Source: Alphaproteobacteria bacterium
GTDB lineage: Bacteria > Pseudomonadota > Alphaproteobacteria > JAQWUY01
Assembly: GCA_029250225.1 (NCBI GenBank)
Contig: JAQWUY010000027.1
Location: forward strand, 9,917 to 73,916
DNA length: 64,000 nucleotides
Direction: 5' to 3'
In this document: piece by piece, positions 1 through 64,000 of the stretch
Numbering within the stretch: position 1 is the first letter of the stretch
How the letters are laid out: each line of letters opens with the position of its first letter
Program-made: the position numbers and the translations under genes
The notes under the pieces: model-generated
Databases searched by the model: none
Seen by the model: the letters and a program-made list of their open reading frames with translations, nothing else
What the model was told of the DNA's origin: nothing

Positions 1-69
1 AACAATTATTGGTAAATTATCTAAAAAAGATTTAAGGGAAGAACTTTAATTCATTCTACAAATATTAAT

Positions 70-1347
70 TTAATATCTTTCGACGATAGCAGAAACGCCC
101 ATACCGCCGGCTGTACATATAGCAATTAAACCGCGATTAAGATCTTTGTTTTCACGGATTAATTTTTCACACACGCCCAGTATTCGCCCGCCTGTTGCAG
201 CGAATGGGTGTCCATATGCAAGAGATGAACCAACTAAGTTTAATTTTTTCATATCAACTTCGCCGTGTACTTTGTTACTAGAGAAAAACTTTTTATTATA
301 TTGTTTATCGTTCATTGCTTTTAAGAAACATAAAGTTTGAGCCGCGAACGCTTCGTGAAATTCATAAAAATCAAAATCTTGAAATTTTAAACCTGATTGT
401 TTTAAAACTTTATCAACAGCGATTGTTGGTGCCATTAATAAACCATCACCCGCAGTAAAATCATTTGCACTATGCGCAATAAAAGATATCGTTGCGTGGA
501 TATCGAACCCATTTTTTTTTGCCCAATCTTCGCTTGCTAATAACACGGCTGACGCTCCATCTGTTAATGCAGTTGCATTACCTGCTGTAATTGTACCGTT
601 CTTTTTATCAAAAGCAGGATTTAATTTTTCTAGGTCTGACATAGAAATATCTTGCCTTAAAATATTATCATCATAAACTCCAATATGTGGTGATATTAAA
701 TCACTATTAAATCCAAGTTGTACCGCCTGTGATGCTTTTTTATGCGAGTTAAAGGTAAATTCATCTTGTTGTTCGCGAGTTATACCCCATTCTTTTACCA
801 TTAATTCACAATGTCCACCCATTGATAAACCTGTTTGTGGTTCGTTAACACCAATAGGAGTTGGTATTAATTCTTTTAATGAAAAACCTTTAAAGCATTT
901 TAACTTTTTCATAGTTGTTTTTGCTTTAAATACATTTAATAATCTATCAGCAAATTTTGGATGAGCCGAGAATGGAACCTTTGATACACTATCTGTACCA
1001 CAAGCGATTCCGCTTTCAATTTGTCCACTAGCAATTTTTGCCATAATAATCCCAGCTGTTTGCAATGATGTACCGCAAGCCTGTTGCACATTATATGCAG
1101 ATGTATAATTACTAAGTGTTGTTTGTAAAACTGCTTCTCTTGCTAAATTAAAATCAGAACTTGCATTTAAAACCGCACCGCCAACAACCTCATCTATTTG
1201 TTTTTCCGATAAGTCCGCTTTATCAATTAAACCTTGTAATGCTCCGACTAATAAATCTTTTGGAGTTTGGTCTTTATACAAAGTAAAGCTCTTGTTAAAG
1301 GCTGTTCTACTGGCTGATACTATTGCAACTTTTCTTACTGTTTTCAT
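70..1347 (-). CDS. fadA: 3-ketoacyl-CoA thiolase / acetyl-CoA C-acyltransferase (thiolase I, FadA/FadI-like)
   Basis: 425-aa ORF. Thiolase signatures are present: an N-terminal active-Cys region (NVQQACGTSLQ) and a C-terminal catalytic block (GHPFAATGGRILG ... CTAGGMGVSAIVE). It is the last gene of the co-directional fadE-fadB-fadA cluster, with a 13-nt gap to fadB. Confidence 0.85.
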   Translation of the reverse strand: MKTVRKVAIVSASRTAFNKSFTLYKDQTPKDLLVGALQGLIDKADLSEKQIDEVVGGAVLNASSDFNLAREAVLQTTLSNYTSAYNVQQACGTSLQTAGIIMAKIASGQIESGIACGTDSVSKVPFSAHPKFADRLLNVFKAKTTMKKLKCFKGFSLKELIPTPIGVNEPQTGLSMGGHCELMVKEWGITREQQDEFTFNSHKKASQAVQLGFNSDLISPHIGVYDDNILRQDISMSDLEKLNPAFDKKNGTITAGNATALTDGASAVLLASEDWAKKNGFDIHATISFIAHSANDFTAGDGLLMAPTIAVDKVLKQSGLKFQDFDFYEFHEAFAAQTLCFLKAMNDKQYNKKFFSSNKVHGEVDMKKLNLVGSSLAYGHPFAATGGRILGVCEKLIRENKDLNRGLIAICTAGGMGVSAIVERY

Positions 1348-1359
1348 AGTTTTTATTCC

Positions 1360-3369
1360 CTACTTATTCAAGCTTTTCATATAATTTAATGCGCCACCTA
1401 AGTGCGGTGCAAATCCAGTACCAAATATAATACCGCCATCAATTAAATCACTACTTTTTTGTCTATCCTTATCCCATACTATTTTTTCATCAAGACATGA
1501 TTTTGCCTCAACCCATAAAGGTGATAATACTGTATGAGCAATTTCAGATAAATCAATATTTTTATCAACAGATTCAGTTTCTACCGGTCTGCCTTTTTTC
1601 CAATCATAATAACCTGAATTTGTTTTTCTTCCTAATTTGCCATCTTGTATCAATTTTTCAACTTTTGAACCTTTGGGAATTTTTAATTTTAATTCTTTTG
1701 CTACATTTAACATAATATCAAGTCCTACTGTATCGGCCAATTCAATAGGCCCCATCGGCATACCAAATTCACGACAAGCTTTATCGATAGTTTCCTTATT
1801 ATAAGTACCTTTGTCTTCAAGTTTTAAAGCACTCATAATATAAGGAGCAAGAACTCGGTTTACTAAAAACCCAGGAGATGATTTTACAATTAGCGGAAAT
1901 TTACCCATATCTTTAACAAACTTTGCCCCAATTTCTAAAAATTCTTGGTTTACAAAATCTGATTTTATAATTTCAACTAGTGGTAATGTATGAGCAGGAT
2001 TAAAGAAATGTAGCCCGATAAGGCGAGTTTTATCTGCCATACTTTGTGCTATTTTTTCTAGTGGAATTGCCGATGTATTAGTTGCTAATATAGTATCTTT
2101 TGCAACTTTTGCTTCCACCTCTTTAAATAATTTTTGTTTTACTTCTAGATTTTCAACTATTGCTTCAATAACTACATCTGCCGATGATAATCCGCTTCCT
2201 TCTTTGTCTATAATAAACCTTGTCATCGCCTGTTTAATTAATTCAGGTTTTTTTAAGCGTTTTTTAAAGAATTTATTCGCATTAGTTTTTGCTTTTTTTA
2301 ACATATCGTCGCTAAGGTCTTGAATAGTTACACGATAACCTTTACCCGCACAATGTATTGCAATATCACATCCCATTGTACCGGCACCTATTATATGTAC
2401 ATTTCTTATTGATTTATCACTAGCACTTTTTGCTAAACCTTTCATTGCGTTTGAAATATAAAATATTCTCTGTAAATTTCTAGCGGTTTTTGAAGTCATC
2501 ATTTCTGCAAAATTTGCTTTTTCAAGTTTTTGCATTTTTGCATAATCAGAAAGGCTTTCTTTCCAGATATCTAGCAATTTATAAGGAGCTGGATAATGTT
2601 TAGGATTTGCTTTCTTTTTTAATTCACTTTTAAATTTATTATATACAAATAAACTAATTAACGGATTATTTGGTAATGATTTAAAAAAGCCCGCTTTTGT
2701 TTTTTCTATTTTCCCATCTAATTTTAATAACTTTCTACGAATTGTCCAACGGAGCTTATCTTTTGTATCAACTAGTTTATGAGCAATTCCTGATGCTTTT
2801 GCCCCTGATGGTTTTAAATTTTTTCCTGTAAGCATCATAGTTAATGCATTAATAGGCCCTAGTTGTGAAATAGAACGAAATGTCCCACCAAAACCAGGGT
2901 ATATCCCTAACTTAACTTCGGGGAATCCTATACTTGATTTATATTTAGTTTCTTGATTATTTAATACAACTCGATATTTAAATGCTAATACTGTTTCTAG
3001 TCCGCCGCCTAAACAAAATCCATTGATACCGCAAGCCGTAGGAATTTTTAAGTTATCTAATTTATCAAAAATTAAGTGAGCTTTATTTATAAGTTCATTA
3101 ATTTTATTATGTTCATTTAAATCAGCAAATGAATTAACATCAGCCCCCATAATAAAATTTTTCTTTGCTGATAATAACCCTAAACCTTTTAATTCCTTTG
3201 CATTATCATTGGCAAAATCAAGAATCTTATCGAACTCGGCTAATACTTCAATATCAAGAGTATTTTCACTTTTATCTTTACAATCAATAATGACCCATAG
3301 AATATTTTCACAATCCCATTTGACATTAAAATTTTCCAATTTTAATTTGTCTAACTTATTTGCTGACAT
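1360..3369 (-). CDS. fadB: fatty-acid oxidation complex alpha subunit (enoyl-CoA hydratase + 3-hydroxyacyl-CoA dehydrogenase, FadB/FadJ-like)
   Basis: 669 aa. The N-terminal crotonase-fold region (CGINGFCLGGGLETVLA) is followed by a Rossmann NAD-binding 3-hydroxyacyl-CoA dehydrogenase motif (IGAGTMGCDIA). It is flanked by fadE and fadA. Confidence 0.85.
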   Translation of the reverse strand: MSANKLDKLKLENFNVKWDCENILWVIIDCKDKSENTLDIEVLAEFDKILDFANDNAKELKGLGLLSAKKNFIMGADVNSFADLNEHNKINELINKAHLIFDKLDNLKIPTACGINGFCLGGGLETVLAFKYRVVLNNQETKYKSSIGFPEVKLGIYPGFGGTFRSISQLGPINALTMMLTGKNLKPSGAKASGIAHKLVDTKDKLRWTIRRKLLKLDGKIEKTKAGFFKSLPNNPLISLFVYNKFKSELKKKANPKHYPAPYKLLDIWKESLSDYAKMQKLEKANFAEMMTSKTARNLQRIFYISNAMKGLAKSASDKSIRNVHIIGAGTMGCDIAIHCAGKGYRVTIQDLSDDMLKKAKTNANKFFKKRLKKPELIKQAMTRFIIDKEGSGLSSADVVIEAIVENLEVKQKLFKEVEAKVAKDTILATNTSAIPLEKIAQSMADKTRLIGLHFFNPAHTLPLVEIIKSDFVNQEFLEIGAKFVKDMGKFPLIVKSSPGFLVNRVLAPYIMSALKLEDKGTYNKETIDKACREFGMPMGPIELADTVGLDIMLNVAKELKLKIPKGSKVEKLIQDGKLGRKTNSGYYDWKKGRPVETESVDKNIDLSEIAHTVLSPLWVEAKSCLDEKIVWDKDRQKSSDLIDGGIIFGTGFAPHLGGALNYMKSLNK

Positions 3370-3387
3370 TTAAACTTTCCTTTTAAA

Positions 3388-5721
3388 CTATGCTGTTAAA
3401 TTTGTTTCGACATCATTTATATGTCTTTTACCATTGATAGAAAACTCGTCTACATTAATATAATTATAATATATTTTTTCACATTTTGTTAAAATTTTAG
3501 CCTCATCTTTATTAATCAATCGTTTTCTTAAAGCTTCTTTAATCCAATTTTTTTCATAATTAACTAATAATTCTTGTGATTTAATAAAAGGTTTTAATTT
3601 TTTATAAATACCTTGCGCCTTTTGCAAGAATTTATAATCTTCAATCATTTCATCTAAAATACCACTACGAACCGGCACATTGAAAACATTTTTTGATAGT
3701 TTTAATTTACCATCAAAATCCTCATAAAACATTTTAACAATTTCAACCGCTTTTTTGTCCGATGGTTTCTTATTAAGACCAAATCCAAGTATTGATAATG
3801 GGAAAAATATAGGTTTCAATATATAACCAATCAATGGTATTGGTAAATTATCAATTGTTGATTTTATTAATTGTGTGTTTTCATAACAAATCTTAGTAAT
3901 AGAATAATCAAGCAATGGTAATAATTCTTCGTTATTAGTATCTTCGTAATTTTTCAATGTTGCCATAGCAAACGAAATATTTTTCAATACATCAGCACAT
4001 CTACCTGATGCCATTTGCCTTGCTTTTACTCCACCCCCAAAAGTTAACAACACAATATCAGCAATTAATGCAAATTGTTTCGCTTGCATATTTACCATTC
4101 TGTAATATTTTGCAGGTGCTTTTATGTTATCAGGAGTATCAAACAAGAAACCATTAGTAAGATTATGAATTATATTACTAAATACATTTGATATAGTAAA
4201 ACCAATATGTCTTAAAATTATATCACTAAATTGTTTGCGCCCAAATAATTTTTCTTTACTGTATAAAGCTTCAATCTCTTTTAATAAATAAGGATGAGCA
4301 CGAATCGCACCTTGTGAAAATGTAATTAAAGTACGGGTTAAAATATTTGCTCCTTCAACAGTAATAGCAACAGGAATGCCTTGATAAGAACCTTGAATAA
4401 AGTTATTAGGCCCGTCACAAATTGATTTACCCGCCAACACATCCATATTATTATTAACAACACAGCGCATATCTTCGGTAGAAGCATATTTTATCATCGC
4501 TGATGCTACAGCTGGATTTTCACCATCATCAACCATTGTTGCAGATAGTGAAAGAGCCGAGTTATTTATAAATGTCAAACATATATTACTAGCAAGTTTT
4601 TCTATGATGCCTTCCATTTTTACAATAGGTAAATTGAACTGTTTACGCATCCCCGCATATAACATTGTATACATAGTTGAAAAGCTCATACCTGCCGAAG
4701 AAACCGAGGGCATTGAAACAGCTCGCCCTACACCCAAACAAGCCATTAACATCATCCAACCCTTACCTAAGTAATCTTGGCCACCGATTATCTGATCAAT
4801 ATCAATTATTACATTACGCCCACGAATTGAACCATTCATAAAACCAGTTGACAAAGGTAAGTGGCGATTGCCAATTTCAATACCTTTTTGATTACGCTTC
4901 AACATTGCAACAGTAATACCAACATTTTTAGTTTCATCATTTACATATTCATATTCATCACCCAATAATCCATCTGGGTCATAAACATCAATAGCAAGAC
5001 CAATCAAAGTTGCAATTGGGGCTAAGGTTATATATCTTTTTGAAAAATTAGCTTCAATAACTAACTTCCCATTTTTCTTTTTTATAATACCAACATCGTG
5101 CATTGATGCTGCATCACTTCCAGATGTGACACCTGTTAATGCAAAGCAAGGAACATATTCACCACTTGCTAGTTTTGGTAAATATTCATTTTTTTGTTTT
5201 TTCGTACCAAATTTTAATAATAATTTTGCAGGCCCTAGCGAATTAGGAACCATTACAGATACACCTAGGGTAACAGCTTTTGCACCCAAGATAGAAACAA
5301 TAACACTTATCGCTTTTGCAGAAAACTCTAACCCGCCGTATTTTTTCGGAACTATAAATGAAAAGAAGCGTTTGTCTTTTAAAAATTTCCAAGCATAATC
5401 AGGTAGATCTGCATTTTTACGAACATCAAAATCATTTATTTCAGCAATTATTTTTTTTACAGGCCCTTCGATAAAGGCTTTTTCTTCTTCGCTTAAAACA
5501 GAAATCTTACGACTCAATAAATGATCCCAATCTGGATTACCTGCGAAGATACCTTCTTCGTATGACAAAGTTCCTGCCTCAATTGCTTCGCGTTCTGTAT
5601 CAGAAATAGGAGGCAATGATTTTTTTAACATATTAAATACTATAGTAGATAAAATTAATCTAATTAAGATTATTGATAGTATTATAATTCCAATAATTAG
5701 AAAAATTGTATTCGTTGACAT
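3388..5721 (-). CDS. fadE: large acyl-CoA dehydrogenase with N-terminal membrane anchor (FadE-like)
   Basis: 777 aa. The N-terminus has a hydrophobic anchor (IFLIIGIIILSIILIRLIL) and the body is acyl-CoA dehydrogenase-like; the length class matches E. coli FadE. It is the first gene of the fadEBA cluster. Confidence 0.75.
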   Translation of the reverse strand: MSTNTIFLIIGIIILSIILIRLILSTIVFNMLKKSLPPISDTEREAIEAGTLSYEEGIFAGNPDWDHLLSRKISVLSEEEKAFIEGPVKKIIAEINDFDVRKNADLPDYAWKFLKDKRFFSFIVPKKYGGLEFSAKAISVIVSILGAKAVTLGVSVMVPNSLGPAKLLLKFGTKKQKNEYLPKLASGEYVPCFALTGVTSGSDAASMHDVGIIKKKNGKLVIEANFSKRYITLAPIATLIGLAIDVYDPDGLLGDEYEYVNDETKNVGITVAMLKRNQKGIEIGNRHLPLSTGFMNGSIRGRNVIIDIDQIIGGQDYLGKGWMMLMACLGVGRAVSMPSVSSAGMSFSTMYTMLYAGMRKQFNLPIVKMEGIIEKLASNICLTFINNSALSLSATMVDDGENPAVASAMIKYASTEDMRCVVNNNMDVLAGKSICDGPNNFIQGSYQGIPVAITVEGANILTRTLITFSQGAIRAHPYLLKEIEALYSKEKLFGRKQFSDIILRHIGFTISNVFSNIIHNLTNGFLFDTPDNIKAPAKYYRMVNMQAKQFALIADIVLLTFGGGVKARQMASGRCADVLKNISFAMATLKNYEDTNNEELLPLLDYSITKICYENTQLIKSTIDNLPIPLIGYILKPIFFPLSILGFGLNKKPSDKKAVEIVKMFYEDFDGKLKLSKNVFNVPVRSGILDEMIEDYKFLQKAQGIYKKLKPFIKSQELLVNYEKNWIKEALRKRLINKDEAKILTKCEKIYYNYINVDEFSINGKRHINDVETNLTA

Positions 5722-5878
5722 AACATTTCTCCTTATTTTATTAATTTAATTAAAATGTCTTATCATAGTTGAATGTATATTATTTTTTTAATACTGTACA
5801 CTATTTTTTTTGATTTTAAATATAGTTTATGATATTTTTATTTACATATAAAATAATTAATTTTGCGGGGGAGTGATT

Positions 5879-6817
5879 ATGGCTTATTTAGATAAAAAAT
5901 TAAAATTAAAACACCCAATAATTATGGCTCCAATGTTTTTGGTTTCAAATGTTAATATGATTATTTCTGCACATAAAAGCGGTATCATAGGTTGCTTGCC
6001 TGCACATAATTTTCGCACACAAGAAGCACTAGAAAAAGCATTGCAAGAATTAACCGATAAAAAAATTAAATTTGGAATGAACCTTATAGTTAACAAATCT
6101 AACACCAATTATGAATGGCAAATAGAAAGCGTTTTAAAATTTGGTTGTGATTTTATTATAACATCATTAGGTAATCCAAAAAATACTATAGAACTTGCAC
6201 ATAAACAAAATATAATAGTTTTCTGTGATGTAACAAATATCGAATATGCAAAAAAATGTGAAGCCCTAGGTGCTGATGCGGTTGTCGGAGTCAGTTCAGA
6301 TGCAGGCGGTCATTTAGGACAAATTCCATCAGCTGAATTAACAAAAATATTAAAACAAAATATAGATATACCTGTTTTATCATCAGGTGGAGTTGGTGAT
6401 TATAAATCGTATCATTCACACTTAAAAAATAAATCAGATGGCGTATTAATTGGGTCTGTATTTATTGCTTGCACTGAATCAGAAGTAAATCACAAATACA
6501 AACAAGCAATGGTTGACTATACAGACAAAGATATTGTTATAACATCAAAATTATCAGGTACACCTTGCACCATTATTAACACTCCAGCGGTACAAAAAAT
6601 GGGAACAGAAGAAAATTGGATAGAAAAAATATTAAACAGAAATAAATCTTTAAAAAAATTATTAAAAAAAATTCGTTTTTTAAGAAGTTGGAAAACTCTA
6701 GAAAAAGCTGCTTTTTCGGCAAACTACGATTCAATATGGTGTGCAGGTAAAAGCATTAAATATGTTAAATCAATAGAACCTGTAAAAAAAATCGTCGAGC
6801 GAATAACTAAAAAATAA
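5879..6817 (+). CDS. FMN-dependent NPD-family oxidoreductase (nitronate monooxygenase / FabK-like enoyl-ACP reductase II family)
   Basis: The N-terminus (LKHPIIMAPMFLVSNVNMIISAHKSGIIGCLPA) matches the 2-nitropropane dioxygenase/FabK TIM-barrel signature. The ORF track starts at GTG 5873; the ATG at 5879 sits 7 nt after a GGGGGAG Shine-Dalgarno and is the more likely start. The gene is divergent from fadE. Confidence 0.55.
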   Translation: MAYLDKKLKLKHPIIMAPMFLVSNVNMIISAHKSGIIGCLPAHNFRTQEALEKALQELTDKKIKFGMNLIVNKSNTNYEWQIESVLKFGCDFIITSLGNPKNTIELAHKQNIIVFCDVTNIEYAKKCEALGADAVVGVSSDAGGHLGQIPSAELTKILKQNIDIPVLSSGGVGDYKSYHSHLKNKSDGVLIGSVFIACTESEVNHKYKQAMVDYTDKDIVITSKLSGTPCTIINTPAVQKMGTEENWIEKILNRNKSLKKLLKKIRFLRSWKTLEKAAFSANYDSIWCAGKSIKYVKSIEPVKKIVERITKK

Positions 6818-7020
6818 ATAATGATCTAGTATAATATTTTACTTAATACAAGTTTAACATATTTTGTATTTCTTTATTAATTGTCTAACCCTATTATAAT
6901 TAAATATTTGATATTGATTATTATATGATAAATATATTATACTATATGCAGTACATATAATTAATTGATATAACTTAGTAAATAAGTTTAAAGTCAAAAT
7001 ATAAAGGATAATTACAAATA

Positions 7021-7944
7021 ATGAAAAAGCCTCTTATCTATTTGGGACTAGCATCATTTATAGCTGTTGTTACTAGTGTTGTATATAAAATCGTCAAAGC
7101 ATTAAGCACAAATTGTGATATAGCAGAACAAAGTTCAAATTATGTTTGTAATTTTGTTTTATTCTATTCCGGTGGACAGTTAGGGGTCGAACAAGGTAAA
7201 TTAATAATACTTGCATTCTCTTTAATGTTAATAGTTGTTGTGCCTGTAATCACTATGGCAATTGTATTTCCACTTTGGTATAGTTCAAAAAATAAGAACG
7301 AATACAAGCCCGATTGGTCACATTCAACTATAATTGAAATATTTTCTTGGGGTATTCCAATATTAATTATTTTAGTATTAGGTTATACAACTTATATAAC
7401 ATCACATTCAATGGATCCTAGAAGATCACTAGTCGGAAAATATGAAAATACTAAAAAAGAAGAACTGGTAATTCAAGCTGTTGCTATGGATTGGAAGTGG
7501 GTTTTCTTCTATCCAAAACAAGATATAGCAACAGTAAATGAAATTGCTATACCAATTAACACACCCATAAAATTTCTTATCACATCAGACACGGTAATGA
7601 ATTCATTCTTTATTCCTGAACTAGGTGGGCAAATTTATGCAATGGGTGGAATGGAAAACCGATTACATTTAATTTCTAAGCGAGAAAAAATTATGCGAGG
7701 AATATCTTCACATTATAGTGGTTTTGGTTTCGCTGGAATGAGATTTAAAGTTATTTCAACTTCTGATTCTGGTTTTGAAAATTGGGTGAACAAAGTAAAA
7801 CAATCGCCTGTTAAATTTGACCAATCAGCGTATTCTAGATTGCGTGGTAAGCAAACAAAAGACCATAAAGTTGAATACTTTTCAGACATAATAGATAATG
7901 AACAATTTGAGAATATTATTCGCAAATATTTAAAAACACATTAA
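7021..7944 (+). CDS. cyoA: cytochrome bo3 ubiquinol oxidase subunit II
   Basis: 307 aa with a signal/TM N-terminus and a cupredoxin-like periplasmic domain lacking CuA ligands, typical of the quinol oxidase subunit II. It is the first of the cyoABCDE gene order. Confidence 0.8.
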   Translation: MKKPLIYLGLASFIAVVTSVVYKIVKALSTNCDIAEQSSNYVCNFVLFYSGGQLGVEQGKLIILAFSLMLIVVVPVITMAIVFPLWYSSKNKNEYKPDWSHSTIIEIFSWGIPILIILVLGYTTYITSHSMDPRRSLVGKYENTKKEELVIQAVAMDWKWVFFYPKQDIATVNEIAIPINTPIKFLITSDTVMNSFFIPELGGQIYAMGGMENRLHLISKREKIMRGISSHYSGFGFAGMRFKVISTSDSGFENWVNKVKQSPVKFDQSAYSRLRGKQTKDHKVEYFSDIIDNEQFENIIRKYLKTH

Positions 7945-7958
7945 AAGGAATTTGAATA

Positions 7959-10010
7959 ATGTCAAGACGACCTACTAATATAGTAACTGAACCACACTGG
8001 TTGTTTGGTAAATTAAACTTAGATATTTTTCCTATGGCAACAGACCCAATAGTGCTTGTAACATTTATTGTAGTAGCAATTGGGGCAATTTCATTACTTG
8101 GATTTATAACATATAAGCGTTGGTGGGGTTATTTGTGGAAAGAATGGCTTACAACTGTTGATCACAAAAAAATTGGTATAATGTATATTATTGTAGCTCT
8201 TGTTATGTTGCTTCGTGGTTTTGCTGATGCAATTTTGATGCGAACACACCAAGCACTAGCCACATCATCAACTTTTGGTTCCGGTTATTTACCGCCTGAA
8301 CATTATGATCAAGTGTTTACTGCACACGCCGTGATTATGATTTTCTTTGTTGCAACACCACTTGTAAGTGGATTATGGAATTTAATTGTACCATTACAAA
8401 TCGGGGCTCGTGATGTAGCATTTCCTTTCCTTAATAATATTGCCCTTTGGTTCTTTGTTGCCGGTGCAATGTTAATTAATGCATCTTTATTTATTGGTGA
8501 ATTTGGAAGTGTAGGTTGGCTAGCATATCCACCGTTAAGTGGTATTGAGTTTAGTCCTTGGGTAGGTGTTGATTATTGGATTTGGTCACTACAAATATCA
8601 GGTATAGGAACAACCTTAACATCTGTAAACTTTATTGCGACAATTCTAAGAATGCGCGCACCAGGTATGAATCTTATGAAAATGCCTATATTTTGTTGGA
8701 CGACATTATCAACCGCAAGTATTGGTGCTGTAATTTTCCCAATACTTACCGTTGCAATTGCATTATTAACACTTGATAGATATGTAGGAACTCATTTCTT
8801 TACAAACGAACTAGGTGGGAATCAAATGATGTGGGTAAACCTTATTTGGGCTTGGGGACATCCAGAAGTATATTTCTTGGTATTACCGGCTTTTGGTGTA
8901 TTCGCAGAAATTGTACCTGTGTTTTCTCGTAAAAAACTATTTGGTTATACTGGTTTTGTATTGGCAACAGCTTGTATTGCCCTGTTATCATTCCTTGTAT
9001 GGTTACACCATTTCTTTACAATGGGTTCTGGTTCTTCGGTAAATGCATTCTTTGGTATCGCAACAATGACAATCGCAATACCAACGGGTGTAAAAATATT
9101 CAACTGGTTATTTACAATGTATAAAGGAAGAGTTGAATTAACAGCATCTATGTATTGGACTATTGTATTCCTTATCACATTCACAGTAGGTGGTATGACT
9201 GGTGTTATGTTATCAATTCCAGCAGCGGACTTTGTATTGCACAATTCATTATTCTTAATTGCCCATTTCCATAATACTATTATTGGTGGGGCTATATTTG
9301 GATACTTAGCTGGTATTACATATTGGTTCCCAAAGGCAACTGGTATTAAATTAAATGAAACAATGGGTAAAGCATCAGCTGTATTATGGTGTTCTGGTTT
9401 CTTCGTTGCATTTATTCCTATTTATGCACTAGGATTTATGGGGGTAACAAGACGATTAAATTATTACGATAATCCGGAATGGGCTCCGTACTTTATTACT
9501 GCCACATTTGGCGTTCTTCTAATCGCTGGTGGTATTGGGCTAAATTTCTTAAACTTTGCTTACAGTCTCTGGAAAAAAGATGAACCTGAAAATATTGATG
9601 AAATAGGTGACCCTTGGGATGGAAGAACTCTTGAATGGGCAACTTCTTCACCACCGGCATTTTATAACTTTGCAAAAATTCCTCATGTAAATGAATTAGA
9701 TGATTGGCACCATAAAAAACAAAATGGTGTTGCATATCAACCAATCAAAAACTATGAAAGAATTCATATGCCAGCAAATACTGTTGCAGGCCCTATAATA
9801 GGTGTTCTATCACTCGTTTTTGGATTTGCATTTGTTTGGCATGTCTGGTGGTTAGTTATTTTAACTTTCGTCTCAATGATTTCTGCATTTATATGGCATA
9901 ATGTGTTTGCAGTAAAAGATTACTATGTAGAAATAGATGAAATTAAAGCAATCGAAGAAAAATGGCAGAAAAAAATTAAAAAAGCACTAAGTAAAAAGGC
10001 AGAGGTATAA
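7959..10010 (+). CDS. cyoB: cytochrome bo3 ubiquinol oxidase subunit I (heme-copper oxidase catalytic subunit)
   Basis: 683 aa polytopic protein with conserved heme-copper oxidase subunit I blocks (WFFGHPEVY-like [14 protein letters not shown] and HHFFTMG). Confidence 0.9.
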
Positions 10011-10011
10011 A

Positions 10012-10620
10012 ATGGTAAAAGCATCAAATATAAAGGTATACGCGGAAGAATATCATCAAGATATGGAAACCGATACTGTATTTGGTTTTTGGGTTTATTT
10101 AATGACAGATTGCTTATTATTTGCAACATTATTTGCTGTATTCGCAGCTACTCCACAAATGCCAAATGAATATGGTGTTATGCCAAGTGAAATTTTCGAA
10201 CTAGAACTTGTAATGGTTGAAACTGGTTTATTACTTGCATCATCATTCACATTTGGTCTAGCAATGATTTCAATGTATAACGATAAATTAAAGAGTGTTT
10301 TCGCGTGGTTAATAATTACATTATTATTTGGTTTTGGATTTCTTGGTATTGAAATATACGAATTTATTCACTTATCGCACCACGGTTCACCAATTACATT
10401 AAATGCATATTGGGGTGCTTTTTATGCGCTGGTTGGAACACACGGGTTACACGTAACGACTGGTTCGGTGTGGATGTGTGTAATGTTCTGGCATTTAAAA
10501 AGAACGGGTTTATCAATACCAAATCAAACTCGTCTATCTTGTTTAAGTTTATTCTGGCATTTCCTTGATTTAATTTGGATTGTCGTATTTACAATGGTTT
10601 ACTTATTAGGAGTATTATAA
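10012..10620 (+). CDS. cyoC: cytochrome bo3 ubiquinol oxidase subunit III
   Basis: 202 aa, five TM helices, heme-copper oxidase subunit III-like. The start overlaps the cyoB stop. Confidence 0.8.
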   Translation: MVKASNIKVYAEEYHQDMETDTVFGFWVYLMTDCLLFATLFAVFAATPQMPNEYGVMPSEIFELELVMVETGLLLASSFTFGLAMISMYNDKLKSVFAWLIITLLFGFGFLGIEIYEFIHLSHHGSPITLNAYWGAFYALVGTHGLHVTTGSVWMCVMFWHLKRTGLSIPNQTRLSCLSLFWHFLDLIWIVVFTMVYLLGVL

Positions 10621-10621
10621 A

Positions 10622-10951
10622 ATGGGACACGCACAAGGACCAAACATACCACACGGAACTTTATCAGATTACATCTGGGGATTAATCTGGTCTGTCATCT
10701 TAACTGCAATTGCATTTGGGGTAGTTATGACTGGTAGTTTCGACAAAATAACGACTATTGTTATTTTATTAGTTTCGGCTGTCACTCAAATTTTTGTACA
10801 ATTGTTTTATTTCTTACATATGAAAAGAACACCTGACCAATCTTGGAATATTATTACCGGTTTGTTCACTATCGTACAAGTTTTAATATTGTTTGTTGGT
10901 ACATTATGGGTTATGTACCACCTTTATATTAATATGCAAATTGGATACTAA
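10622..10951 (+). CDS. cyoD: cytochrome bo3 ubiquinol oxidase subunit IV
   Basis: 109 aa with three TM helices, immediately after cyoC (2-nt gap). Confidence 0.75.
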   Translation: MGHAQGPNIPHGTLSDYIWGLIWSVILTAIAFGVVMTGSFDKITTIVILLVSAVTQIFVQLFYFLHMKRTPDQSWNIITGLFTIVQVLILFVGTLWVMYHLYINMQIGY

Positions 10952-11001
10952 CTGTTATATCCCCAAAGATTTTTGAGGATATTTTTATAGAAAAATATAT
11001 T

Positions 11002-11865
11002 ATGATAAAACCCTATTTTAAATTGATGAAACCTGGAATTATTATGGGCAATCTAGTTTACGGACTAGGTGGGTTTTTTTATGCTAGCCATAGTACAATG
11101 GTGTTGCCTATATTTATTGGCACGATGTTAGGATTAATTTTTATAATAGGTTCAGCTTGTGCATTTAATAATGTATACGATATGGATATTGATTCCTTAA
11201 TGAAACGCACACAAGATAGACCAATGGTAAAAAGGGAAATTAGCAAACAAAAAGCACTTATATTTGCAACATTCCTTGGGGTACTTGGCTTTGCTTGCTT
11301 ATGGTTTTTATCTAGCAAAACTGCTTTTTGGGCTGGTGTATTTGCATTTTTTATGTATGTTGTTGCATATACAATGTGGACAAAAAGACAAAGTGTATGG
11401 GGAACTTTTACGGGTAGTCTATCAGGTGCTGTACCGGTATTAATGGGTTATGTAGCTATAACTGATTCCATTACTACTGAGATAATTTTTATATATGTAA
11501 TGTGTGTAATTTGGCAAATGCCACATTCGTACGGGATTGCAATTTTCCGCCTTGATGACTATAAAAAAGCAGAAATAAATGTTTTACCTGTTGTAAAAGG
11601 TTTGACTACAACAAGAAACTCAATAATGTTTCACATTAGTGCCTTTGTAGCTTTATTATCTATTTTTGGATATATGGGTTATATGCACCCTATTGGATTA
11701 TTATTTATACTATCGCTTAGTTTATATTGGTTATTTGTAGCTGTGTTTTCATTTAAAGAAGAAACACAAGAAAAGTGGGCTAAAAAAATATTCTTCCAGT
11801 CTATTTTTATTGTAGTAGTTCTTAGTTTATGTTTAGGTTTTAATGGGATATTAATAGATTTATAA
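11002..11865 (+). CDS. cyoE: protoheme IX farnesyltransferase (heme O synthase)
   Basis: 287 aa polytopic UbiA-family prenyltransferase with Asp-rich motifs (NNVYDMDIDSLMKRTQDRP). It is the canonical fifth gene of the cyo operon. Confidence 0.85.
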   Translation: MIKPYFKLMKPGIIMGNLVYGLGGFFYASHSTMVLPIFIGTMLGLIFIIGSACAFNNVYDMDIDSLMKRTQDRPMVKREISKQKALIFATFLGVLGFACLWFLSSKTAFWAGVFAFFMYVVAYTMWTKRQSVWGTFTGSLSGAVPVLMGYVAITDSITTEIIFIYVMCVIWQMPHSYGIAIFRLDDYKKAEINVLPVVKGLTTTRNSIMFHISAFVALLSIFGYMGYMHPIGLLFILSLSLYWLFVAVFSFKEETQEKWAKKIFFQSIFIVVVLSLCLGFNGILIDL

Positions 11866-12365
11866 TGTTTAAAAAAATAATTTTATATATTAGTGTAATA
11901 AGTTTTATTCAACCAGTATTTGGCGAGACAAGGCCTCTGATTTCTGATGGTATGCGTGGTTTAACAACAAATGCTTGCGTAGAAATGGTAAAAAAAGTAG
12001 AAACAAAAATGATGAAAAATTTACCAATTCGCACTCACCCTGTTATAAATCAAAGTGATCCTAAAAATAATGTTTTTTCAGCAACAACTATTGTTGATTA
12101 TAAAGGTAACGATAGTCAGGTTAATATATCTGCAATCCCAATTAAAAATTCTTGTAATGTTGTTTATATGGAAACTTTCGTAAGAAGTGAACCTTGTATT
12201 ATCAGCCGTGAAAAAATAATGAAAAAATGGAATTTCGTTGGTAAATTAAATGAAACAATGGTTTTTAATTTTCGCCGTGACGATAAATTTTTTGGATATC
12301 TAACCCCACAAGGATTTAATAGCTCCTGCCTAATATCAAAACGCCGTGTTTTTTATGGTAAATAA
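11865..12365 (+). CDS. hypothetical secreted Cys-containing protein, translationally coupled to cyoE
   Basis: 166 aa. The ATG shares one base with the cyoE stop codon (TAATG). It has a cleavable-looking signal peptide (MFKKIILYISVISFIQPVFG) and six Cys. I recognise no family. Confidence 0.5.
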   Translation: MFKKIILYISVISFIQPVFGETRPLISDGMRGLTTNACVEMVKKVETKMMKNLPIRTHPVINQSDPKNNVFSATTIVDYKGNDSQVNISAIPIKNSCNVVYMETFVRSEPCIISREKIMKKWNFVGKLNETMVFNFRRDDKFFGYLTPQGFNSSCLISKRRVFYGK

Positions 12366-12506
12366 GTGAATAAAACAATTGGTAAATAAGTGAATAAAAC
12401 CGAAGCTAATCAAAGACCTAATATAAATTAGTTTTAAAATTTTAGTAGCAAGGTTTTATGAGCGAAGTTTACAATTGGTAAATAAGTGAATAAAACCGAA
12501 GCTAAT
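12357..12506. repeat. short direct repeats: 36-nt unit ACAATTGGTAAATAAGTGAATAAAACCGAAGCTAAT x2 plus a 20-nt partial copy
   Basis: Identical 36-mers lie at 12375-12410 and 12471-12506. A 20-nt partial copy at 12357-12376 spans the stop codon of the upstream ORF. The repeats sit in the convergent gap between that ORF and fbaA. Confidence 0.8.
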
Positions 12507-12524
12507 TAAATATTTAAAACTAAT

Positions 12525-13595
12525 TTATCTAGCAATAGATTTACCAAAAGAGCCTAAATCCTTAAAGGCTTCGTTTAATCTTTCCACTATACCGGTTTGT
12601 CCGGCACGGAGCCATTTTCTTGGATCATAATATTTTTTCTGTGGTGTTCCTGTTTTTGGGCAAATTTGATGTTTAAATGCTAATTGATTTTCGTTTACAT
12701 ATTTACCGACTTGTTGTGAATTTGCAAATTGAGTATCTGTATCAATATTCATTTTAAATACACCATAAGAAACAGCTTGTTCTATCTTTTGTTTTTCAGA
12801 ACCTGAACCACCGTGGAAAACAAAATCTAATGAATTTTGTTCTAGACCCCTCTCTTTTTGTGCAAGTTCTTGTGAATTTTTAAGAATTTCAGGCCTTAAC
12901 TTTACATTACCTGGTTTGTATACACCGTGAACATTACCAAATGAAGCAGCAATAGAAAAATGACCAATAGAATTTAAACGATCATAAGCTTGTAATACAT
13001 CTTCCGGCTGTGTGTATAGATGTGCATTATCAGCAGAAACATCAATATCAGAACCAATGCCGTCTTCTTCTCCGCCGGTGCAACCTAGTTCAATTTCTAA
13101 GCTCATACCTAATGGAGACATTTGTTTTAACATTTTTTCTGATTCAGATAAATTAAAGTCTAAGTCCTCTTCGCTTAAATCTAACATATGCGAAGAAAAT
13201 AAAGGCTTTCCTGTACATTTTAAAAAATCCTTAGATTCATCAATTAATCCATATAACCAATCTATCAATCCACGATTTGCGTGATCTGTATGCAATGCAA
13301 CACAAATACCATATTGTTTTGAAACTGTGTGCATATATTGTGCAAAAGCTTTTGCACCTTGTATCTTATTTTCAAGAGTATTTTCCAAAGATGAACCACC
13401 AAAAAAATGAGCCCCGCCATTTGAAATTTGAATAATAACATCAGACTTGGCAAGTGCGGCAGCTTCTAGTACAGCAGAGGCAGTCGTCGAATCAACAACA
13501 TTAACCGCAGGCAAGGCATAACCACCCTTTTTACATTTTTTTACTAAGCTAATATAATCATCGCCTGTAACAACACCAGCTGAAATTGAACTCAT
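12525..13595 (-). CDS. fbaA: fructose-bisphosphate aldolase, class II
   Basis: The N-terminal block GVVTGDDYISLVKKCKKGGYALPAVNVVD and the block SNGGAHFFGG are class II FBA/tagatose-bisphosphate aldolase family hallmarks. I take the start as the internal Met at 13595, which is preceded by a GGGGGAAATA Shine-Dalgarno, rather than the upstream ATG at 13637. Confidence 0.85.
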   Translation of the reverse strand: MSSISAGVVTGDDYISLVKKCKKGGYALPAVNVVDSTTASAVLEAAALAKSDVIIQISNGGAHFFGGSSLENTLENKIQGAKAFAQYMHTVSKQYGICVALHTDHANRGLIDWLYGLIDESKDFLKCTGKPLFSSHMLDLSEEDLDFNLSESEKMLKQMSPLGMSLEIELGCTGGEEDGIGSDIDVSADNAHLYTQPEDVLQAYDRLNSIGHFSIAASFGNVHGVYKPGNVKLRPEILKNSQELAQKERGLEQNSLDFVFHGGSGSEKQKIEQAVSYGVFKMNIDTDTQFANSQQVGKYVNENQLAFKHQICPKTGTPQKKYYDPRKWLRAGQTGIVERLNEAFKDLGSFGKSIAR

Positions 13596-13898
13596 TATTT
13601 CCCCCTTGATTAATATGCTAATTTTGTTTAATATCAAAAAAATATTAGATTAGTATAACAAAATACTAATCCCAATTCAAATAAAAATACTCCCAAGAAA
13701 ATACAACCGAAACAACCTATAAGTGTATTTACTTATGTAGCACTACCTAAAATATACCTAAGGTATTGTTTTATAAAGGTTTTTTGTTTTTTTATACTTG
13801 ATTTTATGTTAACAATAGCCTTAATATTAACCCTTACAAAGTATTGTATTAAATTATTGAAGTATTATATTAAACCATTAAATGAATTGTGAGAAAAA

Positions 13899-14354
13899 AT
13901 GAAAAAAGAAGATAGTATTAGAAAGAATATTTTATCTAGTAGAACAGGAATACCAAATCCGGTTGACATACACGTAGGTAAAAGATTAAAACAACGCCGT
14001 ATATTACTAGGTCTGAGTCAAACTCAGATGGCTGATATGTTAGGAATTTCATTTCAGCAAATACAAAAATATGAAAAAGGTACAAATAGAATATCAGCAT
14101 CAAGATTAGTTGATTTATCTAATGTTTTGGATGTGAATATTACATATTTCTTTAATGAAATACCTACAAATGTATTAAAACAATCTCCTAGATTAATGAC
14201 AAGCTTGAACGAAGAGCCGTCAAATGAGATTAAAGATAATCCTATGACAAAGCGTGAAACATTAACTCTCGTTCGTAATTATTATAAAATAACTGACGAA
14301 AAGAAACGCCGTAGTATAATCACACTTTGCAAAGCTTTAGCAGAAAAAAATTAA
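13899..14354 (+). CDS. XRE-family helix-turn-helix transcriptional regulator
   Basis: 151 aa. The HTH_XRE core (LGLSQTQMADMLGISFQQIQKYEKGTNRISASRL) resembles the small conserved alphaproteobacterial Cro/CI-type regulators. Confidence 0.75.
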   Translation: MKKEDSIRKNILSSRTGIPNPVDIHVGKRLKQRRILLGLSQTQMADMLGISFQQIQKYEKGTNRISASRLVDLSNVLDVNITYFFNEIPTNVLKQSPRLMTSLNEEPSNEIKDNPMTKRETLTLVRNYYKITDEKKRRSIITLCKALAEKN

Positions 14355-14453
14355 TAAATAGTTGACAAGTGGGTAAGAATCTAGCATAAATGCCTATAAT
14401 TATTTGTTAATGCATTTATTTGATGCATTCATTGTATTGGAAGGATAAACAAA

Positions 14454-14735
14454 ATGGCTCGTCGTTGTGAAATTACTGGTAAAGGTGTAATGAGTGGGAA
14501 CAATGTATCACACGCTGTAAACCGAACTCGTCGTCGTTTCTTACCGAATCTACAAAATAACACTTTGCAATCTGATATTCTAGGTGAAGGCGTTCGTTTG
14601 AAATTATCTACGAAAGCAATTCGCACTATTGATTTCAAAGGTGGCCTAGATTCTTTCTTGCTTGCAACTCCAAATCGTAAACTTACAGATGAAGCAGTAA
14701 AAGTTAAAAAAAGAATTCTAAAAAAACAAAAATAA
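14454..14735 (+). CDS. rpmB: 50S ribosomal protein L28
   Basis: 93 aa. [21 protein letters not shown]...RRRFLPNLQ is a near-canonical L28 N-terminus. A good Shine-Dalgarno (GGAAGGA) lies upstream. Confidence 0.9.
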
Positions 14736-14765
14736 TTTTATAAATTATTTTTACATAGATAATAA

Positions 14766-14798
14766 ACCTCACTAATTTAAAATATTAGTGGGGTTTTT
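14766..14798 (+). terminator. rho-independent terminator after rpmB
   Basis: A 10-bp stem CCTCACTAAT / ATTAGTGGGG with loop TTAAAAT is followed by TTTTTT. Confidence 0.7.
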
Positions 14799-14951
14799 TA
14801 TTTATATTTTAATGTTCATTAATTTTACCTTATTTATTTTTTATGATACAAATGAATAATTATATTAACAATAAAGATTCATAATAATTGCAATAAGTCT
14901 TATTAAAAATGGGGGAGTCTTTAATTATAAATTATGGGATAATCAATCTAA

Positions 14952-16415
14952 ATGACAAAAAAAATAATGTTTCAAGGAACTGGTTCTGATGTAGGAAAAT
15001 CGATGGTAGTAGCTGGATTTTGTCGTGCATTAAAAAAACAAAATATGTCACCGGCTCCATTTAAACCGCAAAATATGTCAAATAATGCTGGGATAACTAT
15101 TGATGGTGGTGAAATTGGTAGAGCGCAAATATTACAAGCTAGAGCCTGTAACATTGAACCGCATACAGATATGAATCCTGTTTTATTAAAACCGCAATCA
15201 AATATGGGTTCGCAAGTTGTTGTTCAGGGAAAAGTATTACAAAATTGCAAAAGTGAATATTTTCGTAAATTAAAACCAAAGTTTATGCAAGCAGTTCTGG
15301 AAAGTTTTAACAGATTAACAGATTCATACGACATTGTCGTTGTAGAGGGAGCCGGATCACCAGCAGAAATCAATTTACGAGAAGGTGATATTGCAAATAT
15401 GGGATTTGCCACAGAAACCAACACCCCTGTAATATTAGTTGTTGATGTGGATAGAGGCGGTTCTATTGCTAGTGTCGTTGGTACATATAACCTGTTACCG
15501 GAAAATGAAAAAAAATTGATTGTTGGATATATTATAAATAAATTCCGCGGGGATATATCATTGTATAAAGGAGCAATTGATGAAATAACAAATCGTACAA
15601 ATTTAAAATGTTTTGGTATTTTGCCGTGGTTTGAACAAGCAAAACTTTTACCTGCCGAAGATGGATTGGGCCTAGATAACCTAAAACATCAAAACATTAA
15701 AGCAAATTTTAAAATATGTGTCCTTCGCACACCGCGAATTTCTAACTTTGATGACCTTGATCCGTTATTTCAAACAGAAAATATAACCGTTCAGGTCATA
15801 GAAAATGGCCAAGCTTTACCCATTGATTGTGATATGATTTTGTTAGTTGGTAGTAAATCAACAATATCTGATTTAAAATATATTAAAGATTGCGGATGGC
15901 AGAATGATATAATATCTCATTATCGCCGTGGTGGTTTTGTAATGGGAATATGTGGTGGTTATCAAATGCTTGGTAAAAAACTTAGCGACCCTAAAAATTA
16001 TGAAAGCAATATTAAATCAATTGATGGAATAGGATTATTGGATTGTGAAACAACAATGTCTGATAATAAAAACCTAAGCCCATATGTTGGCATTGATACT
16101 ATAACTGGTACAAAATTTAATGGTTATGAAATGCATGTGGGTATTACGACTGGTAATGATACTAATAATCCATTTTCAATAGATATTAATAATAAAAAAG
16201 ACGGAGCAATTTCTGGATGCGGGAAAGTATTTGGTTCGTATGTACATTCAATTTTTAATGATGATGATTTTCGTCAAAACTTTTTAAAAAAAATTACTGG
16301 TTTTGAAATAGAGAAGCAAAGTTATAATAAAAATGTTGAAACAACCCTAGATGAACTTGCCTGCCATATTGAAAAATATATCGATATAGATGAAATATTA
16401 AAAATAAGTTATTAA
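14952..16415 (+). CDS. cobQ: cobyric acid synthase
   Basis: 487 aa. The N-terminal CobQ/CbiP P-loop-like region (MFQGTGSDVGKSMVVAGFCRAL...PFKPQNMSNNAGIT) is followed by a C-terminal glutamine amidotransferase domain (GICGGYQMLG). Confidence 0.85.
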   Translation: MTKKIMFQGTGSDVGKSMVVAGFCRALKKQNMSPAPFKPQNMSNNAGITIDGGEIGRAQILQARACNIEPHTDMNPVLLKPQSNMGSQVVVQGKVLQNCKSEYFRKLKPKFMQAVLESFNRLTDSYDIVVVEGAGSPAEINLREGDIANMGFATETNTPVILVVDVDRGGSIASVVGTYNLLPENEKKLIVGYIINKFRGDISLYKGAIDEITNRTNLKCFGILPWFEQAKLLPAEDGLGLDNLKHQNIKANFKICVLRTPRISNFDDLDPLFQTENITVQVIENGQALPIDCDMILLVGSKSTISDLKYIKDCGWQNDIISHYRRGGFVMGICGGYQMLGKKLSDPKNYESNIKSIDGIGLLDCETTMSDNKNLSPYVGIDTITGTKFNGYEMHVGITTGNDTNNPFSIDINNKKDGAISGCGKVFGSYVHSIFNDDDFRQNFLKKITGFEIEKQSYNKNVETTLDELACHIEKYIDIDEILKISY

Positions 16416-17366
16416 ATATAAACCTGTTGAAATTAAAAATAAGAAAGCAATAAATATTGTCCAATTAAACAATCCTAATGCATTATAAATTATTTCAGGG
16501 CTGATATTTTTATTACCATCACCGATCCAATGATTTACGCAACCTATGCTCTTGTAAGTTCTAACTCCACCAATTCGGATTTTTAATGCTCCGGCGAAGG
16601 CACTTTCTGGATAGCCGGCATTTGGGCTAATGTGTGTGTTAGCATATTTACGAATTACGCCTAACATTCCCATAGTTGATGATTTAGAGTGAAAAAATGA
16701 AGCAATTACTATGATAACCATACTTATACGAGCTGGTATATAATTTGCCACATCGTCCAACTTAGCAGATACAAACCCGAATTTTTTATATTTATCTGAT
16801 TTATAACCAACCATTGAATCCAAGGTATTAATAGCTTTATAGGCGAACAATCCTGTTAAGCCGAAGAAACTATAAAATAAAACTGGGGCTATTACTCCAT
16901 CGCTTAAATTTTCAGCTAAGCTTTCAATGGCGGTCGAAGCACATTGATTATAATTCATTTTATTAGTATCTCGTGAACATAAATGTGAAGTATAGAATCT
17001 AGATTTTTTAATATTTTTTTTATCAATATTAATCATAATTTTTTTAACTGCATTTTTTAAGGCAAACGAAGCAAGTGAAATTATTAATATAATTAAGCTT
17101 ATAATCACGCCGTAATCTGTATAGTTAAAAATAATATATTCTATTAATAGCCCGATACTTGCCCAAATAGATACAATTAAAATCCACATAATTAATCCTC
17201 GGAAAAAAGATTTTTTGTAAAGTATTTTTTCAAACATAGAAATTAAATTACCTAGTATTACCACGGGGTGTTTTAAATATTTCCAGACAAAAGAAAAATC
17301 AGGAATAAAAGAATCAAGTAACAATGCAACAGCACCAATTATTAAATATAAATTAATATCTATCAT
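16398..17366 (-). CDS. cbiB: adenosylcobinamide-phosphate synthase
   Basis: 322 aa membrane protein with strongly conserved CbiB/CobD blocks (DGVIAPVLFYSFFGLTGLFAYKAINTLDSMVGYKSDKYKKFGFVSAKLDDVANYIPAR). Its 3' end overlaps the cobQ 3' end by 18 nt (convergent). Confidence 0.85.
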   Translation of the reverse strand: MIDINLYLIIGAVALLLDSFIPDFSFVWKYLKHPVVILGNLISMFEKILYKKSFFRGLIMWILIVSIWASIGLLIEYIIFNYTDYGVIISLIILIISLASFALKNAVKKIMINIDKKNIKKSRFYTSHLCSRDTNKMNYNQCASTAIESLAENLSDGVIAPVLFYSFFGLTGLFAYKAINTLDSMVGYKSDKYKKFGFVSAKLDDVANYIPARISMVIIVIASFFHSKSSTMGMLGVIRKYANTHISPNAGYPESAFAGALKIRIGGVRTYKSIGCVNHWIGDGNKNISPEIIYNALGLFNWTIFIAFLFLISTGLYLITYF

Positions 17367-17427
17367 AACATTTGCTAATATATAAAAATTTAATATTCTT
17401 TACAAATATAATGTTTGATTATAAATT

Positions 17428-18156
17428 ATGAAAATGAAAAAAAATATAATTATTATACCTTCTAGATTACAAGCAACTAGATTCCCCAATAAACCTCTTG
17501 TTGATATTAATGGCTTGCCAATGATTGTAATGGTTGCAAAACAGGCGGAAAAAGCAAATATAGGTGAAGTAGTTGTTGCCTGTGGTGATGTTGAAATTTT
17601 TGATGTTGTAAAGCAACACGGTATAAATGCAATAATGACTGATAATGATTTGCCAAGTGGTTCAGACCGTATTTATCAAGCATTAACAAAACTAGAAGAA
17701 AAATTTGATAATATTATAAATGTACAAGGTGATGTACCAACAATTAATCCTGAAACCATCAAAATTGTAGCAAATGCACTAAATCAAGATGATAAAGTTG
17801 CCGTTTCAACAGCCTGTGCAAAAATAACTGACAAATCAGAAATTAATAACCCTAATGTGGTGAAGTGCTATGCTGATTTTAGTAATGGCAAGATTGCCCA
17901 AGCTACTGATTTTAATCGCGAGGCAATAGGAAATGAACCTTTTTATCATCATATCGGGATTTATGGTTATAAATCACACGGACTTGAACAATTTATTAAT
18001 TTAAAGCCTAGTAAAAATGAAATAAAGCGCAAACTCGAACAAATGCGATTAATAGATAATGGGTTGATTATTAATGCTTGTTTAGTAGATGAGATCCCCA
18101 TCGGCATTGACATTGCGCAGGACTTAGAAAAACTACTAGATAATTTTAAAAAATAG
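17428..18156 (+). CDS. kdsB: 3-deoxy-manno-octulosonate cytidylyltransferase (CMP-Kdo synthetase)
   Basis: 242 aa. The N-terminus IIIPSRLQATRFPNKPLVDINGLPMIVMV is the KdsB/CTP-transferase-3 signature. Confidence 0.8.
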   Translation: MKMKKNIIIIPSRLQATRFPNKPLVDINGLPMIVMVAKQAEKANIGEVVVACGDVEIFDVVKQHGINAIMTDNDLPSGSDRIYQALTKLEEKFDNIINVQGDVPTINPETIKIVANALNQDDKVAVSTACAKITDKSEINNPNVVKCYADFSNGKIAQATDFNREAIGNEPFYHHIGIYGYKSHGLEQFINLKPSKNEIKRKLEQMRLIDNGLIINACLVDEIPIGIDIAQDLEKLLDNFKK

Positions 18157-18219
18157 AATTATAATACATTTGAACTGGGAGTAAGAATTAATATAAGAAA
18201 GGGTTTTTGGTGAGATAAA

Positions 18220-18687
18220 ATGGTAAATACAAATTTTTTAGTATTGGTCGATGATAGCGAAGAAATGCTAGTTGCCTTAAAATTTGCTTGCCTTAGAGCA
18301 AATTCAATTGGTGGAAAGGTAACACTTGCGCATATAGTTGAACCATCAAGTGGTGGTGAAAATTGGCTTTCAATTTCATCTATTGCTCAGGAAGAAGGCT
18401 TAAAAGATGCAAAATCTTTATTAAAACAACATGTTGAAAATGTTGAAAAAATTACTGGAATAACGCCGGATACAATTATTCGCAAAGGCACAGTAGTAGA
18501 AGAATTTATAAATATGATAAACGAAGAAAAAACAATTTCTATTGCTGTATTAGCTGCAAATGCAAATTCATCTAATCCGGGGCCTGTAATTAACTCCTTG
18601 ATGAGCAAAGGAATTGGTTCATTCCACGTACCTATCACAATAGTACCAGGTTCTATAACTGATTCTGAATTGGAATCTATTGCTTAA
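18220..18687 (+). CDS. universal stress protein (UspA-fold) family protein
   Basis: 155 aa. The VLVDDSEE...ALKFA N-terminus and overall pattern are UspA-like; this is a weak assignment. Confidence 0.45.
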   Translation: MVNTNFLVLVDDSEEMLVALKFACLRANSIGGKVTLAHIVEPSSGGENWLSISSIAQEEGLKDAKSLLKQHVENVEKITGITPDTIIRKGTVVEEFINMINEEKTISIAVLAANANSSNPGPVINSLMSKGIGSFHVPITIVPGSITDSELESIA

Positions 18688-18693
18688 ACCTAA

Positions 18694-20760
18694 TTATTTT
18701 TGATTAGATAAAACGATAAACGCGTATTCTTCGGCTAATTCTTTTAATGCATCCCATCTACCAGTTGCACCGCTATGCCCTGCGCCCATTTGTGTTCTAA
18801 GGACAAGCATTGTGTCATCATTGGTCTTATTCTTCCTTAACTTAGCAACCCATTTTGCCGGTTCCCAATATGTAACCCTAGGGTCTGTTAAGCCCGCCTG
18901 CACATAGATATGCGGATATGATTGTGAGCTAACATTATCATATGGTGAATATTCTTGCATATATTTATAAACTTCCTCGCTTTGTAATGGATTACCCCAT
19001 TCATTCCATTCAGGTGGAGTTAAAGGTAATGTATCATCGCAAATAGTATTTAAAACATCGACAAAAGGCACTAATGCCAACACAGATTTAAACATATCGG
19101 GGCGCATATTAATAACTGCCCCCATTAACATACCGCCGGCTGAACCGCCCATTGCTGTAATATTGCCCATACCTGTAAATCCTTGGTTGATTAGCTCATT
19201 TCCACAAGCGATAAAATCAGTAAAGGTATTTTTTTTATTCATAAGTTTACCTTGTGTATACCAATTATAACCACAATCCATACCGCCACGAATATGTGCT
19301 ACTGCCCATACAAAACCTCTGTCTAATAAGCTTAATCTGCTTGTTGAAAAAGATGCAGGCATAGAATTACCATAGCTACCATAACCGTATAATACACAAG
19401 GTGTATTTTCATCTAGTTTAGTAGTTTTTTTATAAACTAATGTAATGGGAATTTTCGCCCCATCATCAGCAGTTGCATATATTCGCCTGCATTCATAATT
19501 TTTAGGTTCGTGTCCACACGGTATAATTTGTCTTTTACTTAAAGTTCTTATTCCTGTGTCCATATCGTAATCATATGTTTCATTTTGTGTTGTTGGTGAT
19601 GAATATGAAAAACGCATTATATTATGTTCAAATTCCAAGGCACCGGTTAAGCCTAATGAATATGCTTGTTCATCAAATTCAACAACTTTATCAGTAGCAC
19701 TATCAAAGTGATGGATTACAATTCTAGGAAGTGCATTTTCTTTTTCAATTCTTAACATATAATCTTTTGAAACAGAAATACCTGAAATTAAAACCCCTTC
19801 TTTATAAGGAATAAAATCAATCCAATTCTCAACACCTAATTTATTAATTGATGTTTTCATTACTTTATAATCAATTGCTCCATCGACATTTGTTGTTATA
19901 TAAAAGTAATCACCTCTGTGGGATAAAGAATATTCAACCCCAGATTTTCTTGGCTGTACGATTTCAAATTCACCTAATGGATTATCAGATTTTAAAAAAT
20001 ACATCTCGCTAGTAATATGGTCATATGCAGAAATATAAATATATTCTTTTGAACCACTCATACTAACACCAATAAAAAATCTTTCATCTTTTTCATTATA
20101 AATTAGTTCATCTTCACTTTGTTTTGTTCCAATTTTATGACGCCATATTTTATCAGTTCTATGATTTTCGTTTAATGTTCCATAAAACACATAATTATCA
20201 CATTTAGACCATACTAATGAACCAGAAGTATTTTCTAAGACATCTGTTAATTCTGTATTATCATCAACATTTTTGAATCTTATTGTGTAATACTCTGAAC
20301 CTTTTAAATCTAGTCCATAAGCAAAAATATTTTGCTGATTATTACAACATATACCGCCTATGGAAAAATAATCAAATCCTGTTGCCATATCGTTAAAATT
20401 AAATAATATCTGTTCCGTTTTATCACCTTTTTTATTACGACAAGAAACTGGATATTGAGCGCCTATTTCAAACCTAGTATAGTATTCATAATCACCATCG
20501 GGGTGGGGTAAAGACTGGTCGTCTTCTTTGATACGCGATTTAAATTCTGCAAATAATGTTTTTTGTAAATCAGAAGTTTTTTTCATTATGCTATCTGTAT
20601 ATTTATTTTCTGCAACGATATAATCCCTAATATCAGTTGGTAATTTTTCAGGTTTAGTCATTACCTCTTGCCAATTATCAGCCCTTAGCCAATTATAAGG
20701 ATCATTTTTTTTACTAGATGAAATAGAATCTATTTGCTTTGCAATTGGTGGTTTTATCAT
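18694..20760 (-). CDS. ptrB: S9-family serine peptidase, oligopeptidase B (protease II)-like
   Basis: 688 aa. An N-terminal beta-propeller region is followed by a C-terminal alpha/beta hydrolase domain with the catalytic serine in the GGSAGGMLMG motif. Confidence 0.8.
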   Translation of the reverse strand: MIKPPIAKQIDSISSSKKNDPYNWLRADNWQEVMTKPEKLPTDIRDYIVAENKYTDSIMKKTSDLQKTLFAEFKSRIKEDDQSLPHPDGDYEYYTRFEIGAQYPVSCRNKKGDKTEQILFNFNDMATGFDYFSIGGICCNNQQNIFAYGLDLKGSEYYTIRFKNVDDNTELTDVLENTSGSLVWSKCDNYVFYGTLNENHRTDKIWRHKIGTKQSEDELIYNEKDERFFIGVSMSGSKEYIYISAYDHITSEMYFLKSDNPLGEFEIVQPRKSGVEYSLSHRGDYFYITTNVDGAIDYKVMKTSINKLGVENWIDFIPYKEGVLISGISVSKDYMLRIEKENALPRIVIHHFDSATDKVVEFDEQAYSLGLTGALEFEHNIMRFSYSSPTTQNETYDYDMDTGIRTLSKRQIIPCGHEPKNYECRRIYATADDGAKIPITLVYKKTTKLDENTPCVLYGYGSYGNSMPASFSTSRLSLLDRGFVWAVAHIRGGMDCGYNWYTQGKLMNKKNTFTDFIACGNELINQGFTGMGNITAMGGSAGGMLMGAVINMRPDMFKSVLALVPFVDVLNTICDDTLPLTPPEWNEWGNPLQSEEVYKYMQEYSPYDNVSSQSYPHIYVQAGLTDPRVTYWEPAKWVAKLRKNKTNDDTMLVLRTQMGAGHSGATGRWDALKELAEEYAFIVLSNQK

Positions 20761-20762
20761 TT

Positions 20763-21512
20763 TTAGTCCTTTTTATATAAATCAATTTCCATTTCACCAA
20801 ATAATATTTTATTGGTAAAATCAGTATATTGTTTTTCATCATCGCTCAATATCAATGGATTATGCATTTTTAACGATGATTTGCTATTTTTAACACCGAC
20901 AACAATTACCCGTTTTGGCTGAAAACCAACCTTGGTAATAATTGGCAATATGCGAATTGCGCCGATGCTTGGGTGTAGATAATGCAATATTTCATCAAGT
21001 CTTTCCATTTTATGGACAATTGCAATATATCCATTTTGCTTAGTAATATTAACAGCAGTTTTAATCCAAGATTGTAAATCACAAGTACTTTCAATATTTG
21101 CAATGTTTTTTAAATCATTATCAGATTTATACGCATTATTCTTTTCAAAAGGCGGATTGGTGATTACCATATCAAACGAAGCTTTTTTTAAGTCAGTCTT
21201 AACAATATCATTATTGATGATATTAAAGTTATTTTTAAATTTATTACAATCAATATTTTTAGAATAGTATTGAGTAAAAACTTCTGATTTTTCAACCCCC
21301 GTAATATTGATTTTATCAACATCTATATTGTTATTTACAAGACGAGTTAAATAACACAAACCCAATGCACCAACACCAGCTCCCATATCGCATATGTTAC
21401 CCGATTTTATCTTGGGCGCAACCATAGCTAGTAAAACAGTATCCAAACCGGTACGGAATGAATTAACCGGTTGATTTAATTTAACTTTTTTATTTAATAA
21501 ATAATCTGTCAT
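20763..21512 (-). CDS. class I SAM-dependent N6-adenine methyltransferase, tRNA1(Val) m6A37 (YfiC/TrmN6)-like
   Basis: It carries motif I (DMGAGVGALGL) and the NPPF catalytic motif (VITNPPF). The ORF-track version (to 21839) has an implausible Cys-rich N-terminal extension overlapping the ispB 5' end. I trimmed the start to Met-110 (ATG at 21512). Confidence 0.55.
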   Translation of the reverse strand: MTDYLLNKKVKLNQPVNSFRTGLDTVLLAMVAPKIKSGNICDMGAGVGALGLCYLTRLVNNNIDVDKINITGVEKSEVFTQYYSKNIDCNKFKNNFNIINNDIVKTDLKKASFDMVITNPPFEKNNAYKSDNDLKNIANIESTCDLQSWIKTAVNITKQNGYIAIVHKMERLDEILHYLHPSIGAIRILPIITKVGFQPKRVIVVGVKNSKSSLKMHNPLILSDDEKQYTDFTNKILFGEMEIDLYKKD

Positions 21513-21579
21513 AGCTTGTTTAAAGTGTTCTTGTCTGTTATAAGTATGTAAGTATAAACCACAGTATAAGGTAATATCA

Positions 21580-22575
21580 ATGCAAAATGAAATAAAAAAT
21601 TTATTAGATATATCAAAACAGCAGATGCAACAAGTTAATGATATTATCATTAAGAATATGCAATCCGATATTGCACTAATTCCTGAACTAGCTGGATACT
21701 TAATAAATTCTGGTGGCAAGCGAATTCGCCCAATGTTAGTTTGTGCATCGTACGGTTTATTCAAGGACAAACAAACAGATAGTAATATAAACCATATTCC
21801 ATTATATTCGGCTTGCGTTGAATTTATACACACCGCCACATTATTACACGATGATGTAGTAGATGAAAGCGATTTAAGGCGTGGGAAAAAAACAGCTCAT
21901 AATATTTGGGGAAATCAAGCCACTGTACTAGTAGGCGATTTTTTATTTTCACGAGCATTTCAATTAATGTCTAATGCCGATAATACAGAAGCTACAAAAA
22001 TATTAGCAGATGCTTCAAGCAAACTAGCCGAAGGTGAAATGCTACAATTATTAACAACCAACAATTTGCGTACAACAAAAGATGAATATGTAAAAATGAT
22101 TAGCTCAAAAACCGCAGTTTTATTTTCTGCAAGTTGTAAGGTTGGGGCTTTATTAGCAGGAGCAAGCGAACAAGATCGTCAAAAACTAAGTAACTTTGGT
22201 AAAAATTTAGGTATCGCATTTCAAATGATTGATGATGCACTAGATTACCTAGAAAACAACGATGAAATAGATAAAAATATCGGTGATGATTTTAAAGAGG
22301 GTAAAATTACAATGCCGTTATTAAAAGTCTTGCAAGATGGTAACGACGAGGAAAAGAAATTCTTGGTTCGTTGCATTGAAAATATGCAACAAGAAGAAAA
22401 AGATTTAAAAACTATGTTACAACATATAAACAAATATGATGCTATACAATATACATTAAACCAAGCATTGAAATATGCTGAACTTGCAAAACAATCTCTT
22501 ACTGATTTTGAAAATAATGACTATAAAATTGCCTTAATAGATGCTGTTGATTACACTGTAAAAAGAGCTAAGTAA
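21580..22575 (+). CDS. ispB: all-trans polyprenyl diphosphate synthase (octaprenyl diphosphate synthase-like)
   Basis: 331 aa. The first and second Asp-rich motifs are present (LLHDDVVDESDLRRG; FQMIDDALDY). Confidence 0.85.
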   Translation: MQNEIKNLLDISKQQMQQVNDIIIKNMQSDIALIPELAGYLINSGGKRIRPMLVCASYGLFKDKQTDSNINHIPLYSACVEFIHTATLLHDDVVDESDLRRGKKTAHNIWGNQATVLVGDFLFSRAFQLMSNADNTEATKILADASSKLAEGEMLQLLTTNNLRTTKDEYVKMISSKTAVLFSASCKVGALLAGASEQDRQKLSNFGKNLGIAFQMIDDALDYLENNDEIDKNIGDDFKEGKITMPLLKVLQDGNDEEKKFLVRCIENMQQEEKDLKTMLQHINKYDAIQYTLNQALKYAELAKQSLTDFENNDYKIALIDAVDYTVKRAK

Positions 22576-22600
22576 TCTTAAATAATGAAAAATATAAAAA

Positions 22601-23719
22601 TCAGTAATATTCTATATCAACACTTGGGTTTTCTATTCTACGGTGTACCCACATATTTTGTATGAAACCGAATCCTACCATTGTAGTTATCATTACGGTT
22701 CCACCATATGAAATAAGGGGAAGTGGCACACCTACAACTGGGAATAATCCCATTACCATTCCTACATTAATTAATACATAAAGGAAGAAGGTAATTCCCA
22801 TTCCCATCACTACTAATTTTGCAAAAGCTGAGTATACACTGTGTGATATTATTAATATTTTATACAAGATAAATAATATTAATAACAATACAGACATAGA
22901 GCCAATAAAGCCTAGCTCTTCTGCTATTACGGTAAATATAAAATCTGTGTGATTTTCAGGTAAGAAACCAAGTTGGGTTTGTCGTCCTTGTACCAAGCCT
23001 TGCCCCGTCATACCACCTGAACCGATTGCTATTTTACTTTGTATAATATGGTAACCTTTGCCAAGGGGGTCACTTTCTGGATCAAGGAATGTAGTAATTC
23101 TTTTTTGTTGATATGGGCGTAATACTAATGACAAAACAGATGGTACTACGAGTGTAATCAGAGAAATTCCGCACAATATCCACTTCCAAGACAATCCAGC
23201 TAGAAATGCAACACTCAAACCTCCTAGTATTATCAATATCGCCGTTCCTAAATCAGGTTGACGATAAACTAAACCTGCAGGGATTAATAAAACTACTAGA
23301 ATAAAAAATACAGATTTAAACGAAGATATTTTATATTGTGAAATGCTAGTGTAATATTTAGCGAGTGCTAAAATTAAAAATATTTTCACTAATTCCGAGG
23401 GTTGTAATTTAAATATCTTTAAATCGATCCATCTTTTAGCTCCCATTCCTATATGACCAAAAAATTCAACATATATTAATAGTAAAATAGAAAATGCAAA
23501 AAATATCCAAGCCCATTTATACCAAAAACGAATATCAATAATAGCAATTGTAAACATTAATAATATAGCTAATAAAAACCTGATTCCGTGTTTAATTGCC
23601 CAAGGTGTGAAACTACCGCCTGCCACTGAAAACTGCATAACAAAGCCAACTGTTGCTAATAAAAACACACACATAAATAAAACCCAATCTATATCTTTTA
23701 TTTTTGCAATGTTCGTCAT
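22601..23719 (-). CDS. rodA: rod shape-determining protein RodA (SEDS family)
   Basis: 372 aa polytopic FtsW/RodA-family protein. Its start overlaps the stop of the upstream PBP2 gene. It is the last gene of the mreBCD-mrdA-rodA order. Confidence 0.85.
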   Translation of the reverse strand: MTNIAKIKDIDWVLFMCVFLLATVGFVMQFSVAGGSFTPWAIKHGIRFLLAILLMFTIAIIDIRFWYKWAWIFFAFSILLLIYVEFFGHIGMGAKRWIDLKIFKLQPSELVKIFLILALAKYYTSISQYKISSFKSVFFILVVLLIPAGLVYRQPDLGTAILIILGGLSVAFLAGLSWKWILCGISLITLVVPSVLSLVLRPYQQKRITTFLDPESDPLGKGYHIIQSKIAIGSGGMTGQGLVQGRQTQLGFLPENHTDFIFTVIAEELGFIGSMSVLLLILFILYKILIISHSVYSAFAKLVVMGMGITFFLYVLINVGMVMGLFPVVGVPLPLISYGGTVMITTMVGFGFIQNMWVHRRIENPSVDIEYY

Positions 23720-25539
23720 ACTGAATTTTCCAATTTATATAATTTATTTAAAACATCTCGTACCAAAGGAGCGGCAACTCCGGAACCGGAACCTCCGTGT
23801 TCAACAACACAAGAAATAGCATACTTAGGGTTTTTTGCTGGTGCATAAGCAACAAATAAGGCGTGGTCACGATATTTCCATTCCAAGTTGTAATTTTTGA
23901 TTACACCTTCTTCACTTTCGCGTTCTGACAAAGAAATTGTTCTAACCTGTGATGTCCCTGTTTTGCCTGCCATATCCCAACCACTAGTTTTATAATTTCT
24001 TGCCGTGCCACGATAATGATTTACAACATCGTACATACCTTCGCGAATTATATCTAAGTGTTTTTTATCAACGCCTAAATCAGGGAAGTTATTTTGTATT
24101 AATTCACCATTACTGCTATGCTTAGTAATTCTAGGGGTTACTTCTTTGCCCGTTGCGATGCGTGCTGTCATAACTGCTAGTTGTAAAGGTGTTGTTAAGA
24201 CAAAACCCTGACCAATTGATGATATTACAGTATCACCCTTGTACCAAGATTCATTTCTATTTTCTTGTTTCCATTGTTTCGTTGGAATTAAACCTGATGC
24301 TTGGGGAGACATTTCAAAATCATATTTAATTCCCAATCCAAATTTTTTAGACATTTTTGCAATATTATCAATACCAACTTTTAAAGACATATGGTAATAC
24401 CATACATCACAACTTTCTCTGATTGATTTAATCAACTTTATTTTACCGTGTCCTGTTTTTTTCCAACAGTGGTATTTTCGTCCTGATATTTCTGTGTATC
24501 CCCTACAAAATAGTTTTTCATCATCTACTACATTATGTTTTAAAGCAGTTAAGGCAACTATAACTTTAAATGTAGAACCTGGGGCATATTGTCCAGCTAA
24601 ACTTTTATTAACTAATTTGCTATATTTATTAGTTCTTATTTTATCCCAATCCTTATAAGAAATTCCCCCAACAAATATATTTGCATCAAAAGATGGTTGT
24701 GAATACATTGCTTTTATATCACCATTTTGTACATTCATTACCACCATTGAAGCGGAACGATGAGACGATAATTTTTTTGCAATAAATTTCTGTAAATCTA
24801 AATCAACACTAATTTCTAAGTCTTGTCCTCTAGTTGGTTGTATATCACCAATTTCATTTATGATTTGCCCACTCACATTAACTTCAACTTGTTTTGCACC
24901 AGCGGAACCACGCAAATAATTTTCATAACTCTTTTCCAATCCAGATTTACCAATTTCAAATCCAGGTACAAATTGTAATGGGTCATCTTGATCTTTTACA
25001 TCTTGCTTAGAAATTTTACCAACATATCCAACTACATGAGAAAACAAATTATTGTACAAGTATTTTCTTGTTTCACCCAAGTTAACATTAACACCAAATA
25101 AATCATTTTTATTAACTTGTAACTTGGCCATTTCACGCCAAGATATATTTTCTTTTATCAATATAGAGGTATACGGTCTTGATCGTTTTGCCTTGATTAA
25201 TATTTTTTCTGATTGTTCAGGTGATATTTTAACAATTCTTTTTAAAAAATTAAAACTTTTTTCAAATTTAGGCATTGTTTCTTTTAATATTTCCACGCGA
25301 AATATTCGTTTTGTATCGGCAATTATCCTACCGTTGGAATCACTAATCAAACCACGTTTTGGTGGAATAATATCAACTTTAAGTCTATTTTTATTTGATA
25401 AAGTTTTATATTTTTTTTCTTGTAAATGTTGTAAATAATAAAGCCTTGCCCCTAATCCCAAAAAAGAAATCCCTTGTAATGTAAACATCATAAATGAACG
25501 ACGATGTAACATTGGAATATAAGAGCGAATTTTTTGCAT
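23716..25539 (-). CDS. mrdA: penicillin-binding protein 2 (elongasome transpeptidase)
   Basis: 607 aa with an N-terminal TM anchor, a PBP dimerisation domain and a transpeptidase domain (active-site STFK; SGS and KTGT motifs). Confidence 0.85.
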   Translation of the reverse strand: MQKIRSYIPMLHRRSFMMFTLQGISFLGLGARLYYLQHLQEKKYKTLSNKNRLKVDIIPPKRGLISDSNGRIIADTKRIFRVEILKETMPKFEKSFNFLKRIVKISPEQSEKILIKAKRSRPYTSILIKENISWREMAKLQVNKNDLFGVNVNLGETRKYLYNNLFSHVVGYVGKISKQDVKDQDDPLQFVPGFEIGKSGLEKSYENYLRGSAGAKQVEVNVSGQIINEIGDIQPTRGQDLEISVDLDLQKFIAKKLSSHRSASMVVMNVQNGDIKAMYSQPSFDANIFVGGISYKDWDKIRTNKYSKLVNKSLAGQYAPGSTFKVIVALTALKHNVVDDEKLFCRGYTEISGRKYHCWKKTGHGKIKLIKSIRESCDVWYYHMSLKVGIDNIAKMSKKFGLGIKYDFEMSPQASGLIPTKQWKQENRNESWYKGDTVISSIGQGFVLTTPLQLAVMTARIATGKEVTPRITKHSSNGELIQNNFPDLGVDKKHLDIIREGMYDVVNHYRGTARNYKTSGWDMAGKTGTSQVRTISLSERESEEGVIKNYNLEWKYRDHALFVAYAPAKNPKYAISCVVEHGGSGSGVAAPLVRDVLNKLYKLENSV

Positions 25540-25547
25540 ATATTACC

Positions 25548-26000
25548 TTATTTTTTTAAAACTAATAACATATTTAATAACATTGAAATAACAAAAATTA
25601 TCAATGCTCCAAATAATAAATCATATAATTGTAATGTATTATTTATGTATGCAAATATACCGTAAATAAAATAACTAATAGTAATAACAATAAAAGATAC
25701 AATATTAATCCCTAGCAATGTATCCATTACTCTTTGATAATAGAAATATATTACTAAAACCCAAATCATTAAATATGATAAAGAATGAATGCCAAGAGTT
25801 ACATTGCTTAATGTATCTGAAAACAAACCTAATAAAAATAAATATACAAACCAAAAAGAATTAGGATTAACAATAATCCAAAAATATATTAAAGGTATAG
25901 CAAAATCTAAATAGAAACTATTATTCAAAGTAGGCAAGTTTATTAACATTACTGCAATAATAGTTGTAAAAATAGGAATTAAATTTTTTAAAATACTCAT
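25548..26000 (-). CDS. mreD: rod shape-determining protein MreD
   Basis: 150 aa hydrophobic protein lying between mreC and mrdA. Confidence 0.7.
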   Translation of the reverse strand: MSILKNLIPIFTTIIAVMLINLPTLNNSFYLDFAIPLIYFWIIVNPNSFWFVYLFLLGLFSDTLSNVTLGIHSLSYLMIWVLVIYFYYQRVMDTLLGINIVSFIVITISYFIYGIFAYINNTLQLYDLLFGALIIFVISMLLNMLLVLKK

Positions 26001-26003
26001 TTA

Positions 26004-26816
26004 CTAATTCTTTACATATCTAAATTTAACAATTCTAGCAAATAAGTTATTTTTTGTTTTTGTAAATAATTTAACTTTTGCTCTATAACCATCAACTGCT
26101 ATAACTCTTCCAACCGGAATCCCATTTGGCAACATTCCACCATCACCAGATGTAATGACTTTTTGCCCTACCTTTACAGTTTCAATATTTGCTATGAATT
26201 TAAGTGTTGGGTTTTCACTACCATCACCTTGCATTATAGATCTTTCATCACTACCAATTATAAATACTGGCAACGCAGAATTCATATCTGTTAATAACAA
26301 TACACGGGAATTATTTTTGGAAATATCGACTATCTTGCCTAATAATCCACCAATTCCCATTACACCATCATTTTTTTTAACACCGTCTTTTATACCTTTG
26401 TCCAACAATAAAGTACGATGATATATACCACCCGTATTACCAATTACACGACTAGTAATAAATGATTTTTCCAAAGAACGATTATATTTTAGTAAACTAC
26501 GGAATGTTGAATTTTCTTGTTTTAAAACATAATAACTATTTTTATAATGTTGTAATTCTAGAATTTCTGTTTTTAATTTTTCATTATTATCAACAATATC
26601 CCTGAATTCAATAATTGAATCATTTAAAAAATTAACCCACAAAACTGGTACTTCGGCAACTTTGACAACGGGGCTTGATAAATCTAATATGAAAGAACGG
26701 ATTTTAATAAGACTGTCTCTGTGCAGTGTGTCTATTAATATAGTAATAAGTGATATTACTATCCAAGCAGAAATAGATAATTTATTTAGAAATGTTCCTT
26801 CATGTTTTTGTATCAT
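26004..26816 (-). CDS. mreC: rod shape-determining protein MreC
   Basis: 270 aa with an N-terminal TM, a coiled coil and a beta-rich C-terminal domain, lying between mreB and mreD. Confidence 0.75.
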   Translation of the reverse strand: MIQKHEGTFLNKLSISAWIVISLITILIDTLHRDSLIKIRSFILDLSSPVVKVAEVPVLWVNFLNDSIIEFRDIVDNNEKLKTEILELQHYKNSYYVLKQENSTFRSLLKYNRSLEKSFITSRVIGNTGGIYHRTLLLDKGIKDGVKKNDGVMGIGGLLGKIVDISKNNSRVLLLTDMNSALPVFIIGSDERSIMQGDGSENPTLKFIANIETVKVGQKVITSGDGGMLPNGIPVGRVIAVDGYRAKVKLFTKTKNNLFARIVKFRYVKN

Positions 26817-26832
26817 ACTTCAAAATTAGATA

Positions 26833-27885
<1,053 letters not shown>

Positions 27886-27990
27886 TTAATACATATTATT
27901 AAATATATATTCATATATATAAAATGGCAACAAAAATATTTATTGCTTGAATTTGTTTTTAATCTGGTATACTTTTTGATTTAATGAATA

Positions 27991-30549
27991 GTGGAGATTA
28001 CAAAAATGAAAGAAATTTATTTAAAAGACTACAAGCCTGCAAATTACCAAGCAATCAATATCAAGCTAGATTTCAACCTTAATCCCACAGCAACTAAGGT
28101 AGTTGCAAAAACTAAATATAAAATAAACAATGGTGAAAATGATCTTGTATTAAACGGGGAAGATTTAGAATTAGAATCAATATTGATTGATAATAAAAAA
28201 CTAGATAAATCGCAATATAAACTAACGAATAAAACCTTAATTATTCCCAATGCGCCTGATGAATTTGAATTAACAATTACTACTGTTGTAAATCCGCAAG
28301 AAAACACTAAGTTAGAGGGGCTTTACATTTCATCTGATATTTTTTGCACTCAATGCGAAGCCGAAGGGTTTAGGAGAATAACATATTTTCAAGACCGACC
28401 AGATGTAATGTGCCTGTGGCAGGTATCAATCACCGCAGATAAACAAAAATATCCAATTATGTTATCTAATGGTAATGAAGGCATCGGTGATAATTACACA
28501 GATAATGGTGATGGCACGCATACTGCATTTTGGTCAGACCCATTTAAAAAACCTTGTTATTTATTTGCTTTGGTGGCCGGTGATTTAGTAGGAATTGAGA
28601 AAAAATTTGTAACTCAAAAAAAGAAAAAAGTTAAGTTAAAAATATATACTAATCACGGTAATGAAAACAGACTAGATTATGCTATGGATTCACTAGTAAG
28701 ATCGATGAAATGGGATGAAAAAGTTTGGGGGCGAACATATGAACACGATATTTTTAATATAGTTGCAGTAGATGATTTTAATATGGGGGCTATGGAAAAT
28801 ACTACATTAAATATATTTAACTCTAAATTAATACTTGCTGACAATGAAATTGCAACAGACTTAGATTACGGCCGTATTGAGAGTGTTGTCGGACACGAAT
28901 ATTTTCACAATTGGACGGGAAACCGTATTACTTGTCGCGATTGGTTTCAATTATCATTAAAAGAAGGCTTAACTGTTTTTAGAGATCAAGAGTTTTCAAG
29001 TGACGAAAGGTCAAAACCTGTTAAAAGAATAGAAGATGTTATTGAATTAAAATCTCGTCAATTTAAAGAAGATGCCTCGCCTTTAGCACACCCTGTAAGA
29101 CCAGAAAAATACGTAGAGATAAATAATTTTTATACCGCTACTGTTTATGAAAAAGGCGCAGAAGTTATTCGTATGTTAAGGACTTTACTAGGGAATAAAG
29201 ATTTTTACAAAGGAGCAGACATATACTTTGAAAAATATGACGGCACAGCAACAACCTGTGACAATTGGATAAAGTGTATGGAGCAAGCAAGTAAGAAAGA
29301 TTTAACACAATTTAAGTTATGGTATTGTCAAGCATCAACACCATACATTAATATTACGGAAAATTATACGAATAATAAATATTTCATTACTGTTAAACAA
29401 AAACTAGCAAATTCTGAGTACAAACCAATGCATATTCCAATTGCATTAGGATTATTAGATAAAAACGGCAATGAAATACAAGCAACAAATGTATATGAAC
29501 TAAAACAATGGGAACAAACTTTTGATTTAGGTGATTATGAACAAAAACCGATATTATCGTTTAACCGTTCTTTCTCGGCTCCGATTAATATATCTGGGTT
29601 AAATAACATAGATGAAAAAATAATATTATTTAAGTATGACAATGATACTTTTAATCGTTGGCAATCTGGGCAAGAGTTGTTTTACGAATGTATTAAAAAT
29701 AAAAATAATGAGGTTGCATTAAAAGGATTAACCGACGGTATAAAAAATATATTAAGTAGTGAGGAAGAACACGCATATATTGCTCAGTGTATAACAATGC
29801 CAAGTCTTGATAATATTTATCAAAATATTGATAAAAATATTAATCCTCACGATATTTATAATGATTATGTTAAATTAAATAAATCGATTTATAAACTATG
29901 TAAACTTGAAATAGATAATACTATTAAAAAGATACAGGAAAAGATGCAACAGCCATTTTCTCCGGATGCAAAAAGTGCTGGTTTAAGGTCATTAGATAAT
30001 ATATGCCAAATTCATAAATCAACAATAGATTTTAATGAAAAAGAAATGCAAAAAAGATTTAATGAAGCAAATAATATGACAACTAAGTTAAATTCATTAA
30101 AAATTATGACTGATAATAATCTAGATAATACAAGTCTTAATAATTTTTATCTTCAATACAAAGACAATACAACTGTAATGGATAAATATTTTTCAGTTCA
30201 AGCGTTATCTTTAAATATTGATGTTAATCACATCAAGGCATTAATAACAAAAAAACAGTTTAATATTAAAAACCCAAACAAAGTTCGTTCATTAATAGGT
30301 GCTTTTTCGATGAACCCGATTGCCTTTCATCAAATAAATGGCGAAGGTTACAAATTATTGGCTGATGTTGTAATTAAATTAAACACAATTAATCCACAAA
30401 TAGGCTCAAGATTAGTGCAGGCGTTTTCATCTTATAAGAAATTTGAAAAGCAATATTCTGATTTAATGGAAAAAGAATTAAATAGAATATTATCAACTGA
30501 TAATTTATCCGATGATATTTGCGAAGTCGTATCAAAAATGCTAAACTAA
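27991..30549 (+). CDS. pepN: aminopeptidase N (M1 family)
   Basis: 852 aa. It has the GAMEN motif (GAMENTTLN) and the zinc-binding HEXXH-(18)-E (HEYFHNWTGNRITCRDWFQLSLKEG). Confidence 0.9.
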   Translation: MEITKMKEIYLKDYKPANYQAINIKLDFNLNPTATKVVAKTKYKINNGENDLVLNGEDLELESILIDNKKLDKSQYKLTNKTLIIPNAPDEFELTITTVVNPQENTKLEGLYISSDIFCTQCEAEGFRRITYFQDRPDVMCLWQVSITADKQKYPIMLSNGNEGIGDNYTDNGDGTHTAFWSDPFKKPCYLFALVAGDLVGIEKKFVTQKKKKVKLKIYTNHGNENRLDYAMDSLVRSMKWDEKVWGRTYEHDIFNIVAVDDFNMGAMENTTLNIFNSKLILADNEIATDLDYGRIESVVGHEYFHNWTGNRITCRDWFQLSLKEGLTVFRDQEFSSDERSKPVKRIEDVIELKSRQFKEDASPLAHPVRPEKYVEINNFYTATVYEKGAEVIRMLRTLLGNKDFYKGADIYFEKYDGTATTCDNWIKCMEQASKKDLTQFKLWYCQASTPYINITENYTNNKYFITVKQKLANSEYKPMHIPIALGLLDKNGNEIQATNVYELKQWEQTFDLGDYEQKPILSFNRSFSAPINISGLNNIDEKIILFKYDNDTFNRWQSGQELFYECIKNKNNEVALKGLTDGIKNILSSEEEHAYIAQCITMPSLDNIYQNIDKNINPHDIYNDYVKLNKSIYKLCKLEIDNTIKKIQEKMQQPFSPDAKSAGLRSLDNICQIHKSTIDFNEKEMQKRFNEANNMTTKLNSLKIMTDNNLDNTSLNNFYLQYKDNTTVMDKYFSVQALSLNIDVNHIKALITKKQFNIKNPNKVRSLIGAFSMNPIAFHQINGEGYKLLADVVIKLNTINPQIGSRLVQAFSSYKKFEKQYSDLMEKELNRILSTDNLSDDICEVVSKMLN

Positions 30550-30570
30550 AATTAAGGTTAGAAAATAATT

Positions 30571-31818
30571 ATGCGTCCTAGTTTGTCATTATCAATAAAA
30601 CAAAAAAATGCTCCAAAAATATTGATGAAGCAACTGATAAAACTATTGCCTTTAAACGATACACAGCTAGAAGAAGTAATAAAAAAAGAGATGGAGCAAA
30701 ACCCATTTTTATTATTTAATAAAAACGAATCAACAAATGATATTACTAATTTTGATTTAAATGACGAGCAAATTAATACTCCGAGCATATATAAAATATT
30801 AATCCCGCAGATAGATGCCATATTTACAAGCAAGAAAGAATTAAAAATTGCATATGAAATGCTGGAATTAGTTGATGAAGATGGTTTTTTACGAGAACAA
30901 ATACCAAATATGAGCAATACAAAATATGATATATTGCAAAAATTACAAAAATTACACCCCGCAGGTGTGTTTTCAAGAAACCTAGTAGAATTTTATAATG
31001 CTTATTTATTAGGCACAAATCAATTAAATGAAAAATGGAAAATATTTTTAAATTCATTACACGATGTGGCACAAGGTAATACGGATGATTTAATAAACAA
31101 ACTAGGTAATAAAGAGACATTTGATATGATGATGCAAGATTTGAAATTATTGCCAACGGAGCCAGATATACCAAAAGCATTAGCACAACATATTACCCCA
31201 GATTTAATAGTAGAAAAAATAAGTGATGACTTCAAAGTTTCATTAAATTCAAATATCCACAAAATATTAAATATTGATGACGAATATGTGAATAATTTAA
31301 GAAAAGAAAATATTTTAAGTAATGATAAAAAATTTATTACGGAAAAATTTTCATCTGCAAAATGGTTAAAAAAAGCATTGTTGATGCGCGCGCAAAACCT
31401 TGTCAATATCACAGTTACAATCATATCAAAACAAAAAGAATTTATGAACGGTGGGCATTTAAACCCACTAACACTTAGTGATATTGCCAAAGATACAAAT
31501 GTTCATATTTCAACCGTATCAAGAATAGTAAATAATAAATATTTTTTATATAATGGTAAAACAACGGAATTAAAAAAAATGTTTTCGCCGTATGCAAATG
31601 GTGGTTTTAGTCAACAACAAATAATAAATAGAATTGTCGATATTATAAATAATGAAAAACAAACAAAAATTATTTTATCAGACGAACAAATAGTAAAAAA
31701 ATTAGAGCAAGAAAACATAAAGATATCAAGGCGAACTGTTGCGAAATATCGTCAAATATGTAAAATTGAATCATCAAGAAAACGCCGAGAAAAAAATATT
31801 TCTATACAAAACAATTAA
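30571..31818 (+). CDS. rpoN: RNA polymerase sigma-54 factor (short form)
   Basis: Region I is Leu/Gln-rich (LMKQLIKLLPLNDTQLEEVIKKEMEQNPFL). The C-terminal HTH (NVHISTVSRIV) and the RpoN box (RRTVAKYRQ) are present. At 415 aa it is shorter than typical RpoN. It is only 21 nt downstream of pepN. Confidence 0.8.
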   Translation: MRPSLSLSIKQKNAPKILMKQLIKLLPLNDTQLEEVIKKEMEQNPFLLFNKNESTNDITNFDLNDEQINTPSIYKILIPQIDAIFTSKKELKIAYEMLELVDEDGFLREQIPNMSNTKYDILQKLQKLHPAGVFSRNLVEFYNAYLLGTNQLNEKWKIFLNSLHDVAQGNTDDLINKLGNKETFDMMMQDLKLLPTEPDIPKALAQHITPDLIVEKISDDFKVSLNSNIHKILNIDDEYVNNLRKENILSNDKKFITEKFSSAKWLKKALLMRAQNLVNITVTIISKQKEFMNGGHLNPLTLSDIAKDTNVHISTVSRIVNNKYFLYNGKTTELKKMFSPYANGGFSQQQIINRIVDIINNEKQTKIILSDEQIVKKLEQENIKISRRTVAKYRQICKIESSRKRREKNISIQNN

Positions 31819-31821
31819 TAC

Positions 31822-33525
31822 CTAAAAATGCTTTATTAAACTCAAACCTATCGACTTGTCATAAACAGATTTCATACCGTGTTTTTCTGTATAATTTAAC
31901 GATGCTTTCAGCAACGTATTTGAAGCAAGTAAAACAGATATCCCGCCACTAATAGATCTTGCACTAACATTTTTACTTTCCACTGATGTGGGGTTTTTTC
32001 TATACAATTTCGAAAAACTAGCTGATAAAAATGGGGTAAATATATTACCTTTTATTACTTCGGGTTTAAAATTATATTCGGCATAAACACTATATCCTTC
32101 ATCACCCGTAAAACCATCACCAATTAACCCTTGAACTTTTTCAAAACCAGTAGCAATATATTGTTGACTAGATAATACTGGATTATTAAAAGTATATTGA
32201 AAATTAAATACAAATTTAAACTTTTCTCTGCTTAATAGATCTTTTAAAAATTTATAACTACCAATAAGGCGAGAGGCTGAACCCGTTACTCCGGAACGCG
32301 ACGAAGAAATACCGTTTATTGTATTATATTTTGCACCCAAATCATTTATTGATTTATTCAAAGAAAATTTAGTTTTATGCACTCCTTGTGTTGTTTTAAT
32401 AGTATGCTCACCAACAAGTGTAGCCTCCGCAATCGTATCTTTATATTGGTAAGTATTAGTATTTTTATTCTTCATTGTACTATTAGTATATTGAACACCA
32501 GCAGAAACATAAGATTGCTCTGAATAATTCAAAATAAGAGGCTTAGTATACATCACGCCAATATTTCTATTTTGACTATAAGAATTATAATTGTTGCTTG
32601 TAATAGAAGATGAAATAGATTGTAATAAAGACATTTCAATAGATGAACCTGTTATATAATATCTATTATATAACAATGTAAGGGAACGATAATAAGTGTT
32701 TGATGTTTGCTTTAACGAGAATGACGGTATTATTTTAATCGATTGACCGACATCATTTTTAACAAAATTATTAATTTTCATAATTTGTATCGAATAGCTT
32801 CCATACCTAGCATTTAGATTATTTTTAATAGAGGTTAAAAATTGTTTATCTTTATATGAAACCTTCACATTAACAATAAAGCCTCCTTGATTTTTCCCTC
32901 GACTTAAAAAAATCTTGCTAGATAAACCATACAAACCTTTAAGAATTAACATTTTTTCATTAATAGTTTTCACATCAATATATTCTTTATTTTTCAATGG
33001 GTCTAATATATTGAGAATTGCCTGTTCAACATTTCCATCTTCTTTTTTATCATTTTCTATAACAATATTCTCAATAATACCGCTAATAATGTATACCACT
33101 GGTTTTGCTTTTTTCGCTTCAAAACTCTGTGCTGGAAAAACAACGCGAACCATAGGATAGCCTATCATTACAAAATCTTTCTCCAATTGTTTTAGAAATC
33201 CAACCAGATCTTTTATCTTTATTTTTTGGTCTACTATCTGCTTTGTTTTATTATTTACAAAATCAACAATATTTTTAGGAGCTTTTATACTATATTTGTA
33301 ATCTATGGATTCTAAATATAAAGATGTTTTATTGTTTTCTAGCGCTCCAAAATCAGCACCAGATAAAGAGGGAATATTAATATTTCCCTTTTCGCCAATA
33401 ATATTTTTAATATCGCTCTCAAACTCTTTATTTGAATCTTTAGTATTAAATAAAGACACTCCCTCTGCCTTTAAGGGCAAGGGGACCAACAAGATCACCA
33501 AAAGAACGATAATTTTTTTAAACAA
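31822..33525 (-). CDS. two-partner secretion outer-membrane transporter (TpsB; ShlB/FhaC-family)
   Basis: 567 aa. It has a signal peptide (MFKKIIVLLVILLVPLPLKA), a POTRA-like N-terminal region and a beta-strand-rich C-terminal domain ending in an aromatic residue. It lies immediately downstream of the TpsA gene with a 35-nt gap. Confidence 0.65.
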   Translation of the reverse strand: MFKKIIVLLVILLVPLPLKAEGVSLFNTKDSNKEFESDIKNIIGEKGNINIPSLSGADFGALENNKTSLYLESIDYKYSIKAPKNIVDFVNNKTKQIVDQKIKIKDLVGFLKQLEKDFVMIGYPMVRVVFPAQSFEAKKAKPVVYIISGIIENIVIENDKKEDGNVEQAILNILDPLKNKEYIDVKTINEKMLILKGLYGLSSKIFLSRGKNQGGFIVNVKVSYKDKQFLTSIKNNLNARYGSYSIQIMKINNFVKNDVGQSIKIIPSFSLKQTSNTYYRSLTLLYNRYYITGSSIEMSLLQSISSSITSNNYNSYSQNRNIGVMYTKPLILNYSEQSYVSAGVQYTNSTMKNKNTNTYQYKDTIAEATLVGEHTIKTTQGVHKTKFSLNKSINDLGAKYNTINGISSSRSGVTGSASRLIGSYKFLKDLLSREKFKFVFNFQYTFNNPVLSSQQYIATGFEKVQGLIGDGFTGDEGYSVYAEYNFKPEVIKGNIFTPFLSASFSKLYRKNPTSVESKNVSARSISGGISVLLASNTLLKASLNYTEKHGMKSVYDKSIGLSLIKHF

Positions 33526-33560
33526 ATGTTAAAACTCTCCTAATTAATATACCAATACAT

Positions 33561-36434
33561 TTAATTTTTTAAATTATTATTAATATACGTTACATTTGAA
33601 ATTTCTTTTTTCTTAATATATTTAATTTTTTTCTTAACATTACCATTTTCGCTATCAGTAATTTTATATCTATTTGTTTTCATAAAATCAAATTTTTGCA
33701 ATCCTGTTTTTGATTTATATTTATAATTATTAGCTTTAATTGTAGTGTCTTCATTAGTATTAATTATAAAGCCATCATTAATATTAATTATAGAGTCTTC
33801 ATTGGTATTAATCATAGAGTCATCATTAGTATTAAGTGTAGAATCATCATTAGTATTAATTATAGAGTCGTCATTAATAATTAATTCTTTTTCATTAGAT
33901 CCACCCCACATATTAATTTCAACATTATTATTATTACTAATATTTTGTATAAGAGAAGCAATGTCAGAGTTAAAGGAAATTAATTCATTCTCTGTGCCTA
34001 AAGTGGTTTTTGAAGTAATATCATTGTTTTCCTGAGCCACCTCGGTAAGTTCATAATTATCTGCACTTTTAGAAACTAAGCATCTCGAATTATTAAAGAC
34101 ACAATAATTATTTAATCTGTTTTTTAATTTTAAAAATAATTGATCGGTTTTAATTTTATCAATATATCTTACTTGACCGTTTCTAAATTCAGGTAAATCA
34201 AACAGGTATACTGCACCTTTTTTTCTATTAATGCCATAAGCACCAACAGCAAGTTTATAACCATCTGCATCGCTACCAATTAAGCTTACCGAAGAACCGA
34301 AATAGTCACGAAAATGCAACCTACTTTCTGGGTTTAAATTTAATTGTTTTTTACCAATTTTATCAACATATCTTACTTGACCGTTTCTAAATTCAGATAA
34401 ATCAAAAAGGTATACTGCACCCTTTTTTCTATTAATGCCATAAGCACCAACAGCAAGTTTATAACCATCTGCATCGTTACCAATTAAGCTTACCGAAGAA
34501 CCGAAATTATCCCTATTATGCAACCTACTTTCTGGGTTTAAATTTAATTGTTTTTTACCAATTTTATCGACATATGTTATTAGGCCATTTCTAAGATTAT
34601 CTACATTAAACAAGTATACCGAACCTCTATATTTACTATCTCCATAAGCACCAACAGCAAGTTTATAATCACCCGTATCGTCAGCAACTAAGCTCACCGA
34701 AGAATTAAAATAATCGTAATTATGTAACTTGTTTTCTTTTTTATATCTAAATAATAAATTTAAATAGCTAATATTCTTCATTTTACTAACAAGAAGATTT
34801 TTAGGGTCTAACAATACTGTTCCAAAAGATTGACCAGAAACCTCCACTTTTGAAAATTTATATGATCTTGAAGATTTTTTACCAAATACTTGTACCCAGC
34901 CTCCATCATTAAAACCATTAGCTTTAATATTACCAAATTGTTGTGTTACACCATTCGACCATAAAACAACTGTACCACCATCTCCATTTACACTAGATGC
35001 ATCAACAAGTGCATCATACCCCAAAGATGTTTTATAAGAAGTTGGTAGATTTAAAAGGTTATCACCAAATACAGATGTCCAACGATCACGGAAACCTGTT
35101 AATACATTTTCGTCATACTCTTCAGATAGATTTCCCCCTCCAAATTCACCGCCTATACGAATTAAACCACCGGCTCTGTAACCTGTTGCAATAATTTTAG
35201 TACCATCCATCACAATAATATTACCATTATCAGTCGAAATATCAATTAAACCACCACGACCAGAAAAACCAGAGGCTGAAATTTTACCCTGTGTAATCAA
35301 TCGTTTTGAACCCGTATTAATACGAATAATGCCACCATCACCATTACCGTCTGATAGTATATTAGATTTTGCAAAAATATTAATATCTGAGTTAGATGAT
35401 ATAGATACTGCACCACCGCTAGAAGCAGGGGCTTTACCAGATGCATCTATCAAGCCTGTCTGAGTGTAAGAAGTAGAAGTAATATTTACATCACCTCCTT
35501 TTACATTAATAACATCACTAGAAACATCAACTGTGCCATTAAGGGAAACATCAGGCCCACTAATAATAATTTTACCTCTATCGGAAGAGGATACCGATTT
35601 TGCCTGAACAAGACCACGAATGTTTATAACTCGACGAAGGGTTTTTCTAACTGTGCCAACACTTAATTTTACTAAACCACCATATGATATAACTTTACCG
35701 CCATTATTTACGGAAATTATTTCTGATAATTTAATTCCATTAACATCCCTAATTGTATTTAAATTACTTGTTGGAATTTCAACACGCAAAAATTCAGAGT
35801 CACCTATGTTGAGAATGACCTTTTCTCCTGCACCGAAACCGACTTTACTTAAATGAGCCGTTACAACACCACCATTATCAATCGCACCGCCAAGTAAGGC
35901 AACAAAACCGCCATCATTAACCGCTATACTGCCGTTGTTTGTAACCACAGCACCAGCCTTTCCTGATTGCTTTACAAAAGATAGTTCTCCCCTTTTAAAA
36001 TCTTCGTTAGAAATATCTAGTGTAGAAGCCGAAAAAGAATTTGTATTAATAAGCCCATTTTCTGTGATTAAAATACCATTAGGATTAACTAAAAAAATCT
36101 GACCATTGGCTTTAATTCGTCCTGCTATGGTAGAGGGCGTAGAACCTAAAACACGATTTAAAGATTGTGATTGCGTTCTGGGTTGAACAAATTCAACCAA
36201 TTTATTTTGACCGACATCAAATGAACTCCAATCAATAATTGTCTTATCTGTATATTGATTAACTTTAATAAAATCTCGACCTTGGTTAATGCTAGCCTCA
36301 CCAGACTTTACAATACCACCGATTGGCAGTTCAGATGCCAAAACATCTCCACCCAATAAAAAGAAAAAAGATAAGAAAAACGAACACGACTTAATTATTC
36401 TCATCAAATTTTTATGCGAATTAAACATAACCAT
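33561..36434 (-). CDS. two-partner-secreted exoprotein (TpsA; filamentous haemagglutinin-type) with FG-GAP repeat C-terminal region
   Basis: 957 aa. An extended signal peptide is followed by a canonical TPS secretion domain (NRVLGSTPSTIAGRIKANGQIFLVNPNGI). A Gly/Asn-rich beta-helix region follows. Then come 3.5 copies of a roughly 68-aa FG-GAP-like repeat (FGSSVSLIGNDADGYKLAVGAYGINRKKGAVYLF). The protein ends in an Asn/Asp-rich decapeptide tandem repeat (NDDSIINTND). Confidence 0.8.
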   Translation of the reverse strand: MVMFNSHKNLMRIIKSCSFFLSFFFLLGGDVLASELPIGGIVKSGEASINQGRDFIKVNQYTDKTIIDWSSFDVGQNKLVEFVQPRTQSQSLNRVLGSTPSTIAGRIKANGQIFLVNPNGILITENGLINTNSFSASTLDISNEDFKRGELSFVKQSGKAGAVVTNNGSIAVNDGGFVALLGGAIDNGGVVTAHLSKVGFGAGEKVILNIGDSEFLRVEIPTSNLNTIRDVNGIKLSEIISVNNGGKVISYGGLVKLSVGTVRKTLRRVINIRGLVQAKSVSSSDRGKIIISGPDVSLNGTVDVSSDVINVKGGDVNITSTSYTQTGLIDASGKAPASSGGAVSISSNSDINIFAKSNILSDGNGDGGIIRINTGSKRLITQGKISASGFSGRGGLIDISTDNGNIIVMDGTKIIATGYRAGGLIRIGGEFGGGNLSEEYDENVLTGFRDRWTSVFGDNLLNLPTSYKTSLGYDALVDASSVNGDGGTVVLWSNGVTQQFGNIKANGFNDGGWVQVFGKKSSRSYKFSKVEVSGQSFGTVLLDPKNLLVSKMKNISYLNLLFRYKKENKLHNYDYFNSSVSLVADDTGDYKLAVGAYGDSKYRGSVYLFNVDNLRNGLITYVDKIGKKQLNLNPESRLHNRDNFGSSVSLIGNDADGYKLAVGAYGINRKKGAVYLFDLSEFRNGQVRYVDKIGKKQLNLNPESRLHFRDYFGSSVSLIGSDADGYKLAVGAYGINRKKGAVYLFDLPEFRNGQVRYIDKIKTDQLFLKLKNRLNNYCVFNNSRCLVSKSADNYELTEVAQENNDITSKTTLGTENELISFNSDIASLIQNISNNNNVEINMWGGSNEKELIINDDSIINTNDDSTLNTNDDSMINTNEDSIININDGFIINTNEDTTIKANNYKYKSKTGLQKFDFMKTNRYKITDSENGNVKKKIKYIKKKEISNVTYINNNLKN
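33740..33895. repeat. about five tandem copies of a 30-bp repeat inside tpsA (encoding NDDSxINTND)
   Basis: The unit ATCATTAGTATTAATTATAGAGTCTTC is visible by eye (33745-33890). A reverse-strand ORF with a reiterated peptide (ESSLVLII x4) mirrors it. Confidence 0.75.
34150..34760. repeat. about four tandem copies of a 204-bp repeat inside tpsA (FG-GAP repeat units); first two copies nearly identical
   Basis: Copy starts lie at about 34166 and 34370 (period 204 bp) and differ by only a few nucleotides. Copies at about 34560 onwards are progressively diverged. Confidence 0.8.
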
Positions 36435-36808
36435 ATAAACTCTTTAAAAGTTAAAATAATGAATAACTTATTTATTACACTAGATACTAATCTTATATTT
36501 TTTAATTACAACACCGTAAATAAAAGCCAATTAAAATAATTAAGCTCTTTTTTATTTAGTTTTAATTATTTTACTTAATTAAGACAAAAATAAATATTAT
36601 GTGTAAGAAAAACAATCTAAAACATAGACAAAAAAAATACACTTGTCAACAACGTATTTACATTTTTATTTACTTTTAGTAAAATTATTTAACAGAAAAA
36701 ATAATAAAAAAAAATCATAATAAAAAAATACAGATATATCAATGCTAAAGGTTGCAAAAAGTAATAAAATATGTGAAATTGAATCATTAGTAAAAAAAGA
36801 AAGAATAA

Positions 36809-38161
36809 ATGCAAAATATAAAAATTGATAAACTTTTTCCTATTAAAGAAAATAAAAATGGCGTTCAAATTATCATAACTGATGAGGTTCCTAGTACTTA
36901 CAAAGATTGGGCAAAAATTAATAATTTTAATGCAGAATCTGGTCAAGTTTTGATGACTATTGATAACAAAGTAATAGTTGGTAAAGGTGATTTAAATGAC
37001 ATATTTTATTTTGCCGATATTTATAATAAATTACCAGATGGGGAATATATTGAACCAAATTTAAAATCATCTGAAAAGCAAAATTTAATAATCGGCTGGG
37101 CTTTATCAGCATATAATTTCGATAGCTATAAAAGTGAAAAAACAAATATCAATAAATCATTATATACACAAAATGATGAAAATAAAAAAACTGCACTTTC
37201 AATTGCCCAAGGTATATATCTTTGCAGAGATATGATAAACACACCGGCAAACGATATGACGCCACAAGATATTGAAAACCAAGTTGTAAAACTTGCGAAT
37301 CAATTCGAAGCTGAAACAAATATTATAACAGGTTCTGAACTTAAAAAATCATATCCTCTTATTCACGCTGTTGGTAAAGCATCGATAAACAAGCCACGAT
37401 TAATTGAATTAAATTGGGGAAATGCCAAACATCCACACTTACACTTAATTGGCAAGGGAATTTCTTTTGATAGTGGCGGTCTTGATTTAAAACCATCAAA
37501 TGCGATGTTATTAATGAAAAAAGATATGGGCGGGGCTGGTAATATAATAGGGCTTGCACATATAATTATGGCAAATAAATTACCTGTTAGATTAAAGGTA
37601 TTAATTCCAAGTGCGGAAAATATGGTTTCAGAAAATTCTTTTCGTCCAATGGATATTTTAAAATCCCGCAAAGGTATAACTGTTGAAGTTGGCAACACTG
37701 ATGCCGAGGGTCGTCTTGTTCTTGCTGATGCATTAACATACGCAGGACAAAATAAAAATCAGGCTGATTTAACTATTGATATGGCAACATTAACAGGAGC
37801 CGCAAGAATAGCCGTAGGAGCAGATATGCCGGCATTTTTCTGTGATGATGATAAAATTGCTAATGAATATTATAAGGCGGGAGTTAAAACAAATGACCCA
37901 GTGTGGCGTATGCCCTTGCACAAACCATATAAAAAATTACTAGATACTCCTAATGCTGATATTTCATCTTGTTCACAAAATGGACTAGCAGGAGCAATTA
38001 CCGCAGGATTATTCTTACAAGAATTTGTTAATGAAAAAACAAATTGGATACACATTGATTTAATGGCTTATAACAATACAAAATCCATAGGCAAGCCAAT
38101 TGGTGGTGAGGCAATGGGTATTCGTGCATTGTGGGAATTACTTAAAAACCGTTATCAATAA
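36809..38161 (+). CDS. pepA: leucyl aminopeptidase (M17 family, cytosol aminopeptidase)
   Basis: 450 aa. The M17 catalytic signature NTDAEGRL (VGNTDAEGRLVLADAL) and metal-binding Lys/Asp blocks (GKGISFDSGG) are present. Confidence 0.85.
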   Translation: MQNIKIDKLFPIKENKNGVQIIITDEVPSTYKDWAKINNFNAESGQVLMTIDNKVIVGKGDLNDIFYFADIYNKLPDGEYIEPNLKSSEKQNLIIGWALSAYNFDSYKSEKTNINKSLYTQNDENKKTALSIAQGIYLCRDMINTPANDMTPQDIENQVVKLANQFEAETNIITGSELKKSYPLIHAVGKASINKPRLIELNWGNAKHPHLHLIGKGISFDSGGLDLKPSNAMLLMKKDMGGAGNIIGLAHIIMANKLPVRLKVLIPSAENMVSENSFRPMDILKSRKGITVEVGNTDAEGRLVLADALTYAGQNKNQADLTIDMATLTGAARIAVGADMPAFFCDDDKIANEYYKAGVKTNDPVWRMPLHKPYKKLLDTPNADISSCSQNGLAGAITAGLFLQEFVNEKTNWIHIDLMAYNNTKSIGKPIGGEAMGIRALWELLKNRYQ

Positions 38162-38186
38162 TTCAGCAATACAGTTAATAATAAAT

Positions 38187-40805
38187 TTAACTCACTTTTA
38201 ACATTGCTTTAATTCTATACAGGAAATCTAGTGCATCGCGCGGAGCCATATCATCTAGGTTAATATTTTTAATTTCATCTTCAACCACAGATTTTTTTTC
38301 TTGTTCATTAATATTATCAACCGCATCAAATAATGGCATATTATTAAATATATTTTTATTTGATGTATCATCTGATTCCAACATATTTAAAACTTCACTC
38401 GCTCTTTTTAAGGCTTGCTTAGGTAATCCTGCAATCTTGGCAACATAAATACCATAACTACCCTCAGAACAACCTTTTTTAACTGAGTGCAAGAACACTA
38501 TTTCGTCTTTCCACTGTTTTACACCCATAGTATGAGCCGACAACACATCAATTTTATCACATAATAAATTTAATTCGTGATAATGTGTTGCAAACAATCC
38601 CCTACATTTATTTTTGTAACATAAATATTCAATACAAGCCCAAGCAATACTCATACCATCGTATGTAGATGTCCCTCGGCCGATTTCATCCATAATTACC
38701 AATGATTTTTCAGTAGATTGATTTAAAATTGATGCAGTTTCAACCATTTCAACCATAAATGTTGATTGTCCTCTTGCCAAATCGTCACTTGCCCCAACAC
38801 GAGAAAATATGCGGTCAATCAACCCTATTGCACAAGACTGAGCAGGAACAAAACAGCCCATCTGTGCCAAAATAGCAATTAATGCATTTTGTCGTAAAAA
38901 TGTAGACTTACCAGCCATATTAGGCCCCGTTAATAACCATATTTTATCGTTATTATCAAATTTACAATCATTAGAAATAAATTTTGTATTATCTGATTGT
39001 TTTAATGATTTTTCTACTACTGGGTGCCTACCTGCCACAATATCAAAATCCATTGTTTCATTTAAAATTGGTCGCACCCAACCTTGACTTTTACTCATAT
39101 ATGCTAATGAACTTAAAACATCGTTTACTGAATATGCATATGCGGTTTTTGATATTTCTTGGGAATTATCGATTATATTTTGAATCAATGATTTAAATAT
39201 TTGTTCTTCAATTGCTAATGCTTTATCTTTTGCATCTAAAACATCGCGCGATAATTCAGATAATTCAGTGGTAGTATATCTTAACGCCCCTTTCATAGTT
39301 TGACGATGAATAAACATTTCTAAGGTTATTTTGTCGGCATTCTTAGGAGTAACTTCAATAAAATATTGCAACATATTATTATGTTTTATTTTTAAATTAT
39401 CAATCCCTGTAATGTCACGATATTTTAATTCTAAATTAGCAATCAATCGTCTTGAATCATCGCGTAATTCACGGACTTTATCCAACGACACATCATAGCC
39501 TTTTCTAATTGCTCCACCATCACGAATATTAGAGGGCGGTTCATCTACTATTGCTTGTTGTAATTTTTCTACTAGATTGTCGTAAATACCTAAATCGATT
39601 ATACTTTGTTTTAAAATATCACAATCTAAATTATTTAATAATAATTTAACTTTTGTTGTCATATGTAATGCATTGCAAATTACTTTGATATCCCTAGGTG
39701 CGCCTCGCCCTAATGATAATCTTGTAAGTGATCGTTCTATATCAGGAACTTCTTTTAATAACTGTCTTAGTTCATCTAGTTTATCAAATTTTATAAAACT
39801 ATCAATCCCATCAAGACGGTAATTGATGCTATTTAAATTTGTTAATGGTGATGTTAACCACTTTTTTAACAATCTTGCCCCTGAACCCATTTGCGTATAA
39901 TCAACAGTATCAAATAATGTTAATTTTTTTCCGCCTTGCATTGAATTAGTTATTTCAAGAGATTTCCTAGTGGTTGCATCAATTTCCATATAACCAGAAG
40001 TTTTTATTTTAGTTGGTTTATTAAGATGAGGTATTTTACCAACTTGAGTTGTATTTATATAATCTAATAATAAGCCTAATGAGATAATATCTGCTTTTAC
40101 AAAATCGCCAAAACTACTTAAATCAGAAACTTTAAATGTTTTACAAATTATATCAAAACTATTTTCATAATTAAATCTGCTCTCCGGTATAGGACTTAGT
40201 GCATCTTTGTATTCATTCCAAATTTCCGAATATAATTTATTAGTAATAAATGATTGCGGTAAAATTATTTCACTAGGTTGAATTCGTGCTATTACTGTTG
40301 ACAAATCTTGTTCTTGTATTGTTTGAACAAAAAAATCACCTGTTGTAATATCAACTGTTGCAATAGCCGTGTCACCGGCTCTTTTATTAATACAACACAT
40401 ATAATTATTACTACGAGAATCTAATAAATTATCTTCTGTTATTGTCCCTGGAGTTACGATTCTTACAACTTCTCTTTTCACGACTGCTTTTGCCCCGCGT
40501 TTTTTTGCTTCGGCCGGATCTTCGGTTTGTTCACAAACCGCAACACGATAACCCTTGCCGATTAATCGTAACAAATATGTTTCTGAGGAATGAATAGGCA
40601 CCCCACACATAGGGATATCAACACCGTTGTGTTTCCCGCGTTTAGTTAGAACAATATCCAATGCAGATGATGCCTTTACAGCATCTTCGAAAAACAATTC
40701 GTAAAAATCGCCCATTCTGTAAAATAATATTGTGTCTTTATGATTTTTCTTGATATCCAAGAATTGTTCCATCATTGGTGTGGTAGTAGTACTTTTTGCA
40801 GTCAT
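38187..40805 (-). CDS. mutS: DNA mismatch repair protein MutS
   Basis: 872 aa. The N-terminal mismatch-recognition block is TPMMEQFLDIKKNHKDTILFYRMGDFYELFFEDA. The Walker A is GPNMAGKST, and a C-terminal HTH follows. Confidence 0.9.
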   Translation of the reverse strand: MTAKSTTTTPMMEQFLDIKKNHKDTILFYRMGDFYELFFEDAVKASSALDIVLTKRGKHNGVDIPMCGVPIHSSETYLLRLIGKGYRVAVCEQTEDPAEAKKRGAKAVVKREVVRIVTPGTITEDNLLDSRSNNYMCCINKRAGDTAIATVDITTGDFFVQTIQEQDLSTVIARIQPSEIILPQSFITNKLYSEIWNEYKDALSPIPESRFNYENSFDIICKTFKVSDLSSFGDFVKADIISLGLLLDYINTTQVGKIPHLNKPTKIKTSGYMEIDATTRKSLEITNSMQGGKKLTLFDTVDYTQMGSGARLLKKWLTSPLTNLNSINYRLDGIDSFIKFDKLDELRQLLKEVPDIERSLTRLSLGRGAPRDIKVICNALHMTTKVKLLLNNLDCDILKQSIIDLGIYDNLVEKLQQAIVDEPPSNIRDGGAIRKGYDVSLDKVRELRDDSRRLIANLELKYRDITGIDNLKIKHNNMLQYFIEVTPKNADKITLEMFIHRQTMKGALRYTTTELSELSRDVLDAKDKALAIEEQIFKSLIQNIIDNSQEISKTAYAYSVNDVLSSLAYMSKSQGWVRPILNETMDFDIVAGRHPVVEKSLKQSDNTKFISNDCKFDNNDKIWLLTGPNMAGKSTFLRQNALIAILAQMGCFVPAQSCAIGLIDRIFSRVGASDDLARGQSTFMVEMVETASILNQSTEKSLVIMDEIGRGTSTYDGMSIAWACIEYLCYKNKCRGLFATHYHELNLLCDKIDVLSAHTMGVKQWKDEIVFLHSVKKGCSEGSYGIYVAKIAGLPKQALKRASEVLNMLESDDTSNKNIFNNMPLFDAVDNINEQEKKSVVEDEIKNINLDDMAPRDALDFLYRIKAMLKVS

Positions 40806-40942
40806 TTTTATTTATTTTGTTAATTTTTATCTATGGTTGTTTATTTGCTTTTATTTTTTTTAATTCCTTAATATAATTACTTATTGTATATTATGTCAAT
40901 ATATTAAATTTTTTATCACAAATTAAATGAGAGTTATAAATT

Positions 40943-41827
40943 ATGGTTGAAATATCAAAACTAGGAAAAGCAAATATTATATCAATTCAATCTTGTGTAA
41001 GTTACGGTCACGCAGGAAATTCATCAGCAGTTTTTCCAATGCAAAGGCTTGGTTATAATGTTTTACCTGTTCACACGGTATTGTTCTCAAATCATACAGG
41101 TTATGGCGATTGGGGCGGGGAAATTATCGACACAAAAATAGTTAGTTCTGTAATCGATGGCATTGAAAAAAGGGGAGTATTCCCAATTACATCAGCTATT
41201 GTTTCTGGTTATATGGGGACAATTGAATTAGGTGATATAATACTTGATACAGTTAAGCGAGTAAAAAAAGCAAACAGTGATGCAATATATGTGTGTGATC
41301 CTGTTTTTGGTGATGTAGGTAGGGGAATTTTTGTTAATAAGGAATTGCCAGATTATTTTCGTGATTTTGTTATACCTGAATGTGATATATGTACACCAAA
41401 TATGTTTGAACTTGAATATTTAACAAATACAAAAGTAAAAACTATTGATGAAGCTATTAATTCAGCAAGAACTTTATTAAATAAAAACTGTAAGTCGGTA
41501 TTGGTAACATCACTAGAACACGAAAAAACAGAGGCTGATACTATTGAAATGTTAGCGGTACAATCTGATAAAGCATTTCATATTAAAACAAAAAAACTAG
41601 TAATGCCAATTTCTCCGAATGGTTCAGGTGACGCTACAACTGCATTATTTGTATGTCATTATCTTGAAAGTAAAGGTGATATGAAAACTACCCTAGAAAA
41701 AACCACAAGTGGTATTTATGAGATATTTGATACAACACAAAAATCAGGAACCCGAGAATTACAGATTGTTGCAAGTGGTGATAAATTAGTTAAGCCTGAG
41801 CATATATTTACTGCTGAACAAATATAA
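40943..41827 (+). CDS. pdxY: pyridoxal/pyridoxamine kinase (PdxY/PdxK, ribokinase-like)
   Basis: 294 aa. ISIQSCVSYGHAGNSSAVFPMQRLGYNV matches the PdxY N-terminal signature, and a C-terminal GSGDA-type ATP motif (PNGSGDATTAL) is present. Confidence 0.7.
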   Translation: MVEISKLGKANIISIQSCVSYGHAGNSSAVFPMQRLGYNVLPVHTVLFSNHTGYGDWGGEIIDTKIVSSVIDGIEKRGVFPITSAIVSGYMGTIELGDIILDTVKRVKKANSDAIYVCDPVFGDVGRGIFVNKELPDYFRDFVIPECDICTPNMFELEYLTNTKVKTIDEAINSARTLLNKNCKSVLVTSLEHEKTEADTIEMLAVQSDKAFHIKTKKLVMPISPNGSGDATTALFVCHYLESKGDMKTTLEKTTSGIYEIFDTTQKSGTRELQIVASGDKLVKPEHIFTAEQI

Positions 41828-41839
41828 TTTAAATGAATG

Positions 41840-42538
41840 TTATTCGCTAACAACTCTTGCAAAGCAAACTGCATAAATTTGTTTTGCACCTGAGTTTAAT
41901 AAAGTTTTGCTAAGTTCGTTAATTGTTGCACCAGTTGTATGAACATCATCAACAATTAGAATGTTTTTATTCTTAATATTTGCATTATTTATTACAAACG
42001 CTGATCGAATATTTTTCACCCTAGCAGAAAAAGATTTATTACCTTGTGAAGCCGTATTTTTTATTCGTTTTACGCGAGTATAATCACAAGGTTTATTTAT
42101 ATTTTTTCCGATTATTTTTGCAAGATATGCAGATTGATTATACTTTCTTTTTAACAATCTAAATTTATGTAATGGCACCGGAATTATTAAATCAATATCG
42201 TCAACAAAATCTTGTATAACTTTTGTCATTTCATTTGCCATATACGGGGCTATATGCGTGCCATCTCCGTGTTTAAATTTTAATATTAAAGGTGATGAAT
42301 TATCATTATAAACAACAGCACTACGCAAAATATATTTAGGTTTATTTCTTAAACATACCCCGCAATATTTACCTTTGGTTTTATTTACAAAAGGTTTACC
42401 ACAGCTTTTGCAATTTGGCGCAGTTATGAATGATATATCTTTGAAGCAATCACTACATAAACCGTAATCCATATTAATAGTTTTACATTTCAAACAGGTA
42501 TGAGGAATGATAAAATCAATTATTTTACGCATAAACAT
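41840..42538 (-). CDS. ComF-family phosphoribosyltransferase-domain protein
   Basis: 232 aa. It has N-terminal Cys pairs (CLKC...CSDC; CKSC...CGVC) and a C-terminal PRTase motif (ILIVDDVHTTGATI). It shares its stop/start base with the upstream ABC ATPase gene. Confidence 0.6.
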   Translation of the reverse strand: MFMRKIIDFIIPHTCLKCKTINMDYGLCSDCFKDISFITAPNCKSCGKPFVNKTKGKYCGVCLRNKPKYILRSAVVYNDNSSPLILKFKHGDGTHIAPYMANEMTKVIQDFVDDIDLIIPVPLHKFRLLKRKYNQSAYLAKIIGKNINKPCDYTRVKRIKNTASQGNKSFSARVKNIRSAFVINNANIKNKNILIVDDVHTTGATINELSKTLLNSGAKQIYAVCFARVVSE

Positions 42539-43818
42539 TACAACTTAATAACCTTGTGTGATATGGATTGAATCGCTTCATAATCGTGACTAGCAAAAAT
42601 AATTGCGGTGTTAAATTTTGCTTGTAAATCATATATTAGTTTTAAAATCATATTCTTATTATAACTATCTAGCGCCGAAGTTATTTCATCTGCTAAAATC
42701 AAATCCGGATTAGAAATAAAAGCACGGCCAATGCTTATCCTTTGACATTCACCGCCTGCAAATTGATTTGGTTTATCAAATATTCTACTTTCATCGATTC
42801 CAACTTTATTTAATATTTTTATTACTTTTTGTTTTTTTTCCTCAGCACTATATTTATTACCCAATGGTTCAGATACAATATCAAGAATTGTTAATTTTGG
42901 ATTTAATGCACCCCTTGCATCTTGGAAAATCATTTGTATATTATCTGATTTTTTAATTGTTCCAGAAATAGGGTTTAACTGTCCCATAATTCCCCTAAAT
43001 ATAGTTGATTTACCTATACCACTTTCCCCGAACAATCCGACGCATTCACCCAAGGATACATTAAAAGATAAATCTTTTATTACAGGTTTATTATTATATC
43101 CTAGTGCAACATTTTTAAGAGTTGTTATTATATCACCGGTTTTATTTTTATTTTTTTTAATTGGTATTAGCTGTAATAAATCTTTGCCTTGTTTAGTACT
43201 CGGAGATTTAAAAAATCTTTTTGTGTCCGTATATTCAGATATCGTGCCATTATTAATATGAATTATTTTATTAGTAATTTTTTCCATTAATTTCATATCG
43301 TGACTTACCCAAATTAAAATACAATCAGTTTTTTGCGCATATGATAATAATTCTTTTACAACTAGTTGCGTATTTTTTTCATCAAGGTTTGCGGTTGGTT
43401 CATCTAGTAATAAGATATTCGGCTCGCGGTGTAAATTAATAGCTAAACTTGCTCGCATTTGTTGCCCGCCACTTATTAAATCAACATATGATTTTTTATA
43501 ATCATCTAGACCTAATTTACTTAATAATTTTTTTGCTAATTTTAATTTACCAACCCCATCGCAAACCTGAGTGATAATTTTATAATTCGGAGCTATGCTG
43601 TTTTTTGCATTTTGGTATAAAAAACCTAGCTTGCCTGAATACTCTATTTTACCAGTTGCTTTTTTATCAATATTTACAATAGATTTTAACAGGCTAGTTT
43701 TTCCTGAGCCTGAATAACCAACCACACCTATTATATCGCCTTTGTTTGCAGAAAACGAAATATCTTTTAATAATTGTTTATTATTAATACATAATGATAA
43801 ATTATCTACTGTTATCAT
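42538..43818 (-). CDS. ABC transporter ATP-binding protein with two fused nucleotide-binding domains (NikD-NikE/DppD-DppF-like)
   Basis: 426 aa. It has two Walker A motifs (GYSGSGKTS; GESGIGKST), two ABC signatures (LISGGQQMR; FAGGECQR) and two Walker B motifs (LLLDEP; ILADEI). Confidence 0.8.
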   Translation of the reverse strand: MITVDNLSLCINNKQLLKDISFSANKGDIIGVVGYSGSGKTSLLKSIVNIDKKATGKIEYSGKLGFLYQNAKNSIAPNYKIITQVCDGVGKLKLAKKLLSKLGLDDYKKSYVDLISGGQQMRASLAINLHREPNILLLDEPTANLDEKNTQLVVKELLSYAQKTDCILIWVSHDMKLMEKITNKIIHINNGTISEYTDTKRFFKSPSTKQGKDLLQLIPIKKNKNKTGDIITTLKNVALGYNNKPVIKDLSFNVSLGECVGLFGESGIGKSTIFRGIMGQLNPISGTIKKSDNIQMIFQDARGALNPKLTILDIVSEPLGNKYSAEEKKQKVIKILNKVGIDESRIFDKPNQFAGGECQRISIGRAFISNPDLILADEITSALDSYNKNMILKLIYDLQAKFNTAIIFASHDYEAIQSISHKVIKL

Positions 43819-44584
43819 TTTTTATTCTTTCGCTATATTTAATAAATGAAAATGTTGTCAAGACCATTGCAACACCAACCGGAATTGCAAAATACGGATC
43901 AATAAACCAAGAATTTTGCACATCAAGCATCATCGACCCCCAAGTTGGTTCAGAACTATCAACAGATAATCCCAAGTATCCCAAACCTGCTTCGGATACA
44001 ATAGCAATGGCAAATTGAATTGTACATTGTGCCAAGATAATATGATAAATATTAGGTATAATATGTACAAACATTATTTGATATTTTGACAACCCACTTA
44101 ATCGTGCCGATGCAACAAAATCTGATTGCCATACACTGCGAGAAGATAAATAGATAACACGATAAAAAACAGGTATAAAAAATATTCCTATGCTAATAAT
44201 TGCAATTTGTATTGATGGGCCAAATATAGCAACTAATATCAAAGCAACTAATACCTTGGGAAATACAAATAATATATCGATGCCTCCGCTTACAACATAT
44301 CGCCAATTAGTTTTTTTTCTGCTCATTAACAATGCTAAAAAACCACCTATTAGCAAACTTATTAATATACTAGAAATGCCAATTATACCAACATTATAAG
44401 AACCTCTTATCATACGGAAAAAAATATCTCGTCCTAAGAAATCAGTGCCAAATAAATGATTAACACTTACAGAGGCTGAACGATTTAACATATCCATATC
44501 ATTATAATATTGACTGGGTAATAATGCACCGACTAACATACTAATAAAAAACATTATTATAATATATTTATAAATTTTATGCAT
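43802..44584 (-). CDS. ABC transporter permease (NikC/DppC/OppC family)
   Basis: 260 aa. It has the N-terminal HLFGTDFLGRDIFFRMIRGS signature of the DppC/NikC permease family and six TM segments. Confidence 0.8.
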   Translation of the reverse strand: MHKIYKYIIIMFFISMLVGALLPSQYYNDMDMLNRSASVSVNHLFGTDFLGRDIFFRMIRGSYNVGIIGISSILISLLIGGFLALLMSRKKTNWRYVVSGGIDILFVFPKVLVALILVAIFGPSIQIAIISIGIFFIPVFYRVIYLSSRSVWQSDFVASARLSGLSKYQIMFVHIIPNIYHIILAQCTIQFAIAIVSEAGLGYLGLSVDSSEPTWGSMMLDVQNSWFIDPYFAIPVGVAMVLTTFSFIKYSERIKNDNSR

Positions 44585-45500
44585 TGTATCCCTTTCGTAA
44601 AGAAGGGGTAATAATGTAGGCTATAAAATCAACAATACTATTAATCAAAATTATAAACAAAGCACTTTTCATTACAATATATCCGGCTAAAAATACATCT
44701 CGTTTTAATATTGCTTGGTATAATAAATCACCAATACCTGGCATTGCAAAAATATGTTCAACAACGACAATGCCGGTGAATAAAAAACCTATTTGCAAAC
44801 CAATAATACTAAGTAAAGAACCACTAATTGCAGGTAACCCGTATTTTAATAAAACATGTACTTTCGAAAAACCTACCACTTGATAAAAATGAATAAAATC
44901 TGAATTTTGAATTTCTAGTAATCCAACCCTTACATAACGGGCAAAAACACCTGCTTGGCTTATCCCTAGTGCAAGACACGGCATCAAATAGTGTTGCCAC
45001 ATTCCAATCCCTCCGCTAGGTAAAATATTTAATGAAAGTGAAAATATCATTATAAATAATAATGACAACCATACAACGGGAAATGAAATCATTAAAATAA
45101 TTATGTTATTCCAAAATGAATTATTACTTACAACACTAATTATGCCTAATAACAAGCCCAATGAAATTGATATTAAAAAAGCAAATAATGCAATTGGTGC
45201 AGAAATTACAATTCTTTCATTTACTATGTCAATAACTGGAACTTCAAAAATCAAACTATTACCAAAATTACCTTGGGCGACGGCATTAAACCACCAAAAA
45301 AATCTTGATATAACAGATTGATTTAACCCCATCTGATTTCGGATTTGTTGCGCATCACCTTCCGTGCCGGCTATAATATCGGCTACATCACCCGATAATT
45401 GTTCGATGCCTAAAAATGTAATCAACATTACCACCAATATAGATAATAATAATTTGATTAATATCTTCATTAATCCTTTTATATTACTGCCAATAAACAT
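44577..45500 (-). CDS. ABC transporter permease (NikB/DppB/OppB family)
   Basis: 307 aa polytopic protein with a BPD_transp_1-type core. It overlaps both neighbours. Confidence 0.75.
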   Translation of the reverse strand: MFIGSNIKGLMKILIKLLLSILVVMLITFLGIEQLSGDVADIIAGTEGDAQQIRNQMGLNQSVISRFFWWFNAVAQGNFGNSLIFEVPVIDIVNERIVISAPIALFAFLISISLGLLLGIISVVSNNSFWNNIIILMISFPVVWLSLLFIMIFSLSLNILPSGGIGMWQHYLMPCLALGISQAGVFARYVRVGLLEIQNSDFIHFYQVVGFSKVHVLLKYGLPAISGSLLSIIGLQIGFLFTGIVVVEHIFAMPGIGDLLYQAILKRDVFLAGYIVMKSALFIILINSIVDFIAYIITPSLRKGYNA

Positions 45501-46932
45501 CTTTTAAAATATTTCCTGCTACTGGATAGTTTTTCCACATTCCAGATAATTTTTTATTCCAAACTCCGATTTTAGGTGCCTGATACAACCAAACATTTAC
45601 CGCATCATCAGATAATGTAACTTGGATTTTCTGCAACAATTGAAGTCTTTTATTTTTATTTATTTCTGTTTTTAATTTTTTAATTAAATCTTGGTAATGT
45701 GAATTATTGTAACCAAAATAATAATTTTTACGGGCATAAATACCATAATCTTTTGGTTCTAGGTGAGCAATTATTGTAATATCATAATCATATTTTTTAT
45801 ATGTTTGCGATAACCAAGTCCCCCAATCAACATTTTTCATTTTTACCTTAATGCCTACTTTACGCAAATAACTAGCAATCACATCAGCAGATGTTTTATA
45901 TGATGGTGGAACCGTAAATTCTAGTGTCATATTATCCGCTCCGGCTTGTTTTAATAATTTTTTTGCTAGTCCTGCATTATATGGATATTTATTAGACAAA
46001 TCAACATAGCCCTCTGCGTGTGGTGGATAATGCGAACCGATAGGTTTTGCCGAAGGCGAGACAATACTTATAAGGCTTTTTTTATCGATTGCATAATTTA
46101 ATGCTTTTCTTACTTGTGGATTTGATAAAAACTTATGCCTATTATTTAATGCTAGTAATACTTCCCCTTCTGTCGAACCGAAAACAACATTAAATCTATC
46201 TTTTTTAAATGCAGGTAATGTCATCACATCTTGATAAACAGGGAAGCCGTCAATTTCACCACTTAATATCGCAGATGATGCAGATAATGAGTCACTGATA
46301 AAGCGGAATTTTGCTGATTTAAGTTTTGCTGGTTTAGAGTGGTATTTTTCAAAACGATTAATTTTAACAAAATACCCTTTTTTCATTGAATCAAAAATAA
46401 ACGGCCCTGTGCCAATTGGATTGTTTTTGTTATTTTTATATGAACGATGATTAAATATCACCGCTTCTGGACGAGCTAAATCGTAAATCAAAGAGTCGCT
46501 AGATGATTTTAATAATACAACAACTGTATTATTATCAACTTTAAAAATTGTTTTCACATTATCAAGCAAAGACTTCCTAGGGTTAATAGAATCCTTGTTA
46601 AAAATTCTAGATATTGAAAATACAATATCATCAGCACTTAACTTATCACCATTGTGAAAATAAACATTATCTTTAATATAAAATGTATACTTTTTAAAAT
46701 CTTTTGAAATTTTGTAATCTTTTACTAATAAGTTTTTTACACCGCCACTTTCAGTAATCTGAAACAATCCTTCAAAAATGTTGCCGTAAACAACCTCATC
46801 TATTGCACTAGCCGAATTTATAGTAGGGTCAAGATGCGGAGGTTCCAACTTCATACCTATTGTTATATTATCTTTTGCCAAGGCAACAGAACTTATAAAA
46901 ATAGAAATAAGTAATATTATAATTTTCTTCAC
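45484..46932 (-). CDS. ABC transporter substrate-binding protein, family 5 (peptide/nickel/cobalt-type, NikA/DppA-like)
   Basis: 482 aa. It has a signal peptide (MKKIIILLISIFISSVALA) and an SBP_bac_5-like N-terminal region (MKLEPPHLDPTINSASAIDEVVYGNIFEGLF). Confidence 0.75.
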   Translation of the reverse strand: MKKIIILLISIFISSVALAKDNITIGMKLEPPHLDPTINSASAIDEVVYGNIFEGLFQITESGGVKNLLVKDYKISKDFKKYTFYIKDNVYFHNGDKLSADDIVFSISRIFNKDSINPRKSLLDNVKTIFKVDNNTVVVLLKSSSDSLIYDLARPEAVIFNHRSYKNNKNNPIGTGPFIFDSMKKGYFVKINRFEKYHSKPAKLKSAKFRFISDSLSASSAILSGEIDGFPVYQDVMTLPAFKKDRFNVVFGSTEGEVLLALNNRHKFLSNPQVRKALNYAIDKKSLISIVSPSAKPIGSHYPPHAEGYVDLSNKYPYNAGLAKKLLKQAGADNMTLEFTVPPSYKTSADVIASYLRKVGIKVKMKNVDWGTWLSQTYKKYDYDITIIAHLEPKDYGIYARKNYYFGYNNSHYQDLIKKLKTEINKNKRLQLLQKIQVTLSDDAVNVWLYQAPKIGVWNKKLSGMWKNYPVAGNILKDVYWQ

Positions 46933-46995
46933 ATTGACAATTCCTGAAATAAAAAATATGTAGTAATCAATGGTAAAGCTTATATAATAATGGCT

Positions 46996-47709
46996 CTATG
47001 TCAACATAAAACTATTATTTGGCATTATTTCCAAAATATTTTTGCTATTATCTTGTGGGCGATCAAGCATAAATATAGGTATCTTGCGTTTAATGGCAAC
47101 TGCAATTTTATTATAATTCATATCACCGCCTGAATTCTTGCAAACTAAGGCTTGGAAATTATATTTATCGAACAATAATTGCTCGTTATTTATACTATAA
47201 GGCCCTTTATCAACAAGGCATTCACCATTATTTATAGGAATTTTTTTCACAGTTCTAGCAATTACATAACAATTTAAATCATTATAATCACCCATTGATT
47301 TTGCCCCTAGGGTGAAAAACACATTGCCCTTAATGTTGGCTAGTTTTTGTTTTATTTCATTACTATCTTTGCAATTAATCCAATCGTCATCGTTGTTTTT
47401 TTGCCATTCTTTACGAATATAGCGAATTGTTTCAATGTCTAGTTCTTGGCTAACAATGTTAACTGTATTTGTAATATTGCTAGCATATGGGTGTGTTGCA
47501 TTAATTATTTTGGTAATATTATTTTTAATTATATAATTTTTTAAACCATTTATACTATCGTTTTGTTCAGAAAAACCACCTATTCTAACCTGTGCGTTTT
47601 TTGGTGTAGCCGGATTATCCGTTACCCCAGCAATAGAATAAATATATGGTTGAGTTAATTGCTCGCCAATTTTAATAGCATCTCTTGTTCCGCCTAATAA
47701 TAATATCAT
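46996..47709 (-). CDS. cbiJ: cobalt-precorrin-6A / precorrin-6A reductase
   Basis: 237 aa. MILLLGGTRDAIKIGEQL and INATHPYASNIT match the CobK/CbiJ conserved blocks. Confidence 0.8.
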   Translation of the reverse strand: MILLLGGTRDAIKIGEQLTQPYIYSIAGVTDNPATPKNAQVRIGGFSEQNDSINGLKNYIIKNNITKIINATHPYASNITNTVNIVSQELDIETIRYIRKEWQKNNDDDWINCKDSNEIKQKLANIKGNVFFTLGAKSMGDYNDLNCYVIARTVKKIPINNGECLVDKGPYSINNEQLLFDKYNFQALVCKNSGGDMNYNKIAVAIKRKIPIFMLDRPQDNSKNILEIMPNNSFMLT

Positions 47710-47712
47710 ATT

Positions 47713-48786
47713 TTAATCCTTAATATGTGAAATAACATCACCGCTTCTATTTACAATTAATACATTAACTTTCTTGATTTTTTTACCAATTTTTTTAGCC
47801 TGATTTTGCGCACAAATTGCTATGTGATGACCTATGTTTAAACTGGGGCTAATTGTAGTCAAAACTTCCAATGCAGTATTAGCCGTTTTAACAAAATTAA
47901 TTTCATTATCACTACCGCCTATCTGTTCAACAAATTCAGATAATTTTTGAAAATCAACCTGTGATCTAGACGAATGCAAATCACGGTTTCCTTGTGCAAG
48001 TTTTACCATTTTTGCAAACCCGCCTGATATTGTAATTTCCTCAACATTATTATTACTAGCATATTTTAACATACCCCCGACAAAATCACCCATATCTATA
48101 TATGACTCATTTTTCAAACCCAATACTTGCATTGCCTTGTTTTCAGAAGTTTTACCAGTTGAGCCAACCATATGCTGAATATTCATCGCCATCGCCACAT
48201 CTATCCCGCGGTATATTGAATGTATCCACGCACTACACGAATACGGTATAACAACCCCACTTGTGCCAAGTATTGATAATCCATCAGTTATACCTAATCT
48301 AGGGTTCCAAGTTTGCTTAGCCAAATCTTCCCCGTTTTTTATGGATACTTCAACTATCCAATTATTATGCCCTGAAATTGCCACAATGTTTTTTTCTATC
48401 ATTTGGCGAGGTTTTGGGTTTATAGCAGGTTCACCAACATCAAGCGGTAAACCTTTTTTAGTAACTGTTCCTACACCTTTGCCCGCAATAAATTTTATAT
48501 TATTTGCTTTATTCTTCTTTATTTTTACTGTTATTTCACAATTATGAGTAATATCCGGATCATCACCCGCATCTTTGATAGTAGATGCAATTGCTTGATT
48601 TTCATCAAATTCAAAATTAAAAATCTTAAACTCTTTTGCTCCCGCCGGTAAATCAATTGTAATAGTATCAACTTTTTCTTGCTTAATAATCCCGTATACA
48701 CAAGCACTAGAACAAGCTGTGGCACAGGCTCCTGTGGTCCAACCTTTCTTTAATTTTTTTGTATTTATTATTTCTTTTTCACTCAT
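47713..48786 (-). CDS. cbiD: cobalt-precorrin-5B (C1)-methyltransferase
   Basis: 357 aa. The blocks LKKGWTTGACATA, GKGVGTVTKKGLPLDVGEPAINPKPRQMI and NPRLGITDGLSILGTSGVVIPYS closely follow the Salmonella CbiD conserved regions. This enzyme is specific to the anaerobic (early cobalt insertion) route. Confidence 0.85.
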   Translation of the reverse strand: MSEKEIINTKKLKKGWTTGACATACSSACVYGIIKQEKVDTITIDLPAGAKEFKIFNFEFDENQAIASTIKDAGDDPDITHNCEITVKIKKNKANNIKFIAGKGVGTVTKKGLPLDVGEPAINPKPRQMIEKNIVAISGHNNWIVEVSIKNGEDLAKQTWNPRLGITDGLSILGTSGVVIPYSCSAWIHSIYRGIDVAMAMNIQHMVGSTGKTSENKAMQVLGLKNESYIDMGDFVGGMLKYASNNNVEEITISGGFAKMVKLAQGNRDLHSSRSQVDFQKLSEFVEQIGGSDNEINFVKTANTALEVLTTISPSLNIGHHIAICAQNQAKKIGKKIKKVNVLIVNRSGDVISHIKD

Positions 48787-48832
48787 AATAATTTATGTTA
48801 TATGATATTAATGAACAGACGATAACACTTTT

Positions 48833-49654
48833 ATGACAAACATACTAAAACTATTTTCAAAATCCAAGAAAGATTCAAAACATAATCAAAATTTTGATAG
48901 CTTTTCCCCGACTTTTGAAAAAGGTACAGTTTGGATTGCTGGTTCTGGGCCTGGTGATGTTGGCTTGCTAACAATTAATGTTTTTAATGCATTAAAAAAT
49001 GCCGATATAATCGTTTACGATGCATTAGTTAATAAAGAAATCCTAGATCTAGCAAACCATAAATGCGAAAAAGTATATGCCGGTAAACGAGGTGGCAAAC
49101 CAAGCACAAAACAAAAAGATATATGTGATATATTAATTAAGTTCGCAAAATCTGGCAAGCGAGTACTAAGATTAAAAGGCGGTGACCCTTTTGTTTTTGG
49201 TCGCGGTGGCGAAGAGGCGATAGCATTAAAACGAAATAATATTAATTTTCGCATAATACCTGGAATTACCGCAGGTATTGGCGGTATGGCATATGCAGGA
49301 ATTCCCGCCACACACCGTGAAACAAATTACACTATAACTTTTGTAACTGGACACGCAAGTTCAGGGGAAATTCCTGATAATATATGTTGGAAATCATTAT
49401 CAGCTCCATCACAAGTACTAGTATTATATATGGCATTAAAACATATTGATAATATTACAAACAAATTAATAAATTCTGGTAAAGATAAAAACACACCTGT
49501 TGCTATTGTACAAAATGCAACAATGAAAAATATGAAAATTCAAACTGGTAAATTATCTGAACTAATTGAGATTGCTAAAAACTTTGAACCGCCGGCTATT
49601 GTTGTCATAGGCGAAGTGGTTAATTTACAAGAAACATTAAATTGGCTTAAATAA
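48833..49654 (+). CDS. cobA: uroporphyrinogen-III C-methyltransferase (SUMT)
   Basis: 273 aa. VWIAGSGPGDVGLLTINVFNALKNADIIVYDALV is the class III tetrapyrrole methylase N-terminal signature, and VLRLKGGDPFVFGRGGEE is the second motif. Confidence 0.85.
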   Translation: MTNILKLFSKSKKDSKHNQNFDSFSPTFEKGTVWIAGSGPGDVGLLTINVFNALKNADIIVYDALVNKEILDLANHKCEKVYAGKRGGKPSTKQKDICDILIKFAKSGKRVLRLKGGDPFVFGRGGEEAIALKRNNINFRIIPGITAGIGGMAYAGIPATHRETNYTITFVTGHASSGEIPDNICWKSLSAPSQVLVLYMALKHIDNITNKLINSGKDKNTPVAIVQNATMKNMKIQTGKLSELIEIAKNFEPPAIVVIGEVVNLQETLNWLK

Positions 49655-49655
49655 A

Positions 49656-50963
49656 ATGACAAGTGTTCTTATTGCTGGGGCTTCAACAAATAGCGGTAAA
49701 ACAATTATTACCGCATCGATATTAAGAGCATTAAAAAATCGTGGCTTAAATGTTCGTGGTGGTAAAATCGGGCCTGATTATATCGACCCGAAATTTCACG
49801 CTATCGCTAGTGATAGTTTTTCATTAAATGTCGATGCTTGGGCAATGAATGACAATACTTTACACCGCAACCTAGCAACAATGGAACAAGATTCAGATAT
49901 TACAATAATTGAAGGAGTAATGGGATTATTTGATGGGGCTAGTGATGGTAGCGCTTCATCAGCAGAAGTTGCTAAAAAAATGGGCTTGCCTATTATTCTT
50001 TGTCTTGATGTGTGGGGGCAAAGTCAATCAATATCTGCTATTGTAAATGGCTTTGATACATTGGACAAAGACATTAAAATATCTGGAATAATATTAACTA
50101 GAATTGGCACCGAAAAACATTTAAAAATATTAAAACAATCATTACAAAAATATATCCCGCATATTCCACTAATCGGCACAATATTTCGTAATGAAATATT
50201 TGAACTAGAATCAAGACATCTTGGATTAGTACACCCATCATCGGAAAATGATAAAACATTAAATAAATTGCTAGATAAAACCGCTAATATTATTTCACAA
50301 CAAGTTGATTTAGATAAATTAATTAGCATAGGTAAAAAATCAAAAGCCATAACAAATGATAAAATTGCAATACCTAAGTTTAGTAATCATATCGCTGTGT
50401 CATATGATAAAGCGTTTAGTTTTTGCTACCCACATATTATAAACAGTTGGAAAAAAGAAGGAGCTGAGATTTCATTCTTTTCCCCACTAAATGATGAAGC
50501 ACCAGATGAAAACGCATCTTCAATTTATTTATGCGGTGGCTATCCTGAATTATACTGTGAAACCCTTGCCAAGAATAAAATATTTAAATTAGGAATGTTA
50601 AAACACGCCGAAAAAGGAACATTTATATTTGGTGAATGTGGGGGGTTTATGACACTCGGTAAATCAATCACCGATAAAAATAATGTTGAACATAAAATGC
50701 TAGGGTTGCTAGATTTAAAAACATCGTTCGCTAAGAAAAAATTACATTTATCTTATCAGAATATTAAATTATTAAAAGAGTGTAACCTAGGCACAAAAAA
50801 TTCATTATTCAAAGGACACGAATTTCACTATGCAACAATCACACATCAATCAGGTGAACCTTTGTTTGAAGTTAATAATGCTTGTAACAGTAAAAATGAA
50901 ATAGTAGGGCTGGTAAATAATAATGTAATTGGTTCATTTATTCATTTAATTGATAAAATTTAA
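49656..50963 (+). CDS. cbiA: cobyrinate a,c-diamide synthase
   Basis: 435 aa. The N-terminal AAA_26/CobB ATP-binding region is VLIAGASTNSGKTIITASILRAL, and the C-terminal GATase domain contains GECGGFMTLG. The start overlaps the cobA stop. Confidence 0.8.
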   Translation: MTSVLIAGASTNSGKTIITASILRALKNRGLNVRGGKIGPDYIDPKFHAIASDSFSLNVDAWAMNDNTLHRNLATMEQDSDITIIEGVMGLFDGASDGSASSAEVAKKMGLPIILCLDVWGQSQSISAIVNGFDTLDKDIKISGIILTRIGTEKHLKILKQSLQKYIPHIPLIGTIFRNEIFELESRHLGLVHPSSENDKTLNKLLDKTANIISQQVDLDKLISIGKKSKAITNDKIAIPKFSNHIAVSYDKAFSFCYPHIINSWKKEGAEISFFSPLNDEAPDENASSIYLCGGYPELYCETLAKNKIFKLGMLKHAEKGTFIFGECGGFMTLGKSITDKNNVEHKMLGLLDLKTSFAKKKLHLSYQNIKLLKECNLGTKNSLFKGHEFHYATITHQSGEPLFEVNNACNSKNEIVGLVNNNVIGSFIHLIDKI

Positions 50964-51009
50964 GATAAATTATTGTCAATAAAAAATATAATATAGTATA
51001 TTTAAAATT

Positions 51010-51330
51010 ATGACAACAATAGCAACAAAATTAATTATAGATTCCGTGGTAAAAAAATTTAACGATATAGGTAAATCCCTTTATGTAATCCATAGCGGAG
51101 ATAATAACCGTGGGTTGTTATACATAAAAACTAACTCAAAAAGTACAAACAAATATACTTTACATTATCGCGAATACGAATACCAAAGTGATAATTATAA
51201 ATGGGTAGTAATTGATAATTTATCTGAACAAGAAGTTGATACAAAGTTAAATAAATATAAACAAGAGGATAACGATTGTTGGTGCATTGAAATCGATGAC
51301 AACATAAATCCATTTGCTAGTATTTTATAA
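51010..51330 (+). CDS. hypothetical protein
   Basis: 106 aa with no recognisable family. It is followed by a hairpin shared with the convergent downstream gene. Confidence 0.45.
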   Translation: MTTIATKLIIDSVVKKFNDIGKSLYVIHSGDNNRGLLYIKTNSKSTNKYTLHYREYEYQSDNYKWVVIDNLSEQEVDTKLNKYKQEDNDCWCIEIDDNINPFASIL

Positions 51331-51334
51331 AAAA

Positions 51335-51352
51335 TGGGGGATTTTACCCCCA
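51335..51352. terminator. bidirectional hairpin terminator between convergent orphan genes
   Basis: The stem TGGGGG/CCCCCA has loop ATTTTA. It is flanked by AAAAA on one side, which gives a U-tract on the minus strand, and by AAATTT on the other. Confidence 0.55.
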
Positions 51353-51369
51353 AATTTATAATATTAAAA

Positions 51370-52140
51370 TTATACCTCTATTTCATCATTACCGTATAAA
51401 TCTTTAAATCCTTTTTCGACTTGCGAAATATATTCAGGGTCACCATCTCGCCAATATTTTGGATTATCCATCATTTTATAAAGACCAGCTTGGGTAATAC
51501 CAGATGCTTGATTATTATCAGTTATTGGAAATTCTCGTGACGATTCCATCATTGCATACAAATTTTTAATTCCTTTTACATCATATGATAATTCATCAAA
51601 AGTTGTTTTATTTAAATTTGCACTTCCCCAATTTGCAATATCTAGTTTTATTTTTTCCCATTTTTCAACTCCCCCAAAATGCAACGATAGCTCTTGCTCC
51701 ATTAACTCGATTTTTTCATTGGCGATTTGATTTAGTTCTTCCCCCATATACTCATTCGCCATTTCATATACTTTTTGAGCTTGGGCTTGTGAAAAACCAT
51801 TTTCAATCATTTGTTGCTCTAAATCATTATTACGACTTATATTCATTTCATCTATATTTATATCATATCCTTGTTCAGGTATAACATTGTTATCATCAAC
51901 TTGCTGTTCAATGTCCTTGTCTTGTGAATAAAATTTCTTTTCCAATTCACTATACGACTTTAATATTTGTTCATACTGTATTTTACCATCTTTGATAAAT
52001 TTTTCAGGTACATTATCAATAGAAATATTTTCCTGTGTAACCCTATCACTATCAGTTTCACCTTGCTCAGATAACATAACATTATCCGTATTTTTATCTT
52101 CATTTGCACTATTTAAATTTTCGCTGTTAATCTCTACCAT
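51370..52140 (-). CDS. hypothetical acidic protein (pI strongly acidic, Glu/Asp/Gln-rich)
   Basis: 256 aa. It has good translation signals: an AAGGAAGGA Shine-Dalgarno 10 nt before the ATG and a TTGACA-N17-TATTAA promoter upstream. I recognise no family. Its composition is reminiscent of scaffold, chaperone or effector-type acidic proteins. Confidence 0.5.
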   Translation of the reverse strand: MVEINSENLNSANEDKNTDNVMLSEQGETDSDRVTQENISIDNVPEKFIKDGKIQYEQILKSYSELEKKFYSQDKDIEQQVDDNNVIPEQGYDINIDEMNISRNNDLEQQMIENGFSQAQAQKVYEMANEYMGEELNQIANEKIELMEQELSLHFGGVEKWEKIKLDIANWGSANLNKTTFDELSYDVKGIKNLYAMMESSREFPITDNNQASGITQAGLYKMMDNPKYWRDGDPEYISQVEKGFKDLYGNDEIEV

Positions 52141-52184
52141 TCAGTGGATTCCTTCCTTGTTTATCATTAAAAATAATAACAACA

Positions 52185-52213
52185 TTAATAGGATAATATT
52201 CTTATTATGTCAA
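52185..52213 (-). promoter_or_regulatory. putative sigma-70 promoter (TTGACA-N17-TATTAA) for the acidic orphan gene
   Basis: On the minus strand, TTGACA lies at 52213-52208, the spacer is 17 nt, and TATTAA lies at 52190-52185. This places it about 45 nt upstream of the start codon at 52140. Confidence 0.3.
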
Positions 52214-52269
52214 GGAAAAAGAAAATTGTGTAGATATATAAATTATATTTTTTATTGAATAGTCACTTG

Positions 52270-53277
52270 TTAAATTACGAGATGCGTTGCAATTAATAAA
52301 ACTAATATAGCTATAAATATCGTTTCAAGAATAATTAGCAATACATATTTATAGCCAATATTAAAAATATCTTTAAATGAAGTTTTAAGCCCCAATGCAA
52401 ACACAGCCATTGTTAGTAATATTTTTGAAATAAATGAAAGTGTTGTATTTATTTGCCAATTAATAGCCGGTAATTCAAAAAGTAATAAATCAAAACTATT
52501 AAAACCAACAAGTATAATAAACACAATTAAAAATGTTGGAAATGGTGCTTGTGTATTTATTTCATTATCTTGTGATTTATTTTTTAGAACTAATGCCATT
52601 ATTATTGCTAATAAAAATACTACTGGCAACAACATTGCAACTCGGAATAATTTTGTTACAGTTGCGATATCACCAACTTTTTCAGAAATACTTAACCCAG
52701 CCCCTACTACTTGTGCCACATCGTGTATAGAACCACCCAAGAACACTCCGGCTTGTAAAGAATTATATTCCATATACTTTATAATTAATGGATATAATAC
52801 CATTGCAATTGTACTTAAAATATTAACAGCCACAATAACAAATAATGTTTGTTTTTCAATTCTTTTATTGTGTGGAAATATACTTGAAACTGCCATAGCC
52901 GCAGATGCTCCACAAATAGCAACAGCCCCGCCCGATATGGTTCCTATCCTAGAATCAAGCCCTATTAAACGAGCAACAACAATACCAAAAAATATAGTTA
53001 CAAAAACCGATAAAACCAAAGCAAATAAAACATCAAAACCTAATATTGACATTTCATTGAATGTAATTCTTGCCCCCAATAATGCAACACCTATCCTTAG
53101 TATTTTTTTACCTGTATAATCTACACCTTGTTTAGTTTTTTCATTATATAATAATGATGATAATAAAATACCGATAAACAGAGCATAAAGCATATATGAA
53201 CCACCTATATACTTTGATAAAATTTGCGACAAAATCGCAAAAATCAAGCACATGATGATAACTAATAAATTTTTCAT
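52270..53277 (-). CDS. UPF0324/YeiH-family inner-membrane protein (putative sulfate exporter family)
   Basis: 335 aa with about 10 TM segments. The N-terminal block LSQILSKYIGGSYMLYALFIGILLSS and overall topology are YeiH-like. Confidence 0.55.
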   Translation of the reverse strand: MKNLLVIIMCLIFAILSQILSKYIGGSYMLYALFIGILLSSLLYNEKTKQGVDYTGKKILRIGVALLGARITFNEMSILGFDVLFALVLSVFVTIFFGIVVARLIGLDSRIGTISGGAVAICGASAAMAVSSIFPHNKRIEKQTLFVIVAVNILSTIAMVLYPLIIKYMEYNSLQAGVFLGGSIHDVAQVVGAGLSISEKVGDIATVTKLFRVAMLLPVVFLLAIIMALVLKNKSQDNEINTQAPFPTFLIVFIILVGFNSFDLLLFELPAINWQINTTLSFISKILLTMAVFALGLKTSFKDIFNIGYKYVLLIILETIFIAILVLLIATHLVI

Positions 53278-53400
53278 TTTAGATGATTTTTTCTTTTACA
53301 AATAATTAGATTAACTAAACAATAACACTATATAATCAATCTAATTGTTTGTCTAACACATAATATAAGTAATAAAGCTTATTATCATTGAAACATAAAT

Positions 53401-53434
53401 AAAAAAAAGCCCCACCAAATGGCAGGGCTTTTAT
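53401..53434 (-). terminator. rho-independent terminator downstream of the surface-protein gene
   Basis: The minus strand reads AAAAGCCCTGCCATTTGGTGGGGCTTTTTTTT. The stem AGCCC(T)GCCA/TGGTGGGGCT is followed by a T-run of at least 8. Confidence 0.7.
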
Positions 53435-53463
53435 AGTTTTAATATTTTGTTTACTGTGTATTA

Positions 53464-54975
53464 TTATTGATATGTTACATCGTAAGTAAATTCCTTCGCA
53501 TTATACTTAGTTCCACCTTCTAATTTCAATTTAATTTTTATTGTTCCTGAATTACCAGCACCAGTGCTAGTAGGATTAGCGACTAATTTATTCCCCGTAA
53601 AGCTACCTGTATTAATACCTGTAATCCCACCATCATCTGTCACCTCAAATGATAGAGTACCCATTTCAGTTGCATTATAAGCTACTTCACTTGAGCCGTT
53701 AGAAGAAGTAGAAAGTTTAAGATTACTTGCAGTAGGAAGAGTATATTGAGCACTATCAGCAATAGTAAGGTTAGAACCACTCAAACTAGAACCCAAATAA
53801 CCATAAGGATTGTTAGCACGATTAATTGTAACATTATAATCAACTGTTTTTTCATTATACTTATTATTAGTCGTAATTACTGCTCGAATTTTTATAGTGG
53901 TAGAAGTACCTGAACTGATAGTTGCACCGCTAAGGCTAAGAGTGCTACCTGAAATTGTCGCATTTGTAGTATTGTTTGCGTTGTTTATTGAGTATCTTAC
54001 CGTACCCATTGTATTAGAGGCATATCCAGTGCTACTAGCTAAAGCAACATCAACAGTACCGCCTAAAGTTGCTGTAAAACTAGGAGCGGTAATAGTTATG
54101 TTTTGTTTATCAAACTCTACATTGTATGTTCCAACATTACCAGAATTATACTTAGTACCGCCAGATGCTGATACTGTAACAGTTACTGAACCGGATTGAT
54201 CAGCAGAAACAACACCATTACTTATACTAAAACCAGAAGTACCCGACGGAATTGCATATGTAAGCGAACCCATTTCAGTTGTATTATAACTAGATGGTGT
54301 TACTGCTGCCACTGTTGTTCCCCATGCTACTGAGGTAGGGTTGCTAAATGATAATGCAGTTGCAGATTGTCTATCAAATGTTATAGTGTATGATCCAATA
54401 GTAGCACCAATGTATTGATTACCACCAAGTGTTGTTACTCGAACATTAATTGTACCAAATGAAGTAGCACCAGAAGCCACACCTGTAGAGCTATTCACAG
54501 AAGCACCAGTATTATTTGTGCCAATAATAGTATATGCATAAGCACCATATTTAGCTGAATTATAATCATTTGGAGCCGTAATAAGACTACTAGGCGAAGC
54601 GGAATTAGCATAAGAACTACCTGAAGCAATCACAGTTGCAGGATTTCCACTTACATTAAAACCACTCGGTGCATTAGTATTAATTGTAACATTATAATCA
54701 ACTGTTGCTGCATTATAATAACCATTAGCCGCAATTATTGCTCGAATTTGTATAGTGGCAGAAGTACCTGAACTGATAGTTGCACCGCTAAGGCTAAGAG
54801 TACTACCTGAAATTGTCGCACCTGTAGTATTGCCTGTGCTGTTTATTGAGTATGTTACCGCACCCATTGTACTAGAATCGTATCCAGTGCTACTAGCTAA
54901 AGCAACATCAACAGTACCGCCTATAGTTGCTGTAAAACTAGGAGCGGTAATACTTGTAATAACTAATCTTTTTTC
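53464..54975. repeat. tandem duplication of an approx. 860-bp unit within the surface-protein gene
   Basis: The ORF-track frames at 53897-54199 and 54755-55060 translate to about 85%-identical peptides offset by 858 bp. At the protein level, residues about 315-603 correspond to about 604-817. Confidence 0.8.
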
Positions 54976-55917
54976 TAAGTACACTTTATTTTCGCGTATA
55001 ACTTCGTCATATCTTTTATCCCAAACTTTTGTAGCGCTTGGGGTAGTATTTACTCGTTGATTTAACTTTTCTCCAAAATTATATTTAAAATTTAAAAATA
55101 ATTCTTCAGAAGAATTATTTTGATCAGAATTATCATACTCACCACCGAAACTTATGTGCGGTGTTAAAAAATATTCCGCGCGCAATTTAACCCCTGATTT
55201 CCTATCGACATCGCCAGAAAAACTATATCTTTTCAAATTAATTTTTAAATTATCAACCTTTGGCATTCTTCCGGAAACACCAAAATCATGACCATTTAAA
55301 ACTCTCTCACCATTCATAAAAGCAGATTGCCCTCTTTGGTATAAATTTCCATAAAAATCGTATTTAGGTGTACTCAGACTTAAGCCAAGTGAATGCCTAG
55401 AATGTGGTGATGAAAATAAATTAGATGACGAAAGCAAACCATCTTGAGAGCTTTTTAAATCATAAAATGTATTAATCTCAAGCATAGCTTCTTTACCACC
55501 AACAAAATCTTTGAATTCAGGAGAAACATCTACCAATGTACGATGTCCTAAACCAATGTTTAAAGTTTTGCCATTATTTGAATCATATGTAAAGTTTCCC
55601 TGAAGAAAAGAAAGTTTTTTTAATGTTTCATTAAGTACTATAAAACCTGAAAAATTGTATTCTGAAAAAGATTGCATACCACCTTTAACCCACTTTATAC
55701 CTAGGTTATCGGCGTCTTTATTTATTTTCTCAATTAATTTTTGGCTAAATAAAGAATAGGGATTTACTTCACTAGTAATCTGTTTTTCACTTTCATATGC
55801 TATTTTATCATCATATGTAATTCCATCAGCATATGTCAATGAAGTGAAATTTTGAGATATTATCAAAATAGAATAAATTGAAATAAAAGAAATAAGTTTA
55901 TATATATATTTTGTCAT
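53464..55917 (-). CDS. large surface protein with N-terminal beta-rich outer-membrane domain and C-terminal tandem Ig-like (Big-type) repeats; inverse-autotransporter (intimin/invasin)-like architecture
   Basis: 817 aa. A signal peptide (MTKYIYKLISFISIYSILIISQNFTSLTYA) is followed by about 280 aa with alternating-hydrophobic beta-strand patterns (YFLTPHISFGGEY; LFLNFKYNF). Five Ig-like modules of about 95 aa follow. They are organised as a roughly 290-aa three-module unit present in about 1.8 tandem copies (ITAPSFTAT(I/L)GGTVDVALASSTGY...VDYNVTIN). Confidence 0.5.
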   Translation of the reverse strand: MTKYIYKLISFISIYSILIISQNFTSLTYADGITYDDKIAYESEKQITSEVNPYSLFSQKLIEKINKDADNLGIKWVKGGMQSFSEYNFSGFIVLNETLKKLSFLQGNFTYDSNNGKTLNIGLGHRTLVDVSPEFKDFVGGKEAMLEINTFYDLKSSQDGLLSSSNLFSSPHSRHSLGLSLSTPKYDFYGNLYQRGQSAFMNGERVLNGHDFGVSGRMPKVDNLKINLKRYSFSGDVDRKSGVKLRAEYFLTPHISFGGEYDNSDQNNSSEELFLNFKYNFGEKLNQRVNTTPSATKVWDKRYDEVIRENKVYLEKRLVITSITAPSFTATIGGTVDVALASSTGYDSSTMGAVTYSINSTGNTTGATISGSTLSLSGATISSGTSATIQIRAIIAANGYYNAATVDYNVTINTNAPSGFNVSGNPATVIASGSSYANSASPSSLITAPNDYNSAKYGAYAYTIIGTNNTGASVNSSTGVASGATSFGTINVRVTTLGGNQYIGATIGSYTITFDRQSATALSFSNPTSVAWGTTVAAVTPSSYNTTEMGSLTYAIPSGTSGFSISNGVVSADQSGSVTVTVSASGGTKYNSGNVGTYNVEFDKQNITITAPSFTATLGGTVDVALASSTGYASNTMGTVRYSINNANNTTNATISGSTLSLSGATISSGTSTTIKIRAVITTNNKYNEKTVDYNVTINRANNPYGYLGSSLSGSNLTIADSAQYTLPTASNLKLSTSSNGSSEVAYNATEMGTLSFEVTDDGGITGINTGSFTGNKLVANPTSTGAGNSGTIKIKLKLEGGTKYNAKEFTYDVTYQ

Positions 55918-56038
55918 TTAGGCCCTGTATTCTTAGAACTTTAGGTTTTTTGTATACATTAAAACACACCTTAAGGGCGTGCATACTTATATATATATTG
56001 ATATATAGATTTATGTCAAGGTGTTTTATAGTGAAAAT

Positions 56039-56899
56039 TTAAATTAATATATTTTTATCAAAACAAGATAAGACTTTTTTTACAACATTAACATCATTAC
56101 CTGTTTTATCTAGCTGTGGGTTATATTCAACTACTTCTAGAACATCAAGGCCTTCAAGATTTGTGTTGTTAAATGAATCCATAACATCATTTAAAATCAA
56201 TCCATTTTTTACTGGCGTTCCAACAGCTGTTATTTCTTGTACATCTAGGCAATCCATATCAAAGCTAATACCGAATTTAATGCCTTTATTTTGAAAACTA
56301 CTTATTACAGATTGAAAACATTTTGCAAATCCGACTTTTTTTACTTCCTCAGCATAAAATACTTTAATGTTTAGTTTTTCAGCTAATTCTCTCTCTTTGC
56401 TTTCGTAGCACCTTGTACCAATAAAAGCAACATTTTCAGGTTTAACTTTTATTCCATTATATAATATATTAGTTAAACGGTTGTCACCATAACCCATTAA
56501 ACCGGCAACGGGCATTCCGTGCGGATTAGATGAATCAGATGTTTCAAATGTATGCAAATCAAAGTGCGCATCAACCCACAACACCCCGTAATCTCCTTCG
56601 TCTTTTGTTGCACCTGACCAAGTTCCAAAACCTGATGAATGGTCACCCCCGATAACAATTGGAAAGTGATTTTTTTGTTTTTGTTCATAAACTGCACGAG
56701 CGAGGTTTTTGCAAGATTCTGCCAAATTATCAACACACTCTTTTCGGCGTTTTGAATTATCCATTGTAATCATAGTCGCCATTTTATTTTTTACTTGTGG
56801 TATATTATCACTAATTACGCAAGGGGCTTTTTCACACCCAATAGTTCCAGCACCAGCACCAAATTCAGCACCTATGTAAAATATTTCTTTTTTAATCAT
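56039..56899 (-). CDS. rocF: arginase-family ureohydrolase (most likely arginase)
   Basis: 286 aa. The manganese-ligand motifs GGDHS (IVIGGDHSSGFG), DAHxD (WVDAHFDLHT) and SFDxD (ISFDMDCLD) are present. It is translationally coupled (1-nt overlap) to the upstream ornithine cyclodeaminase gene. Confidence 0.7.
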   Translation of the reverse strand: MIKKEIFYIGAEFGAGAGTIGCEKAPCVISDNIPQVKNKMATMITMDNSKRRKECVDNLAESCKNLARAVYEQKQKNHFPIVIGGDHSSGFGTWSGATKDEGDYGVLWVDAHFDLHTFETSDSSNPHGMPVAGLMGYGDNRLTNILYNGIKVKPENVAFIGTRCYESKERELAEKLNIKVFYAEEVKKVGFAKCFQSVISSFQNKGIKFGISFDMDCLDVQEITAVGTPVKNGLILNDVMDSFNNTNLEGLDVLEVVEYNPQLDKTGNDVNVVKKVLSCFDKNILI

Positions 56900-57936
56900 T
56901 ACTCCACCAATAAGCTAAATAAATTTTTCGGATCTTTAATATCAGGTATCATTTCATAAATTTCACCAATATTATACTTTTCAGACAATGTATGAATTAC
57001 ACTTAATGCAGATAAATCTTCTAATGCAATGCCAACACTATCAAAAACTGTTATTTCATCATCATTATTACGACCGACTTTATCACCGCGGATTATTTCG
57101 TAAAAATGAGCATCAACTATGCTACGCGCTTTTTCTTCATCAAAAACTTGAATTTCGCCTTCTATAAATGATTGATCAAAAAATTCAACTGCCACATAAG
57201 AATTTTCTAGAATTTCTTTTTGTAATTCAGTTTTTCCCGGACAATCGCCACCCAAACCATTAATATGTTGACCTTTTGTAAGCCAATCATATTTTATTAC
57301 TTCTGCGTGAGCCTTGCAAGCCGTACAAACAATTATAATATCTGCCCCTGTTACCGCAGATTTTGCATCATTACAACGAACTAAATCAACTTTATGACCA
57401 GCAAAATTTAATTTCATATTTTGTTCATACTTATCCATTGCTTTAGGGTCTGTATCGAAATATCTAATCTCTTTGATATCGCGAATTAACTTATGAGCGA
57501 TAGTTTGATATTCAGACTGCGCGCCGTTACCAATAACCGCCAATGTGCTAGCATCTTTTCTAGCCATAAGGTCACTAGCGATTGCCGATACACTAGCAGT
57601 CCTAAGAGCTGTTAAAAGTGTCATCTCTGTTATTAATATTGGGTAACCGTCATCTACATTTAATAACTGTCCAGTTGCAACAACAGTTTGTTTCCCAACA
57701 GCTGTATTTTTAGGGTGTCCATTTACACACTTAAAAGCAAATTTTTCTTTGCCACAAACAGGCATTAATTCCAAAACACCGCCATCAACATGAAATGCTG
57801 GCCTAGGTATATTTTGGAAACTTTCCCAATTTGTAAAATCTTTTTTCAATTGTGCCATTATATCTGCAAAAATAGCTTCGATGCCTTGCTTATGAATCAA
57901 TTGTGTCATCATTTTTACATTTAGTAAACGAACCAT
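56899..57936 (-). CDS. ocd: ornithine cyclodeaminase (OCD/mu-crystallin family)
   Basis: 345 aa. It has an OCD_Mu_crystall-like fold with a Rossmann motif (LAVIGNGAQSEYQ) and a conserved N-terminal substrate region. Confidence 0.7.
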   Translation of the reverse strand: MVRLLNVKMMTQLIHKQGIEAIFADIMAQLKKDFTNWESFQNIPRPAFHVDGGVLELMPVCGKEKFAFKCVNGHPKNTAVGKQTVVATGQLLNVDDGYPILITEMTLLTALRTASVSAIASDLMARKDASTLAVIGNGAQSEYQTIAHKLIRDIKEIRYFDTDPKAMDKYEQNMKLNFAGHKVDLVRCNDAKSAVTGADIIIVCTACKAHAEVIKYDWLTKGQHINGLGGDCPGKTELQKEILENSYVAVEFFDQSFIEGEIQVFDEEKARSIVDAHFYEIIRGDKVGRNNDDEITVFDSVGIALEDLSALSVIHTLSEKYNIGEIYEMIPDIKDPKNLFSLLVE

Positions 57937-58104
57937 AGCATTAATTCCTTAAAGTTAAATTTAATAGAAAAAAGTATCATACTATAAAAATATTGTAAAT
58001 TATAATTTTGCAATAATTTTTAAAAATTTTGCATTAACATTGACTTTATTTCTGTAAAATGGTTATATCTTTTATACTTATTATTTTTATGTAGGAGAAT
58101 TATT

Positions 58105-58653
58105 ATGACAGTATTATCAAACCGCATTACAATATCAACTAACAATACAATAGCAAAAAATATCTTATTAGCATTTTTAGGTTCAATAATAATCTCTATT
58201 TCAACACAAATTATGGTTCCAATGTTTCCAGTGCCAATGACAATGCAAACATTCGCTGTATTATGTGTAGGTATGTCACTTGGTTCTAGGTGGGGTTCAA
58301 TATCTACAATGATGTATTTAGCACAAGGTGCTATGGGATTGCCCGTGTTCGCAGGTGGTAAATTTGGATTGATTACATTATTTGGGCCAACTGGTGGATA
58401 TTTATTTGGTTATGTATTTAGTGCTTTCGTTGTTGGTTATATGGCGGAAAAAGGTTGGAATAAATCATTTATAAAAATATTTACAGCAATGCTAGCAAGT
58501 AATGCTGTTTTATACACATTGGGGTTAATTCAACTAGGCATTGTTGTTGGTTGGGATAAACCAATCCTTGAATGGGGTTTATATCCATTCATACTAGGAA
58601 TGCTTGCTAAAACAACAGTCGCATCTGGATTATTCTCAAAAACTATCAAATAG
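58105..58653 (+). CDS. bioY: biotin transporter BioY (ECF-type S component)
   Basis: 182 aa with six TM segments. The conserved BioY block is VPMTMQTFAVLCVGMSLGSRWG. Confidence 0.8.
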   Translation: MTVLSNRITISTNNTIAKNILLAFLGSIIISISTQIMVPMFPVPMTMQTFAVLCVGMSLGSRWGSISTMMYLAQGAMGLPVFAGGKFGLITLFGPTGGYLFGYVFSAFVVGYMAEKGWNKSFIKIFTAMLASNAVLYTLGLIQLGIVVGWDKPILEWGLYPFILGMLAKTTVASGLFSKTIK

Positions 58654-58687
58654 AATTAATTAATAATTATATTAATATAAAATTATA

Positions 58688-58720
58688 AAGCCGAAGAATT
58701 GTAAACTCTTCGGCTTTTTA
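58688..58720. terminator. bidirectional hairpin terminator between bioY (+) and fhs (-)
   Basis: The stem AAGCCGAAGA / TCTTCGGCTT (10 bp) has loop ATTGTAAAC and is followed by TTTTA. On the opposite strand it is followed by a TTTATAATT tract. Confidence 0.65.
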
Positions 58721-58737
58721 AATTTATCAAGAACTTA

Positions 58738-60414
58738 TTAAAACAAGCCTTGGATATTGCCTTTATCATCTAATACGATAGTTTCAGCTGATGGCTTCTT
58801 GGGCAAACCAGGCATTGTCATAATTGCACCTGTAATTGCGACGATGAAACCAGCTCCGGCAGAAAGGCGAACTTCACGAACATTCACACTATGTCCGCTC
58901 GGCGCACCCATTAAAGAAGGATCTGTTGAAAATGACATTTGAGTTTTTGCCATACAAATTGGTAAATTACCGTAACCTTCATCTTCCCATTGTTTTAATT
59001 GTTGGCGTACTTTTGTATCAGCTGTTGCTTCATCAGCACGGTAAATTTCTTTGCAAATTGTGTTAATTTTATCAAATAACGGCATATCATCTTTGTAAAG
59101 TGGTTTAAAGTTTGCTTCACCTTTTTCAACAACACTAACAATATGCTTTGCTAATTCTTTTGTACCTTTCGAACCTTCGCCCCAATGCGTAGCCTCAAAA
59201 GCAACCACACCCATTTTAGTACAAAAATCTTTAACCATTTTTATTTCTGCGTCTGTGTCTAGGATAAATTTATTAATCGCAACTGTTACCGGAACACCAA
59301 ATTTCGCAACATTTTCTAGGTGACGACCTAAATTACACAAGCCGTCTTTTAATGCGTCTAAATCTTCTTGACCTAGTTCATCTTTTTTACGCCCTCCGTG
59401 CATTTTTAATGCTCGAATTGTTGCCACTAATACAACAGCTTCTGGCTTTAAACCTGCTTTGCGACATTTAATATCAAAGAATTTTTCCGCTCCTAAATCA
59501 GCACCAAAACCTGCCTCTGTCACAACATAATCAGCAATTTTTAATGCAGATTTTGTTGCCGAAACTGAATTGCAACCGTGAGCAATATTTGCAAAAGGCC
59601 CACCGTGTACAAATGCAGGATTATTTTCCAATGTTTGCACTAAGTTAGGCATTAATGCTTCTTTCAATAATACAGTCATTGGACCATCGGCTTTTAATTC
59701 GCGGGCTGTAATTGGTTTTTTCTCACGCGTGTAGGCAACAACAATATCACCTAAGCGTTTTTGTAAATCTTGCAAACCATCGGCAAGGCAGAAAATAGCC
59801 ATTACCTCTGATGCTACTGTGATATCAAAACCGGTTTGACGCGGATAACCATTGCCAACTCCACCGATTGAAGAAACAATATCACGCAATGCACGGTCGT
59901 TCATATCTAGGACACGGCGCCATTGGACACGGCGAACATCAATACCCAATTCATTGCCCCAATGAATATGATTATCTAACATAGCAGACAATAAGTTATG
60001 TGCTGATGTAATTGCGTGAAAATCACCAGTAAAATGTAAATTAATATCGTCCATAGGAACAATTTGTGCATAACCGCCACCAGCGGCACCACCTTTTATA
60101 CCAAAGCAAGGGCCTAGTGATGGTTCGCGAAGTGCAACCATTGCATTTTTACCAATTGCATTTAAACCGTCACCCAAACCAACTGTTGTTGTTGTTTTTC
60201 CTTCACCGGCGGGGGTTGGTGAAATCGCTGTGACCAAAATTAACTTGCCATCTTTTTTAGACTTAATACTTTCTAACCATTCAAAAGAAACTTTACCCTT
60301 GTGTGGCCCGAACTGCAATACAGCATCTTGTGGAATTCCTGCTTTTTTTGCAACCTCTATAATTGGTTTCATATTTGCTTTGCGAGCAATCTCAATATCA
60401 CTTTTTACCATCAC
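58738..60414 (-). CDS. fhs: formate--tetrahydrofolate ligase (formyl-THF synthetase)
   Basis: 558 aa. The N-terminus ([24 protein letters not shown]) and the P-loop region ([21 protein letters not shown]) are canonical FTHFS signatures. Confidence 0.9.
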
Positions 60415-60483
60415 ACTCTCCTTTAAACGAAATTCAAATTAATTGTTATAATATAGAACTAAAAAAGTAAAGAAATTTAATTA

Positions 60484-61425
60484 TTATAAATTAACCTTAA
60501 ACCCTTTACCTTTTAAATCAAATTTACCGTCGGCAACGCTATACATCCAATTTGCTGATTTTTTTAACCCCCCTAACGGGTACATATGCATTTGTTTAAT
60601 TAAACAATCTTTGTCCAAATGCGATGCAACAGCTAGTTGGCGAACTAATACATCAGGTTCAGAACAAGGGGCATTAATATATTTACCTATAAATGTATCT
60701 TTTAATATCAATTTTGCTGTGGTGCTTGGTTGCTTTGTAAGCATACGCATTGAGGGGCCAACTCCACACATTTTTGCAAGTTTTAATAAAGTTTTAACAC
60801 TTGCCAAACCGGGAACACCAATATGTATTGGTAATTCGTTACCCGCATCACGAATTCTTTTTTCCCATTTAAGGCAAGGTTCAGATTCAAATGCAAATTG
60901 AGTAGCAATATAAAGTTTCATATCAGTATCTTTTGCATAAGCATTTTTTTCACGAATAGCTTTCATACAATCCGCATCTGGGATATCTGGCGAACCTTCT
61001 GGGTGTCCTGCAACTCCCATTTTTTTAATACCGTATTTTTCAAATAATCCTGTTTTTAAAACTTCCATAGAACAAGAAAAATCTCCGACCTGATTATCAA
61101 CCCCACCGCCTACTAACAATCCTTCTTCTACACCAGTTTCATCTTGTAATAATTGTAAATTTTGCTCTAAAAATTTTGCTGATGGAATAGAGCGGGCTGC
61201 AAAATGGGGAACTGGGTTGAAGCCTTCTTGTTTTAATTTTTTTACAGTTTTTATTGTATCGGCAAAATCTGAATTAGGTAAAAATGTAACATAAACCGTT
61301 GTTCCAGTTCTTAAAATATCGTTAAAATTAGCTATTTTTTCTGCACCTCTTGGTGTTTCTTCAATAGTTGCTTTTTTTACAAAATCTATAATTATTTGTT
61401 TTTCTTGTTCTTTACTTAAATGCAT
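60484..61425 (-). CDS. metF: 5,10-methylenetetrahydrofolate reductase (MetF family)
   Basis: 313 aa TIM-barrel MTHFR-like protein with FAD-binding region blocks (VYVTFLPNS; HFAARSIPSAKFLEQNL; IATQFAFESEP). Confidence 0.75.
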   Translation of the reverse strand: MHLSKEQEKQIIIDFVKKATIEETPRGAEKIANFNDILRTGTTVYVTFLPNSDFADTIKTVKKLKQEGFNPVPHFAARSIPSAKFLEQNLQLLQDETGVEEGLLVGGGVDNQVGDFSCSMEVLKTGLFEKYGIKKMGVAGHPEGSPDIPDADCMKAIREKNAYAKDTDMKLYIATQFAFESEPCLKWEKRIRDAGNELPIHIGVPGLASVKTLLKLAKMCGVGPSMRMLTKQPSTTAKLILKDTFIGKYINAPCSEPDVLVRQLAVASHLDKDCLIKQMHMYPLGGLKKSANWMYSVADGKFDLKGKGFKVNL

Positions 61426-61428
61426 AAG

Positions 61429-63462
61429 CTAACTCCTTCTTCTGCGATTTTGACGCGAAGTTCTTGATTTTGAACTACCGCCTGACGATACTTTTAATTT
61501 TTTAGGTGGCAATTCTACAACTTGTTGTAAATTAATATACGGATCTGAATTATTCGGGATTGCCATTGCATCAACAAAATATCCTTGGAAAGAAGATTCT
61601 AGTGCAGTTTCGATTTTTTCAATTTTACTAACTAGATTTTCAATTTCATTACGAGAATCTTTGTTTAATAAAGCAATCCTTGCACCACTTCCCGCCGAAT
61701 TACCAATTGAACTAACTTCATTCATATTACAATCTGGGATTAAACCTAAAACAAGGGCATATTTAATATCTATGTGTGAACCAAAAGCACCAGCTAGGCT
61801 GATTTTTTCACACTTATCACCGTAGTAATCTTCCATTATTTTACAGCCTGCCCACAATGCACCTTTTGCCAATTGAATTGCCCTTACATCACCTTGTGTA
61901 ATGCGAACTTCAACATCAAGTTCATTAACTGGACGGTGTAATATATAATCAAACACACGACCATTTGGAATAATACGATCGGTTTTTGATGCCATATCAC
62001 CATCAATTATACCATCAGATGATATAATTCCAGCTAGATACATTTGTGCAAGTACCTCAATAATACCAGAACCACAAATTCCAGTTACCCCTATTTTTTT
62101 AACACTTGTATTAAATTCTTCCTCATCAGACCAAAGCTCCGTCCCAATAACAGCAAAGCGTGGTTCAAGTGTTTTTTTGTCAATGCGCACTCTTTCAATT
62201 GCACCTGGTGCCGCCCTTTGTCCGCAAACAATTTGCGCTCCTTCTAGGGCTGGCCCTGTTGGTGAAGAACAAGCAAATAATTTATCTTTATTCCCAAATA
62301 TAATTTCTGCATTTGTACCAACATCAACTATTAAATGCCGTTTTTCACCTTTATCAGGGCGAACTGCCAAGGCAACCGCTGCTGCGTCTGCTCCTACGTG
62401 TCCGGCAATGCAAGGAAGAACATATACAAAACCATTGGGATTTAAATTCAATAAATCACCAAAATCGCTTACTTGTTTGTTAACGGCATTTTCTTCTTCT
62501 AGGTCAAAAGGTGAAAAGCCAAGACCCAAGGGTGATAAACCTAAAAATAAATGGTGCATTACTGGGTTGCCAACTATAACGGTTTCAACAATCAATTGTT
62601 GTGCTTGGGTTTCATTCATATTCGCCAATCCATCACGAATAGATTCACTAAATAGGCTAGATAATGTATCACGAACAACTTTTGTCATTTCTTTATCACC
62701 GCCTTTATTCATCATTGCATATGAAACACGACTCATTAAATCTTCACCAAATCTAATCTGGGGATTCATAGCACCAACAGATGCCATTACTTTACCATCT
62801 TTTAAACGAACTAAATTACACGATATTGTGGTTGAACCTAAGTCAACAGCAAATCCGTAAAGATCTGATTTAGGATTATCTAAGATATCTATCAATCTGT
62901 CATTTCTTACCACAACACCAATTTCATCAGATGTATTATTGAAATCAAAATTAATATTATCGCTGAACGATTTTATATTTAAAGAATGCTCATTACTTAA
63001 TAATTTAATAATATTTTGAATAACATTTTTACTTTTATCAATGTTGGAAATATTCAGCTGATAAACTTGTGTAATTGGCTTTATTTCGATGTCAATCTTT
63101 GTAACGGGTTTGCGAATAACTTGCTTGTGTACTTGGCTATCAGGTGGCACATCTATTACCATATCGCCTTTTAACATAGAGCAACAAGCAAGCCTACGAC
63201 CGTCTTTGATATTACCTTTTTTATTTTGATATTCTGTTTCTGTATCACTCCAACTACTAAGGTTTTTATTTCTAGCATTAATTTTAAACTTTGGGAAATC
63301 GCCTTCGCTAGGTTCAACTTGACATCGTCCACAGATACCACGCCCACCACAAACACTATCAATATCAACTCCTAATGAACGGGCAATATCAAGTAAATTA
63401 GAATTCCGAGAAAATTCACCTCGCTTACCTGAGGGAGTAAAAACTACTTTATACTTATCCAT
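61429..63462 (-). CDS. RACo-like reductive activator of corrinoid proteins (N-terminal plant-type 2Fe-2S ferredoxin + ASKHA-fold ATPase; RamA/AcsV-like)
   Basis: 677 aa. The N-terminal roughly 90 aa carry a 2Fe-2S ferredoxin Cys pattern (CGGRGICGRCQV ... C). The remaining about 550 aa are Gly-rich with actin/ASKHA-like phosphate loops (VDLGSTTISCNLV; DVGTNAEII; GICGSGIIEV). This matches the DUF4445/RACo architecture. Confidence 0.7.
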   Translation of the reverse strand: MDKYKVVFTPSGKRGEFSRNSNLLDIARSLGVDIDSVCGGRGICGRCQVEPSEGDFPKFKINARNKNLSSWSDTETEYQNKKGNIKDGRRLACCSMLKGDMVIDVPPDSQVHKQVIRKPVTKIDIEIKPITQVYQLNISNIDKSKNVIQNIIKLLSNEHSLNIKSFSDNINFDFNNTSDEIGVVVRNDRLIDILDNPKSDLYGFAVDLGSTTISCNLVRLKDGKVMASVGAMNPQIRFGEDLMSRVSYAMMNKGGDKEMTKVVRDTLSSLFSESIRDGLANMNETQAQQLIVETVIVGNPVMHHLFLGLSPLGLGFSPFDLEEENAVNKQVSDFGDLLNLNPNGFVYVLPCIAGHVGADAAAVALAVRPDKGEKRHLIVDVGTNAEIIFGNKDKLFACSSPTGPALEGAQIVCGQRAAPGAIERVRIDKKTLEPRFAVIGTELWSDEEEFNTSVKKIGVTGICGSGIIEVLAQMYLAGIISSDGIIDGDMASKTDRIIPNGRVFDYILHRPVNELDVEVRITQGDVRAIQLAKGALWAGCKIMEDYYGDKCEKISLAGAFGSHIDIKYALVLGLIPDCNMNEVSSIGNSAGSGARIALLNKDSRNEIENLVSKIEKIETALESSFQGYFVDAMAIPNNSDPYINLQQVVELPPKKLKVSSGGSSKSRTSRQNRRRRS

Positions 63463-63540
63463 AAAAAGTTAAACCTAACTATAATATTAAAGATATCTAA
63501 TTGTATTATACTAATTTTTTATGCCAAAAAAAATATAGTA

Positions 63541-64000
63541 TTAACCCCTACGGCGGGCTCTTTGGCGACCCGCTCTTGCACCGCGACTTTCATTTTCTGC
63601 TACTGGTTCACGATATCTTTTAATCCAACGAGTGCAATCTGGATCTTGGCCTGCAATAACATCGGCACCACGAATTAATTCCATTTCTTTTTCGTGGCAA
63701 GGGTTCATAATGGCACTAGTCATACCAGCACCAATCGCCATTGACAAGAATGATGCATTGATGCCATTTCTGTTGGGTAAACCAAAACTAACATTTGATG
63801 CGCCACAAGTTGTGTTTACCTTTAATTCATTTCGTAAACGATGGATTAAATCTAATGCTTTTCGTCCTGCTATGTTAATCGCACCAACAGGCATTACCAA
63901 CGGATCAACAACAACATCTTGTGGTTTTATTCCATAATCCTGCGCTCTTTCGACAATTTTTTTTGCCACAGCGTAACGAACATTAGGATCTTGTGAAATT
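63541..64000 (-). CDS. partial (C-terminal ~150 aa only) pterin-binding methyltransferase domain, MetH module-2 / MtrH-AcsE-like; the gene continues beyond the window edge
   Basis: The reading frame stays open from 63541 to the window end with no stop. The ORF-track Met at 63969 is a GTG inside a longer frame (upstream residues ...ISQDPNVRYAV). The block GASNVSFGLPNRNGINASFLSMAIGAGMTSAIMNP aligns with the conserved GxSNxSFG...FLxxAIxxGMDxxIVN region of cobalamin-dependent methionine synthase pterin-binding domains and methyl-THF:corrinoid methyltransferases. Confidence 0.65.
   Translation of the reverse strand, partial: ISQDPNVRYAVAKKIVERAQDYGIKPQDVVVDPLVMPVGAINIAGRKALDLIHRLRNELKVNTTCGASNVSFGLPNRNGINASFLSMAIGAGMTSAIMNPCHEKEMELIRGADVIAGQDPDCTRWIKRYREPVAENESRGARAGRQRARRRG

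Follow-up and report, generated by a model that had tools for sequence, protein, structure and literature searches.

The locus at positions 31,822 to 36,434 of the window (the whole 64,000-nucleotide stretch of contig JAQWUY010000027.1 that we analyzed) probably encodes a functional type Vb (two-partner) secretion pair with an adhesive blade head, carried by a compact, low-GC marine alphaproteobacterium. It comprises tpsA (33561..36434), recognized by its ORF and its PF05860 and PF14312 matches and coding for a 957-aa predicted exported passenger protein of the TpsA family, and, 35 bp away on the same (reverse) strand, tpsB (31822..33525), placed by profile search and fold matches and coding for a 567-aa divergent Omp85-family transporter of the ShlB/FhaC type; all features of the pair given below likewise lie on the reverse strand. 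The assignment as a two-partner pair made in the original prediction is borne out by the TPS domain of the first protein and by the profile and fold relationships of the second. The exact 957-aa sequence is recorded at NCBI as MDG1153909.1; an exact look-up of the 955-aa NCBI form returned no contig.

TpsA begins with a predicted Sec signal peptide (about residues 1 to 33; 36336..36434), recognized by eye from a hydrophobic core and a putative cleavage site between GGDVLA and SE; residues 1 to 32 have a pLDDT below 50 in the AF2 model. The signal peptide is followed by the TPS secretion domain (residues 43 to 214; 35793..36308), with an LNRV motif and an LVNPNGI motif, the latter at residues 114 to 120. 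This domain had been named in the original prediction and is confirmed in the 957-aa protein by PF05860 at 94.1 bits in Pfam (cut-off 33.5) and by TIGR01901 at 72.6 bits in NCBIfam (cut-off 29.1). Alignment with 49 relatives revealed that L92, R94, V95, N117, and G120 of the domain are invariant, and Foldseek matched it to EtpA (8cpk, 5.8e-22), HMW1 (2odl, 4e-17), and HxuA (4i84), as well as to the secretion domains of FHA and HpmA. Residues 33 to 550 are modeled, mostly with a pLDDT above 90, as a right-handed β-helix, of which residues 215 to 550 (34785..35792) form the stalk. The end of the stalk is marked by a GTVLLDPKN junction (residues 538 to 546) that is found family-wide, being common to all FG-GAP-bearing relatives, and the LLDP of which is nearly invariant in the alignment of TpsA relatives.

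The C-terminal third of the protein had been predicted to carry integrin α-like FG-GAP repeats rather than an FHA-type extension. The FHA part of this claim holds, since the Fil_haemagg models are unmatched at an E value of ≤1 in Pfam, and the FG-GAP part holds for one family only: the classical models PF01839 and PF13517 have no match at an E value of ≤1 in the 957-aa protein, but PF14312 (FG-GAP_2) matches three stretches, with 43.9 bits where the cut-off is 23. TRF detected a 204-bp (68-aa) tandem unit in 2.8 copies with 86% matches, and this array resolves into three full units and a degenerate half-unit at about residues 776 to 800. Units 1 (residues 572 to 639; 34518..34721) and 2 (residues 640 to 707; 34314..34517) were delimited by the TRF period and a unit HMM, and unit 3 (residues 708 to 775; 34110..34313) was delimited by comparison of units across strains. 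The alternative that had been raised for these units, ordinary β-helix coils, disagrees with the AF2 model, in which each is a four-stranded blade with a pLDDT of 80 to 93 (strands within residues 575 to 625, 642 to 693, and 715 to 762). Unit 3 is a recombinant chimera: in the cross-strain comparison, its first ~50 residues are of the unit 2 type and its last 18 are of the terminal-unit type. The half-unit, FNNSRCLVSKSADNYELTEVA (residues 776 to 800; 34035..34109), is identical to the full units at 12 to 16 of 68 positions and went undetected by the unit HMM.

About 210 residues of these blades, corresponding to roughly three consecutive ones, align to integrin α propellers in Foldseek at an E value of ~1e-5. 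The Dx[DN]xDG calcium-loop motif of integrin blades, as defined in PMC3123361, was not found in the three units, which instead read GNDADG, GSDADG, and ADDTGD and are missing the first Asp; on this inspection, we rejected integrin-type calcium binding by the TpsA units. With three blades and half a remnant, against the seven of integrins, the count is too low to close a propeller in one chain, and the three blades thus cannot do so in cis. The partial nature of the set had been anticipated correctly for the window assembly, although the benchmark of about seven copies had not: a unit HMM detects six FG-GAP_2 units in 13 of 16 distant TPS relatives.

The remainder of TpsA is a predicted disordered, Asn/Asp/Lys-rich tail with a conserved basic C terminus (residues 801 to 957; 33564..34034), assigned from pLDDT and composition. 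From residue 773 on, the pLDDT stays below 50, and the C-terminal 185 residues combine low complexity with predicted disorder. What had been described as a terminal decapeptide array proved, from its 24-bp TRF period (6.5 copies) and its register, to be six copies of an octapeptide, NTNDDSxI (residues 852 to 899; 33738..33881). Its length in the tail varies among strains, from about two copies in P0003 (tail read by eye) to a TRF count of 9.2 in the long-read relative L006, with an overall range of about two to ten, and the final ~60 residues are kept.

The original prediction had taken the 567-aa protein for a TpsB-like outer membrane transporter, which should carry ShlB and POTRA domains. 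In direct Pfam searches, it has no match to ShlB (PF03865) at an E value of ≤1 and lies just under the cut-off for POTRA_2 (PF08479; 22.1 bits against 24). An exhaustive HMMER search with the TpsB family profile, however, retrieved 152 proteins of about 550 to 600 aa, and among the 58 of these that were tested, 57 match ShlB and all 58 match POTRA_2. Because its profile-linked relatives carry these domains, the 567-aa protein is likely to be a divergent TpsB, with a homology to ShlB that is transitive only, by way of those relatives. The putative POTRA region of the ShlB type (residues 92 to 137; 33115..33252) was located by the subthreshold PF08479 match and by a match of the family profile, at an E value of 0.016, to the protein that PDB entry 3mc8 lists as Alr2269, which we take to be the POTRA domains of the Anabaena Omp85 (anaOmp85). 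The predicted β-barrel (about residues 216 to 567; 31825..32880) follows from motif columns and from the strand pattern of an AF2 model that is poor (pLDDT of 48) and has about 16 to 18 long strands, against the 16 of an Omp85-type barrel; the best PDB matches of this low-confidence model in Foldseek are BamA, Sam50, FhaC (4ql0 and 4qky), CdiB, and TamA, at E values of ~1e-5. The L6 tetrad is VQGL (residues 464 to 467) in place of the VRG[YF] of canonical TpsBs, and its Arg is absent; at this position, 59 aligned clade relatives have Ser in 36 cases and Arg in 13. A GDEG motif, of the GDxG type that belongs to the barrel wall, lies at residues 474 to 477 (D475 is present in 56 and G477 in 53 of the 59), and the C-terminal residue is Phe. 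When the TpsB alignment was compared with a single canonical TpsB in hhalign, the match ran collinearly but was weak (E = 0.0015; probability, 17%) and serves as support only; an hhalign match to the alignment of clade relatives was set aside as circular, since the window protein is part of that alignment. A word-based homolog search with TpsB returned six close relatives only. The PDB matches obtained by phmmer, LipL32 and an RNase only, were judged spurious.

The tpsA-then-tpsB order, previously singled out as reversed, is that of the relatives as well, and A-then-B order is also known from the HMW1 and FHA loci. rpoN is convergent with tpsB across a 3-bp gap, so the near-zero spacing that had drawn attention is real; it is nonetheless ordinary, because intergenic gaps in the window have a median of 23 bp and eight of them measure 1 to 3 bp. 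The presumed promoter region is a 374-bp AT-rich intergenic stretch (36435..36808; no strand assigned) upstream of tpsA and divergent from pepA, which is among the longest gaps of the window. It holds no sigma-54 GG-N10-GC site, a scan for sigma-70 promoters found 35 sites where 35.0 were expected, which is the chance level, and an Rfam scan of the window returned no match. No glycosyltransferase partner of the HMW1C/EtpC type adjoins the pair. A SapC-family gene, which lies beside the pair in two relatives (L002 and L004), is absent at the window locus.

A scan of genome contigs with the single TpsA returned no relative, and a first alignment of the junction was too diverse for pattern extraction. 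TPS proteins with FG-GAP_2 units were nevertheless found in many lineages across many phyla, and the fusion, for which novelty had been considered, is not unique and is widespread in sequence databases; no description of it was found in the literature searched. Three TPS-LLDPKN-FG-GAP_2 paralogs are present in Syntrophus gentianae (GCA_900109885.1), which has a tpsA-tpsB-SapC organization with a canonical ShlB protein, and ~45 such loci are present in the metagenome-assembled genome (MAG) OZ254962.1. Closer to the window, the pair and its synteny are kept in four other assemblies, and the pair is kept in a different gene neighborhood in a 61%-identical relative (P0007).

On the basis of these observations, the best reading of the locus is that of a fast-evolving surface adhesin. 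TpsA would be exported by the Sec pathway, the neighboring, highly divergent TpsB would recognize its TPS domain by means of POTRA domains, and the chain would thread through the TpsB barrel and fold outside into a β-helix stalk of ~500 residues. Beyond the LLDPKN junction would come a short tandem array of FG-GAP_2 blades, three in this case, and then the disordered Asn/Asp-rich tail holding the octapeptide array and the conserved basic end. The mature FHA fiber has its C-terminal part at the distal end, and by analogy with it we place the blades distally on the TpsA fiber, where they most likely form a ligand-binding (adhesive) head. Recombination would alter the copy number of both repeat arrays, and the exposed regions of the two proteins would diversify fast between co-occurring strains, as expected of a surface structure under pressure, for which phages, grazers, or strain recognition are candidate agents.

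The number of blades is the point at which this reading may be affected by the assembly. The 3.5 copies originally counted are present here as three full units and a half-unit, but this is not a fixed number: the short-read assemblies have three units and L006 has five, with a half-unit remnant again following the last. The three units of the window might hence be a short-read under-count of five or six, in which case the partial propeller would be an artifact and the rest of the reading would stand. We regard this as possible but rather unlikely. It is in keeping with the near identity of units 2 to 4 of L006 (91 to 95% at the nucleotide level, with exact runs of up to 113 nt), with the short-read-style record names (k119_..., scaffold_...) of all contigs bearing the exact window allele, and with the six units of most distant relatives. 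However, the nucleotide identity among the window units is just 69 to 84%, and no exact run exceeds 54 nt; in the 61%-identical P0007, the count is likewise exactly three, after which come a stop codon and other genes; three-unit alleles with differing third units occur in several strains; and L006 may just represent another allele. A distinctly less probable explanation is that constraint on the locus is relaxed and that it is heading for loss from a streamlined genome, the short array reflecting decay and the changes reflecting drift. The blade array that is shorter than in relatives, the divergence of TpsB without the canonical L6 Arg, and the missing SapC partner would all accord with this, and relaxed constraint would also give the dN/dS of ~1 that close strains show in the stalk and the FG-GAP segments. 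Against it, intact copies of both ORFs are present in at least five short-read assemblies as well as in the 61%-identical relative, and the ORF splits seen in L006 look like long-read errors, since they hit housekeeping genes too. Over the deeper distance to the 61%-identical relative, dN/dS is well below 1 (TPS, 0.17; stalk, 0.41; FG-GAP, 0.62; tpsB, 0.34), which suggests that tpsA-tpsB is maintained and not decaying. Both genes have a strong excess of amino acid changes between close strains: the synonymous-to-nonsynonymous codon differences between the window and strain L001 are 80:25 in the flanking genes, 5:19 in the stalk, 3:12 in the FG-GAP units, and 0:10 in tpsB (P = 2.5e-6), the last being beyond the neutral prediction, and the excess is seen again with a second strain, L085, in tests built on the consensus sequences of MAGs from three strains, two of which are close to each other.

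The remaining alternatives concern what the fiber is for, and the adhesin reading is favored over both. The original prediction saw a host mimic in a host-associated bacterium, and one could accordingly propose an integrin-mimicking adhesin of a symbiont that binds eukaryotic ligands. The integrin α-like fold of the blades, the low GC and compactness of the genome, and weakly related junction-plus-FG-GAP genes in MAGs labeled Rickettsiales and Micavibrio-like fit such a view, which we nevertheless hold to be highly unlikely. No host-dependence marker was found in the window, which encodes a self-sufficient metabolism, with genes for β-oxidation, a terminal oxidase, cobalamin synthesis, peptide uptake, and C1 metabolism; the record of one relative bears the name of a marine metagenome, and an oxidase fragment of at least 90% identity comes from a Tara surface sample of the 0.22- to 1.6-μm fraction. 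The records of the relatives thus point to marine metagenomes, and host association is unsupported. FG-GAP_2 TpsA proteins are also present in free-living Syntrophus, Methylotenera, Nitrospinaceae, and Chlorobiaceae, and with an identity to integrins of only 17 to 21% and no calcium loops, the evidence does not support an integrin mimic aimed at a host. Contact-dependent toxins (CdiA-like) and ShlA-type cytolysins are common roles of TpsA proteins, and the variable C terminus superficially recalls polymorphic toxins. For the protein at hand, such a role is exceedingly improbable, and we rejected it: Pfam searches found no toxin, VENN/pretoxin, or Fil_haemagg domain, the low-complexity, predicted disordered C-terminal 185 residues speak against it, and tpsA is followed not by a small immunity-like ORF but by tpsB, which in turn abuts rpoN.

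A further possibility within the adhesin reading, to which we accord very little probability, is that the three-blade array, being half of the modal six-unit array, is a genuine half-propeller that closes in trans with a second copy. If so, two fibers on the same or neighboring cells would complete a six-bladed propeller, the diversifying blades would amount to a strain-specific device for self-recognition or aggregation in a planktonic bacterium, and copy number change (three to five) together with gene conversion would retune its specificity.

A small number of pathogens have provided a good understanding of type Vb secretion. The locus described here belongs to a large and phylogenetically wide TpsA subfamily, undescribed in the literature searched, whose members carry FG-GAP_2 blades at the end of a conserved 545-residue module for export and stalk. 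What is new is the variable unit count, the chimeric unit 3, and the excess of amino acid changes in both genes between close strains; with clear signs of change in repeat number, intragenic recombination, and faster amino acid change than in its neighbors, the locus offers a tractable case of surface protein diversification in ocean bacterioplankton.

Among characterized systems, HMW1/HMW1B of Haemophilus influenzae and EtpA/EtpB of enterotoxigenic Escherichia coli share with it the TPS domain and the β-helix fiber and have the Sec signal and dedicated Omp85-type partner that are predicted for it; HMW1 and EtpA give the top structural matches to the N-terminal half of TpsA. The identity over the Foldseek alignment of that half is only ~25%, however, HMW1 and EtpA are without FG-GAP blades, and the window TpsB is far more divergent than HMW1B and EtpB. 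FHA (FhaB)/FhaC of Bordetella is the type Vb paradigm, with FhaC turning up among the structures matched by the TpsB model; compared with FHA, TpsA is much shorter and has neither Fil_haemagg repeats nor a recognizable prodomain, and FhaC has VRGY where the window TpsB has VQGL. For export, Bap1 and RbmC of Vibrio cholerae use the type II pathway and are not known to rely on a TpsB. Compared by description, these are secreted adhesive proteins of the biofilm matrix with FG-GAP repeats, but with VCBS repeats and jacalin-like lectin domains (PMC7841849) and without a TPS domain or β-helix stalk. The propeller of integrin α shares the four-stranded blades and an FG...GAP-like signature, but it has seven blades per chain with Dx[DN]xDG loops, against three (or five in L006) without the motif here; the modeled likeness may be one of fold only. 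Uncharacterized TPS-LLDPKN-FG-GAP_2 proteins, such as those of Syntrophus gentianae and OZ254962.1, have the same architecture, junction motif, and tpsA-then-tpsB order; these are 29 to 39% identical to TpsA and 1,200 to 1,600 aa long, usually with six units and then a further β-helix or DUF5649, and their partners are a canonical ShlB TpsB and a SapC gene, unlike those in the window. Next to them, the window protein, which has only three blades, is paired with a very divergent TpsB, and comes from a compact marine genome, is a natural minimal version of the subfamily and as such of moderate value.

Two adjacent genes occupy the minus strand of the window with the sizes originally described, tpsA (33561-36434; 957 aa) and tpsB (31822-33525; 567 aa), both delimited by an ORF scan and separated by 35 bp. 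Sequence analysis and structure prediction suggest that they are a genuine type Vb secretion pair, which would export a beta-helical fibre whose tip carries FG-GAP_2 blades, in a short array that recombines, plus a disordered, repeat-bearing tail. The NCBI entry for TpsA (MDG1153909.1) comes from a metagenome-assembled genome (MAG) named just "Alphaproteobacteria bacterium." The pair lies between pepA and mutS on one flank and rpoN on the other, the latter being convergent with tpsB across a gap of 3 bp. This tight spacing had been taken as peculiar but is unremarkable in a window of ~30% GC whose intergenic gaps have a median of 23 bp, with eight of 1 to 3 bp, and in which ORFs of at least 150 aa occupy 93% of the sequence. 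The rpoN homolog itself (30571-31818, plus strand) is short (415 aa), scores 251.8 bits against an NCBIfam equivalog cut-off of 277.35, and is annotated by NCBI as a hypothetical protein (P8N25_03505); the 374-bp region ahead of tpsA has no GG-N10-GC site. The order mutS-pepA-tpsA-tpsB-rpoN-pepN-mreBCD is kept in four other assemblies. In a 61%-identical relative, the pair is at a different location, and SapC and a 231-aa gene separate tpsA from tpsB. A SapC-family gene (PF07277) is found with the pair in one close and one distant relative (4179-4898 in the locus of the 61% relative, L002; 14252-14974 in that of Syntrophus gentianae, L004) and is absent from the interval between the tpsA and tpsB of the window.

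TpsA contains a TPS secretion domain, matched by PF05860 at 94.1 bits and by TIGR01901 at 72.6 bits, and matches FG-GAP_2 (PF14312) in three stretches at 43.9 bits (cut-off, 23). Neither of the two classical FG-GAP models (PF01839, PF13517) gave a match to TpsA, nor did those for Fil_haemagg. Tandem Repeats Finder recovered from tpsA a 204-bp unit repeated 2.8 times, with 86% matches, and a 24-bp unit repeated 6.5 times. At the protein level there are three 68-aa units (residues 572-639, 640-707, and 708-775; pairwise identities of 66%, 79%, and 51%) and a degenerate half-unit (residues ~776-800); the original count of "3.5 copies" describes the window assembly fairly. The terminal array had been called decapeptide, wrongly, because it consists of six octapeptides, NTNDDSxI, at residues 852-899. 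An AlphaFold2 model built from a 49-sequence alignment (mean pLDDT, 74.9) has a beta-helix at residues 33-550 (pLDDT, >90), a low-confidence linker (551-569), four beta-strands in each of the three units (pLDDT, 80-93), and a tail predicted to be disordered (773-957). Foldseek searches of the PDB with this model retrieved at the top TpsA secretion domains, namely, EtpA (8cpk; 5.8e-22), HMW1 (2odl), and HxuA (4i84), followed by dozens of integrin alpha propellers over ~205 to 217 columns (E of ~1e-5; 17 to 21% identity). The strand pattern and these propeller matches indicate that the units are propeller-type blades, as first proposed, rather than beta-helix coils.

Searched alone, TpsB scored 22.1 bits against POTRA_2, below the cut-off of 24, with no match to the ShlB model and no meaningful sequence match in the PDB, and a word-indexed homolog search returned six close homologs only. 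A profile of its relatives weakly matched PDB entry 3mc8 (deposited as Alr2269; E = 0.016), which we take to be the POTRA domains of the Anabaena Omp85, and gave a collinear but weak alignment with the canonical TpsB of S. gentianae. Exhaustive HMMER searching of 1.84 billion representatives with the TpsB profile recovered 152 proteins of ~550 to 600 aa (E down to 1e-78); among 58 drawn across the E-value range, 57 contained ShlB (PF03865) and all 58 POTRA_2. By transitive homology, we conclude that the 567-aa protein is in all probability a divergent TpsB, its predicted POTRA/ShlB affinity emerging only through deep profile searching. The structure predicted for TpsB is of poor quality (pLDDT, 48); at this low confidence, it displays a signal peptide, an alpha/beta N-terminal region, 16 to 18 long strands, and a C-terminal Phe, and its best PDB matches are BamA, Sam50, FhaC, CdiB, and TamA. 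The GDxG motif, nearly invariant in the alignment, is retained.

PF05860 and PF14312 occur together in about two dozen of the 120 best TpsA relatives. Others have the same N-terminal module of ~545 residues, which closes with a nearly invariant LLDP(K)N junction, but bear alternative heads (PA14/GLEYA, MBG, GLUG, and autotransporter-associated repeats). Scanning GTDB species genomes with this junction yielded 76 loci that combine LLDPKN with FG-GAP. The MAGs or genomes concerned carry the labels Rickettsiales, Parvularculaceae, Sneathiellaceae, Azospirillaceae, Methylotenera, Nitrospinaceae, Chlorobiaceae, Gastranaerophilales, Fuerstiella, and Pseudobdellovibrionaceae. The fusion is thus neither unusual nor unique, being common to many lineages, and the TpsA subfamily that here gains a new, reduced member is widespread but uncharacterised; we found no description of a TPS-FG-GAP protein in the searchable literature. 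Of the 76 loci, 45 lie on one alphaproteobacterial MAG contig, OZ254962.1 (2,965,790 bp; 2.97 Mb), where the TPS-FG-GAP genes have expanded massively into paralogs (handles L007-L053 and L072); P0009, one of several paralogs there, has no adjoining TpsB. The gene order in S. gentianae is tpsA-tpsA-tpsB(ShlB)-SapC-TPR-tpsA, and the supposedly reversed tpsA-then-tpsB order is therefore the norm for the subfamily. Counted with a unit HMM, 13 of 16 distant relatives have exactly six units and the remaining three have 13, eight, and five; the window and its close relatives have three. The 13-unit gene (locus L005) has a type III CRISPR (Csm) cluster before it and a separate 452-aa FG-GAP_2-only ORF (12199-13557) after it.

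The exact window allele recurs on five contigs and the three-unit count is hence reproducible, yet all those inspected carry short-read-style names, and the count may be an assembly undercount in which an internal copy has collapsed. In the long-read assembly of a close or sister strain (L006, 10001-13277), which has the same synteny, tpsA consists in part of five full units, followed by the same remnant, and has some nine to ten octapeptides; its internal units are 91 to 95% identical in DNA, with exact runs of up to 113 nt, versus 54 nt at most between the units of the window. Many genes of that assembly, including pepN, an ABC transporter gene, tpsA, and tpsB, are split by frameshifts that are probably read errors. 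Against a collapse, the 61% relative has exactly three units before the tpsA stop codon. Unit 3 of the window is a clean chimera, its first ~50 residues being of the unit-2 type and its last 18 of the terminal-unit type of other strains. The array is also under concerted evolution, because the units of the 61% relative are more alike among themselves (76 to 92%) than they are to those of the window and its close strains (37 to 51%).

Comparison of MAG consensus sequences from three strains, two of them close, revealed 80 synonymous and 25 nonsynonymous codon differences between the window and strain L001 in four flanking housekeeping genes. The corresponding counts are 0 and 10 in tpsB (L001, 12829-14505; Fisher p = 2.5e-6), 5 and 19 in the tpsA stalk (p = 6.7e-7), and 3 and 12 in FG-GAP units 1 and 2 (p = 3.9e-5). 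The nonsynonymous excess repeats with strain L085, and L001 and L085 differ at 23 of the 136 codons of units 1 and 2 and at just 18 in the flanks. Relative to the 61% relative, dN/dS is 0.17 for the TPS domain, 0.41 for the stalk, 0.62 for FG-GAP, and 0.34 for tpsB. These low values, together with the close-strain excess, suggest that both genes have been maintained over the long term while their amino acids change unusually fast between close strains. We read this as probable diversifying pressure acting on a structure at the cell surface; alternatively, the excess may stem from relaxed constraint, and recombination may contribute to the pattern.

Nothing here points to the host association once proposed, and host mimicry by TpsA is unlikely. 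Genes of the window specify beta-oxidation and cobalamin biosynthesis, along with a cytochrome o-type oxidase, haem O synthase, an oligopeptide ABC transporter, formate-THF ligase, and RACo; the record name of one relative reads "marine.metagenome," and a Tara surface sample (0.22-1.6 um) is the source of a fragment at least 90% identical to the oxidase of the window. TpsA most likely serves a marine planktonic alphaproteobacterium as a fast-evolving adhesin. CobQ/CobB-type amidotransferases, CbiJ, CbiD, and a corrin methylase (14952-16415, 46996-50963, and 58738-63462) are grouped with the formate-THF ligase and RACo-type corrinoid activator, a capacity that is notable for an apparently small, compact genome. 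An 817-aa protein (53464-55917, minus strand) with an inverse-autotransporter beta-domain (PF11924, 71 bits) is predicted to be a second adhesin-type outer-membrane protein. About 1.3 kb from its gene, with one gene (52270-53277) between, a 256-aa ORF (51370-52140, minus strand) weakly matches the phage T7 capsid assembly protein family (34.8 bits), which may be a compositional artefact.

With respect to known systems, the units of TpsA are like integrin alpha propellers in their predicted blade fold but, on motif inspection, are missing the Dx[DN]xDG calcium loop (PMC3123361). Where canonical TpsBs have VRG[YF], the TpsB of the window reads VQGL; most clade relatives have Ser at the position of the canonical Arg.

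What the first reader, a model, noticed from the sequence alone, without database searches (positions are those of the whole stretch)
41840..48786. cbiD-cbiJ co-operonic with a NikABCDE-like ABC importer: candidate cobalt uptake system dedicated to corrin synthesis
On the minus strand, cbiD (47713-48786), cbiJ (46996-47709), a family-5 substrate-binding protein, two NikB/NikC-type permeases, a compact fused double-NBD ATPase and a ComF-like PRTase protein follow one another. Gaps are at most 63 nt and several start/stop codons overlap, so they form one transcription unit. Family-5 (peptide/nickel) importers are known to include Ni and Co transporters. Embedding one between cobalt-precorrin enzymes argues for cobalt specificity rather than peptide uptake. 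No CbiMNQO genes are seen in the window. The trailing ComF-family gene is an odd passenger and may be functionally coupled.
Basis: inference. Interest (0 to 1): 0.55.

Follow-up and report, generated by a model that had tools for sequence, protein, structure and literature searches.

The report
Peptide-type ABC importer beside corrin genes
A complete peptide/nickel-family ABC importer does follow two vitamin-B12 ring-synthesis genes in this uncultured marine alphaproteobacterium, but the tight junction comes from a recent deletion and nothing in the binding protein points to cobalt, so the cobalt-importer idea stays unproven.

Summary
The gene run is real: cbiD, cbiJ, a family-5 binding protein, two permeases, a 426-aa fused double ATPase and a ComF-like gene. 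They lie on the minus strand with gaps of at most 63 nt and no terminator.

The cobalt reading rests only on position. Seven of eight related genomes with visible flanks keep cbi genes beside the transporter, but unrelated comF/coaBC genes are kept beside it just as faithfully. One relative has the transporter with no cbi genes within 10 kb. The closest relative (87% identity) and three others carry a tupABC-like operon between cbiJ and the binding-protein gene. The window has lost 2.4 kb there, so the single-operon layout is recent.

The binding protein lacks the E. coli NikA nickel-site residues and the NikZ double-histidine motif. It keeps an acidic residue where DppA anchors a peptide amino group. 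Its sister clade is almost always preceded by an ArgE/DapE-type M20 deacylase. No B12 riboswitch was found, but the window's other cob genes lack one too.

My best reading (0.42) is an importer of a small peptide-like organic ligand, placed here by conserved synteny and a deletion. Cobalt or cobalt-chelate import remains possible (about 0.3). B12-linked Nik-type systems have already been predicted in the literature.

The parts
47713..48786 (-). cbiD, (cobalt-)precorrin-5B C1-methyltransferase, first gene of the run
   Evidence: PF01888 at 2.5e-86. NF000849 scores 401 bits, above its cut-off of 348.
46996..47709 (-). cbiJ/cobK, precorrin-6A reductase. Its last codons and TAG stop now lie inside the former promoter region of the SBP gene.
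   Evidence: PF02571 at 7.9e-47. Comparison with L097.
47012..47034 (-). Deletion junction. About 23 nt stand in for a 2.38-kb segment that carries a tupABC-like operon in relatives.
   Evidence: blastn: window 48800-47035 matches L097 5774-7538, and window 47011-45400 matches L097 9920-11533. The Tup-like genes are present in L097, L007, L008 and L095.
46979..47004 (-). Relic of the SBP operon's own sigma-70-type promoter: TTGACA (47004-46999), a 14-nt spacer, then TATAAG (46984-46979).
   Evidence: L097 has a perfect TTGACA-16-TATAAT at the homologous place, 46 nt before the ATG. The window has lost 2 nt of the spacer. The promoter scan does not list it.
45484..46932 (-). Periplasmic family-5 (cluster C) substrate-binding protein, 482 aa, with a Sec signal peptide (…VALA|KD).
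   Evidence: PF00496 at 5.3e-69. AF2 model has pLDDT 90. Foldseek gives TM 0.8-0.88 to many cluster-C SBPs. Residue mapping.
44577..45500 (-). Permease subunit of the NikB/GsiC/DppB type
   Evidence: PF00528. Opp2B scores 189 bits and GsiC 175 bits, both below their cut-offs.
43802..44584 (-). Permease subunit of the NikC/GsiD/DppC type
   Evidence: PF00528. Opp1C scores 142 bits and GsiD 132 bits, both below their cut-offs.
42538..43818 (-). Minimal fused double-NBD ATPase (426 aa). Both halves keep the Walker A, signature, Walker B and H-loop motifs. There is no C-terminal oligo_HPY domain.
   Evidence: Two ABC_tran stretches. Alignment with relatives (413-438 aa), sister-clade ATPases (537-552 aa) and GsiA.
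41840..42538 (-). ComF/GntX-like protein (double zinc ribbon plus PRTase). It overlaps the ATPase stop codon by 1 nt and is a syntenic passenger.
   Evidence: PF18912 and PF00156. TIGR00201 scores 112 bits, below its cut-off of 233. Its strand and position vary among relatives.
48833..50963 (+). Divergent partner operon: uroporphyrinogen-III C-methyltransferase (48833-49654) and cobyrinic acid a,c-diamide synthase (49656-50963). Only 46 nt separate it from cbiD.
   Evidence: NF004790 scores 284 bits and NF002204 scores 454 bits, both above their cut-offs.

Best explanation
The five transporter genes encode a complete ABC importer of the peptide/opine/nickel (PepT) family. The parts are a secreted family-5 binding protein, two permeases and a stripped-down fused double ATPase.

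The importer belongs to a small clade found in uncultured marine Alphaproteobacteria. That clade is sister to a large alphaproteobacterial family whose operons usually start with an ArgE/DapE-type M20 deacylase.

I think it most likely imports a small organic ligand with amino and carboxylate groups, such as a peptide-like compound or an amino-acid derivative, rather than cobalt. It lies next to cbiD-cbiJ because this whole neighbourhood (cbiA-SUMT <> cbiD-cbiJ … transporter … comF/coaBC) is conserved by descent in the clade.

In this genome a 2.4-kb deletion removed an intervening, oppositely oriented tupABC-like operon. The deletion also shortened the spacer of the transporter's own promoter. 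The transporter is therefore now probably read through from the cbiD promoter.

Shown here: the gene content, the deletion, the conserved synteny, the absence of Ni/Co signatures and the sister-clade context. Inferred: the ligand class and the read-through transcription.
For: 1. The SBP lacks the EcNikA site. R97, W100, R137, W398, Y402 and H416 correspond to I116, R119, E156, a gap, K394 and R401. It has no C-terminal HH-prong (signature taken from bioRxiv 10.1101/2022.10.03.510666).
2. A Glu (E392) is invariant in the 37-sequence alignment and near-invariant (157 of 159) in the larger set. It aligns with DppA D408, the anchor of the peptide amino group, in three alignments.
3. PDB sequence scores are 5u4o 254, AgaA 234, GsiB 229, DppA 224 and EcNikA 175 bits. 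In the NJ tree, rooted on EcNikA by choice, the family sits next to DppA/GsiB.
4. In the sister clade (about 40% identity) an NF009558 M20 deacylase (740-766 bits) lies upstream in 28 of 71 loci with large flanks and in many short contigs. This parallels iaaA-gsiABCD.
5. The deletion was mapped by blastn. The Tup-like operon lies between cbiJ and the SBP gene in L097, L007 and L008, and next to the SBP gene in L095.
6. comF/coaBC adjoin the transporter in 7 of 7 visible cases, as conserved as cbi at 7 of 8.
7. L095 has the transporter without cbi genes within 10 kb.
8. Promoter-like elements lie directly upstream of the SBP gene in L097, L094 and L178.
Against: The cbi-transporter block stays together even where the outer flanks differ (L094, L178). 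In three relatives cbiJ and the SBP gene are co-directional with gaps of 45-55 nt.

The sister clade also lies near cob genes in several arrangements: 17 of 71 loci with large flanks in the whole data set, close clade included. In L163 and L128 the operon abuts cobD-cobC-cbiA-SUMT <> cbiD-cbiJ.

The close clade has lost the M20 partner and the ATPase C-terminal domain (NikD/E also lack it). It also differs from the sister clade at positions that align with pocket residues: Q119R, R401N, Q472E and loss of the YARR motif. Its ligand may therefore differ.

Several His/Glu/Asp residues are invariant or nearly so (E30, H33, H301, H390, E392, D395). I could not place them in three dimensions, and they could form a metal site. 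No ligand has been measured for any member of the family.
Confidence: 0.42

Rival explanations
1. This is a cobalt importer serving corrin synthesis. It would most plausibly take up Co(II) as a small organic chelate. The SBP would recognise the chelator rather than the metal, as SaNikA/CntA-type proteins do.
For: cbi genes adjoin the transporter in 7 of 8 close-clade genomes, including ones with different outer flanks. The sister clade is repeatedly found near cob genes. No other cobalt transporter was found in the 64-kb window, which also holds cobQ, cobD and a corrinoid-dependent methyltransferase module. The ATPase lacks the oligo_HPY tail, as NikD/E do. Substitutions at pocket-aligned positions separate this clade from the M20-linked one. 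There is published precedent for B12-linked NikABCDE-family systems predicted to carry cobalt (PMC2667541). The missing riboswitch says little, because the window's genuine cob genes lack one too.
Against: The SBP has neither the NikA-type nor the NikZ-type metal ligands. Nearly all invariant residues are shared with the deacylase-linked sister clade. The operon fusion is recent. L095 lacks cbi genes nearby. Unrelated genes are equally syntenic. The nickel-model top hits are non-specific and below their cut-offs.
Confidence: 0.3
2. This is an importer of an organic precursor for corrin synthesis. One candidate is 5-aminolevulinate, a dipeptide mimic that Dpp systems are known to carry (from my own knowledge). 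Another is an aminopropanol or threonine-phosphate-related compound.
For: The positional link to SUMT, cbiA, cbiD and cbiJ is the same as for the cobalt reading. In the sister clade the link is to cobC and cobD, the aminopropanol-arm genes. The DppA-like acidic anchor E392 and an Arg at a pocket-aligned position fit an amino-acid-like ligand. One of the best structural matches, AapF, binds an ethanolamine derivative.
Against: There is no direct evidence. The adjacency argument is weakened by the generally conserved synteny. There is no precedent for such a dedicated system in cob clusters.
Confidence: 0.12
3. This is a nickel importer in the strict NikABCDE sense.
For: The top NCBIfam hits of the four components include nickel models.
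Against: All scores are far below the curated cut-offs. The NikA and NikZ site residues are absent. The annotated window contains no nikR, urease or hydrogenase gene.
Confidence: 0.04

Closest known systems
E. coli NikABCDE nickel importer
   Same: Same PepT-family architecture: a family-5 SBP, two permeases and two NBDs without the oligo_HPY C-terminal domain. The SBP fold is the same, with TM about 0.8.
   Different: The NBDs are fused into one 426-aa protein. The NikA residues that bind the Ni chelate (R97, W100, R137, W398, Y402, H416) are not conserved. No nikR was found. All equivalog scores are below their cut-offs.
NikABCDE-family systems predicted to be cobalt-specific (Clostridium tetani, Desulfitobacterium hafniense; Rodionov 2006 as cited in Zhang et al. 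2009, PMC2667541)
   Same: A peptide/nickel-type ABC importer assigned to cobalt purely from its genomic link to B12 genes.
   Different: Those systems are preceded by B12 riboswitches. None is present here or in 13 related loci. They grouped with NikA orthologues, whereas this SBP does not.
E. coli GsiABCD (glutathione) and DppABCDF (dipeptide/ALA/haem) importers
   Same: GsiA is also a fused double ATPase, and its operon is preceded by a peptidase gene (iaaA), as in the sister clade here. An acidic residue sits at the DppA D408 position. GsiB, GsiC and GsiD score close to the best NCBIfam models.
   Different: SBP identity is only about 21-25%. The ATPase here is about 200 aa shorter than GsiA. 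There is no peptidase gene in the close clade.
CbtJKL of Sinorhizobium meliloti, the only characterised canonical ABC cobalt importer (PMC7689651)
   Same: An alphaproteobacterial ABC importer tied to B12 synthesis.
   Different: CbtJ is a BtuF-like binding protein, not family 5, and the operon is riboswitch-controlled.
CjNikZ / CcNikZ-II chelator-independent Ni/Co-binding SBPs
   Same: Family-5 fold with similar Foldseek scores. These proteins also bind Co(II) in vitro.
   Different: The defining C-terminal HH-prong is absent. The region that aligns with EcNikA Y22-M27 and OppA 32-34, which I take to correspond to the NikZ v-loop, is Gly/Ala/Ser-rich and has no ligand residues.

Membership tests
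PepT-family (peptide/opine/nickel) ABC importer | A family-5 SBP, two BPD_transp_1 permeases and two ABC NBDs encoded together | tested here: met
   Pfam hits PF00496, 2x PF00528 and 2x PF00005 within one polypeptide.
NikABCDE (EcNikA type) | The NikA residues that hold the Ni-chelate: H416, R97, R137, W100, W398, Y402 | tested here: not met
   They align with R401 (N in most clade members), I116, E156, R119, a gap and K394.
NikABCDE (EcNikA type) | Scores above the NCBIfam equivalog cut-offs for NikA/B/C/D/E | tested here: not met
   NikA 125 against 393, NikB 160 against 447, NikC 110 against 358, NikE 232 against 333.
NikABCDE (EcNikA type) | nikR or Ni-enzyme genes nearby | tested here: not met
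   None appears in the annotated 64-kb window.
NikZ-type Ni/Co-binding SBPs | A C-terminal double-His (HH) prong plus a conserved Arg | tested here: not met
   The window SBP has no HH dipeptide. Relatives have HH only at about 285-321 or 439, not in the C-terminal position of the NikZ prong (signature). The conserved Arg was not mapped.
SaNikA/CntA-type (chelate recognised, no protein-metal bond) | A pocket of Arg and aromatic residues that binds a metal-(His)2 or opine complex | not testable with these tools
   This needs model coordinates or binding assays. CntA scores only 69 bits against a cut-off of 800.
B12-linked, predicted cobalt-specific Nik-type transporters | A B12 riboswitch upstream | tested here: not met
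   There is no Rfam hit in the window or in 13 related loci. The cbiD-SUMT gap is only 46 nt.
B12-linked, predicted cobalt-specific Nik-type transporters | Adjacency to B12 biosynthesis genes that is conserved across genomes | tested here: inconclusive
   The count is 7 of 8 in the close clade and 17 of 71 across all loci with large flanks. However, unrelated comF/coaBC genes are equally conserved, one relative lacks cbi, and the operon fusion is a recent deletion.
Dpp/Opp/Gsi-type peptide importers | An acidic residue at the position that anchors the ligand's amino group (DppA D408) | tested here: met
   E392 is invariant in the 37-sequence alignment (157 of 159 in the larger set) and aligns with D408 in three alignments.
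Dpp/Opp/Gsi-type peptide importers | An ATPase C-terminal oligo_HPY extension | tested here: not met
   It is absent from the 426-aa ATPase. A weak Pfam oligo_HPY hit is on record for the 552-aa sister-clade ATPase of L096, and L163's 537-aa ATPase has the same C-terminal extension.
Dpp/Opp/Gsi-type peptide importers | A peptidase or deacylase gene in the operon | tested here: not met
   There is no M20 homologue in the window or next to close-clade transporters. It is present in the sister clade.
CbiMNQO / CbtJKL cobalt transporters | CbiM/N/Q components, or a BtuF-like SBP | tested here: not met
   No such domains occur in the window. The SBP is family 5.
ComF family | An N-terminal zinc ribbon plus a PRTase domain | tested here: met
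   PF18912 at 2.7e-13 and PF00156 at 1.3e-8. TIGR00201 is below its cut-off, 112 against 233.

The most novel reading that the evidence does not exclude
This clade (family-5 SBP with no known Ni/Co signature, minimal fused ATPase, fixed next to SUMT-cbiA <> cbiD-cbiJ) could be a previously unrecognised uptake route for organically complexed cobalt in marine planktonic Alphaproteobacteria. The wider alphaproteobacterial family would share this link to B12 synthesis.
Probability: 0.2. Interest if true: 0.65.

Novelty: new member of a known kind. Interest (0 to 1): 0.3.

Why it matters
If the system carried cobalt, it would add a new binding-protein subfamily to the short list of cobalt importers. 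It could also bear on how marine bacteria obtain cobalt, which as far as I know is largely bound to organic ligands in sea water (my own knowledge, not checked here).

As the evidence stands, the finding shows the limits of guilt-by-association in compact genomes. The apparent operon was created by a recent deletion, and unrelated housekeeping genes are just as tightly and as conservatively linked to the transporter.

The idea that Nik-type ABC systems next to B12 genes carry cobalt is already in the literature, so even the positive outcome would be an extension and not a new principle.

Tried and rejected
- **Riboswitch search.** Rfam at gathering thresholds found no cobalamin riboswitch in the window or in 13 related loci. 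A home-made B12-box regular expression also found nothing. I treat this as uninformative, because the window's own cob genes lack riboswitches too.
- **Fold search.** Foldseek against the PDB does not discriminate. Peptide, glutathione, opine, sialic-acid, haem and nickel binders all match with TM 0.75-0.88.
- **N-acetyltaurine lead.** A TauE gene downstream in Mesorhizobium suggested the Naa system. That system has a different make-up, with two separate ATPases, so I dropped the lead.
- **Shared operator.** I looked for a motif common to the cbi promoter and the SBP upstream region. The ATATGGTA palindrome in L094 and L178 reads better as back-to-back extended -10 boxes, so it indicates a separate promoter and not co-regulation.
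- **OppA mapping from memory.** I first recalled that E30/H33 correspond to the OppA ligand-contact segment 32-34. This was wrong. Alignment with E. coli OppA puts that segment at window residues 41-43.
- **Failed look-ups.** Two window proteins were not on record in the contig look-up, probably because their start codons were called differently.
- **Sampling limits.** The close clade is therefore sampled by only nine distinct genomes.
- **Model coordinates.** The coordinates of the structure model were not available to me, so I could not test whether the invariant His/Glu residues cluster in space.


Full report
**Observation.** Seven ORFs lie on the minus strand at exactly the coordinates given:
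- cbiD 47713-48786
- cbiJ 46996-47709
- a family-5 substrate-binding protein (SBP) 45484-46932, with a GTG start
- two permeases, 44577-45500 and 43802-44584
- a 426-aa protein with two ABC domains, 42538-43818
- a ComF-like protein, 41840-42538

The spacings are 3 nt and 63 nt, followed by overlaps of 17, 8, 17 and 1 nt. Pfam and NCBIfam confirm all the assignments. On the other strand, 46 nt from cbiD, lie a uroporphyrinogen-III methyltransferase (SUMT) and a cobyrinic acid a,c-diamide synthase (cbiA). A consensus scan finds no terminator-like site in 41500-49200, where shuffles give 3.5. The cbiJ-SBP junction RNA folds no better than shuffled sequence (z = -1.6). The same order is seen on independent metagenome assemblies (L001-L006).

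**The organism and the rest of the window.** The window has 31% G+C. Identical or near-identical proteins come from MAGs labelled only 'Alphaproteobacteria bacterium' and from a Tara Oceans surface sample. The window also carries:
- cobQ (14952-16415) and cobD/cbiB (16398-17366)
- a corrinoid-using module at its far end: formate-THF ligase, an MTHFR-like protein, the corrinoid activator RACo and a pterin-binding methyltransferase
- cytochrome bo3 oxidase genes

No CbiMNQO, CbtAB or NiCoT gene is present. Rfam finds no riboswitch anywhere in the 64 kb. The lack of a B12 riboswitch in front of the transporter therefore says little, because the window's genuine cob genes also lack one.

**Relatives: the linkage to cbi genes is conserved, but so is everything else.** SBP homologues fall into two groups. 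A small close clade has 44-87% identity. A very large family at about 40% identity occurs mainly in Alphaproteobacteria, with some members labelled delta- or gammaproteobacterial. I could see the context of nine distinct close-clade genomes.
- **cbi beside the transporter.** SUMT-cbiA <> cbiD-cbiJ lies beside the transporter in the window, L097 (87%), L008, L009 and L094. In L007 the short contig shows only cbiJ. L178 has SUMT-cbiA <> cbiJ but lacks cbiD.
- **Exceptions.** L095 (47%, Tara) has the transporter with no cbi gene within 10 kb. The L177 contig starts at the SBP gene.
- **Unrelated neighbours.** comF and/or coaBC adjoin the transporter in all seven genomes where that side is visible, on either strand and in varying order. 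DUF1491, pdxY, mutS and pepA also recur.

The adjacency to cbi genes is therefore real. It is no better conserved than adjacency to genes that nobody would link to transport. ComF is a syntenic passenger and not a coupled partner.

**The single-operon layout is a recent deletion.** blastn against the 87% relative gives two collinear blocks. Window 48800-47035 matches L097 5774-7538 (cbiD, cbiJ). Window 47011-45400 matches L097 9920-11533 (SBP upstream region and gene). The 2.38 kb between the blocks in L097 holds three minus-strand genes that are absent from the window: a TupA-like binding protein, an ATPase and a TupB-like permease. The same operon lies divergently next to the SBP gene in L007, L008 and L095.

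The window lineage therefore lost this operon, and cbiJ now ends at a TAG inside the old SBP promoter region. L097 has a perfect TTGACA-16-TATAAT 46 nt before the ATG. The window keeps TTGACA (47004-46999) but has lost 2 nt of the spacer and reads TATAAG. Co-transcription with cbiDJ is thus plausible in this genome, perhaps even needed, but it is new.

In L009, L094 and L178, cbiJ abuts the SBP gene without a Tup operon (gaps of 45-55 nt). L094 and L178 nevertheless carry a shared AATATGGTATA element, which reads as an extended -10 box, 27-38 nt before the SBP start. A 19-bp palindrome of the same word sits in the divergent cbi promoter region of both genomes. I read these as ordinary promoters.

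**The binding protein.**
- **Model and fold.** The AF2 model is confident (pLDDT 90). Foldseek matches peptide, glutathione, opine, sialic-acid, haem and nickel binders about equally well.
- **Sequence scores.** A profile of the family scores 254 bits on an uncharacterised Bacillus anthracis SBP. It scores 234 on AgaA, 229 on GsiB, 224 on DppA, 221 on CcNikZ-II, 198 on CjNikZ and 175 on E. coli NikA. In a neighbour-joining tree rooted on NikA by my choice, the family sits next to DppA/GsiB and the close clade is monophyletic.
- **NikA site.** The NikA residues used in the literature to recognise nickel binders (PMC2667541) are not conserved. R97, W100, R137, W398, Y402 and H416 align with I116, R119, E156, a gap, K394 and R401.
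- **NikZ signature.** The C-terminal double-His prong is absent.
- **DppA-like anchor.** A Glu (E392) is invariant in the 37-sequence alignment (157 of 159 in the larger set). It aligns with DppA D408, the anchor of the peptide amino group, in three separate alignments.
- **Cleft loop.** The loop that contacts the ligand backbone in OppA (residues 32-34) is Gly/Ala/Ser-rich here.
- **Unplaced residues.** E30, H33, H301, H390, E392 and D395 are invariant or nearly so. I could not place them in space, so a direct metal site is not excluded.

**The sister clade.** In the 40%-identity family the most constant neighbour is an ArgE/DapE-type M20 deacylase directly upstream. It scores 740-766 bits on NF009558 (cut-off 428). 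It is present in 28 of 71 loci with large flanks and in many short contigs. Other contexts are catabolic, for example tannase-family esterase, FAD monooxygenase and aldehyde dehydrogenase. The ATPases there are 537-552 aa, and L096's has a weak oligo_HPY tail on record. Components of one such system (L163) score Gsi and Nik models about equally. The 'Nik-like' top hits of the window proteins are therefore generic.

This pattern resembles peptidase-plus-importer operons such as iaaA-gsiABCD and argues for an organic ligand. The family is also repeatedly near cob genes:
- In L163 and L128 the operon abuts cobD-cobC-cbiA-SUMT <> cbiD-cbiJ.
- In L096 it is followed by cobC-cobD and then cobQ.
- In Mesorhizobium-like loci cobQ lies three genes away.

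In all, 17 of 71 loci with large flanks have a cob gene, but these fall into only three or four independent lineages. I cannot explain this fully. It is the best argument for a functional tie.

**Differences between the two clades.** The close clade has no M20 partner. Its ATPase is cut down to 413-438 aa yet keeps all catalytic motifs in both halves. It has substitutions at positions that align with pocket residues of NikA, OppA and DppA: Q119R, R401N in most members, Q472E and loss of a YARR motif. A shift in ligand is possible. None of these changes introduces typical metal ligands, and part of the charge change may reflect the Lys-rich composition expected of AT-rich genomes (my inference).

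**Verdict.** The cobalt inference is positional only, and my checks weaken it. I rank the readings as follows:
- An importer of a small peptide-like organic ligand that is next to cbiDJ by conserved synteny and became fused to that operon by a deletion (0.42).
- A cobalt or cobalt-chelate importer (0.30).
- An importer of an organic corrin precursor such as 5-aminolevulinate or an amino alcohol (0.12).
- A nickel importer (0.04).

Nik-type systems next to B12 genes have been predicted to carry cobalt since 2006-2009. The only characterised canonical ABC cobalt importer, CbtJKL, is of a different type. Even if the cobalt reading proved true, this would be a new member of a predicted kind. Binding assays on the SBP and whole-genome co-occurrence within the clade would settle the question.

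Noticed in passing
window 47012-47034; L097 7539-9919: A three-gene tupABC-like ABC operon has been deleted from the window lineage. Its TupA-like SBP scores 239-244 bits in the relatives tested (L008, L095), below the TupA cut-off of 400. The operon is still present in L097, L007, L008 and L095, divergent from the SBP gene. Its substrate (tungstate, molybdate or something else) is unknown.
   Followed up: partly
window 58738-63969 (-): A corrinoid-dependent methyl-transfer module: formate-THF ligase, an MTHFR-like protein, the RACo corrinoid activator and a pterin-binding methyltransferase that is cut by the window end. It shows the organism uses corrinoids.
   Followed up: no
window 14952-17366: cobQ (+) and cobD/cbiB (-) overlap convergently by 18 nt, about 28 kb from the cbiDJ cluster. 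The cob genes are scattered, and none has a riboswitch.
   Followed up: no
window 42538-43818; L007, L008, L009, L094, L095, L097, L177, L178: The fused double-NBD ATPase of this clade is unusually short (392-438 aa, against 537-623 aa in the sister clade and GsiA). It keeps the Walker A, signature, Walker B and H-loop motifs in both halves.
   Followed up: partly
L163 8462-20932; L128; L096 8652-20165: In the sister clade, an operon of M20 deacylase plus SBP5 importer directly abuts cobD-cobC-cbiA-SUMT <> cbiD-cbiJ, or cobC-cobD…cobQ in L096. This recurrent, unexplained association of the whole transporter family with cobalamin genes deserves a genome-wide test.
   Followed up: partly
L094 7983-8001 and 9967-9974; L178 7419-7437 and 8319-8326: A 19-bp palindrome, ATATGGTA-N3-TACCATAT, sits in the divergent cbi promoter region. 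The same 11-mer, AATATGGTATA, lies just upstream of the SBP gene in two relatives. I read these as extended -10 promoter boxes, but a shared operator is not excluded.
   Followed up: partly
L009 7763-9094; L178 7385-7534: The cbiD-cbiJ pair is itself unstable in relatives. A DNA methyltransferase gene is inserted between them in L009, and cbiD is missing from the locus in L178.
   Followed up: no
window 33561-36434 (-) and 53464-55917 (-): Two large surface proteins, a 957-aa protein with a two-partner-secretion (TPS) domain and an 817-aa inverse autotransporter. They suggest attachment to particles or hosts, even though the organism's signature is that of marine plankton.
   Followed up: no
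L095 19443-20930: A full-length 16S rRNA gene lies on the contig of a close-clade relative. It could be used to place this unnamed alphaproteobacterial lineage.
   Followed up: no

What the first reader, a model, noticed from the sequence alone, without database searches (positions are those of the whole stretch)
53464..55917. Inverse-autotransporter-like adhesin with a recently duplicated 860-bp (three Ig-like domain) cassette
The 817-aa protein has a signal peptide, then about 280 aa with outer-membrane beta-barrel-like amphipathic strands, then five roughly 95-aa Thr/Ser/Gly-rich modules with Ig-like (Big) character. The beta domain is N-terminal and the repeat passenger is C-terminal. That is the order in intimin/invasin-type inverse autotransporters (type Ve secretion), and it is opposite to classical autotransporters. 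An approximately 860-bp unit (three modules) is duplicated in tandem with about 85% peptide identity, so it is again a likely site of length variation. A clean rho-independent terminator follows the gene, and a TTGACA-N17-ATATAT promoter-like element precedes it. This suggests a monocistronic, independently regulated adhesin gene.
Basis: partly seen in the sequence, partly recalled or inferred. Interest (0 to 1): 0.55.

Follow-up and report, generated by a model that had tools for sequence, protein, structure and literature searches.

The report
Inverse autotransporter with shuffled surface modules
This gene encodes an ordinary "inverse autotransporter" outer-membrane surface protein of an uncultured marine alphaproteobacterium; only one of its five surface modules is duplicated, not a three-module cassette, and the set of modules differs between otherwise near-identical strains.

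Summary
The 817-aa ORF at 53464..55917 (minus strand) is real. It is a member of the inverse autotransporter (type Ve) family. Pfam IAT_beta scores 71 bits against a cut-off of 22.3. The predicted structure has 12 strands in the N-terminal domain. The only outer-membrane structures matched with confidence are the intimin and invasin beta-domains.

The passenger is five beta-sandwich modules of a single ~90-aa repeat family. No Pfam Big model matches them. A profile of the modules and the fold search both point to cadherin-like domains, but without the calcium-binding motifs.

The "860-bp three-module tandem duplication" is wrong. Only one 277-nt module is present twice (54679-54955 and 53821-54097). 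The copies are 90% identical in DNA and 79% in protein, and 858 nt is the spacing between them.

Five orthologous alleles sit at the same locus in marine metagenomes. Their flanks are 98-99% identical, yet the module strings differ: A-B-C-A-E here, and A-C-C-C-E, A-B-A-E, A-x-C-A and A-C-A elsewhere. Some alleles carry true 264/273-nt tandem arrays, and the two A copies show signs of intragenic gene conversion.

The terminator is confirmed. The promoter-like element exists but is ambiguous. This is a new member of a known kind and of modest interest.

The parts
53464..55917 (-). Whole gene, 817 codons plus stop: inverse autotransporter (type Ve) surface protein
   Evidence: ORF list; Pfam IAT_beta E 1.5e-19; intact orthologues at the same locus in five metagenome contigs
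55828..55917 (-). Signal peptide, aa 1-30 (MTKYIYK, hydrophobic core, TYA|D)
   Evidence: Read from the sequence. Predicted helix aa 2-29. L27, Y29 and A30 are nearly invariant in the family. No signal-peptide predictor was available.
55693..55827 (-). Short periplasmic N-terminal segment, aa 31-75, predicted helical at low confidence; no LysM domain
   Evidence: Model; no Pfam hit other than IAT_beta
55075..55692 (-). Beta-barrel, aa 76-281. 12 predicted strands; the last strand and the next four residues, EELFLNFKYNF, end in an aromatic residue
   Evidence: DSSP of model 1 gives 12 strands at pLDDT 50-73. Foldseek hits 4e1s, 5g26 and 4e1t at E 3-6e-6, prob 1.0.
54964..55074 (-). Linker, aa 282-318, holding the family's most conserved motif (W299 D300 R302 Y303 E305 V306 R308 N310 Y313 E315 L318). 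Inferred to pass through or plug the barrel.
   Evidence: Invariant columns. The Pfam IAT_beta match runs to the end of the profile at aa 310. The model is unconfident here, pLDDT <50.
54673..54963 (-). Passenger module 1 (type A), aa 319-415
   Evidence: pLDDT 80-92, 7 strands; repeat-family HMM hit at 320-414
54367..54672 (-). Passenger module 2 (type B), aa 416-517
   Evidence: Model; HMM hit at 428-516
54103..54366 (-). Passenger module 3 (type C), aa 518-605. This module is absent from allele L003 and amplified threefold in alleles L001 and L002.
53815..54102 (-). Passenger module 4 (type A'), aa 606-701, a copy of module 1
53467..53814 (-). Passenger module 5 (type E), aa 702-817. It is the terminal module, and also the terminal module of the two-module relatives P0008-P0016.
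54679..54955 (-). Copy 1 of the 277-nt direct repeat (inside module 1)
   Evidence: the repeat finder family D1; blastn self-hit at 90.25% with no gaps
53821..54097 (-). Copy 2 of the 277-nt direct repeat (inside module 4), 858 nt from copy 1
   Evidence: Between the copies there are 24 nonsynonymous and 3 synonymous differences, dN/dS 2.8, one-sided p 0.065.
53405..53432 (-). Intrinsic terminator: 12-bp stem, then a U-run, 32 nt after the stop codon
55991..56019 (-). Promoter-like element TTGACA-N17-ATATAT. The second hexamer lies in a (TA)n tract whose length differs between alleles.
   Evidence: Sequence; alignment of six alleles. Promoter-like sites are not enriched over shuffles in this AT-rich DNA: 22 found against 16.2 +/- 4.0 expected.
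55964..55982 (-). Small conserved hairpin followed by UUUUAAU, between the promoter-like element and the start codon. It is either the terminator of the upstream arginase operon or a stem-loop at the 5' end of the mRNA.
   Evidence: dG -9.5, z -2.1; conserved core CACC-TTTAA-GGTG
55923..55926 (-). Shine-Dalgarno-like AGGG, 5 nt before the ATG
   Evidence: Read from the sequence; GG is conserved in the alleles

Best explanation
The gene encodes a type Ve (inverse autotransporter) outer-membrane surface protein of an uncultured marine alphaproteobacterium.

Inferred pathway, taken from what is established for intimin, invasin and FdeC:
- The signal peptide takes the protein through Sec.
- The N-terminal domain (about aa 76-281) is inserted by BAM/TAM as a 12-stranded barrel.
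- The conserved linker (aa 282-318) occupies the pore.
- The C-terminal passenger (aa 319-817) is threaded out and folds on the surface as a rod of five beta-sandwich modules.

All five modules belong to one ~90-aa repeat family. It is cadherin-like in fold, lacks Ca2+-binding motifs, and is very rich in Thr/Ser/Gly/Asn/Ala. The most likely role is adhesion, to particles, algal or other cell surfaces, or glycans.

The passenger is a recombination hot spot. Modules are gained, lost, tandemly amplified and homogenised by homologous recombination between repeats and between alleles. Strains with about 98% identical flanks therefore display different module strings. In this window the string is A-B-C-A'-E, and the only recent duplication is the single module A/A'.

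Shown here: family membership of the beta domain, the module architecture, the repeat structure, the allelic diversity and the terminator. Inferred: secretion route, surface exposure, adhesive function and the selective cause of the variability.
For: Beta domain:
- Pfam PF11924 IAT_beta scores 71.1 bits (cut-off 22.3), E 1.5e-19, over aa 64-310 and to the end of the profile.
- The AF2 model has 12 strands at aa 76-277, then five well-predicted beta-sandwiches at pLDDT 80-90.
- Foldseek against the PDB gives the intimin (4e1s, 5g26) and invasin (4e1t) beta-domains at E 3-6e-6, prob 1.0, TMt 0.43-0.50. With the N-terminal model the next outer-membrane proteins are at E > 1e-2.
- The passenger matches tandem cadherin/Ig ectodomains at E about 1e-11.
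- NCBI names a homologue 'inverse autotransporter beta domain-containing protein [Alphaproteobacteria bacterium]'.
- Heinz et al. 2016 (PMC4943183) use the invasin_beta domain as the diagnostic criterion of the family.

Modules:
- An iterated HMM started from module 3 recovers all five modules here and 1-14 per protein in relatives.
- A module profile hits protocadherin-19 (E 6.3e-5) and BT_4661 (E 4.3e-4).
- The passenger contains no DxD or DxNDN motif.

Allelic variation:
- Five orthologues lie between the same arginase and YeiH-like genes.
- Flanks are 97.8-99.3% identical in DNA, the beta-domain DNA 90.6-96.4%, and the terminal module 66-94%.
- Flanking proteins are 97-100% identical against 68% for this protein.
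- Module strings differ between alleles.
- L003 lacks about 264 nt, one module, relative to the window.
- L001 and L002 carry 264- and 273-nt tandem arrays of about 3 copies at 95-96%.
- The two A modules within an allele are more alike (90.5% here, 92.7% in L003) than positional counterparts between alleles (76.6-83.9%).
Against: - Barrel confidence is only moderate (pLDDT 50-73). A second model with more sequences was worse: 11 strands, pLDDT about 50.
- The linker is unmodelled (pLDDT <50), and no coordinates were available to check that it lies inside the pore.
- Sequence searches of the PDB, with the single protein and with a family profile, do not reach intimin or invasin.
- No Big_1, Big_2, Intimin_C or LysM model matches.
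- No binding partner, expression or surface exposure is shown. Adhesion is inferred by analogy only.
- dN/dS > 1 between the A copies is not significant (p 0.065).
- The window comes from a metagenome-assembled genome, and this exact protein is not on record elsewhere. A chimeric assembly across co-occurring alleles in the repeat region cannot be excluded.
Confidence: 0.8

Rival explanations
1. It is the same type Ve surface protein, but the exposed rod does not serve attachment. It could be a glycan-binding or nutrient-capture protein, or a variable surface coat whose diversity is driven by phages or grazers that use it as a receptor.
For: The module profile also hits BT_4661, a SusE-like surface glycan-binding protein. 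The modules lack the Ca2+ motifs used by homophilic cadherin-like adhesins. The passenger is extremely diverse between strains whose flanks are 98-99% identical. More distant relatives sit next to an integrase, or next to a DNA methylase with a second inverse autotransporter, which looks like flexible genomic islands.
Against: Characterised inverse autotransporters are described in the sources read here as adhesins, invasins or biofilm factors (abstracts; PMC4943183). The BT_4661 match is weak (E 4e-4) and short. No ligand-binding tip domain was identified for either reading.
Confidence: 0.15
2. One reading: an ~860-bp cassette of three modules was recently duplicated in tandem, so the passenger is about two copies of a three-module unit.
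For: The two alike modules are 858 nt apart, which is exactly three modules. One could read this as A-B-C followed by a truncated second unit that starts with A'.
Against: Only 277 nt are repeated, and identity is at background immediately outside them. Module 5 is no closer to module 2 (25%) than to any other module. TRF finds no long-period array. Two 860-bp units exceed the ~1,500-nt passenger. Allele L003 has A-B-A'-E, so A' recurs without a three-module period.
Confidence: 0.04
3. The N-terminal domain is a porin or another kind of outer-membrane barrel, and the repeat region is an unrelated periplasmic or surface extension. On this reading it is not a type V secretion protein.
For: Barrel pLDDT is only 50-73 and the linker is not modelled. 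Porins appear among the weak Foldseek hits at E 0.02-0.1.
Against: The Pfam IAT_beta match is 49 bits above its threshold. Intimin and invasin beta-domains beat every other barrel by more than 3 orders of magnitude in E-value. All eight distant relatives tested also carry IAT_beta at the N-terminus. No other OMP family was reported by Pfam or NCBIfam.
Confidence: 0.03
4. The A...A' arrangement in this window is an assembly chimera, created when a metagenome assembler joined reads from co-occurring alleles across the repeated modules.
For: The window matches proteins of an NCBI metagenome-assembled genome. The exact 817-aa product is not on record in any other assembly. At least five alleles coexist in marine samples.
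Against: An independent assembly (L003) has the same A-B...A'-E order. The two copies differ at 27 of 277 positions, enough for assemblers to keep them apart. The reading frame is intact across all junctions.
Confidence: 0.06

Closest known systems
FdeC / YeeJ / SinH-type inverse autotransporters of Enterobacteria. This is the prevalent architecture in the family according to Heinz et al. 2016 (PMC4943183).
   Same: Signal peptide, then an N-terminal IAT_beta barrel, a linker, and a C-terminal string of tandem Ig-like beta-sandwich modules. The module number varies between homologues. There is no lectin tip.
   Different: The modules here do not match Big_1 or Big_2 and look cadherin-like. The protein is much smaller, with 5 modules. 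There is no LysM domain. The host is a marine planktonic alphaproteobacterial MAG with 31% GC. Beta-domain identity to the solved structures is only 17-20%.
Intimin (EaeA) and invasin (InvA), sensu stricto
   Same: The beta-domain fold is the same: 4e1s, 5g26 and 4e1t are the best structural matches. The topology is inverted in the same way.
   Different: No Intimin_C / C-type lectin tip, no Invasin_D3, no LysM. Neither sequence nor profile searches of the PDB reach them. Heinz et al. note that these two are a small, atypical minority of the family.
Bacterial cadherin-like (CHDL / He_PIG-type) adhesin repeats, for example in CabC/CabD of Saccharophagus degradans, RapA2 of Rhizobium and BapP of Pseudoalteromonas (as cited in PMC12153261)
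   Same: Tandem ~90-100-aa Greek-key beta-sandwich repeats in surface proteins of marine or environmental bacteria. There is a profile match to protocadherin repeats (E 6.3e-5) and an end-to-end but non-significant He_PIG alignment (E 0.56).
   Different: There are no DxD or DxNDN Ca2+-binding motifs and only 4% acidic residues. Those proteins use type I secretion or other routes, whereas this one is fused to a type Ve barrel.

Membership tests
Inverse autotransporter (type Ve secretion) | Match to the invasin_beta / IAT_beta domain (PF11924) above the gathering score. Heinz et al. 2016 use this as the diagnostic criterion. | tested here: met
   71.1 bits against a cut-off of 22.3, E 1.5e-19, aa 64-310, profile positions 44-279 of 279. 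The criterion is quoted.
Inverse autotransporter (type Ve secretion) | Inverted order: the beta domain is N-terminal and the passenger C-terminal | tested here: met
   Beta domain at aa 64-310, modules at aa 319-817
Inverse autotransporter (type Ve secretion) | N-terminal Sec signal peptide | tested here: met
   By inspection only. There is a Lys-containing n-region, a 14-residue hydrophobic core and TYA|D. Helix at aa 2-29 in the model. ..AYA is conserved in the family. No dedicated predictor was available.
Inverse autotransporter (type Ve secretion) | 12-stranded beta-barrel superimposable on the intimin and invasin beta-domains | tested here: met
   12 DSSP strands at aa 76-277. Foldseek: 4e1s E 3.2e-6 with TMt 0.50, 4e1t E 4.3e-6, 5g26 E 2.8e-6. 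These are again the top hits with the second model. Confidence is moderate, pLDDT 50-73.
Inverse autotransporter (type Ve secretion) | Linker that runs back through the barrel lumen | tested here: inconclusive
   The linker holds the most conserved motif of the family and is covered by the Pfam profile. It has pLDDT <50 in both models, and coordinates could not be inspected.
Inverse autotransporter (type Ve secretion) | Passenger made of tandem Ig-like domains | tested here: met
   Five beta-sandwich modules at pLDDT 80-90. Tandem cadherin/Ig arrays are the best PDB matches, E about 1e-11.
Inverse autotransporter (type Ve secretion) | Surface exposure of the passenger; dependence on BAM/TAM | not testable with these tools
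   Needs experiments: protease shaving, BamA/TamA depletion
   No hit for the whole protein at E<=1, nor for single modules at E<=10
Intimin / invasin sensu stricto | C-terminal C-type-lectin-like tip (Intimin_C PF07979; Invasin_D3 PF09134 for invasin) | tested here: not met
   No such Pfam hit. The terminal module is another member of the same repeat family.
Intimin / invasin sensu stricto | Periplasmic LysM domain (intimin and some relatives; an optional feature) | tested here: not met
   No LysM hit. Only about 45 aa lie between the signal peptide and the barrel.
Classical (type Va) autotransporter | C-terminal autotransporter beta-domain with an N-terminal passenger | tested here: not met
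   No such Pfam hit. The C-terminus is a beta-sandwich module.
Cadherin-like (CHDL) Ca2+-dependent adhesin repeats | Cadherin-type repeat with DxD / DxNDN Ca2+-binding motifs at the domain junctions | tested here: not met
   Fold and profile similarity are present, but the passenger has no DxD or DxNDN motif.

The most novel reading that the evidence does not exclude
The ~90-aa modules are an undescribed cadherin-like repeat family, absent from Pfam, that so far is seen almost only on inverse autotransporters of a narrow group of AT-rich marine alphaproteobacteria. In a free-living planktonic population this one gene is a recombination and diversifying-selection hot spot: there is module shuffling, tandem amplification, intragenic gene conversion, and dN/dS of about 2.8 between the two A copies. 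If so, it would be a natural marker and test case for phage- or grazer-driven surface variation in marine bacterioplankton.
Probability: 0.3. Interest if true: 0.45.

Novelty: new member of a known kind. Interest (0 to 1): 0.3.

Why it matters
The family assignment is routine. NCBI's pipeline already names homologues as inverse autotransporter beta-domain proteins.

What is mildly useful is the population picture. In an uncultured marine alphaproteobacterium whose neighbouring genes are 98-99% identical between samples, this single surface protein exists in at least six module arrangements. That marks it as a target of strong diversifying pressure and as a handle for strain typing. The passenger modules also form a cadherin-like repeat type that no Pfam model matched at E<=10, and could be added to domain databases.

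It does not open a long-standing question.

Tried and rejected
- Two scans of the GTDB species genomes found no relative, so no named organism was obtained. One used the family alignment and one the neighbouring ornithine cyclodeaminase. Taxonomy rests on NCBI MAG labels, 'Alphaproteobacteria bacterium'.
- An exact-sequence look-up of the window's protein found nothing.
- NCBIfam gave no hit.
- PDB sequence searches with the single protein and with the family profile did not reach intimin or invasin.
- A second AF2 run on aa 1-420 with 28 sequences, meant to sharpen the barrel and linker, was worse than the first.
- Rfam found nothing in the window.
- A database search with the module profile returned only five short fragments and missed the known homologues. 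It says nothing reliable about the spread of the module.
- The idea that module 5 is a diverged copy of module 2, which a three-module period would require, was rejected on pairwise identities.
- A phase-variable promoter based on the (TA)n tract was considered. It was left as an observation, because the tracts are short (about 5-9 units) and the -10 position is uncertain.
Full report
**Observation**

An AGGG lies 5 nt before the ATG. The gene has 34% GC in a window of 31% GC.

The N-terminus, MTKYIYK-LISFISIYSILIIS-QNFTSLTYA|D, has the three regions of a Sec signal peptide. In 20 relatives the consensus before the predicted cleavage site is ..AYA.

The claimed "860-bp unit (three modules) duplicated in tandem" is not there.
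- Tandem Repeats Finder reports no long-period array in the gene.
- The repeat finder and a blastn self-comparison give one ungapped 277-nt direct repeat at 54679-54955 and 53821-54097. It is 90.3% identical, with start-to-start spacing of 858 nt.
- Identity falls to background (23-50% per 30 nt) immediately outside the 277 nt.
- At the protein level, module 1 and module 4 share 73 of 92 residues (79%). Every other pair of modules shares 19-31%.
- So one module, not three, is present twice, and the two copies are separated by two unrelated modules.

**The N-terminal domain**

- Pfam IAT_beta (PF11924) matches aa 64-310 with 71.1 bits (cut-off 22.3), E 1.5e-19, running to the last position of the profile. 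No other outer-membrane protein family was reported by Pfam or NCBIfam.
- An AlphaFold2 model built on 21 family members has 12 beta-strands between aa 76 and 277 at pLDDT 50-73. An unconfident stretch follows at aa 278-320.
- Foldseek against the PDB returns the intimin beta-domain (4e1s at E 3.2e-6 and TMt 0.50; 5g26) and the invasin beta-domain (4e1t at E 4.3e-6).
- With a second model of aa 1-420 those two proteins are again the top hits (E 4-6e-6). The next barrels (porins, TamA, VDAC) start at E 1e-2.
- That second model was less confident than the first.
- The linker holds the family's most conserved residues: W299, D300, R302, Y303, E305, V306, R308, N310, Y313, E315, L318. It could not be placed with confidence, so "embedded linker" remains inferred.
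- Sequence and profile searches of the PDB do not reach intimin or invasin. Identity to them in the structural alignments is 17-20%.
- Heinz et al. 2016 (PMC4943183) take the invasin_beta domain as the diagnostic criterion of the inverse autotransporter family. They note that intimin and invasin are a small, atypical minority of it.
- On that criterion the protein is a member.

**The passenger**

- The model gives five beta-sandwich modules at pLDDT 80-90: aa 319-415, 416-517, 518-605, 606-701 and 702-817.
- An HMM iterated from module 3 over the family recovers all five. They are therefore one repeat family, with 1 to 14 copies per protein in relatives.
- No Big_1 or Big_2 model, nor any other Pfam model, matches significantly, for the whole protein or for single modules. 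The only end-to-end alignment is a non-significant one to He_PIG (E 0.56).
- A profile of 39 diverse modules hits protocadherin-19 (E 6.3e-5) and the SusE-like BT_4661 (E 4.3e-4). The best fold matches of the passenger are cadherin ectodomains (E about 1e-11).
- The modules are thus Ig-like in the broad sense and cadherin-like in particular.
- They contain no DxD or DxNDN Ca2+-binding motif and only 4% Asp+Glu. They are 62% Thr+Ser+Gly+Asn+Ala and have no Cys.
- There is no lectin tip and no LysM domain.

**Relatives and organism**

- Word-indexed searches found 28 relatives, almost all from marine metagenomes. One NCBI entry is named [quoted passage not shown].
- Exact look-ups of eight neighbouring window proteins return NCBI MAG accessions between MDG1153921 and MDG1153931, also labelled Alphaproteobacteria bacterium.
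- A full phmmer scan of 1.84 billion representative proteins with the beta domain finds only 69 clusters at E<=1e-3. The eight distant ones tested all carry IAT_beta at the N-terminus, with passengers unknown to Pfam.
- Two scans of GTDB species genomes found nothing.

**Allelic variation**

Five orthologues (P0001-P0005) lie in the same place as in the window, between the arginase/ornithine cyclodeaminase pair and a YeiH-like transporter. They come from Tara and other marine assemblies.

- Against the window, the 3.8 kb on each side are 97.8-99.3% identical in DNA. The beta-domain DNA is 90.6-96.4% identical and the last module 66-94%.
- Flanking proteins are 97-100% identical, while this protein is 68%.

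Module strings:

| Allele | Module string | Length (aa) |
|---|---|---|
| Window | A-B-C-A'-E | 817 |
| P0001 (L002) | A-C-C-C-E | 806 |
| P0002 (L001) | A-C-C-C-E | 796 |
| P0003 (L003) | A-B-A'-E | 739 |
| P0004 (L004) | A-x-C-A | 706 |
| P0005 (L005) | A-C-A | 596 |

- Colinearity with four alleles breaks at the end of module 1 (window 54678/54679). L003 differs from the window by a one-module gap of about 264 nt.
- L001 and L002 contain genuine tandem arrays of one module: period 264 or 273 nt, about 3 copies, 95-96% matches.
- The two A modules of one allele are more alike (90.5% in the window, 92.7% in L003) than the positionally equivalent modules of the two alleles (83.9% and 76.6%). 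This is the pattern expected from intragenic gene conversion or from independent duplications.
- Between the window's two A copies there are 24 nonsynonymous and 3 synonymous differences. dN/dS is 2.8, with one-sided binomial p 0.065, which is suggestive and not significant.
- Shorter relatives (P0008-P0016) have just A-E, so A-E may be the basal architecture.
- More distant relatives lie in other contexts. One is next to a tyrosine recombinase. Another is beside a DNA methylase and a second, 1755-aa inverse autotransporter.

**Expression signals**

- Downstream, the hairpin at 53432->53405 has a 12-bp stem with 6 GC pairs and a U-run, dG -18.4 kcal/mol and z -4.0. It is a convincing intrinsic terminator.
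- Upstream, TTGACA-N17-ATATAT is present, and the TTGACA is invariant in six alleles.
- Promoter-like matches are not enriched in this AT-rich DNA: 22 found against 16.2 +/- 4.0 expected.
- The second hexamer lies in a (TA)n tract whose length varies between alleles.
- A small conserved hairpin with a U-rich tail (55982->55964, dG -9.5, z -2.1) lies between this element and the ATG. It may terminate the arginase operon or form the 5' end of this gene's mRNA.
- A separate transcription unit is therefore likely but not shown.

**Mechanism and verdict**

The best-supported reading is a type Ve surface protein. It would be exported by Sec, inserted as a 12-stranded barrel, with the passenger threaded out and folding into a five-module rod. 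Its probable role is adhesion, and the module string is reshuffled by recombination in the population.

Family membership, architecture, repeat structure and allelic diversity are shown here. Secretion route, surface exposure, ligand and selective agent are inferred from the family.

The rivals score low.

This is a new member of a known kind. The family call is routine annotation. The Pfam-dark cadherin-like modules and the strain-level module shuffling in a marine planktonic bacterium are the only mildly unusual points.

Noticed in passing
window 33561-36434 (-), with repeats at 34152-34715 and 33729-33886; neighbouring ORF 31822-33525 (-): A second type V secretion locus lies about 18 kb away. 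It is a 957-aa protein with a TPS secretion domain (E 1.7e-26) and FG-GAP repeats. It contains a 204-nt tandem repeat (2.8 copies, 86% matches) and a 24/48-nt repeat. The adjacent 567-aa ORF has no Pfam hit at 1e-5 and might be the TpsB partner.
   Followed up: partly
window 55985-56000 (minus strand), and the same place in L001-L005: The AT-rich tract holding the putative -10 hexamer is a (TA)n run whose length differs between alleles, roughly 5 to 9 or more units. The TTGACA upstream is invariant. Slipped-strand control of expression is conceivable but the tracts are short.
   Followed up: partly
window 55964-55982 (-): A conserved small hairpin with a U-rich tail lies between the promoter-like element and the start codon. 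It could be the terminator of the arginase operon or a stabilising stem-loop at the 5' end of the mRNA.
   Followed up: partly
window 51370-52140 (-): A lone 256-aa gene matches the Pfam phage T7 capsid assembly (scaffold) family (E 2.8e-8). It is conserved at 98% in the L001 allele and present at the same place in L001-L005, with no other phage gene noted among the neighbours examined.
   Followed up: no
L008 10740-16007 and 1351-4354; L007 4881-5810: In more distant relatives the homologous gene sits in island-like contexts. One locus has a second 1755-aa inverse autotransporter next door, with a GapR-like gene, a DNA methylase and an HATPase_c_3 protein. The other has a tyrosine recombinase immediately upstream.
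   Followed up: no
window 58738-63462 (-), and upstream in L001 1-373: A one-carbon / corrinoid cluster: a RACo-type corrinoid activase, an MTHFR-like protein and formate-tetrahydrofolate ligase. In L001 a Pterin_bind/CdhD protein precedes them. Cobalamin biosynthesis genes (CobB in the window; CbiD and CbiJ called in L001) lie on the other side of the adhesin gene.
   Followed up: no

Follow-up and report, generated by a model that had tools for sequence, protein, structure and literature searches.

A mtgD-RACo-metF-fhs operon as the probable tetrahydrofolate-side half of the MtgBCDE methyl-transfer system in an alphaproteobacterium

Results and Discussion

The four genes at the right edge of the window (the whole 64,000-nt stretch of DNA analyzed in this study) are probably the tetrahydrofolate (THF)-side and maintenance half of MtgBCDE, used oxidatively with the corrinoid protein MtgC supplied from a locus 122 kb away; we estimate the chance of this reading at roughly three in four. 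The source species was seen repeatedly across many metagenome assemblies.

Organization of the locus

The genes mtgD, RACo, metF, and fhs are co-directional on the minus strand and are spaced by 78, 3, and 69 nt in that order (Table 1), which agrees with the positions and gaps (3-78 nt) given in the original prediction. Its domain assignments for the four genes were also correct by Pfam and curated-model scores, and the matches had E-values from 1e-9 to 1e-267, well above chance. The sole strong terminator-like site in the interval 57900-64000 is the hairpin behind fhs, which starts 21 nt past the stop codon inside the 84-nt gap before the convergent bioY gene, and the other two sites are weak, with 5-6 bp stems within coding sequence. 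The four genes are a single transcription unit. The identical gene order with divergent apbE-nqrM upstream was kept in four relatives (L011, L015, L095, and L206).

Table 1. Features of the mtgD-fhs locus (positions within the window)
Feature	Position	Strand	Basis
Intrinsic-terminator-like hairpin	58687..58717	-	14-bp stem, then T-rich tail
fhs, formate-tetrahydrofolate ligase	58738..60414	-	PF01268, 888 bits
MetF2, divergent MTHFR-fold flavoprotein of the CH3-THF-oxidizing type 4 (S6MTHFR-like) lineage	60484..61425	-	PF02219
RACo/RamA-like ATP-dependent reductive activase of corrinoid proteins	61429..63462	-	PF00111 + PF17651 + PF14574
RACo Arg-rich C-terminal tail, predicted disordered (VSSGGSSKSRTSRQNRRRRS)	61429..61491	-	6 Arg in last 20 aa
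mtgD 3' part, stand-alone methyl-THF:corrinoid methyltransferase	63541..64000	-	PF00809
MtgD Arg-rich C-terminal tail (VAENESRGARAGRQRARRRG)	63541..63603	-	7 Arg in last 20 aa

The original prediction had placed the corrinoid protein and the substrate methyltransferase just past position 64000, but exact-match contigs carried the remainder of mtgD followed by divergent apbE and nqrM, a xanthine/uracil permease, and nqrA-F instead, and neither the window nor the ~10 kb beyond it encoded MtgC, MtgB, MtgE, or DUF1638. The mtgC-DUF1638-PF13769 cluster lies on the opposite side, past the left edge of the window, on the same 1.12-Mb contig (1,122,778 bp; mtgC at 247,633-248,313 and mtgD-fhs at 119,694-125,400). 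For MtgC, DUF1638, and the PF13769 protein alike, the 90%-identity cluster included a member on this contig, and their NCBI MAG accessions (MDG1153851-853) belonged to the same series as those of MtgD (MDG1153932) and RACo (MDG1153931). The separate corrinoid protein, which had rightly been considered necessary, is a small B12 protein (PF02607 and PF02310) and exists in the same genome. As had also been noticed from the sequence, the window contained cobalamin biosynthesis genes, encoding CobQ, CobD, CbiA, a TP_methylase, CbiD, and CbiJ. MtgB (PF06253), MtgE (PF02574), and FolD were not found in the ~115 kb inspected of this genome of at least 1.12 Mb.

Enzymes encoded by the operon

Of the 301 aa of MtgD, the C-terminal 152 lie inside the window, with PF00809 covering profile positions 150-243 of 244 on the partial ORF, and the gene starts ~446 nt past the window edge. 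The complete gene, read on an exact-match contig (L001:9017-9922), encodes a stand-alone protein that scored 374.5 bits against NF005719 (cutoff 259). It shares 67% identity with S. meliloti MtgD and 73-78% with numerous proteobacterial homologues. Among solved structures, it best matched the folate module of MetH (1q7m) and MeTr (2yck/1f6y). MtgD aligned to TIGR02082 positions 326-593 and T. maritima MetH residues 299-554, consistent with the proposal that the polypeptide stops where MetH enters its B12 module. Compared with the canonical four-module MetH, MtgD is the counterpart of the folate module and MtgC that of the B12 cap and B12 domain, whereas the MtgD polypeptide lacks the Hcy, B12, and AdoMet-reactivation domains, and reactivation would depend on ATP and ferredoxin rather than on AdoMet and flavodoxin. 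The two other identities considered for the edge gene, a full-length MetH and a DHPS, were ruled out because the complete 301-aa protein stands alone and exceeds the NF005719 cutoff; the DHPS model TIGR01496 gave 24 bits (cutoff 162.6).

The activase (677 aa) comprises a 2Fe-2S ferredoxin (Fer2), a linker/middle region (Raco_middle), and an ASKHA domain (RACo_C_ter), and matched 3zyy with an E-value of 9e-77 across residues 1-638. Cysteines C38, C44, C47, and C93 and the ATPase motifs D207-G-S-T-T, D380-V-G-T-N, and G461-x-C-G-S were invariant in 20-26 homologues. The AF2 model (pLDDT 84) had 3zyy and 4c1n as top Foldseek matches (E 4e-48), followed by ASKHA kinases, and the exact protein was present on nine contigs from several samples. 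Together, the cysteine ligands, ATPase motifs, and structural matches bear out its earlier assignment as a RACo-type 2Fe-2S/ASKHA activase. Its closest known counterparts are RACo from Carboxydothermus hydrogenoformans (3zyy, 4c1n) and Methanosarcina RamA: it shares the four-part architecture of RACo with an N-terminal 2Fe-2S domain, has ASKHA ATP-binding motifs, and aligns with 3zyy over the full length. However, it scored under the curated cutoffs for AcsV (329 vs. 800) and RamA (110 vs. 500), MtgC is its partner in place of CoFeSP or a methylamine corrinoid protein, and its source organism carries genes for aerobic respiration.

The Arg-rich tails of MtgD and the activase were both enriched over the background of window proteins (3.2% Arg), with P about 2e-6 and 3e-5, respectively. 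The MtgD tail was kept across 73 homologues (median 7 Arg in the last 20 aa). The activase tail, which 3zyy lacks, had pLDDT <50 at residues 658-677, and the family consensus ends in GGRRRRRR. An Arg-rich tail was observed on every MtgC partner, and the N-terminus of MtgC is acidic.

MetF2 scored a mere 32 bits against PF02219. Its best PDB sequence match was 7xg9 (E 4e-46), while canonical MTHFRs reached E-values of 2e-3 or worse, and its AF2 model (pLDDT 87) gave Foldseek TM-scores of 0.82/0.89 to 7xg9 and ~0.6 to canonical MTHFRs. S6MTHFR of Sphingobium lignivorans SYK-6 (7xg9/7xlf), the best match in both sequence and fold, oxidizes CH3-THF and hardly reacts with NADH, and its reduction of CH2-THF was not observed (PMC11868366). 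Both proteins have Glu21, Thr23, Thr46, the NADH-blocking Leu48-Pro49 (VTFLP in MetF2), Gln175-Phe176, Cys219, and Tyr267-Pro268-x-Gly-Gly, and both genes adjoin an enzyme making CH3-THF from a methyl donor. Nevertheless, identity is only ~30%, MetF2 has an extra segment of ~25 aa past helix alpha8, and several S6MTHFR signature residues are replaced: the catalytic Asp107 (Asp120 in E. coli) by Gly, in a GGG loop modeled with low confidence, Arg78 by Ser, and Phe215 and Phe269 by Leu. The activity and direction of MetF2 are therefore inferred and uncertain. The Gly in place of the usual catalytic Asp is invariant throughout the MetF2 subfamily. MetF2 is also coupled to a corrinoid-dependent methyltransferase, whereas S6MTHFR works with an O-demethylase that uses THF directly, such as LigM.

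Fhs scored 920.6 bits against NF010030 (cutoff 652) and probably starts at the ATG at 60411, giving 557 aa, the length also called on exact-match contigs.

Synteny and the MtgBCDE system

Of 80 loci in all, synteny was analyzed in the 64 GTDB species loci in which the sequence reached 5 kb or more upstream of RACo. The gene mtgD was immediately upstream of RACo in 57 of the 64 species loci, mtgC was present in 43, and DUF1638 in 45. Across the 80 loci, an MttB-family gene (45-76% identical to S. meliloti MtgB) was found within 10 kb in 31, purU in six, and fhs in five. The usual order in 64 other species was mtgC-DUF1638-PF13769-metF-mtgD-RACo, and mtgD-RACo-metF2 occurred in only 2/73 species loci. 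In Hwanghaeella, a cultured relative, the mtgD-RACo-metF2 trio immediately follows a canonical metF and an Hcy-methyltransferase gene, a setting that points to biosynthesis.

The original prediction had offered three candidate systems. Two of them, an MttB-type demethylase and a split methionine synthase, proved to be one dual-function system, MtgBCDE (PMC12478193, PMC5764234), and the third, the Wood-Ljungdahl pathway, fell away as described below. [quoted passage not shown] MtgC groups outside the MetH B12 domains (Mausz et al.). The locus agrees with these roseobacters in several respects: the pterin-binding MtgD is a separate polypeptide, the DUF4445/RACo-type activase starts with a 2Fe-2S domain, and the mtgD operon includes a metF paralogue, which follows mtgD directly in R. 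pomeroyi and RACo in the present case. Likewise, a small MtgC is encoded with DUF1638 at another locus, and the genome has cobalamin biosynthesis genes. Putative orthology to SPO1863, SPO2041, and SPO1862 was inferred via S. meliloti and roseobacter homologues. By contrast, mtgD, the activase gene, metF2, and fhs form one operon here, whereas mtgD and ramA occupy separate loci in both model roseobacters, and MtgB and MtgE belong to the roseobacter system but were absent from the region inspected here.

Proposed function and alternative readings

In the proposed pathway, MtgD would transfer methyl groups between the cobalamin on the separate MtgC and THF, and the activase would use its 2Fe-2S cluster and ATP to return inactive Co(II)-MtgC to Co(I). 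MetF2 would oxidize the CH3-THF so formed to CH2-THF, FolD, encoded elsewhere, would act next, and Fhs would then free the carbon as formate with a gain of ATP. The methyl donor would be glycine betaine or a related quaternary amine, used by an MttB-family MtgB. The Fhs reaction is reversible. The original prediction had left the direction open. Flux from methyl group to formate is favored by the kind of MTHFR and by fhs (or purU) as a neighbor, and oxidation is the better bet because the MTHFR is type-4-like; in sister operons, PurU, an irreversible formyl-THF hydrolase, is encoded close by.

A purely biosynthetic supply of a split methionine synthase is unlikely, albeit the strongest alternative. 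Here Fhs would fix formate onto THF, FolD and MetF2 would reduce it to CH3-THF, MtgD would load MtgC, an Hcy module would make methionine, and RACo would stand in for the AdoMet reactivation domain. This would suit the requirement of the P. inhibens MtgD, MtgC, and RamA-like homologues for methionine prototrophy (PMC5764234), the lack of MetH in ~70% of marine genomes with MtgBCD (PMC12478193), the position of the Hwanghaeella trio behind canonical metF and the Hcy-methyltransferase gene, and the window itself, in which no MetH or MetE was seen. However, the S6MTHFR-like enzyme has its NADH site blocked by the conserved Leu-Pro loop, Hwanghaeella has its canonical MetF for the reductive step beside MetF2, PurU works solely oxidatively, and in R. 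pomeroyi, where the MetF2 gene lies downstream of mtgD, N-osmolytes rather than methionine need induce MetF2, more strongly than any other protein (PMC12478193).

Oxidation of another methyl donor, such as a different quaternary amine, a methylamine, or, through a CmuA-like protein, a methyl halide, would bring the locus nearer the cmu pathway than MtgB betaine demethylation, and appears rather improbable. MtgC-type corrinoid proteins reportedly have CmuA as their nearest relative, and genomes with mtgCD have up to seven MttB paralogues of unassigned specificity (PMC12478193). The cmu pathway of Methylorubrum extorquens CM4 (CmuA, CmuB, MetF2, FolD, and PurU) also follows a like logic from corrinoid methyl to THF, CH2-THF, formyl-THF, and formate, combining a methylcobalamin:THF methyltransferase, a type 4 MTHFR (CM4MTHFR), and an exit enzyme for formyl-THF (PMC11868366). 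Nevertheless, the CmuA fusion protein has no counterpart near mtgC or mtgD in the source organism, Fhs is present instead of PurU, the locus encodes a dedicated RACo-type activase, and the neighbor in 31/80 loci is of the MtgB-like MttB family.

It is very improbable that the genes are a decaying remnant in a small genome, cut off from a working corrinoid system, despite their detachment from mtgC and the splitting of RACo, nqrC, and nqrF on the long-read contig: these splits are long-read assembly errors, with intact identical proteins on nine short-read contigs, every cofactor and ATPase motif is intact, at least four related lineages keep the cluster, the genome also has an intact mtgC-DUF1638, and the Arg-rich tails are retained under strong AT pressure. 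A Wood-Ljungdahl methyl branch, with Fhs, MetF, an AcsE-like MeTr, and RACo serving CoFeSP, can practically be dismissed. Acetogens have the same four enzyme families and the best-studied MtgD/RACo homologues (1f6y, 2yck, 3zyy, 4c1n) belong to that pathway, but NF040758 (CODH/ACS methyltransferase; 143 bits, cutoff 370) and NF040756 (AcsV) stayed below cutoff, the partner is MtgC-type, no CODH/ACS genes occur in ~115 kb, and aerobic respiration genes (cytochrome oxidase, Na+-NQR) are present.

The arrangement had been considered unusual, but the same family is present in thousands of proteobacterial sequences. The locus is probably an ordinary THF-side and maintenance half of the already described proteobacterial MtgBCDE system, its mtgD-RACo-metF-fhs order being a lineage variant that is rarely seen. 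Judging from Ruegeria and Phaeobacter, the MtgC/MtgD pair is probably also able to work in the opposite direction and to supply a homocysteine-binding module that makes methionine.

Identification of the gene cluster as part of the MtgBCDE system

The four co-directional minus-strand ORFs predicted at the right edge of the window were all found at the expected positions, with gaps of 69, 3, and 78 nt (table), and the original domain-level reading proved correct, as the Pfam assignments of their products were FTHFS, MTHFR, Fer2 with Raco_middle and RACo_C_ter, and Pterin_bind. Two published studies place these genes in a known context. In P. inhibens, methionine is made by a three-part synthase in which a homocysteine (Hcy) module and a pterin module work with a B12 protein; two further proteins are required, one RamA-like (ferredoxin/DUF4445) and the other of the DUF1638 type (Price et al. 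2018, PMC5764234). In R. pomeroyi, MtgC and MtgD are needed for methionine synthesis as well as for glycine-betaine demethylation with the MttB-family protein MtgB, and the metF2 gene downstream of mtgD specifies the protein most strongly induced on N-osmolytes (Mausz et al. 2025, PMC12478193). From these studies, the window genes are identified by sequence similarity as mtgD, a RamA-like activase gene, metF2, and fhs of the MtgBCDE system, a split cobalamin methyltransferase comprising a substrate methyltransferase (MtgB), a corrinoid protein (MtgC), a folate-side protein (MtgD), and an Hcy module (MtgE).

The window holds the C-terminal third of the Pterin_bind domain of mtgD, and the complete gene encodes a stand-alone protein of 301 aa on six exact-match contigs. 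MtgD matched PF00809 and NF005719 (374.5 bits, cutoff 259, residues 21-286) and consists of a single module, with no domain for binding Hcy or B12 or for AdoMet activation. Its homologues with 73-78% identity number in the thousands across Alpha- and Gammaproteobacteria and bear the NCBI name 'methyltetrahydrofolate cobalamin methyltransferase'; all 109 MtgD columns with conservation of at least 97% among other species were unchanged in the window lineage. Among other assignments, a Wood-Ljungdahl methyl branch was rejected, as NF040758 gave 143 bits (cutoff 370) and the corrinoid partner was of the MtgC type; no acs/cdh genes were present in the window, the exact-match contigs, or the region around mtgC. 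A full-length canonical MetH was rejected as well, with TIGR02082 reaching 138.7 bits against a cutoff of 1010.85 and aligning over model positions 326-593 only, which correspond to the folate module. A dihydropteroate synthase was dismissed by a model score far under its cutoff.

The activase gave a full-length alignment with 3zyy, a solved RACo structure (E 9e-77), scored 282 bits with PF14574 and 132 bits with PF17651, and matched PF00111 at its N-terminus. The 2Fe-2S ligands C38, C44, C47, and C93, which align with Cys residues of 3zyy, and the three ASKHA nucleotide motifs (DxGSTT, DVGTN, and GxCGSG) were invariant in 20-26 homologues. The ASKHA fold and 2Fe-2S domain proposed for this 677-aa protein were borne out by structure prediction in agreement with the alignment: the AlphaFold model (pLDDT 84) retrieved the RACo structures 3zyy/4c1n as top Foldseek matches (E 4e-48), followed by ASKHA kinases, and its N-terminal domain retrieved a ferredoxin. 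Because the protein scored below the curated cutoffs of both AcsV (NF040756, 329.5 versus 800 bits) and RamA (TIGR04270, 109.7 versus 500 bits), we place it on its profile scores in the proteobacterial DUF4445 clade, outside AcsV and RamA in the strict sense. Fhs is canonical, scoring 920.6 bits with NF010030 (cutoff 652, profile positions 2-557 of 557) and 888 bits with PF01268.

Gene organization and surroundings

Since the only strong terminator-like site in the four-gene region is a hairpin that follows fhs (table), mtgD, the activase gene, metF2, and fhs look like one transcription unit. No regulatory RNA was detected 5' of mtgD by an Rfam gathering search of the window and the same-organism locus L001, or by a search at E<=1 of L001:8650-9100. 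A scan for sigma-70 sites within the window did not exceed the shuffled expectation; the spacer between apbE and mtgD showed a slight excess (13 versus 7.9 shuffled), of no diagnostic value given its AT-rich composition.

Nine public contigs carry a RACo protein identical to that of the window, and the identical 301-aa MtgD is also encoded by one of 1,122,778 bp. The original prediction had the corrinoid protein and the substrate methyltransferase lying just upstream of mtgD, past the edge of the window. Neither was there; the exact-match contigs instead carry divergent apbE and nqrM, a xanthine/uracil permease gene, and nqrA-F, with yidD and folE farther out. In agreement, references for MtgC, DUF1638, MtgB, MtgE, MetF/MetV, and PurU gave no tblastn match (E<=10) in the window or in same-organism loci extending about 10 kb beyond it. 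On L010, a pilon-polished long-read contig of 1.12 Mb from the same organism, each of the genes for RACo, nqrC, and nqrF is broken into two ORFs; all three are intact on short-read contigs of that organism. The splits were therefore attributed to frameshift assembly errors, not pseudogenes, and the reading of the cluster as a pseudogene remnant was rejected.

The cobalamin-biosynthesis genes noted earlier are present in the window. Directly adjoining cbiJ-cbiD and a divergent TP_methylase-cbiA pair are genes for an ABC transporter of the oligopeptide/nickel type, which comprises SBP_bac_5, a double ATPase, and two permeases and is a candidate cobalt/nickel importer, as suspected in the original reading. 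An arginase gene lies 3' of fhs in the window and in the relatives L011 and L095, and is paired in the window with an ornithine cyclodeaminase gene; bioY, convergent with fhs, lies between fhs and the arginase gene, and the arginase has no obvious functional tie to the cluster. The window also encodes a TPS-domain protein of 957 aa and an 817-aa surface protein with an intimin/invasin-type beta-barrel match (PF11924 on a related contig) and two long internal repeats ('ITAPSFTATxGGTVDVALASSTGY...'). A lone 256-aa ORF matching PF05396 (Phage_T7_Capsid) adjoins a DUF1491 gene, and other phage genes were not noted nearby.

Coordinates of the cluster and associated features (window positions unless a contig or locus is named)
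Feature	Location	Strand	Remark
TPS-domain protein	33561-36434		957 aa
ABC transporter and adjoining cbi genes	42538-50963		transporter of oligopeptide/nickel type
Lone ORF	51370-52140		256 aa, PF05396
Surface protein	53464-55917		817 aa
Arginase and ornithine cyclodeaminase genes	56039-57936		
Terminator hairpin	58717-58687	-	14-bp stem, begins 21 nt past fhs stop codon
fhs	58738-60414	-	
metF2	60484-61425	-	
Activase (RACo) gene	61429-63462	-	
Arg tail of RACo	61429-61491	-	
mtgD	63541-window edge	-	
Arg tail of MtgD	63541-63603	-	
Arg-tail pattern in other loci	L011-L094, L207:10001-10681		
mtgD-fhs	119,694-125,400 of ena:ERZ28548091:north_1__contig_32919_pilon	same as mtgC	
mtgC	247,633-248,313 of ena:ERZ28548091:north_1__contig_32919_pilon	same as mtgD-fhs	226 aa, PF02607 + PF02310
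DUF1638-PF13769 genes	L207:10739-11669, L199:1616-2546		also most of L018-L094
RACo as two ORFs	L010:10985-13017		
nqrC as two ORFs	L010:3737-4532		
nqrF as two ORFs	L010:5808-7032		
Hwanghaeella sp. 1Z406 operon	L016:6055-12960		

Location of the corrinoid protein MtgC

MtgC is highly conserved. A DNA pattern encoding the invariant MtgC peptide GTVKGDIHDIGKN in the preferred codons of the organism only was used to scan metagenomes, and the resulting 109 loci were ranked by tetranucleotide correlation with the window, for which known same-organism loci give 0.90-0.98 and relatives at most 0.74. An AT-biased consensus query for MtgC was dropped after a control on MtgD, where the protein from the window came no higher than 48th among about 70. 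Two loci reached the same-organism level, L199 (0.92) and L196 (0.91), with a mutual identity of 99.4%, and on L199 the genes mtgC-DUF1638-PF13769 are flanked by housekeeping genes. The 90%-identity clusters of the MtgC, DUF1638, and PF13769 proteins each had a member on the 1,122,778-bp contig, and the NCBI MAG accessions of the three proteins (MDG1153851-853) belong to the same series as those of MtgD (MDG1153932) and RACo (MDG1153931). Because the two gene clusters share this contig and accession series, the MtgC hub is encoded in the same genome as mtgD-RACo-metF2-fhs. The general expectation of a separate corrinoid protein thus held, with mtgC, followed by PF07796 (DUF1638) and then PF13769, located 122 kb from mtgD-fhs and about 63 kb outside the left edge of the window.

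In addition, nine very AT-rich marine contigs with 24-29% GC (L146, L112, L151, L180, L154, L143, L174, L194, and L172) carry mtgC, whose products are 81-83% identical to the S. meliloti/Azoarcus references, with no mtgD or RACo nearby. According to Mausz et al. (PMC12478193), Pelagibacteraceae have no MtgC.

Comparison with other species

GTDB species genomes were scanned with a RACo alignment, yielding 80 loci, which were mapped by tblastn with references from annotated clusters of S. meliloti and Azoarcus; upstream genes were counted in the 64 of them whose sequence extends 5 kb or more upstream of RACo. In this set, mtgD lies directly upstream of RACo in 57 of the 64 loci, and the upstream region includes mtgC (43/64), DUF1638 (45/64), a small PF13769 'virulence factor' gene (48/64), an acetogen-like MetF/MetV pair (35/64), or a type-4-like MetF (7/64). 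Within 10 kb of RACo, an MttB-family (MtgB) gene was found in 31 of 80 loci, purU in six, and fhs in five; MtgE is usually unlinked to the operon in other species, being linked in 3/80. These counts indicate that the usual operon order, as mapped by homology, is (mtgB) mtgC-DUF1638-PF13769-metF-mtgD-RACo. The 99-aa PF13769 protein is encoded right after DUF1638 almost always, and the gene stays with mtgC-DUF1638 in the window organism too.

The order in the window, mtgD-RACo-metF2(-fhs), was shared by only two of 73 species loci, those of Hwanghaeella and of the MAG L015 (RACo identity of 70%), and is kept together with divergent apbE-nqrM in the relatives L011, L095, and L206. The operon of Hwanghaeella sp. 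1Z406 encodes an ArsR/SAM-methyltransferase regulator, a canonical MetF, an Hcy S-methyltransferase, MtgD, RACo, and MetF2, so that both MTHFR types occur in one operon. The Hcy S-methyltransferase is short (294 aa), with PF02574 matched over its first 165 positions only. This gene context shows a tie to methionine synthesis.

MetF2 as a type-4-like MTHFR

MetF2 scored only 32 bits with PF02219, and its best solved relative by a wide margin is 7xg9 (E 4e-46), with canonical MTHFRs at E 2e-3 or worse. The structure 7xg9 is that of S6MTHFR from Sphingobium lignivorans SYK-6, the founding type 4 MTHFR, which oxidizes CH3-THF and hardly uses NADH; its NADH site is blocked by Leu48-Pro49 and the Pro268 loop, resulting in a weak NADH reaction (PMC11868366). 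Accordingly, the MetF2 model (pLDDT 87) gave TM scores of 0.82/0.89 to 7xg9, versus about 0.6 for the E. coli, Thermus, and human enzymes.

Residues were compared between S6MTHFR and the window MetF2 with 41 homologues. Common to both are Glu21, Thr23, Thr46, Leu48-Pro49, Gln175-Phe176, Cys219, and Tyr267-Pro268-x-Gly-Gly (S6 numbering). The NADH-blocking loop beta2-alpha3 is present as V46-T47-(F)-L49-P50, invariant in the 42 homologues and corresponding to S6 Leu48-Pro49, and loop beta8-alpha11 is represented by Y282-P283-x-G285-G286, invariant in the subfamily, with Leu in place of S6 Phe269. In helix alpha8, S6 Cys219 is kept as the invariant C220, whereas S6 Phe215 is Leu in MetF2 and variable across the subfamily. 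Likewise, Arg78 of S6MTHFR, which holds Leu48, is an invariant Ser79, although the preceding Arg (S6 Arg77) is conserved.

A further difference concerns the catalytic triad of the S6 and E. coli enzymes, of which Glu22 and Gln176 are invariant in MetF2 and Asp107 (E. coli Asp120) is replaced by an invariant Gly. All characterized MTHFRs, S6MTHFR included, have Asp at this position, where MetF2 proteins of the Mtg-linked subfamily invariably show Gly-Gly(-Gly). In the 313-aa window protein the Gly lies inside a GGG loop at residues 106-110, with pLDDT below 50 at 107-110. Given this replacement of a folate-binding Asp that is otherwise essential, the Mtg-linked MetF2 subfamily may oxidize CH3-THF by a modified mechanism.

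Predicted direction of methyl transfer

In the proposed pathway, a substrate methyltransferase would load methyl groups on MtgC and MtgD would pass the methyl group to THF; methyl-THF would then be oxidized by MetF2 and FolD, and the carbon would exit as formate via Fhs, with ATP gained. The mtgD-activase-metF2-fhs layout points to such methyl oxidation to formate with ATP gain, and we favor flux in the oxidative direction on three grounds: the type of MTHFR, the purU genes of sister operons, and the fact that N-osmolytes induce MetF2 in R. pomeroyi. By analogy, the MtgC/MtgD pair could probably feed methionine synthesis as well; genetic evidence for this two-way role of MtgD, in methionine synthesis and betaine demethylation, comes from R. 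pomeroyi and P. inhibens only. The direction is uncertain, as the Asp is missing in MetF2 and Fhs is reversible. Neither MtgB (MttB superfamily, PF06253) nor MtgE (PF02574) was detected in the DNA covered, namely the window, about 10 kb past its edge, and the surroundings of mtgC (20 kb for MtgB), and FolD was not seen either.

Arg-rich tails and the acidic MtgC head

Every predicted partner of MtgC bears an Arg-rich, probably disordered terminal tail. It is C-terminal in MtgD (n=73, median of 7 Arg within the final 20 aa), RACo (n=83, median of 6), and MtgE (n=4, about 5), and N-terminal in MtgB (n=31), whose initial 30 aa contain a median of 7 Arg. Such tails are absent from the MetF, DUF1638, and PF13769 proteins. 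The tails are retained in the AT-rich window genome (31% GC, Arg background of 3.2%), with 7 (MtgD) and 6 (RACo) Arg per 20 residues, for which P is about 2e-6 and 3e-5, respectively; the AlphaFold model predicts disorder in the tail of RACo. Conversely, the N-terminus of MtgC is acidic and conserved, with a median net charge of -9.5 in its initial 25 aa (n=48); MtgC of the window organism starts with MSDDLNLNDLNDQELMEQMWDDLYDGLADEIAEG and carries a net charge of about -12 over its first 34 residues.

These charges suggest a tentative reading, to which we assign a probability of roughly one in three, that the Mtg system uses a shared electrostatic docking code on MtgC, with the Asp-to-Gly mechanism of MetF2 as a smaller point. 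The tails would let several alternative partners alternate on one cobalamin hub. No mention of the tail/head charge pattern was found in two published accounts of the Mtg system (PMC5764234, PMC12478193).

Biological significance

The cluster is real and belongs to a system described in 2018 and 2025, and the new points are limited to three: a lineage-specific operon rearrangement, an unusual active-site loop in MetF2, and the tail/head charge pattern. For annotation, such clusters should be named MtgD/RamA-like/MetF2, not partial MetH, DHPS, or Wood-Ljungdahl genes, and the corrinoid partner may lie more than 100 kb from the mtgD cluster. The Arg-tail/acidic-head pattern, if real, makes it possible to test how several methyltransferases and the activase take turns on a single corrinoid protein. 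Taken together, these results extend MtgBCDE, a link between cobalamin, methionine synthesis, and the oxidation of methyl groups (glycine betaine), to an uncharacterized AT-rich alphaproteobacterial lineage (31% GC, contigs of 1.1-1.6 Mb) that makes its own cobalamin and in which the folate-side genes are regrouped as an mtgD-activase-metF2-fhs operon.
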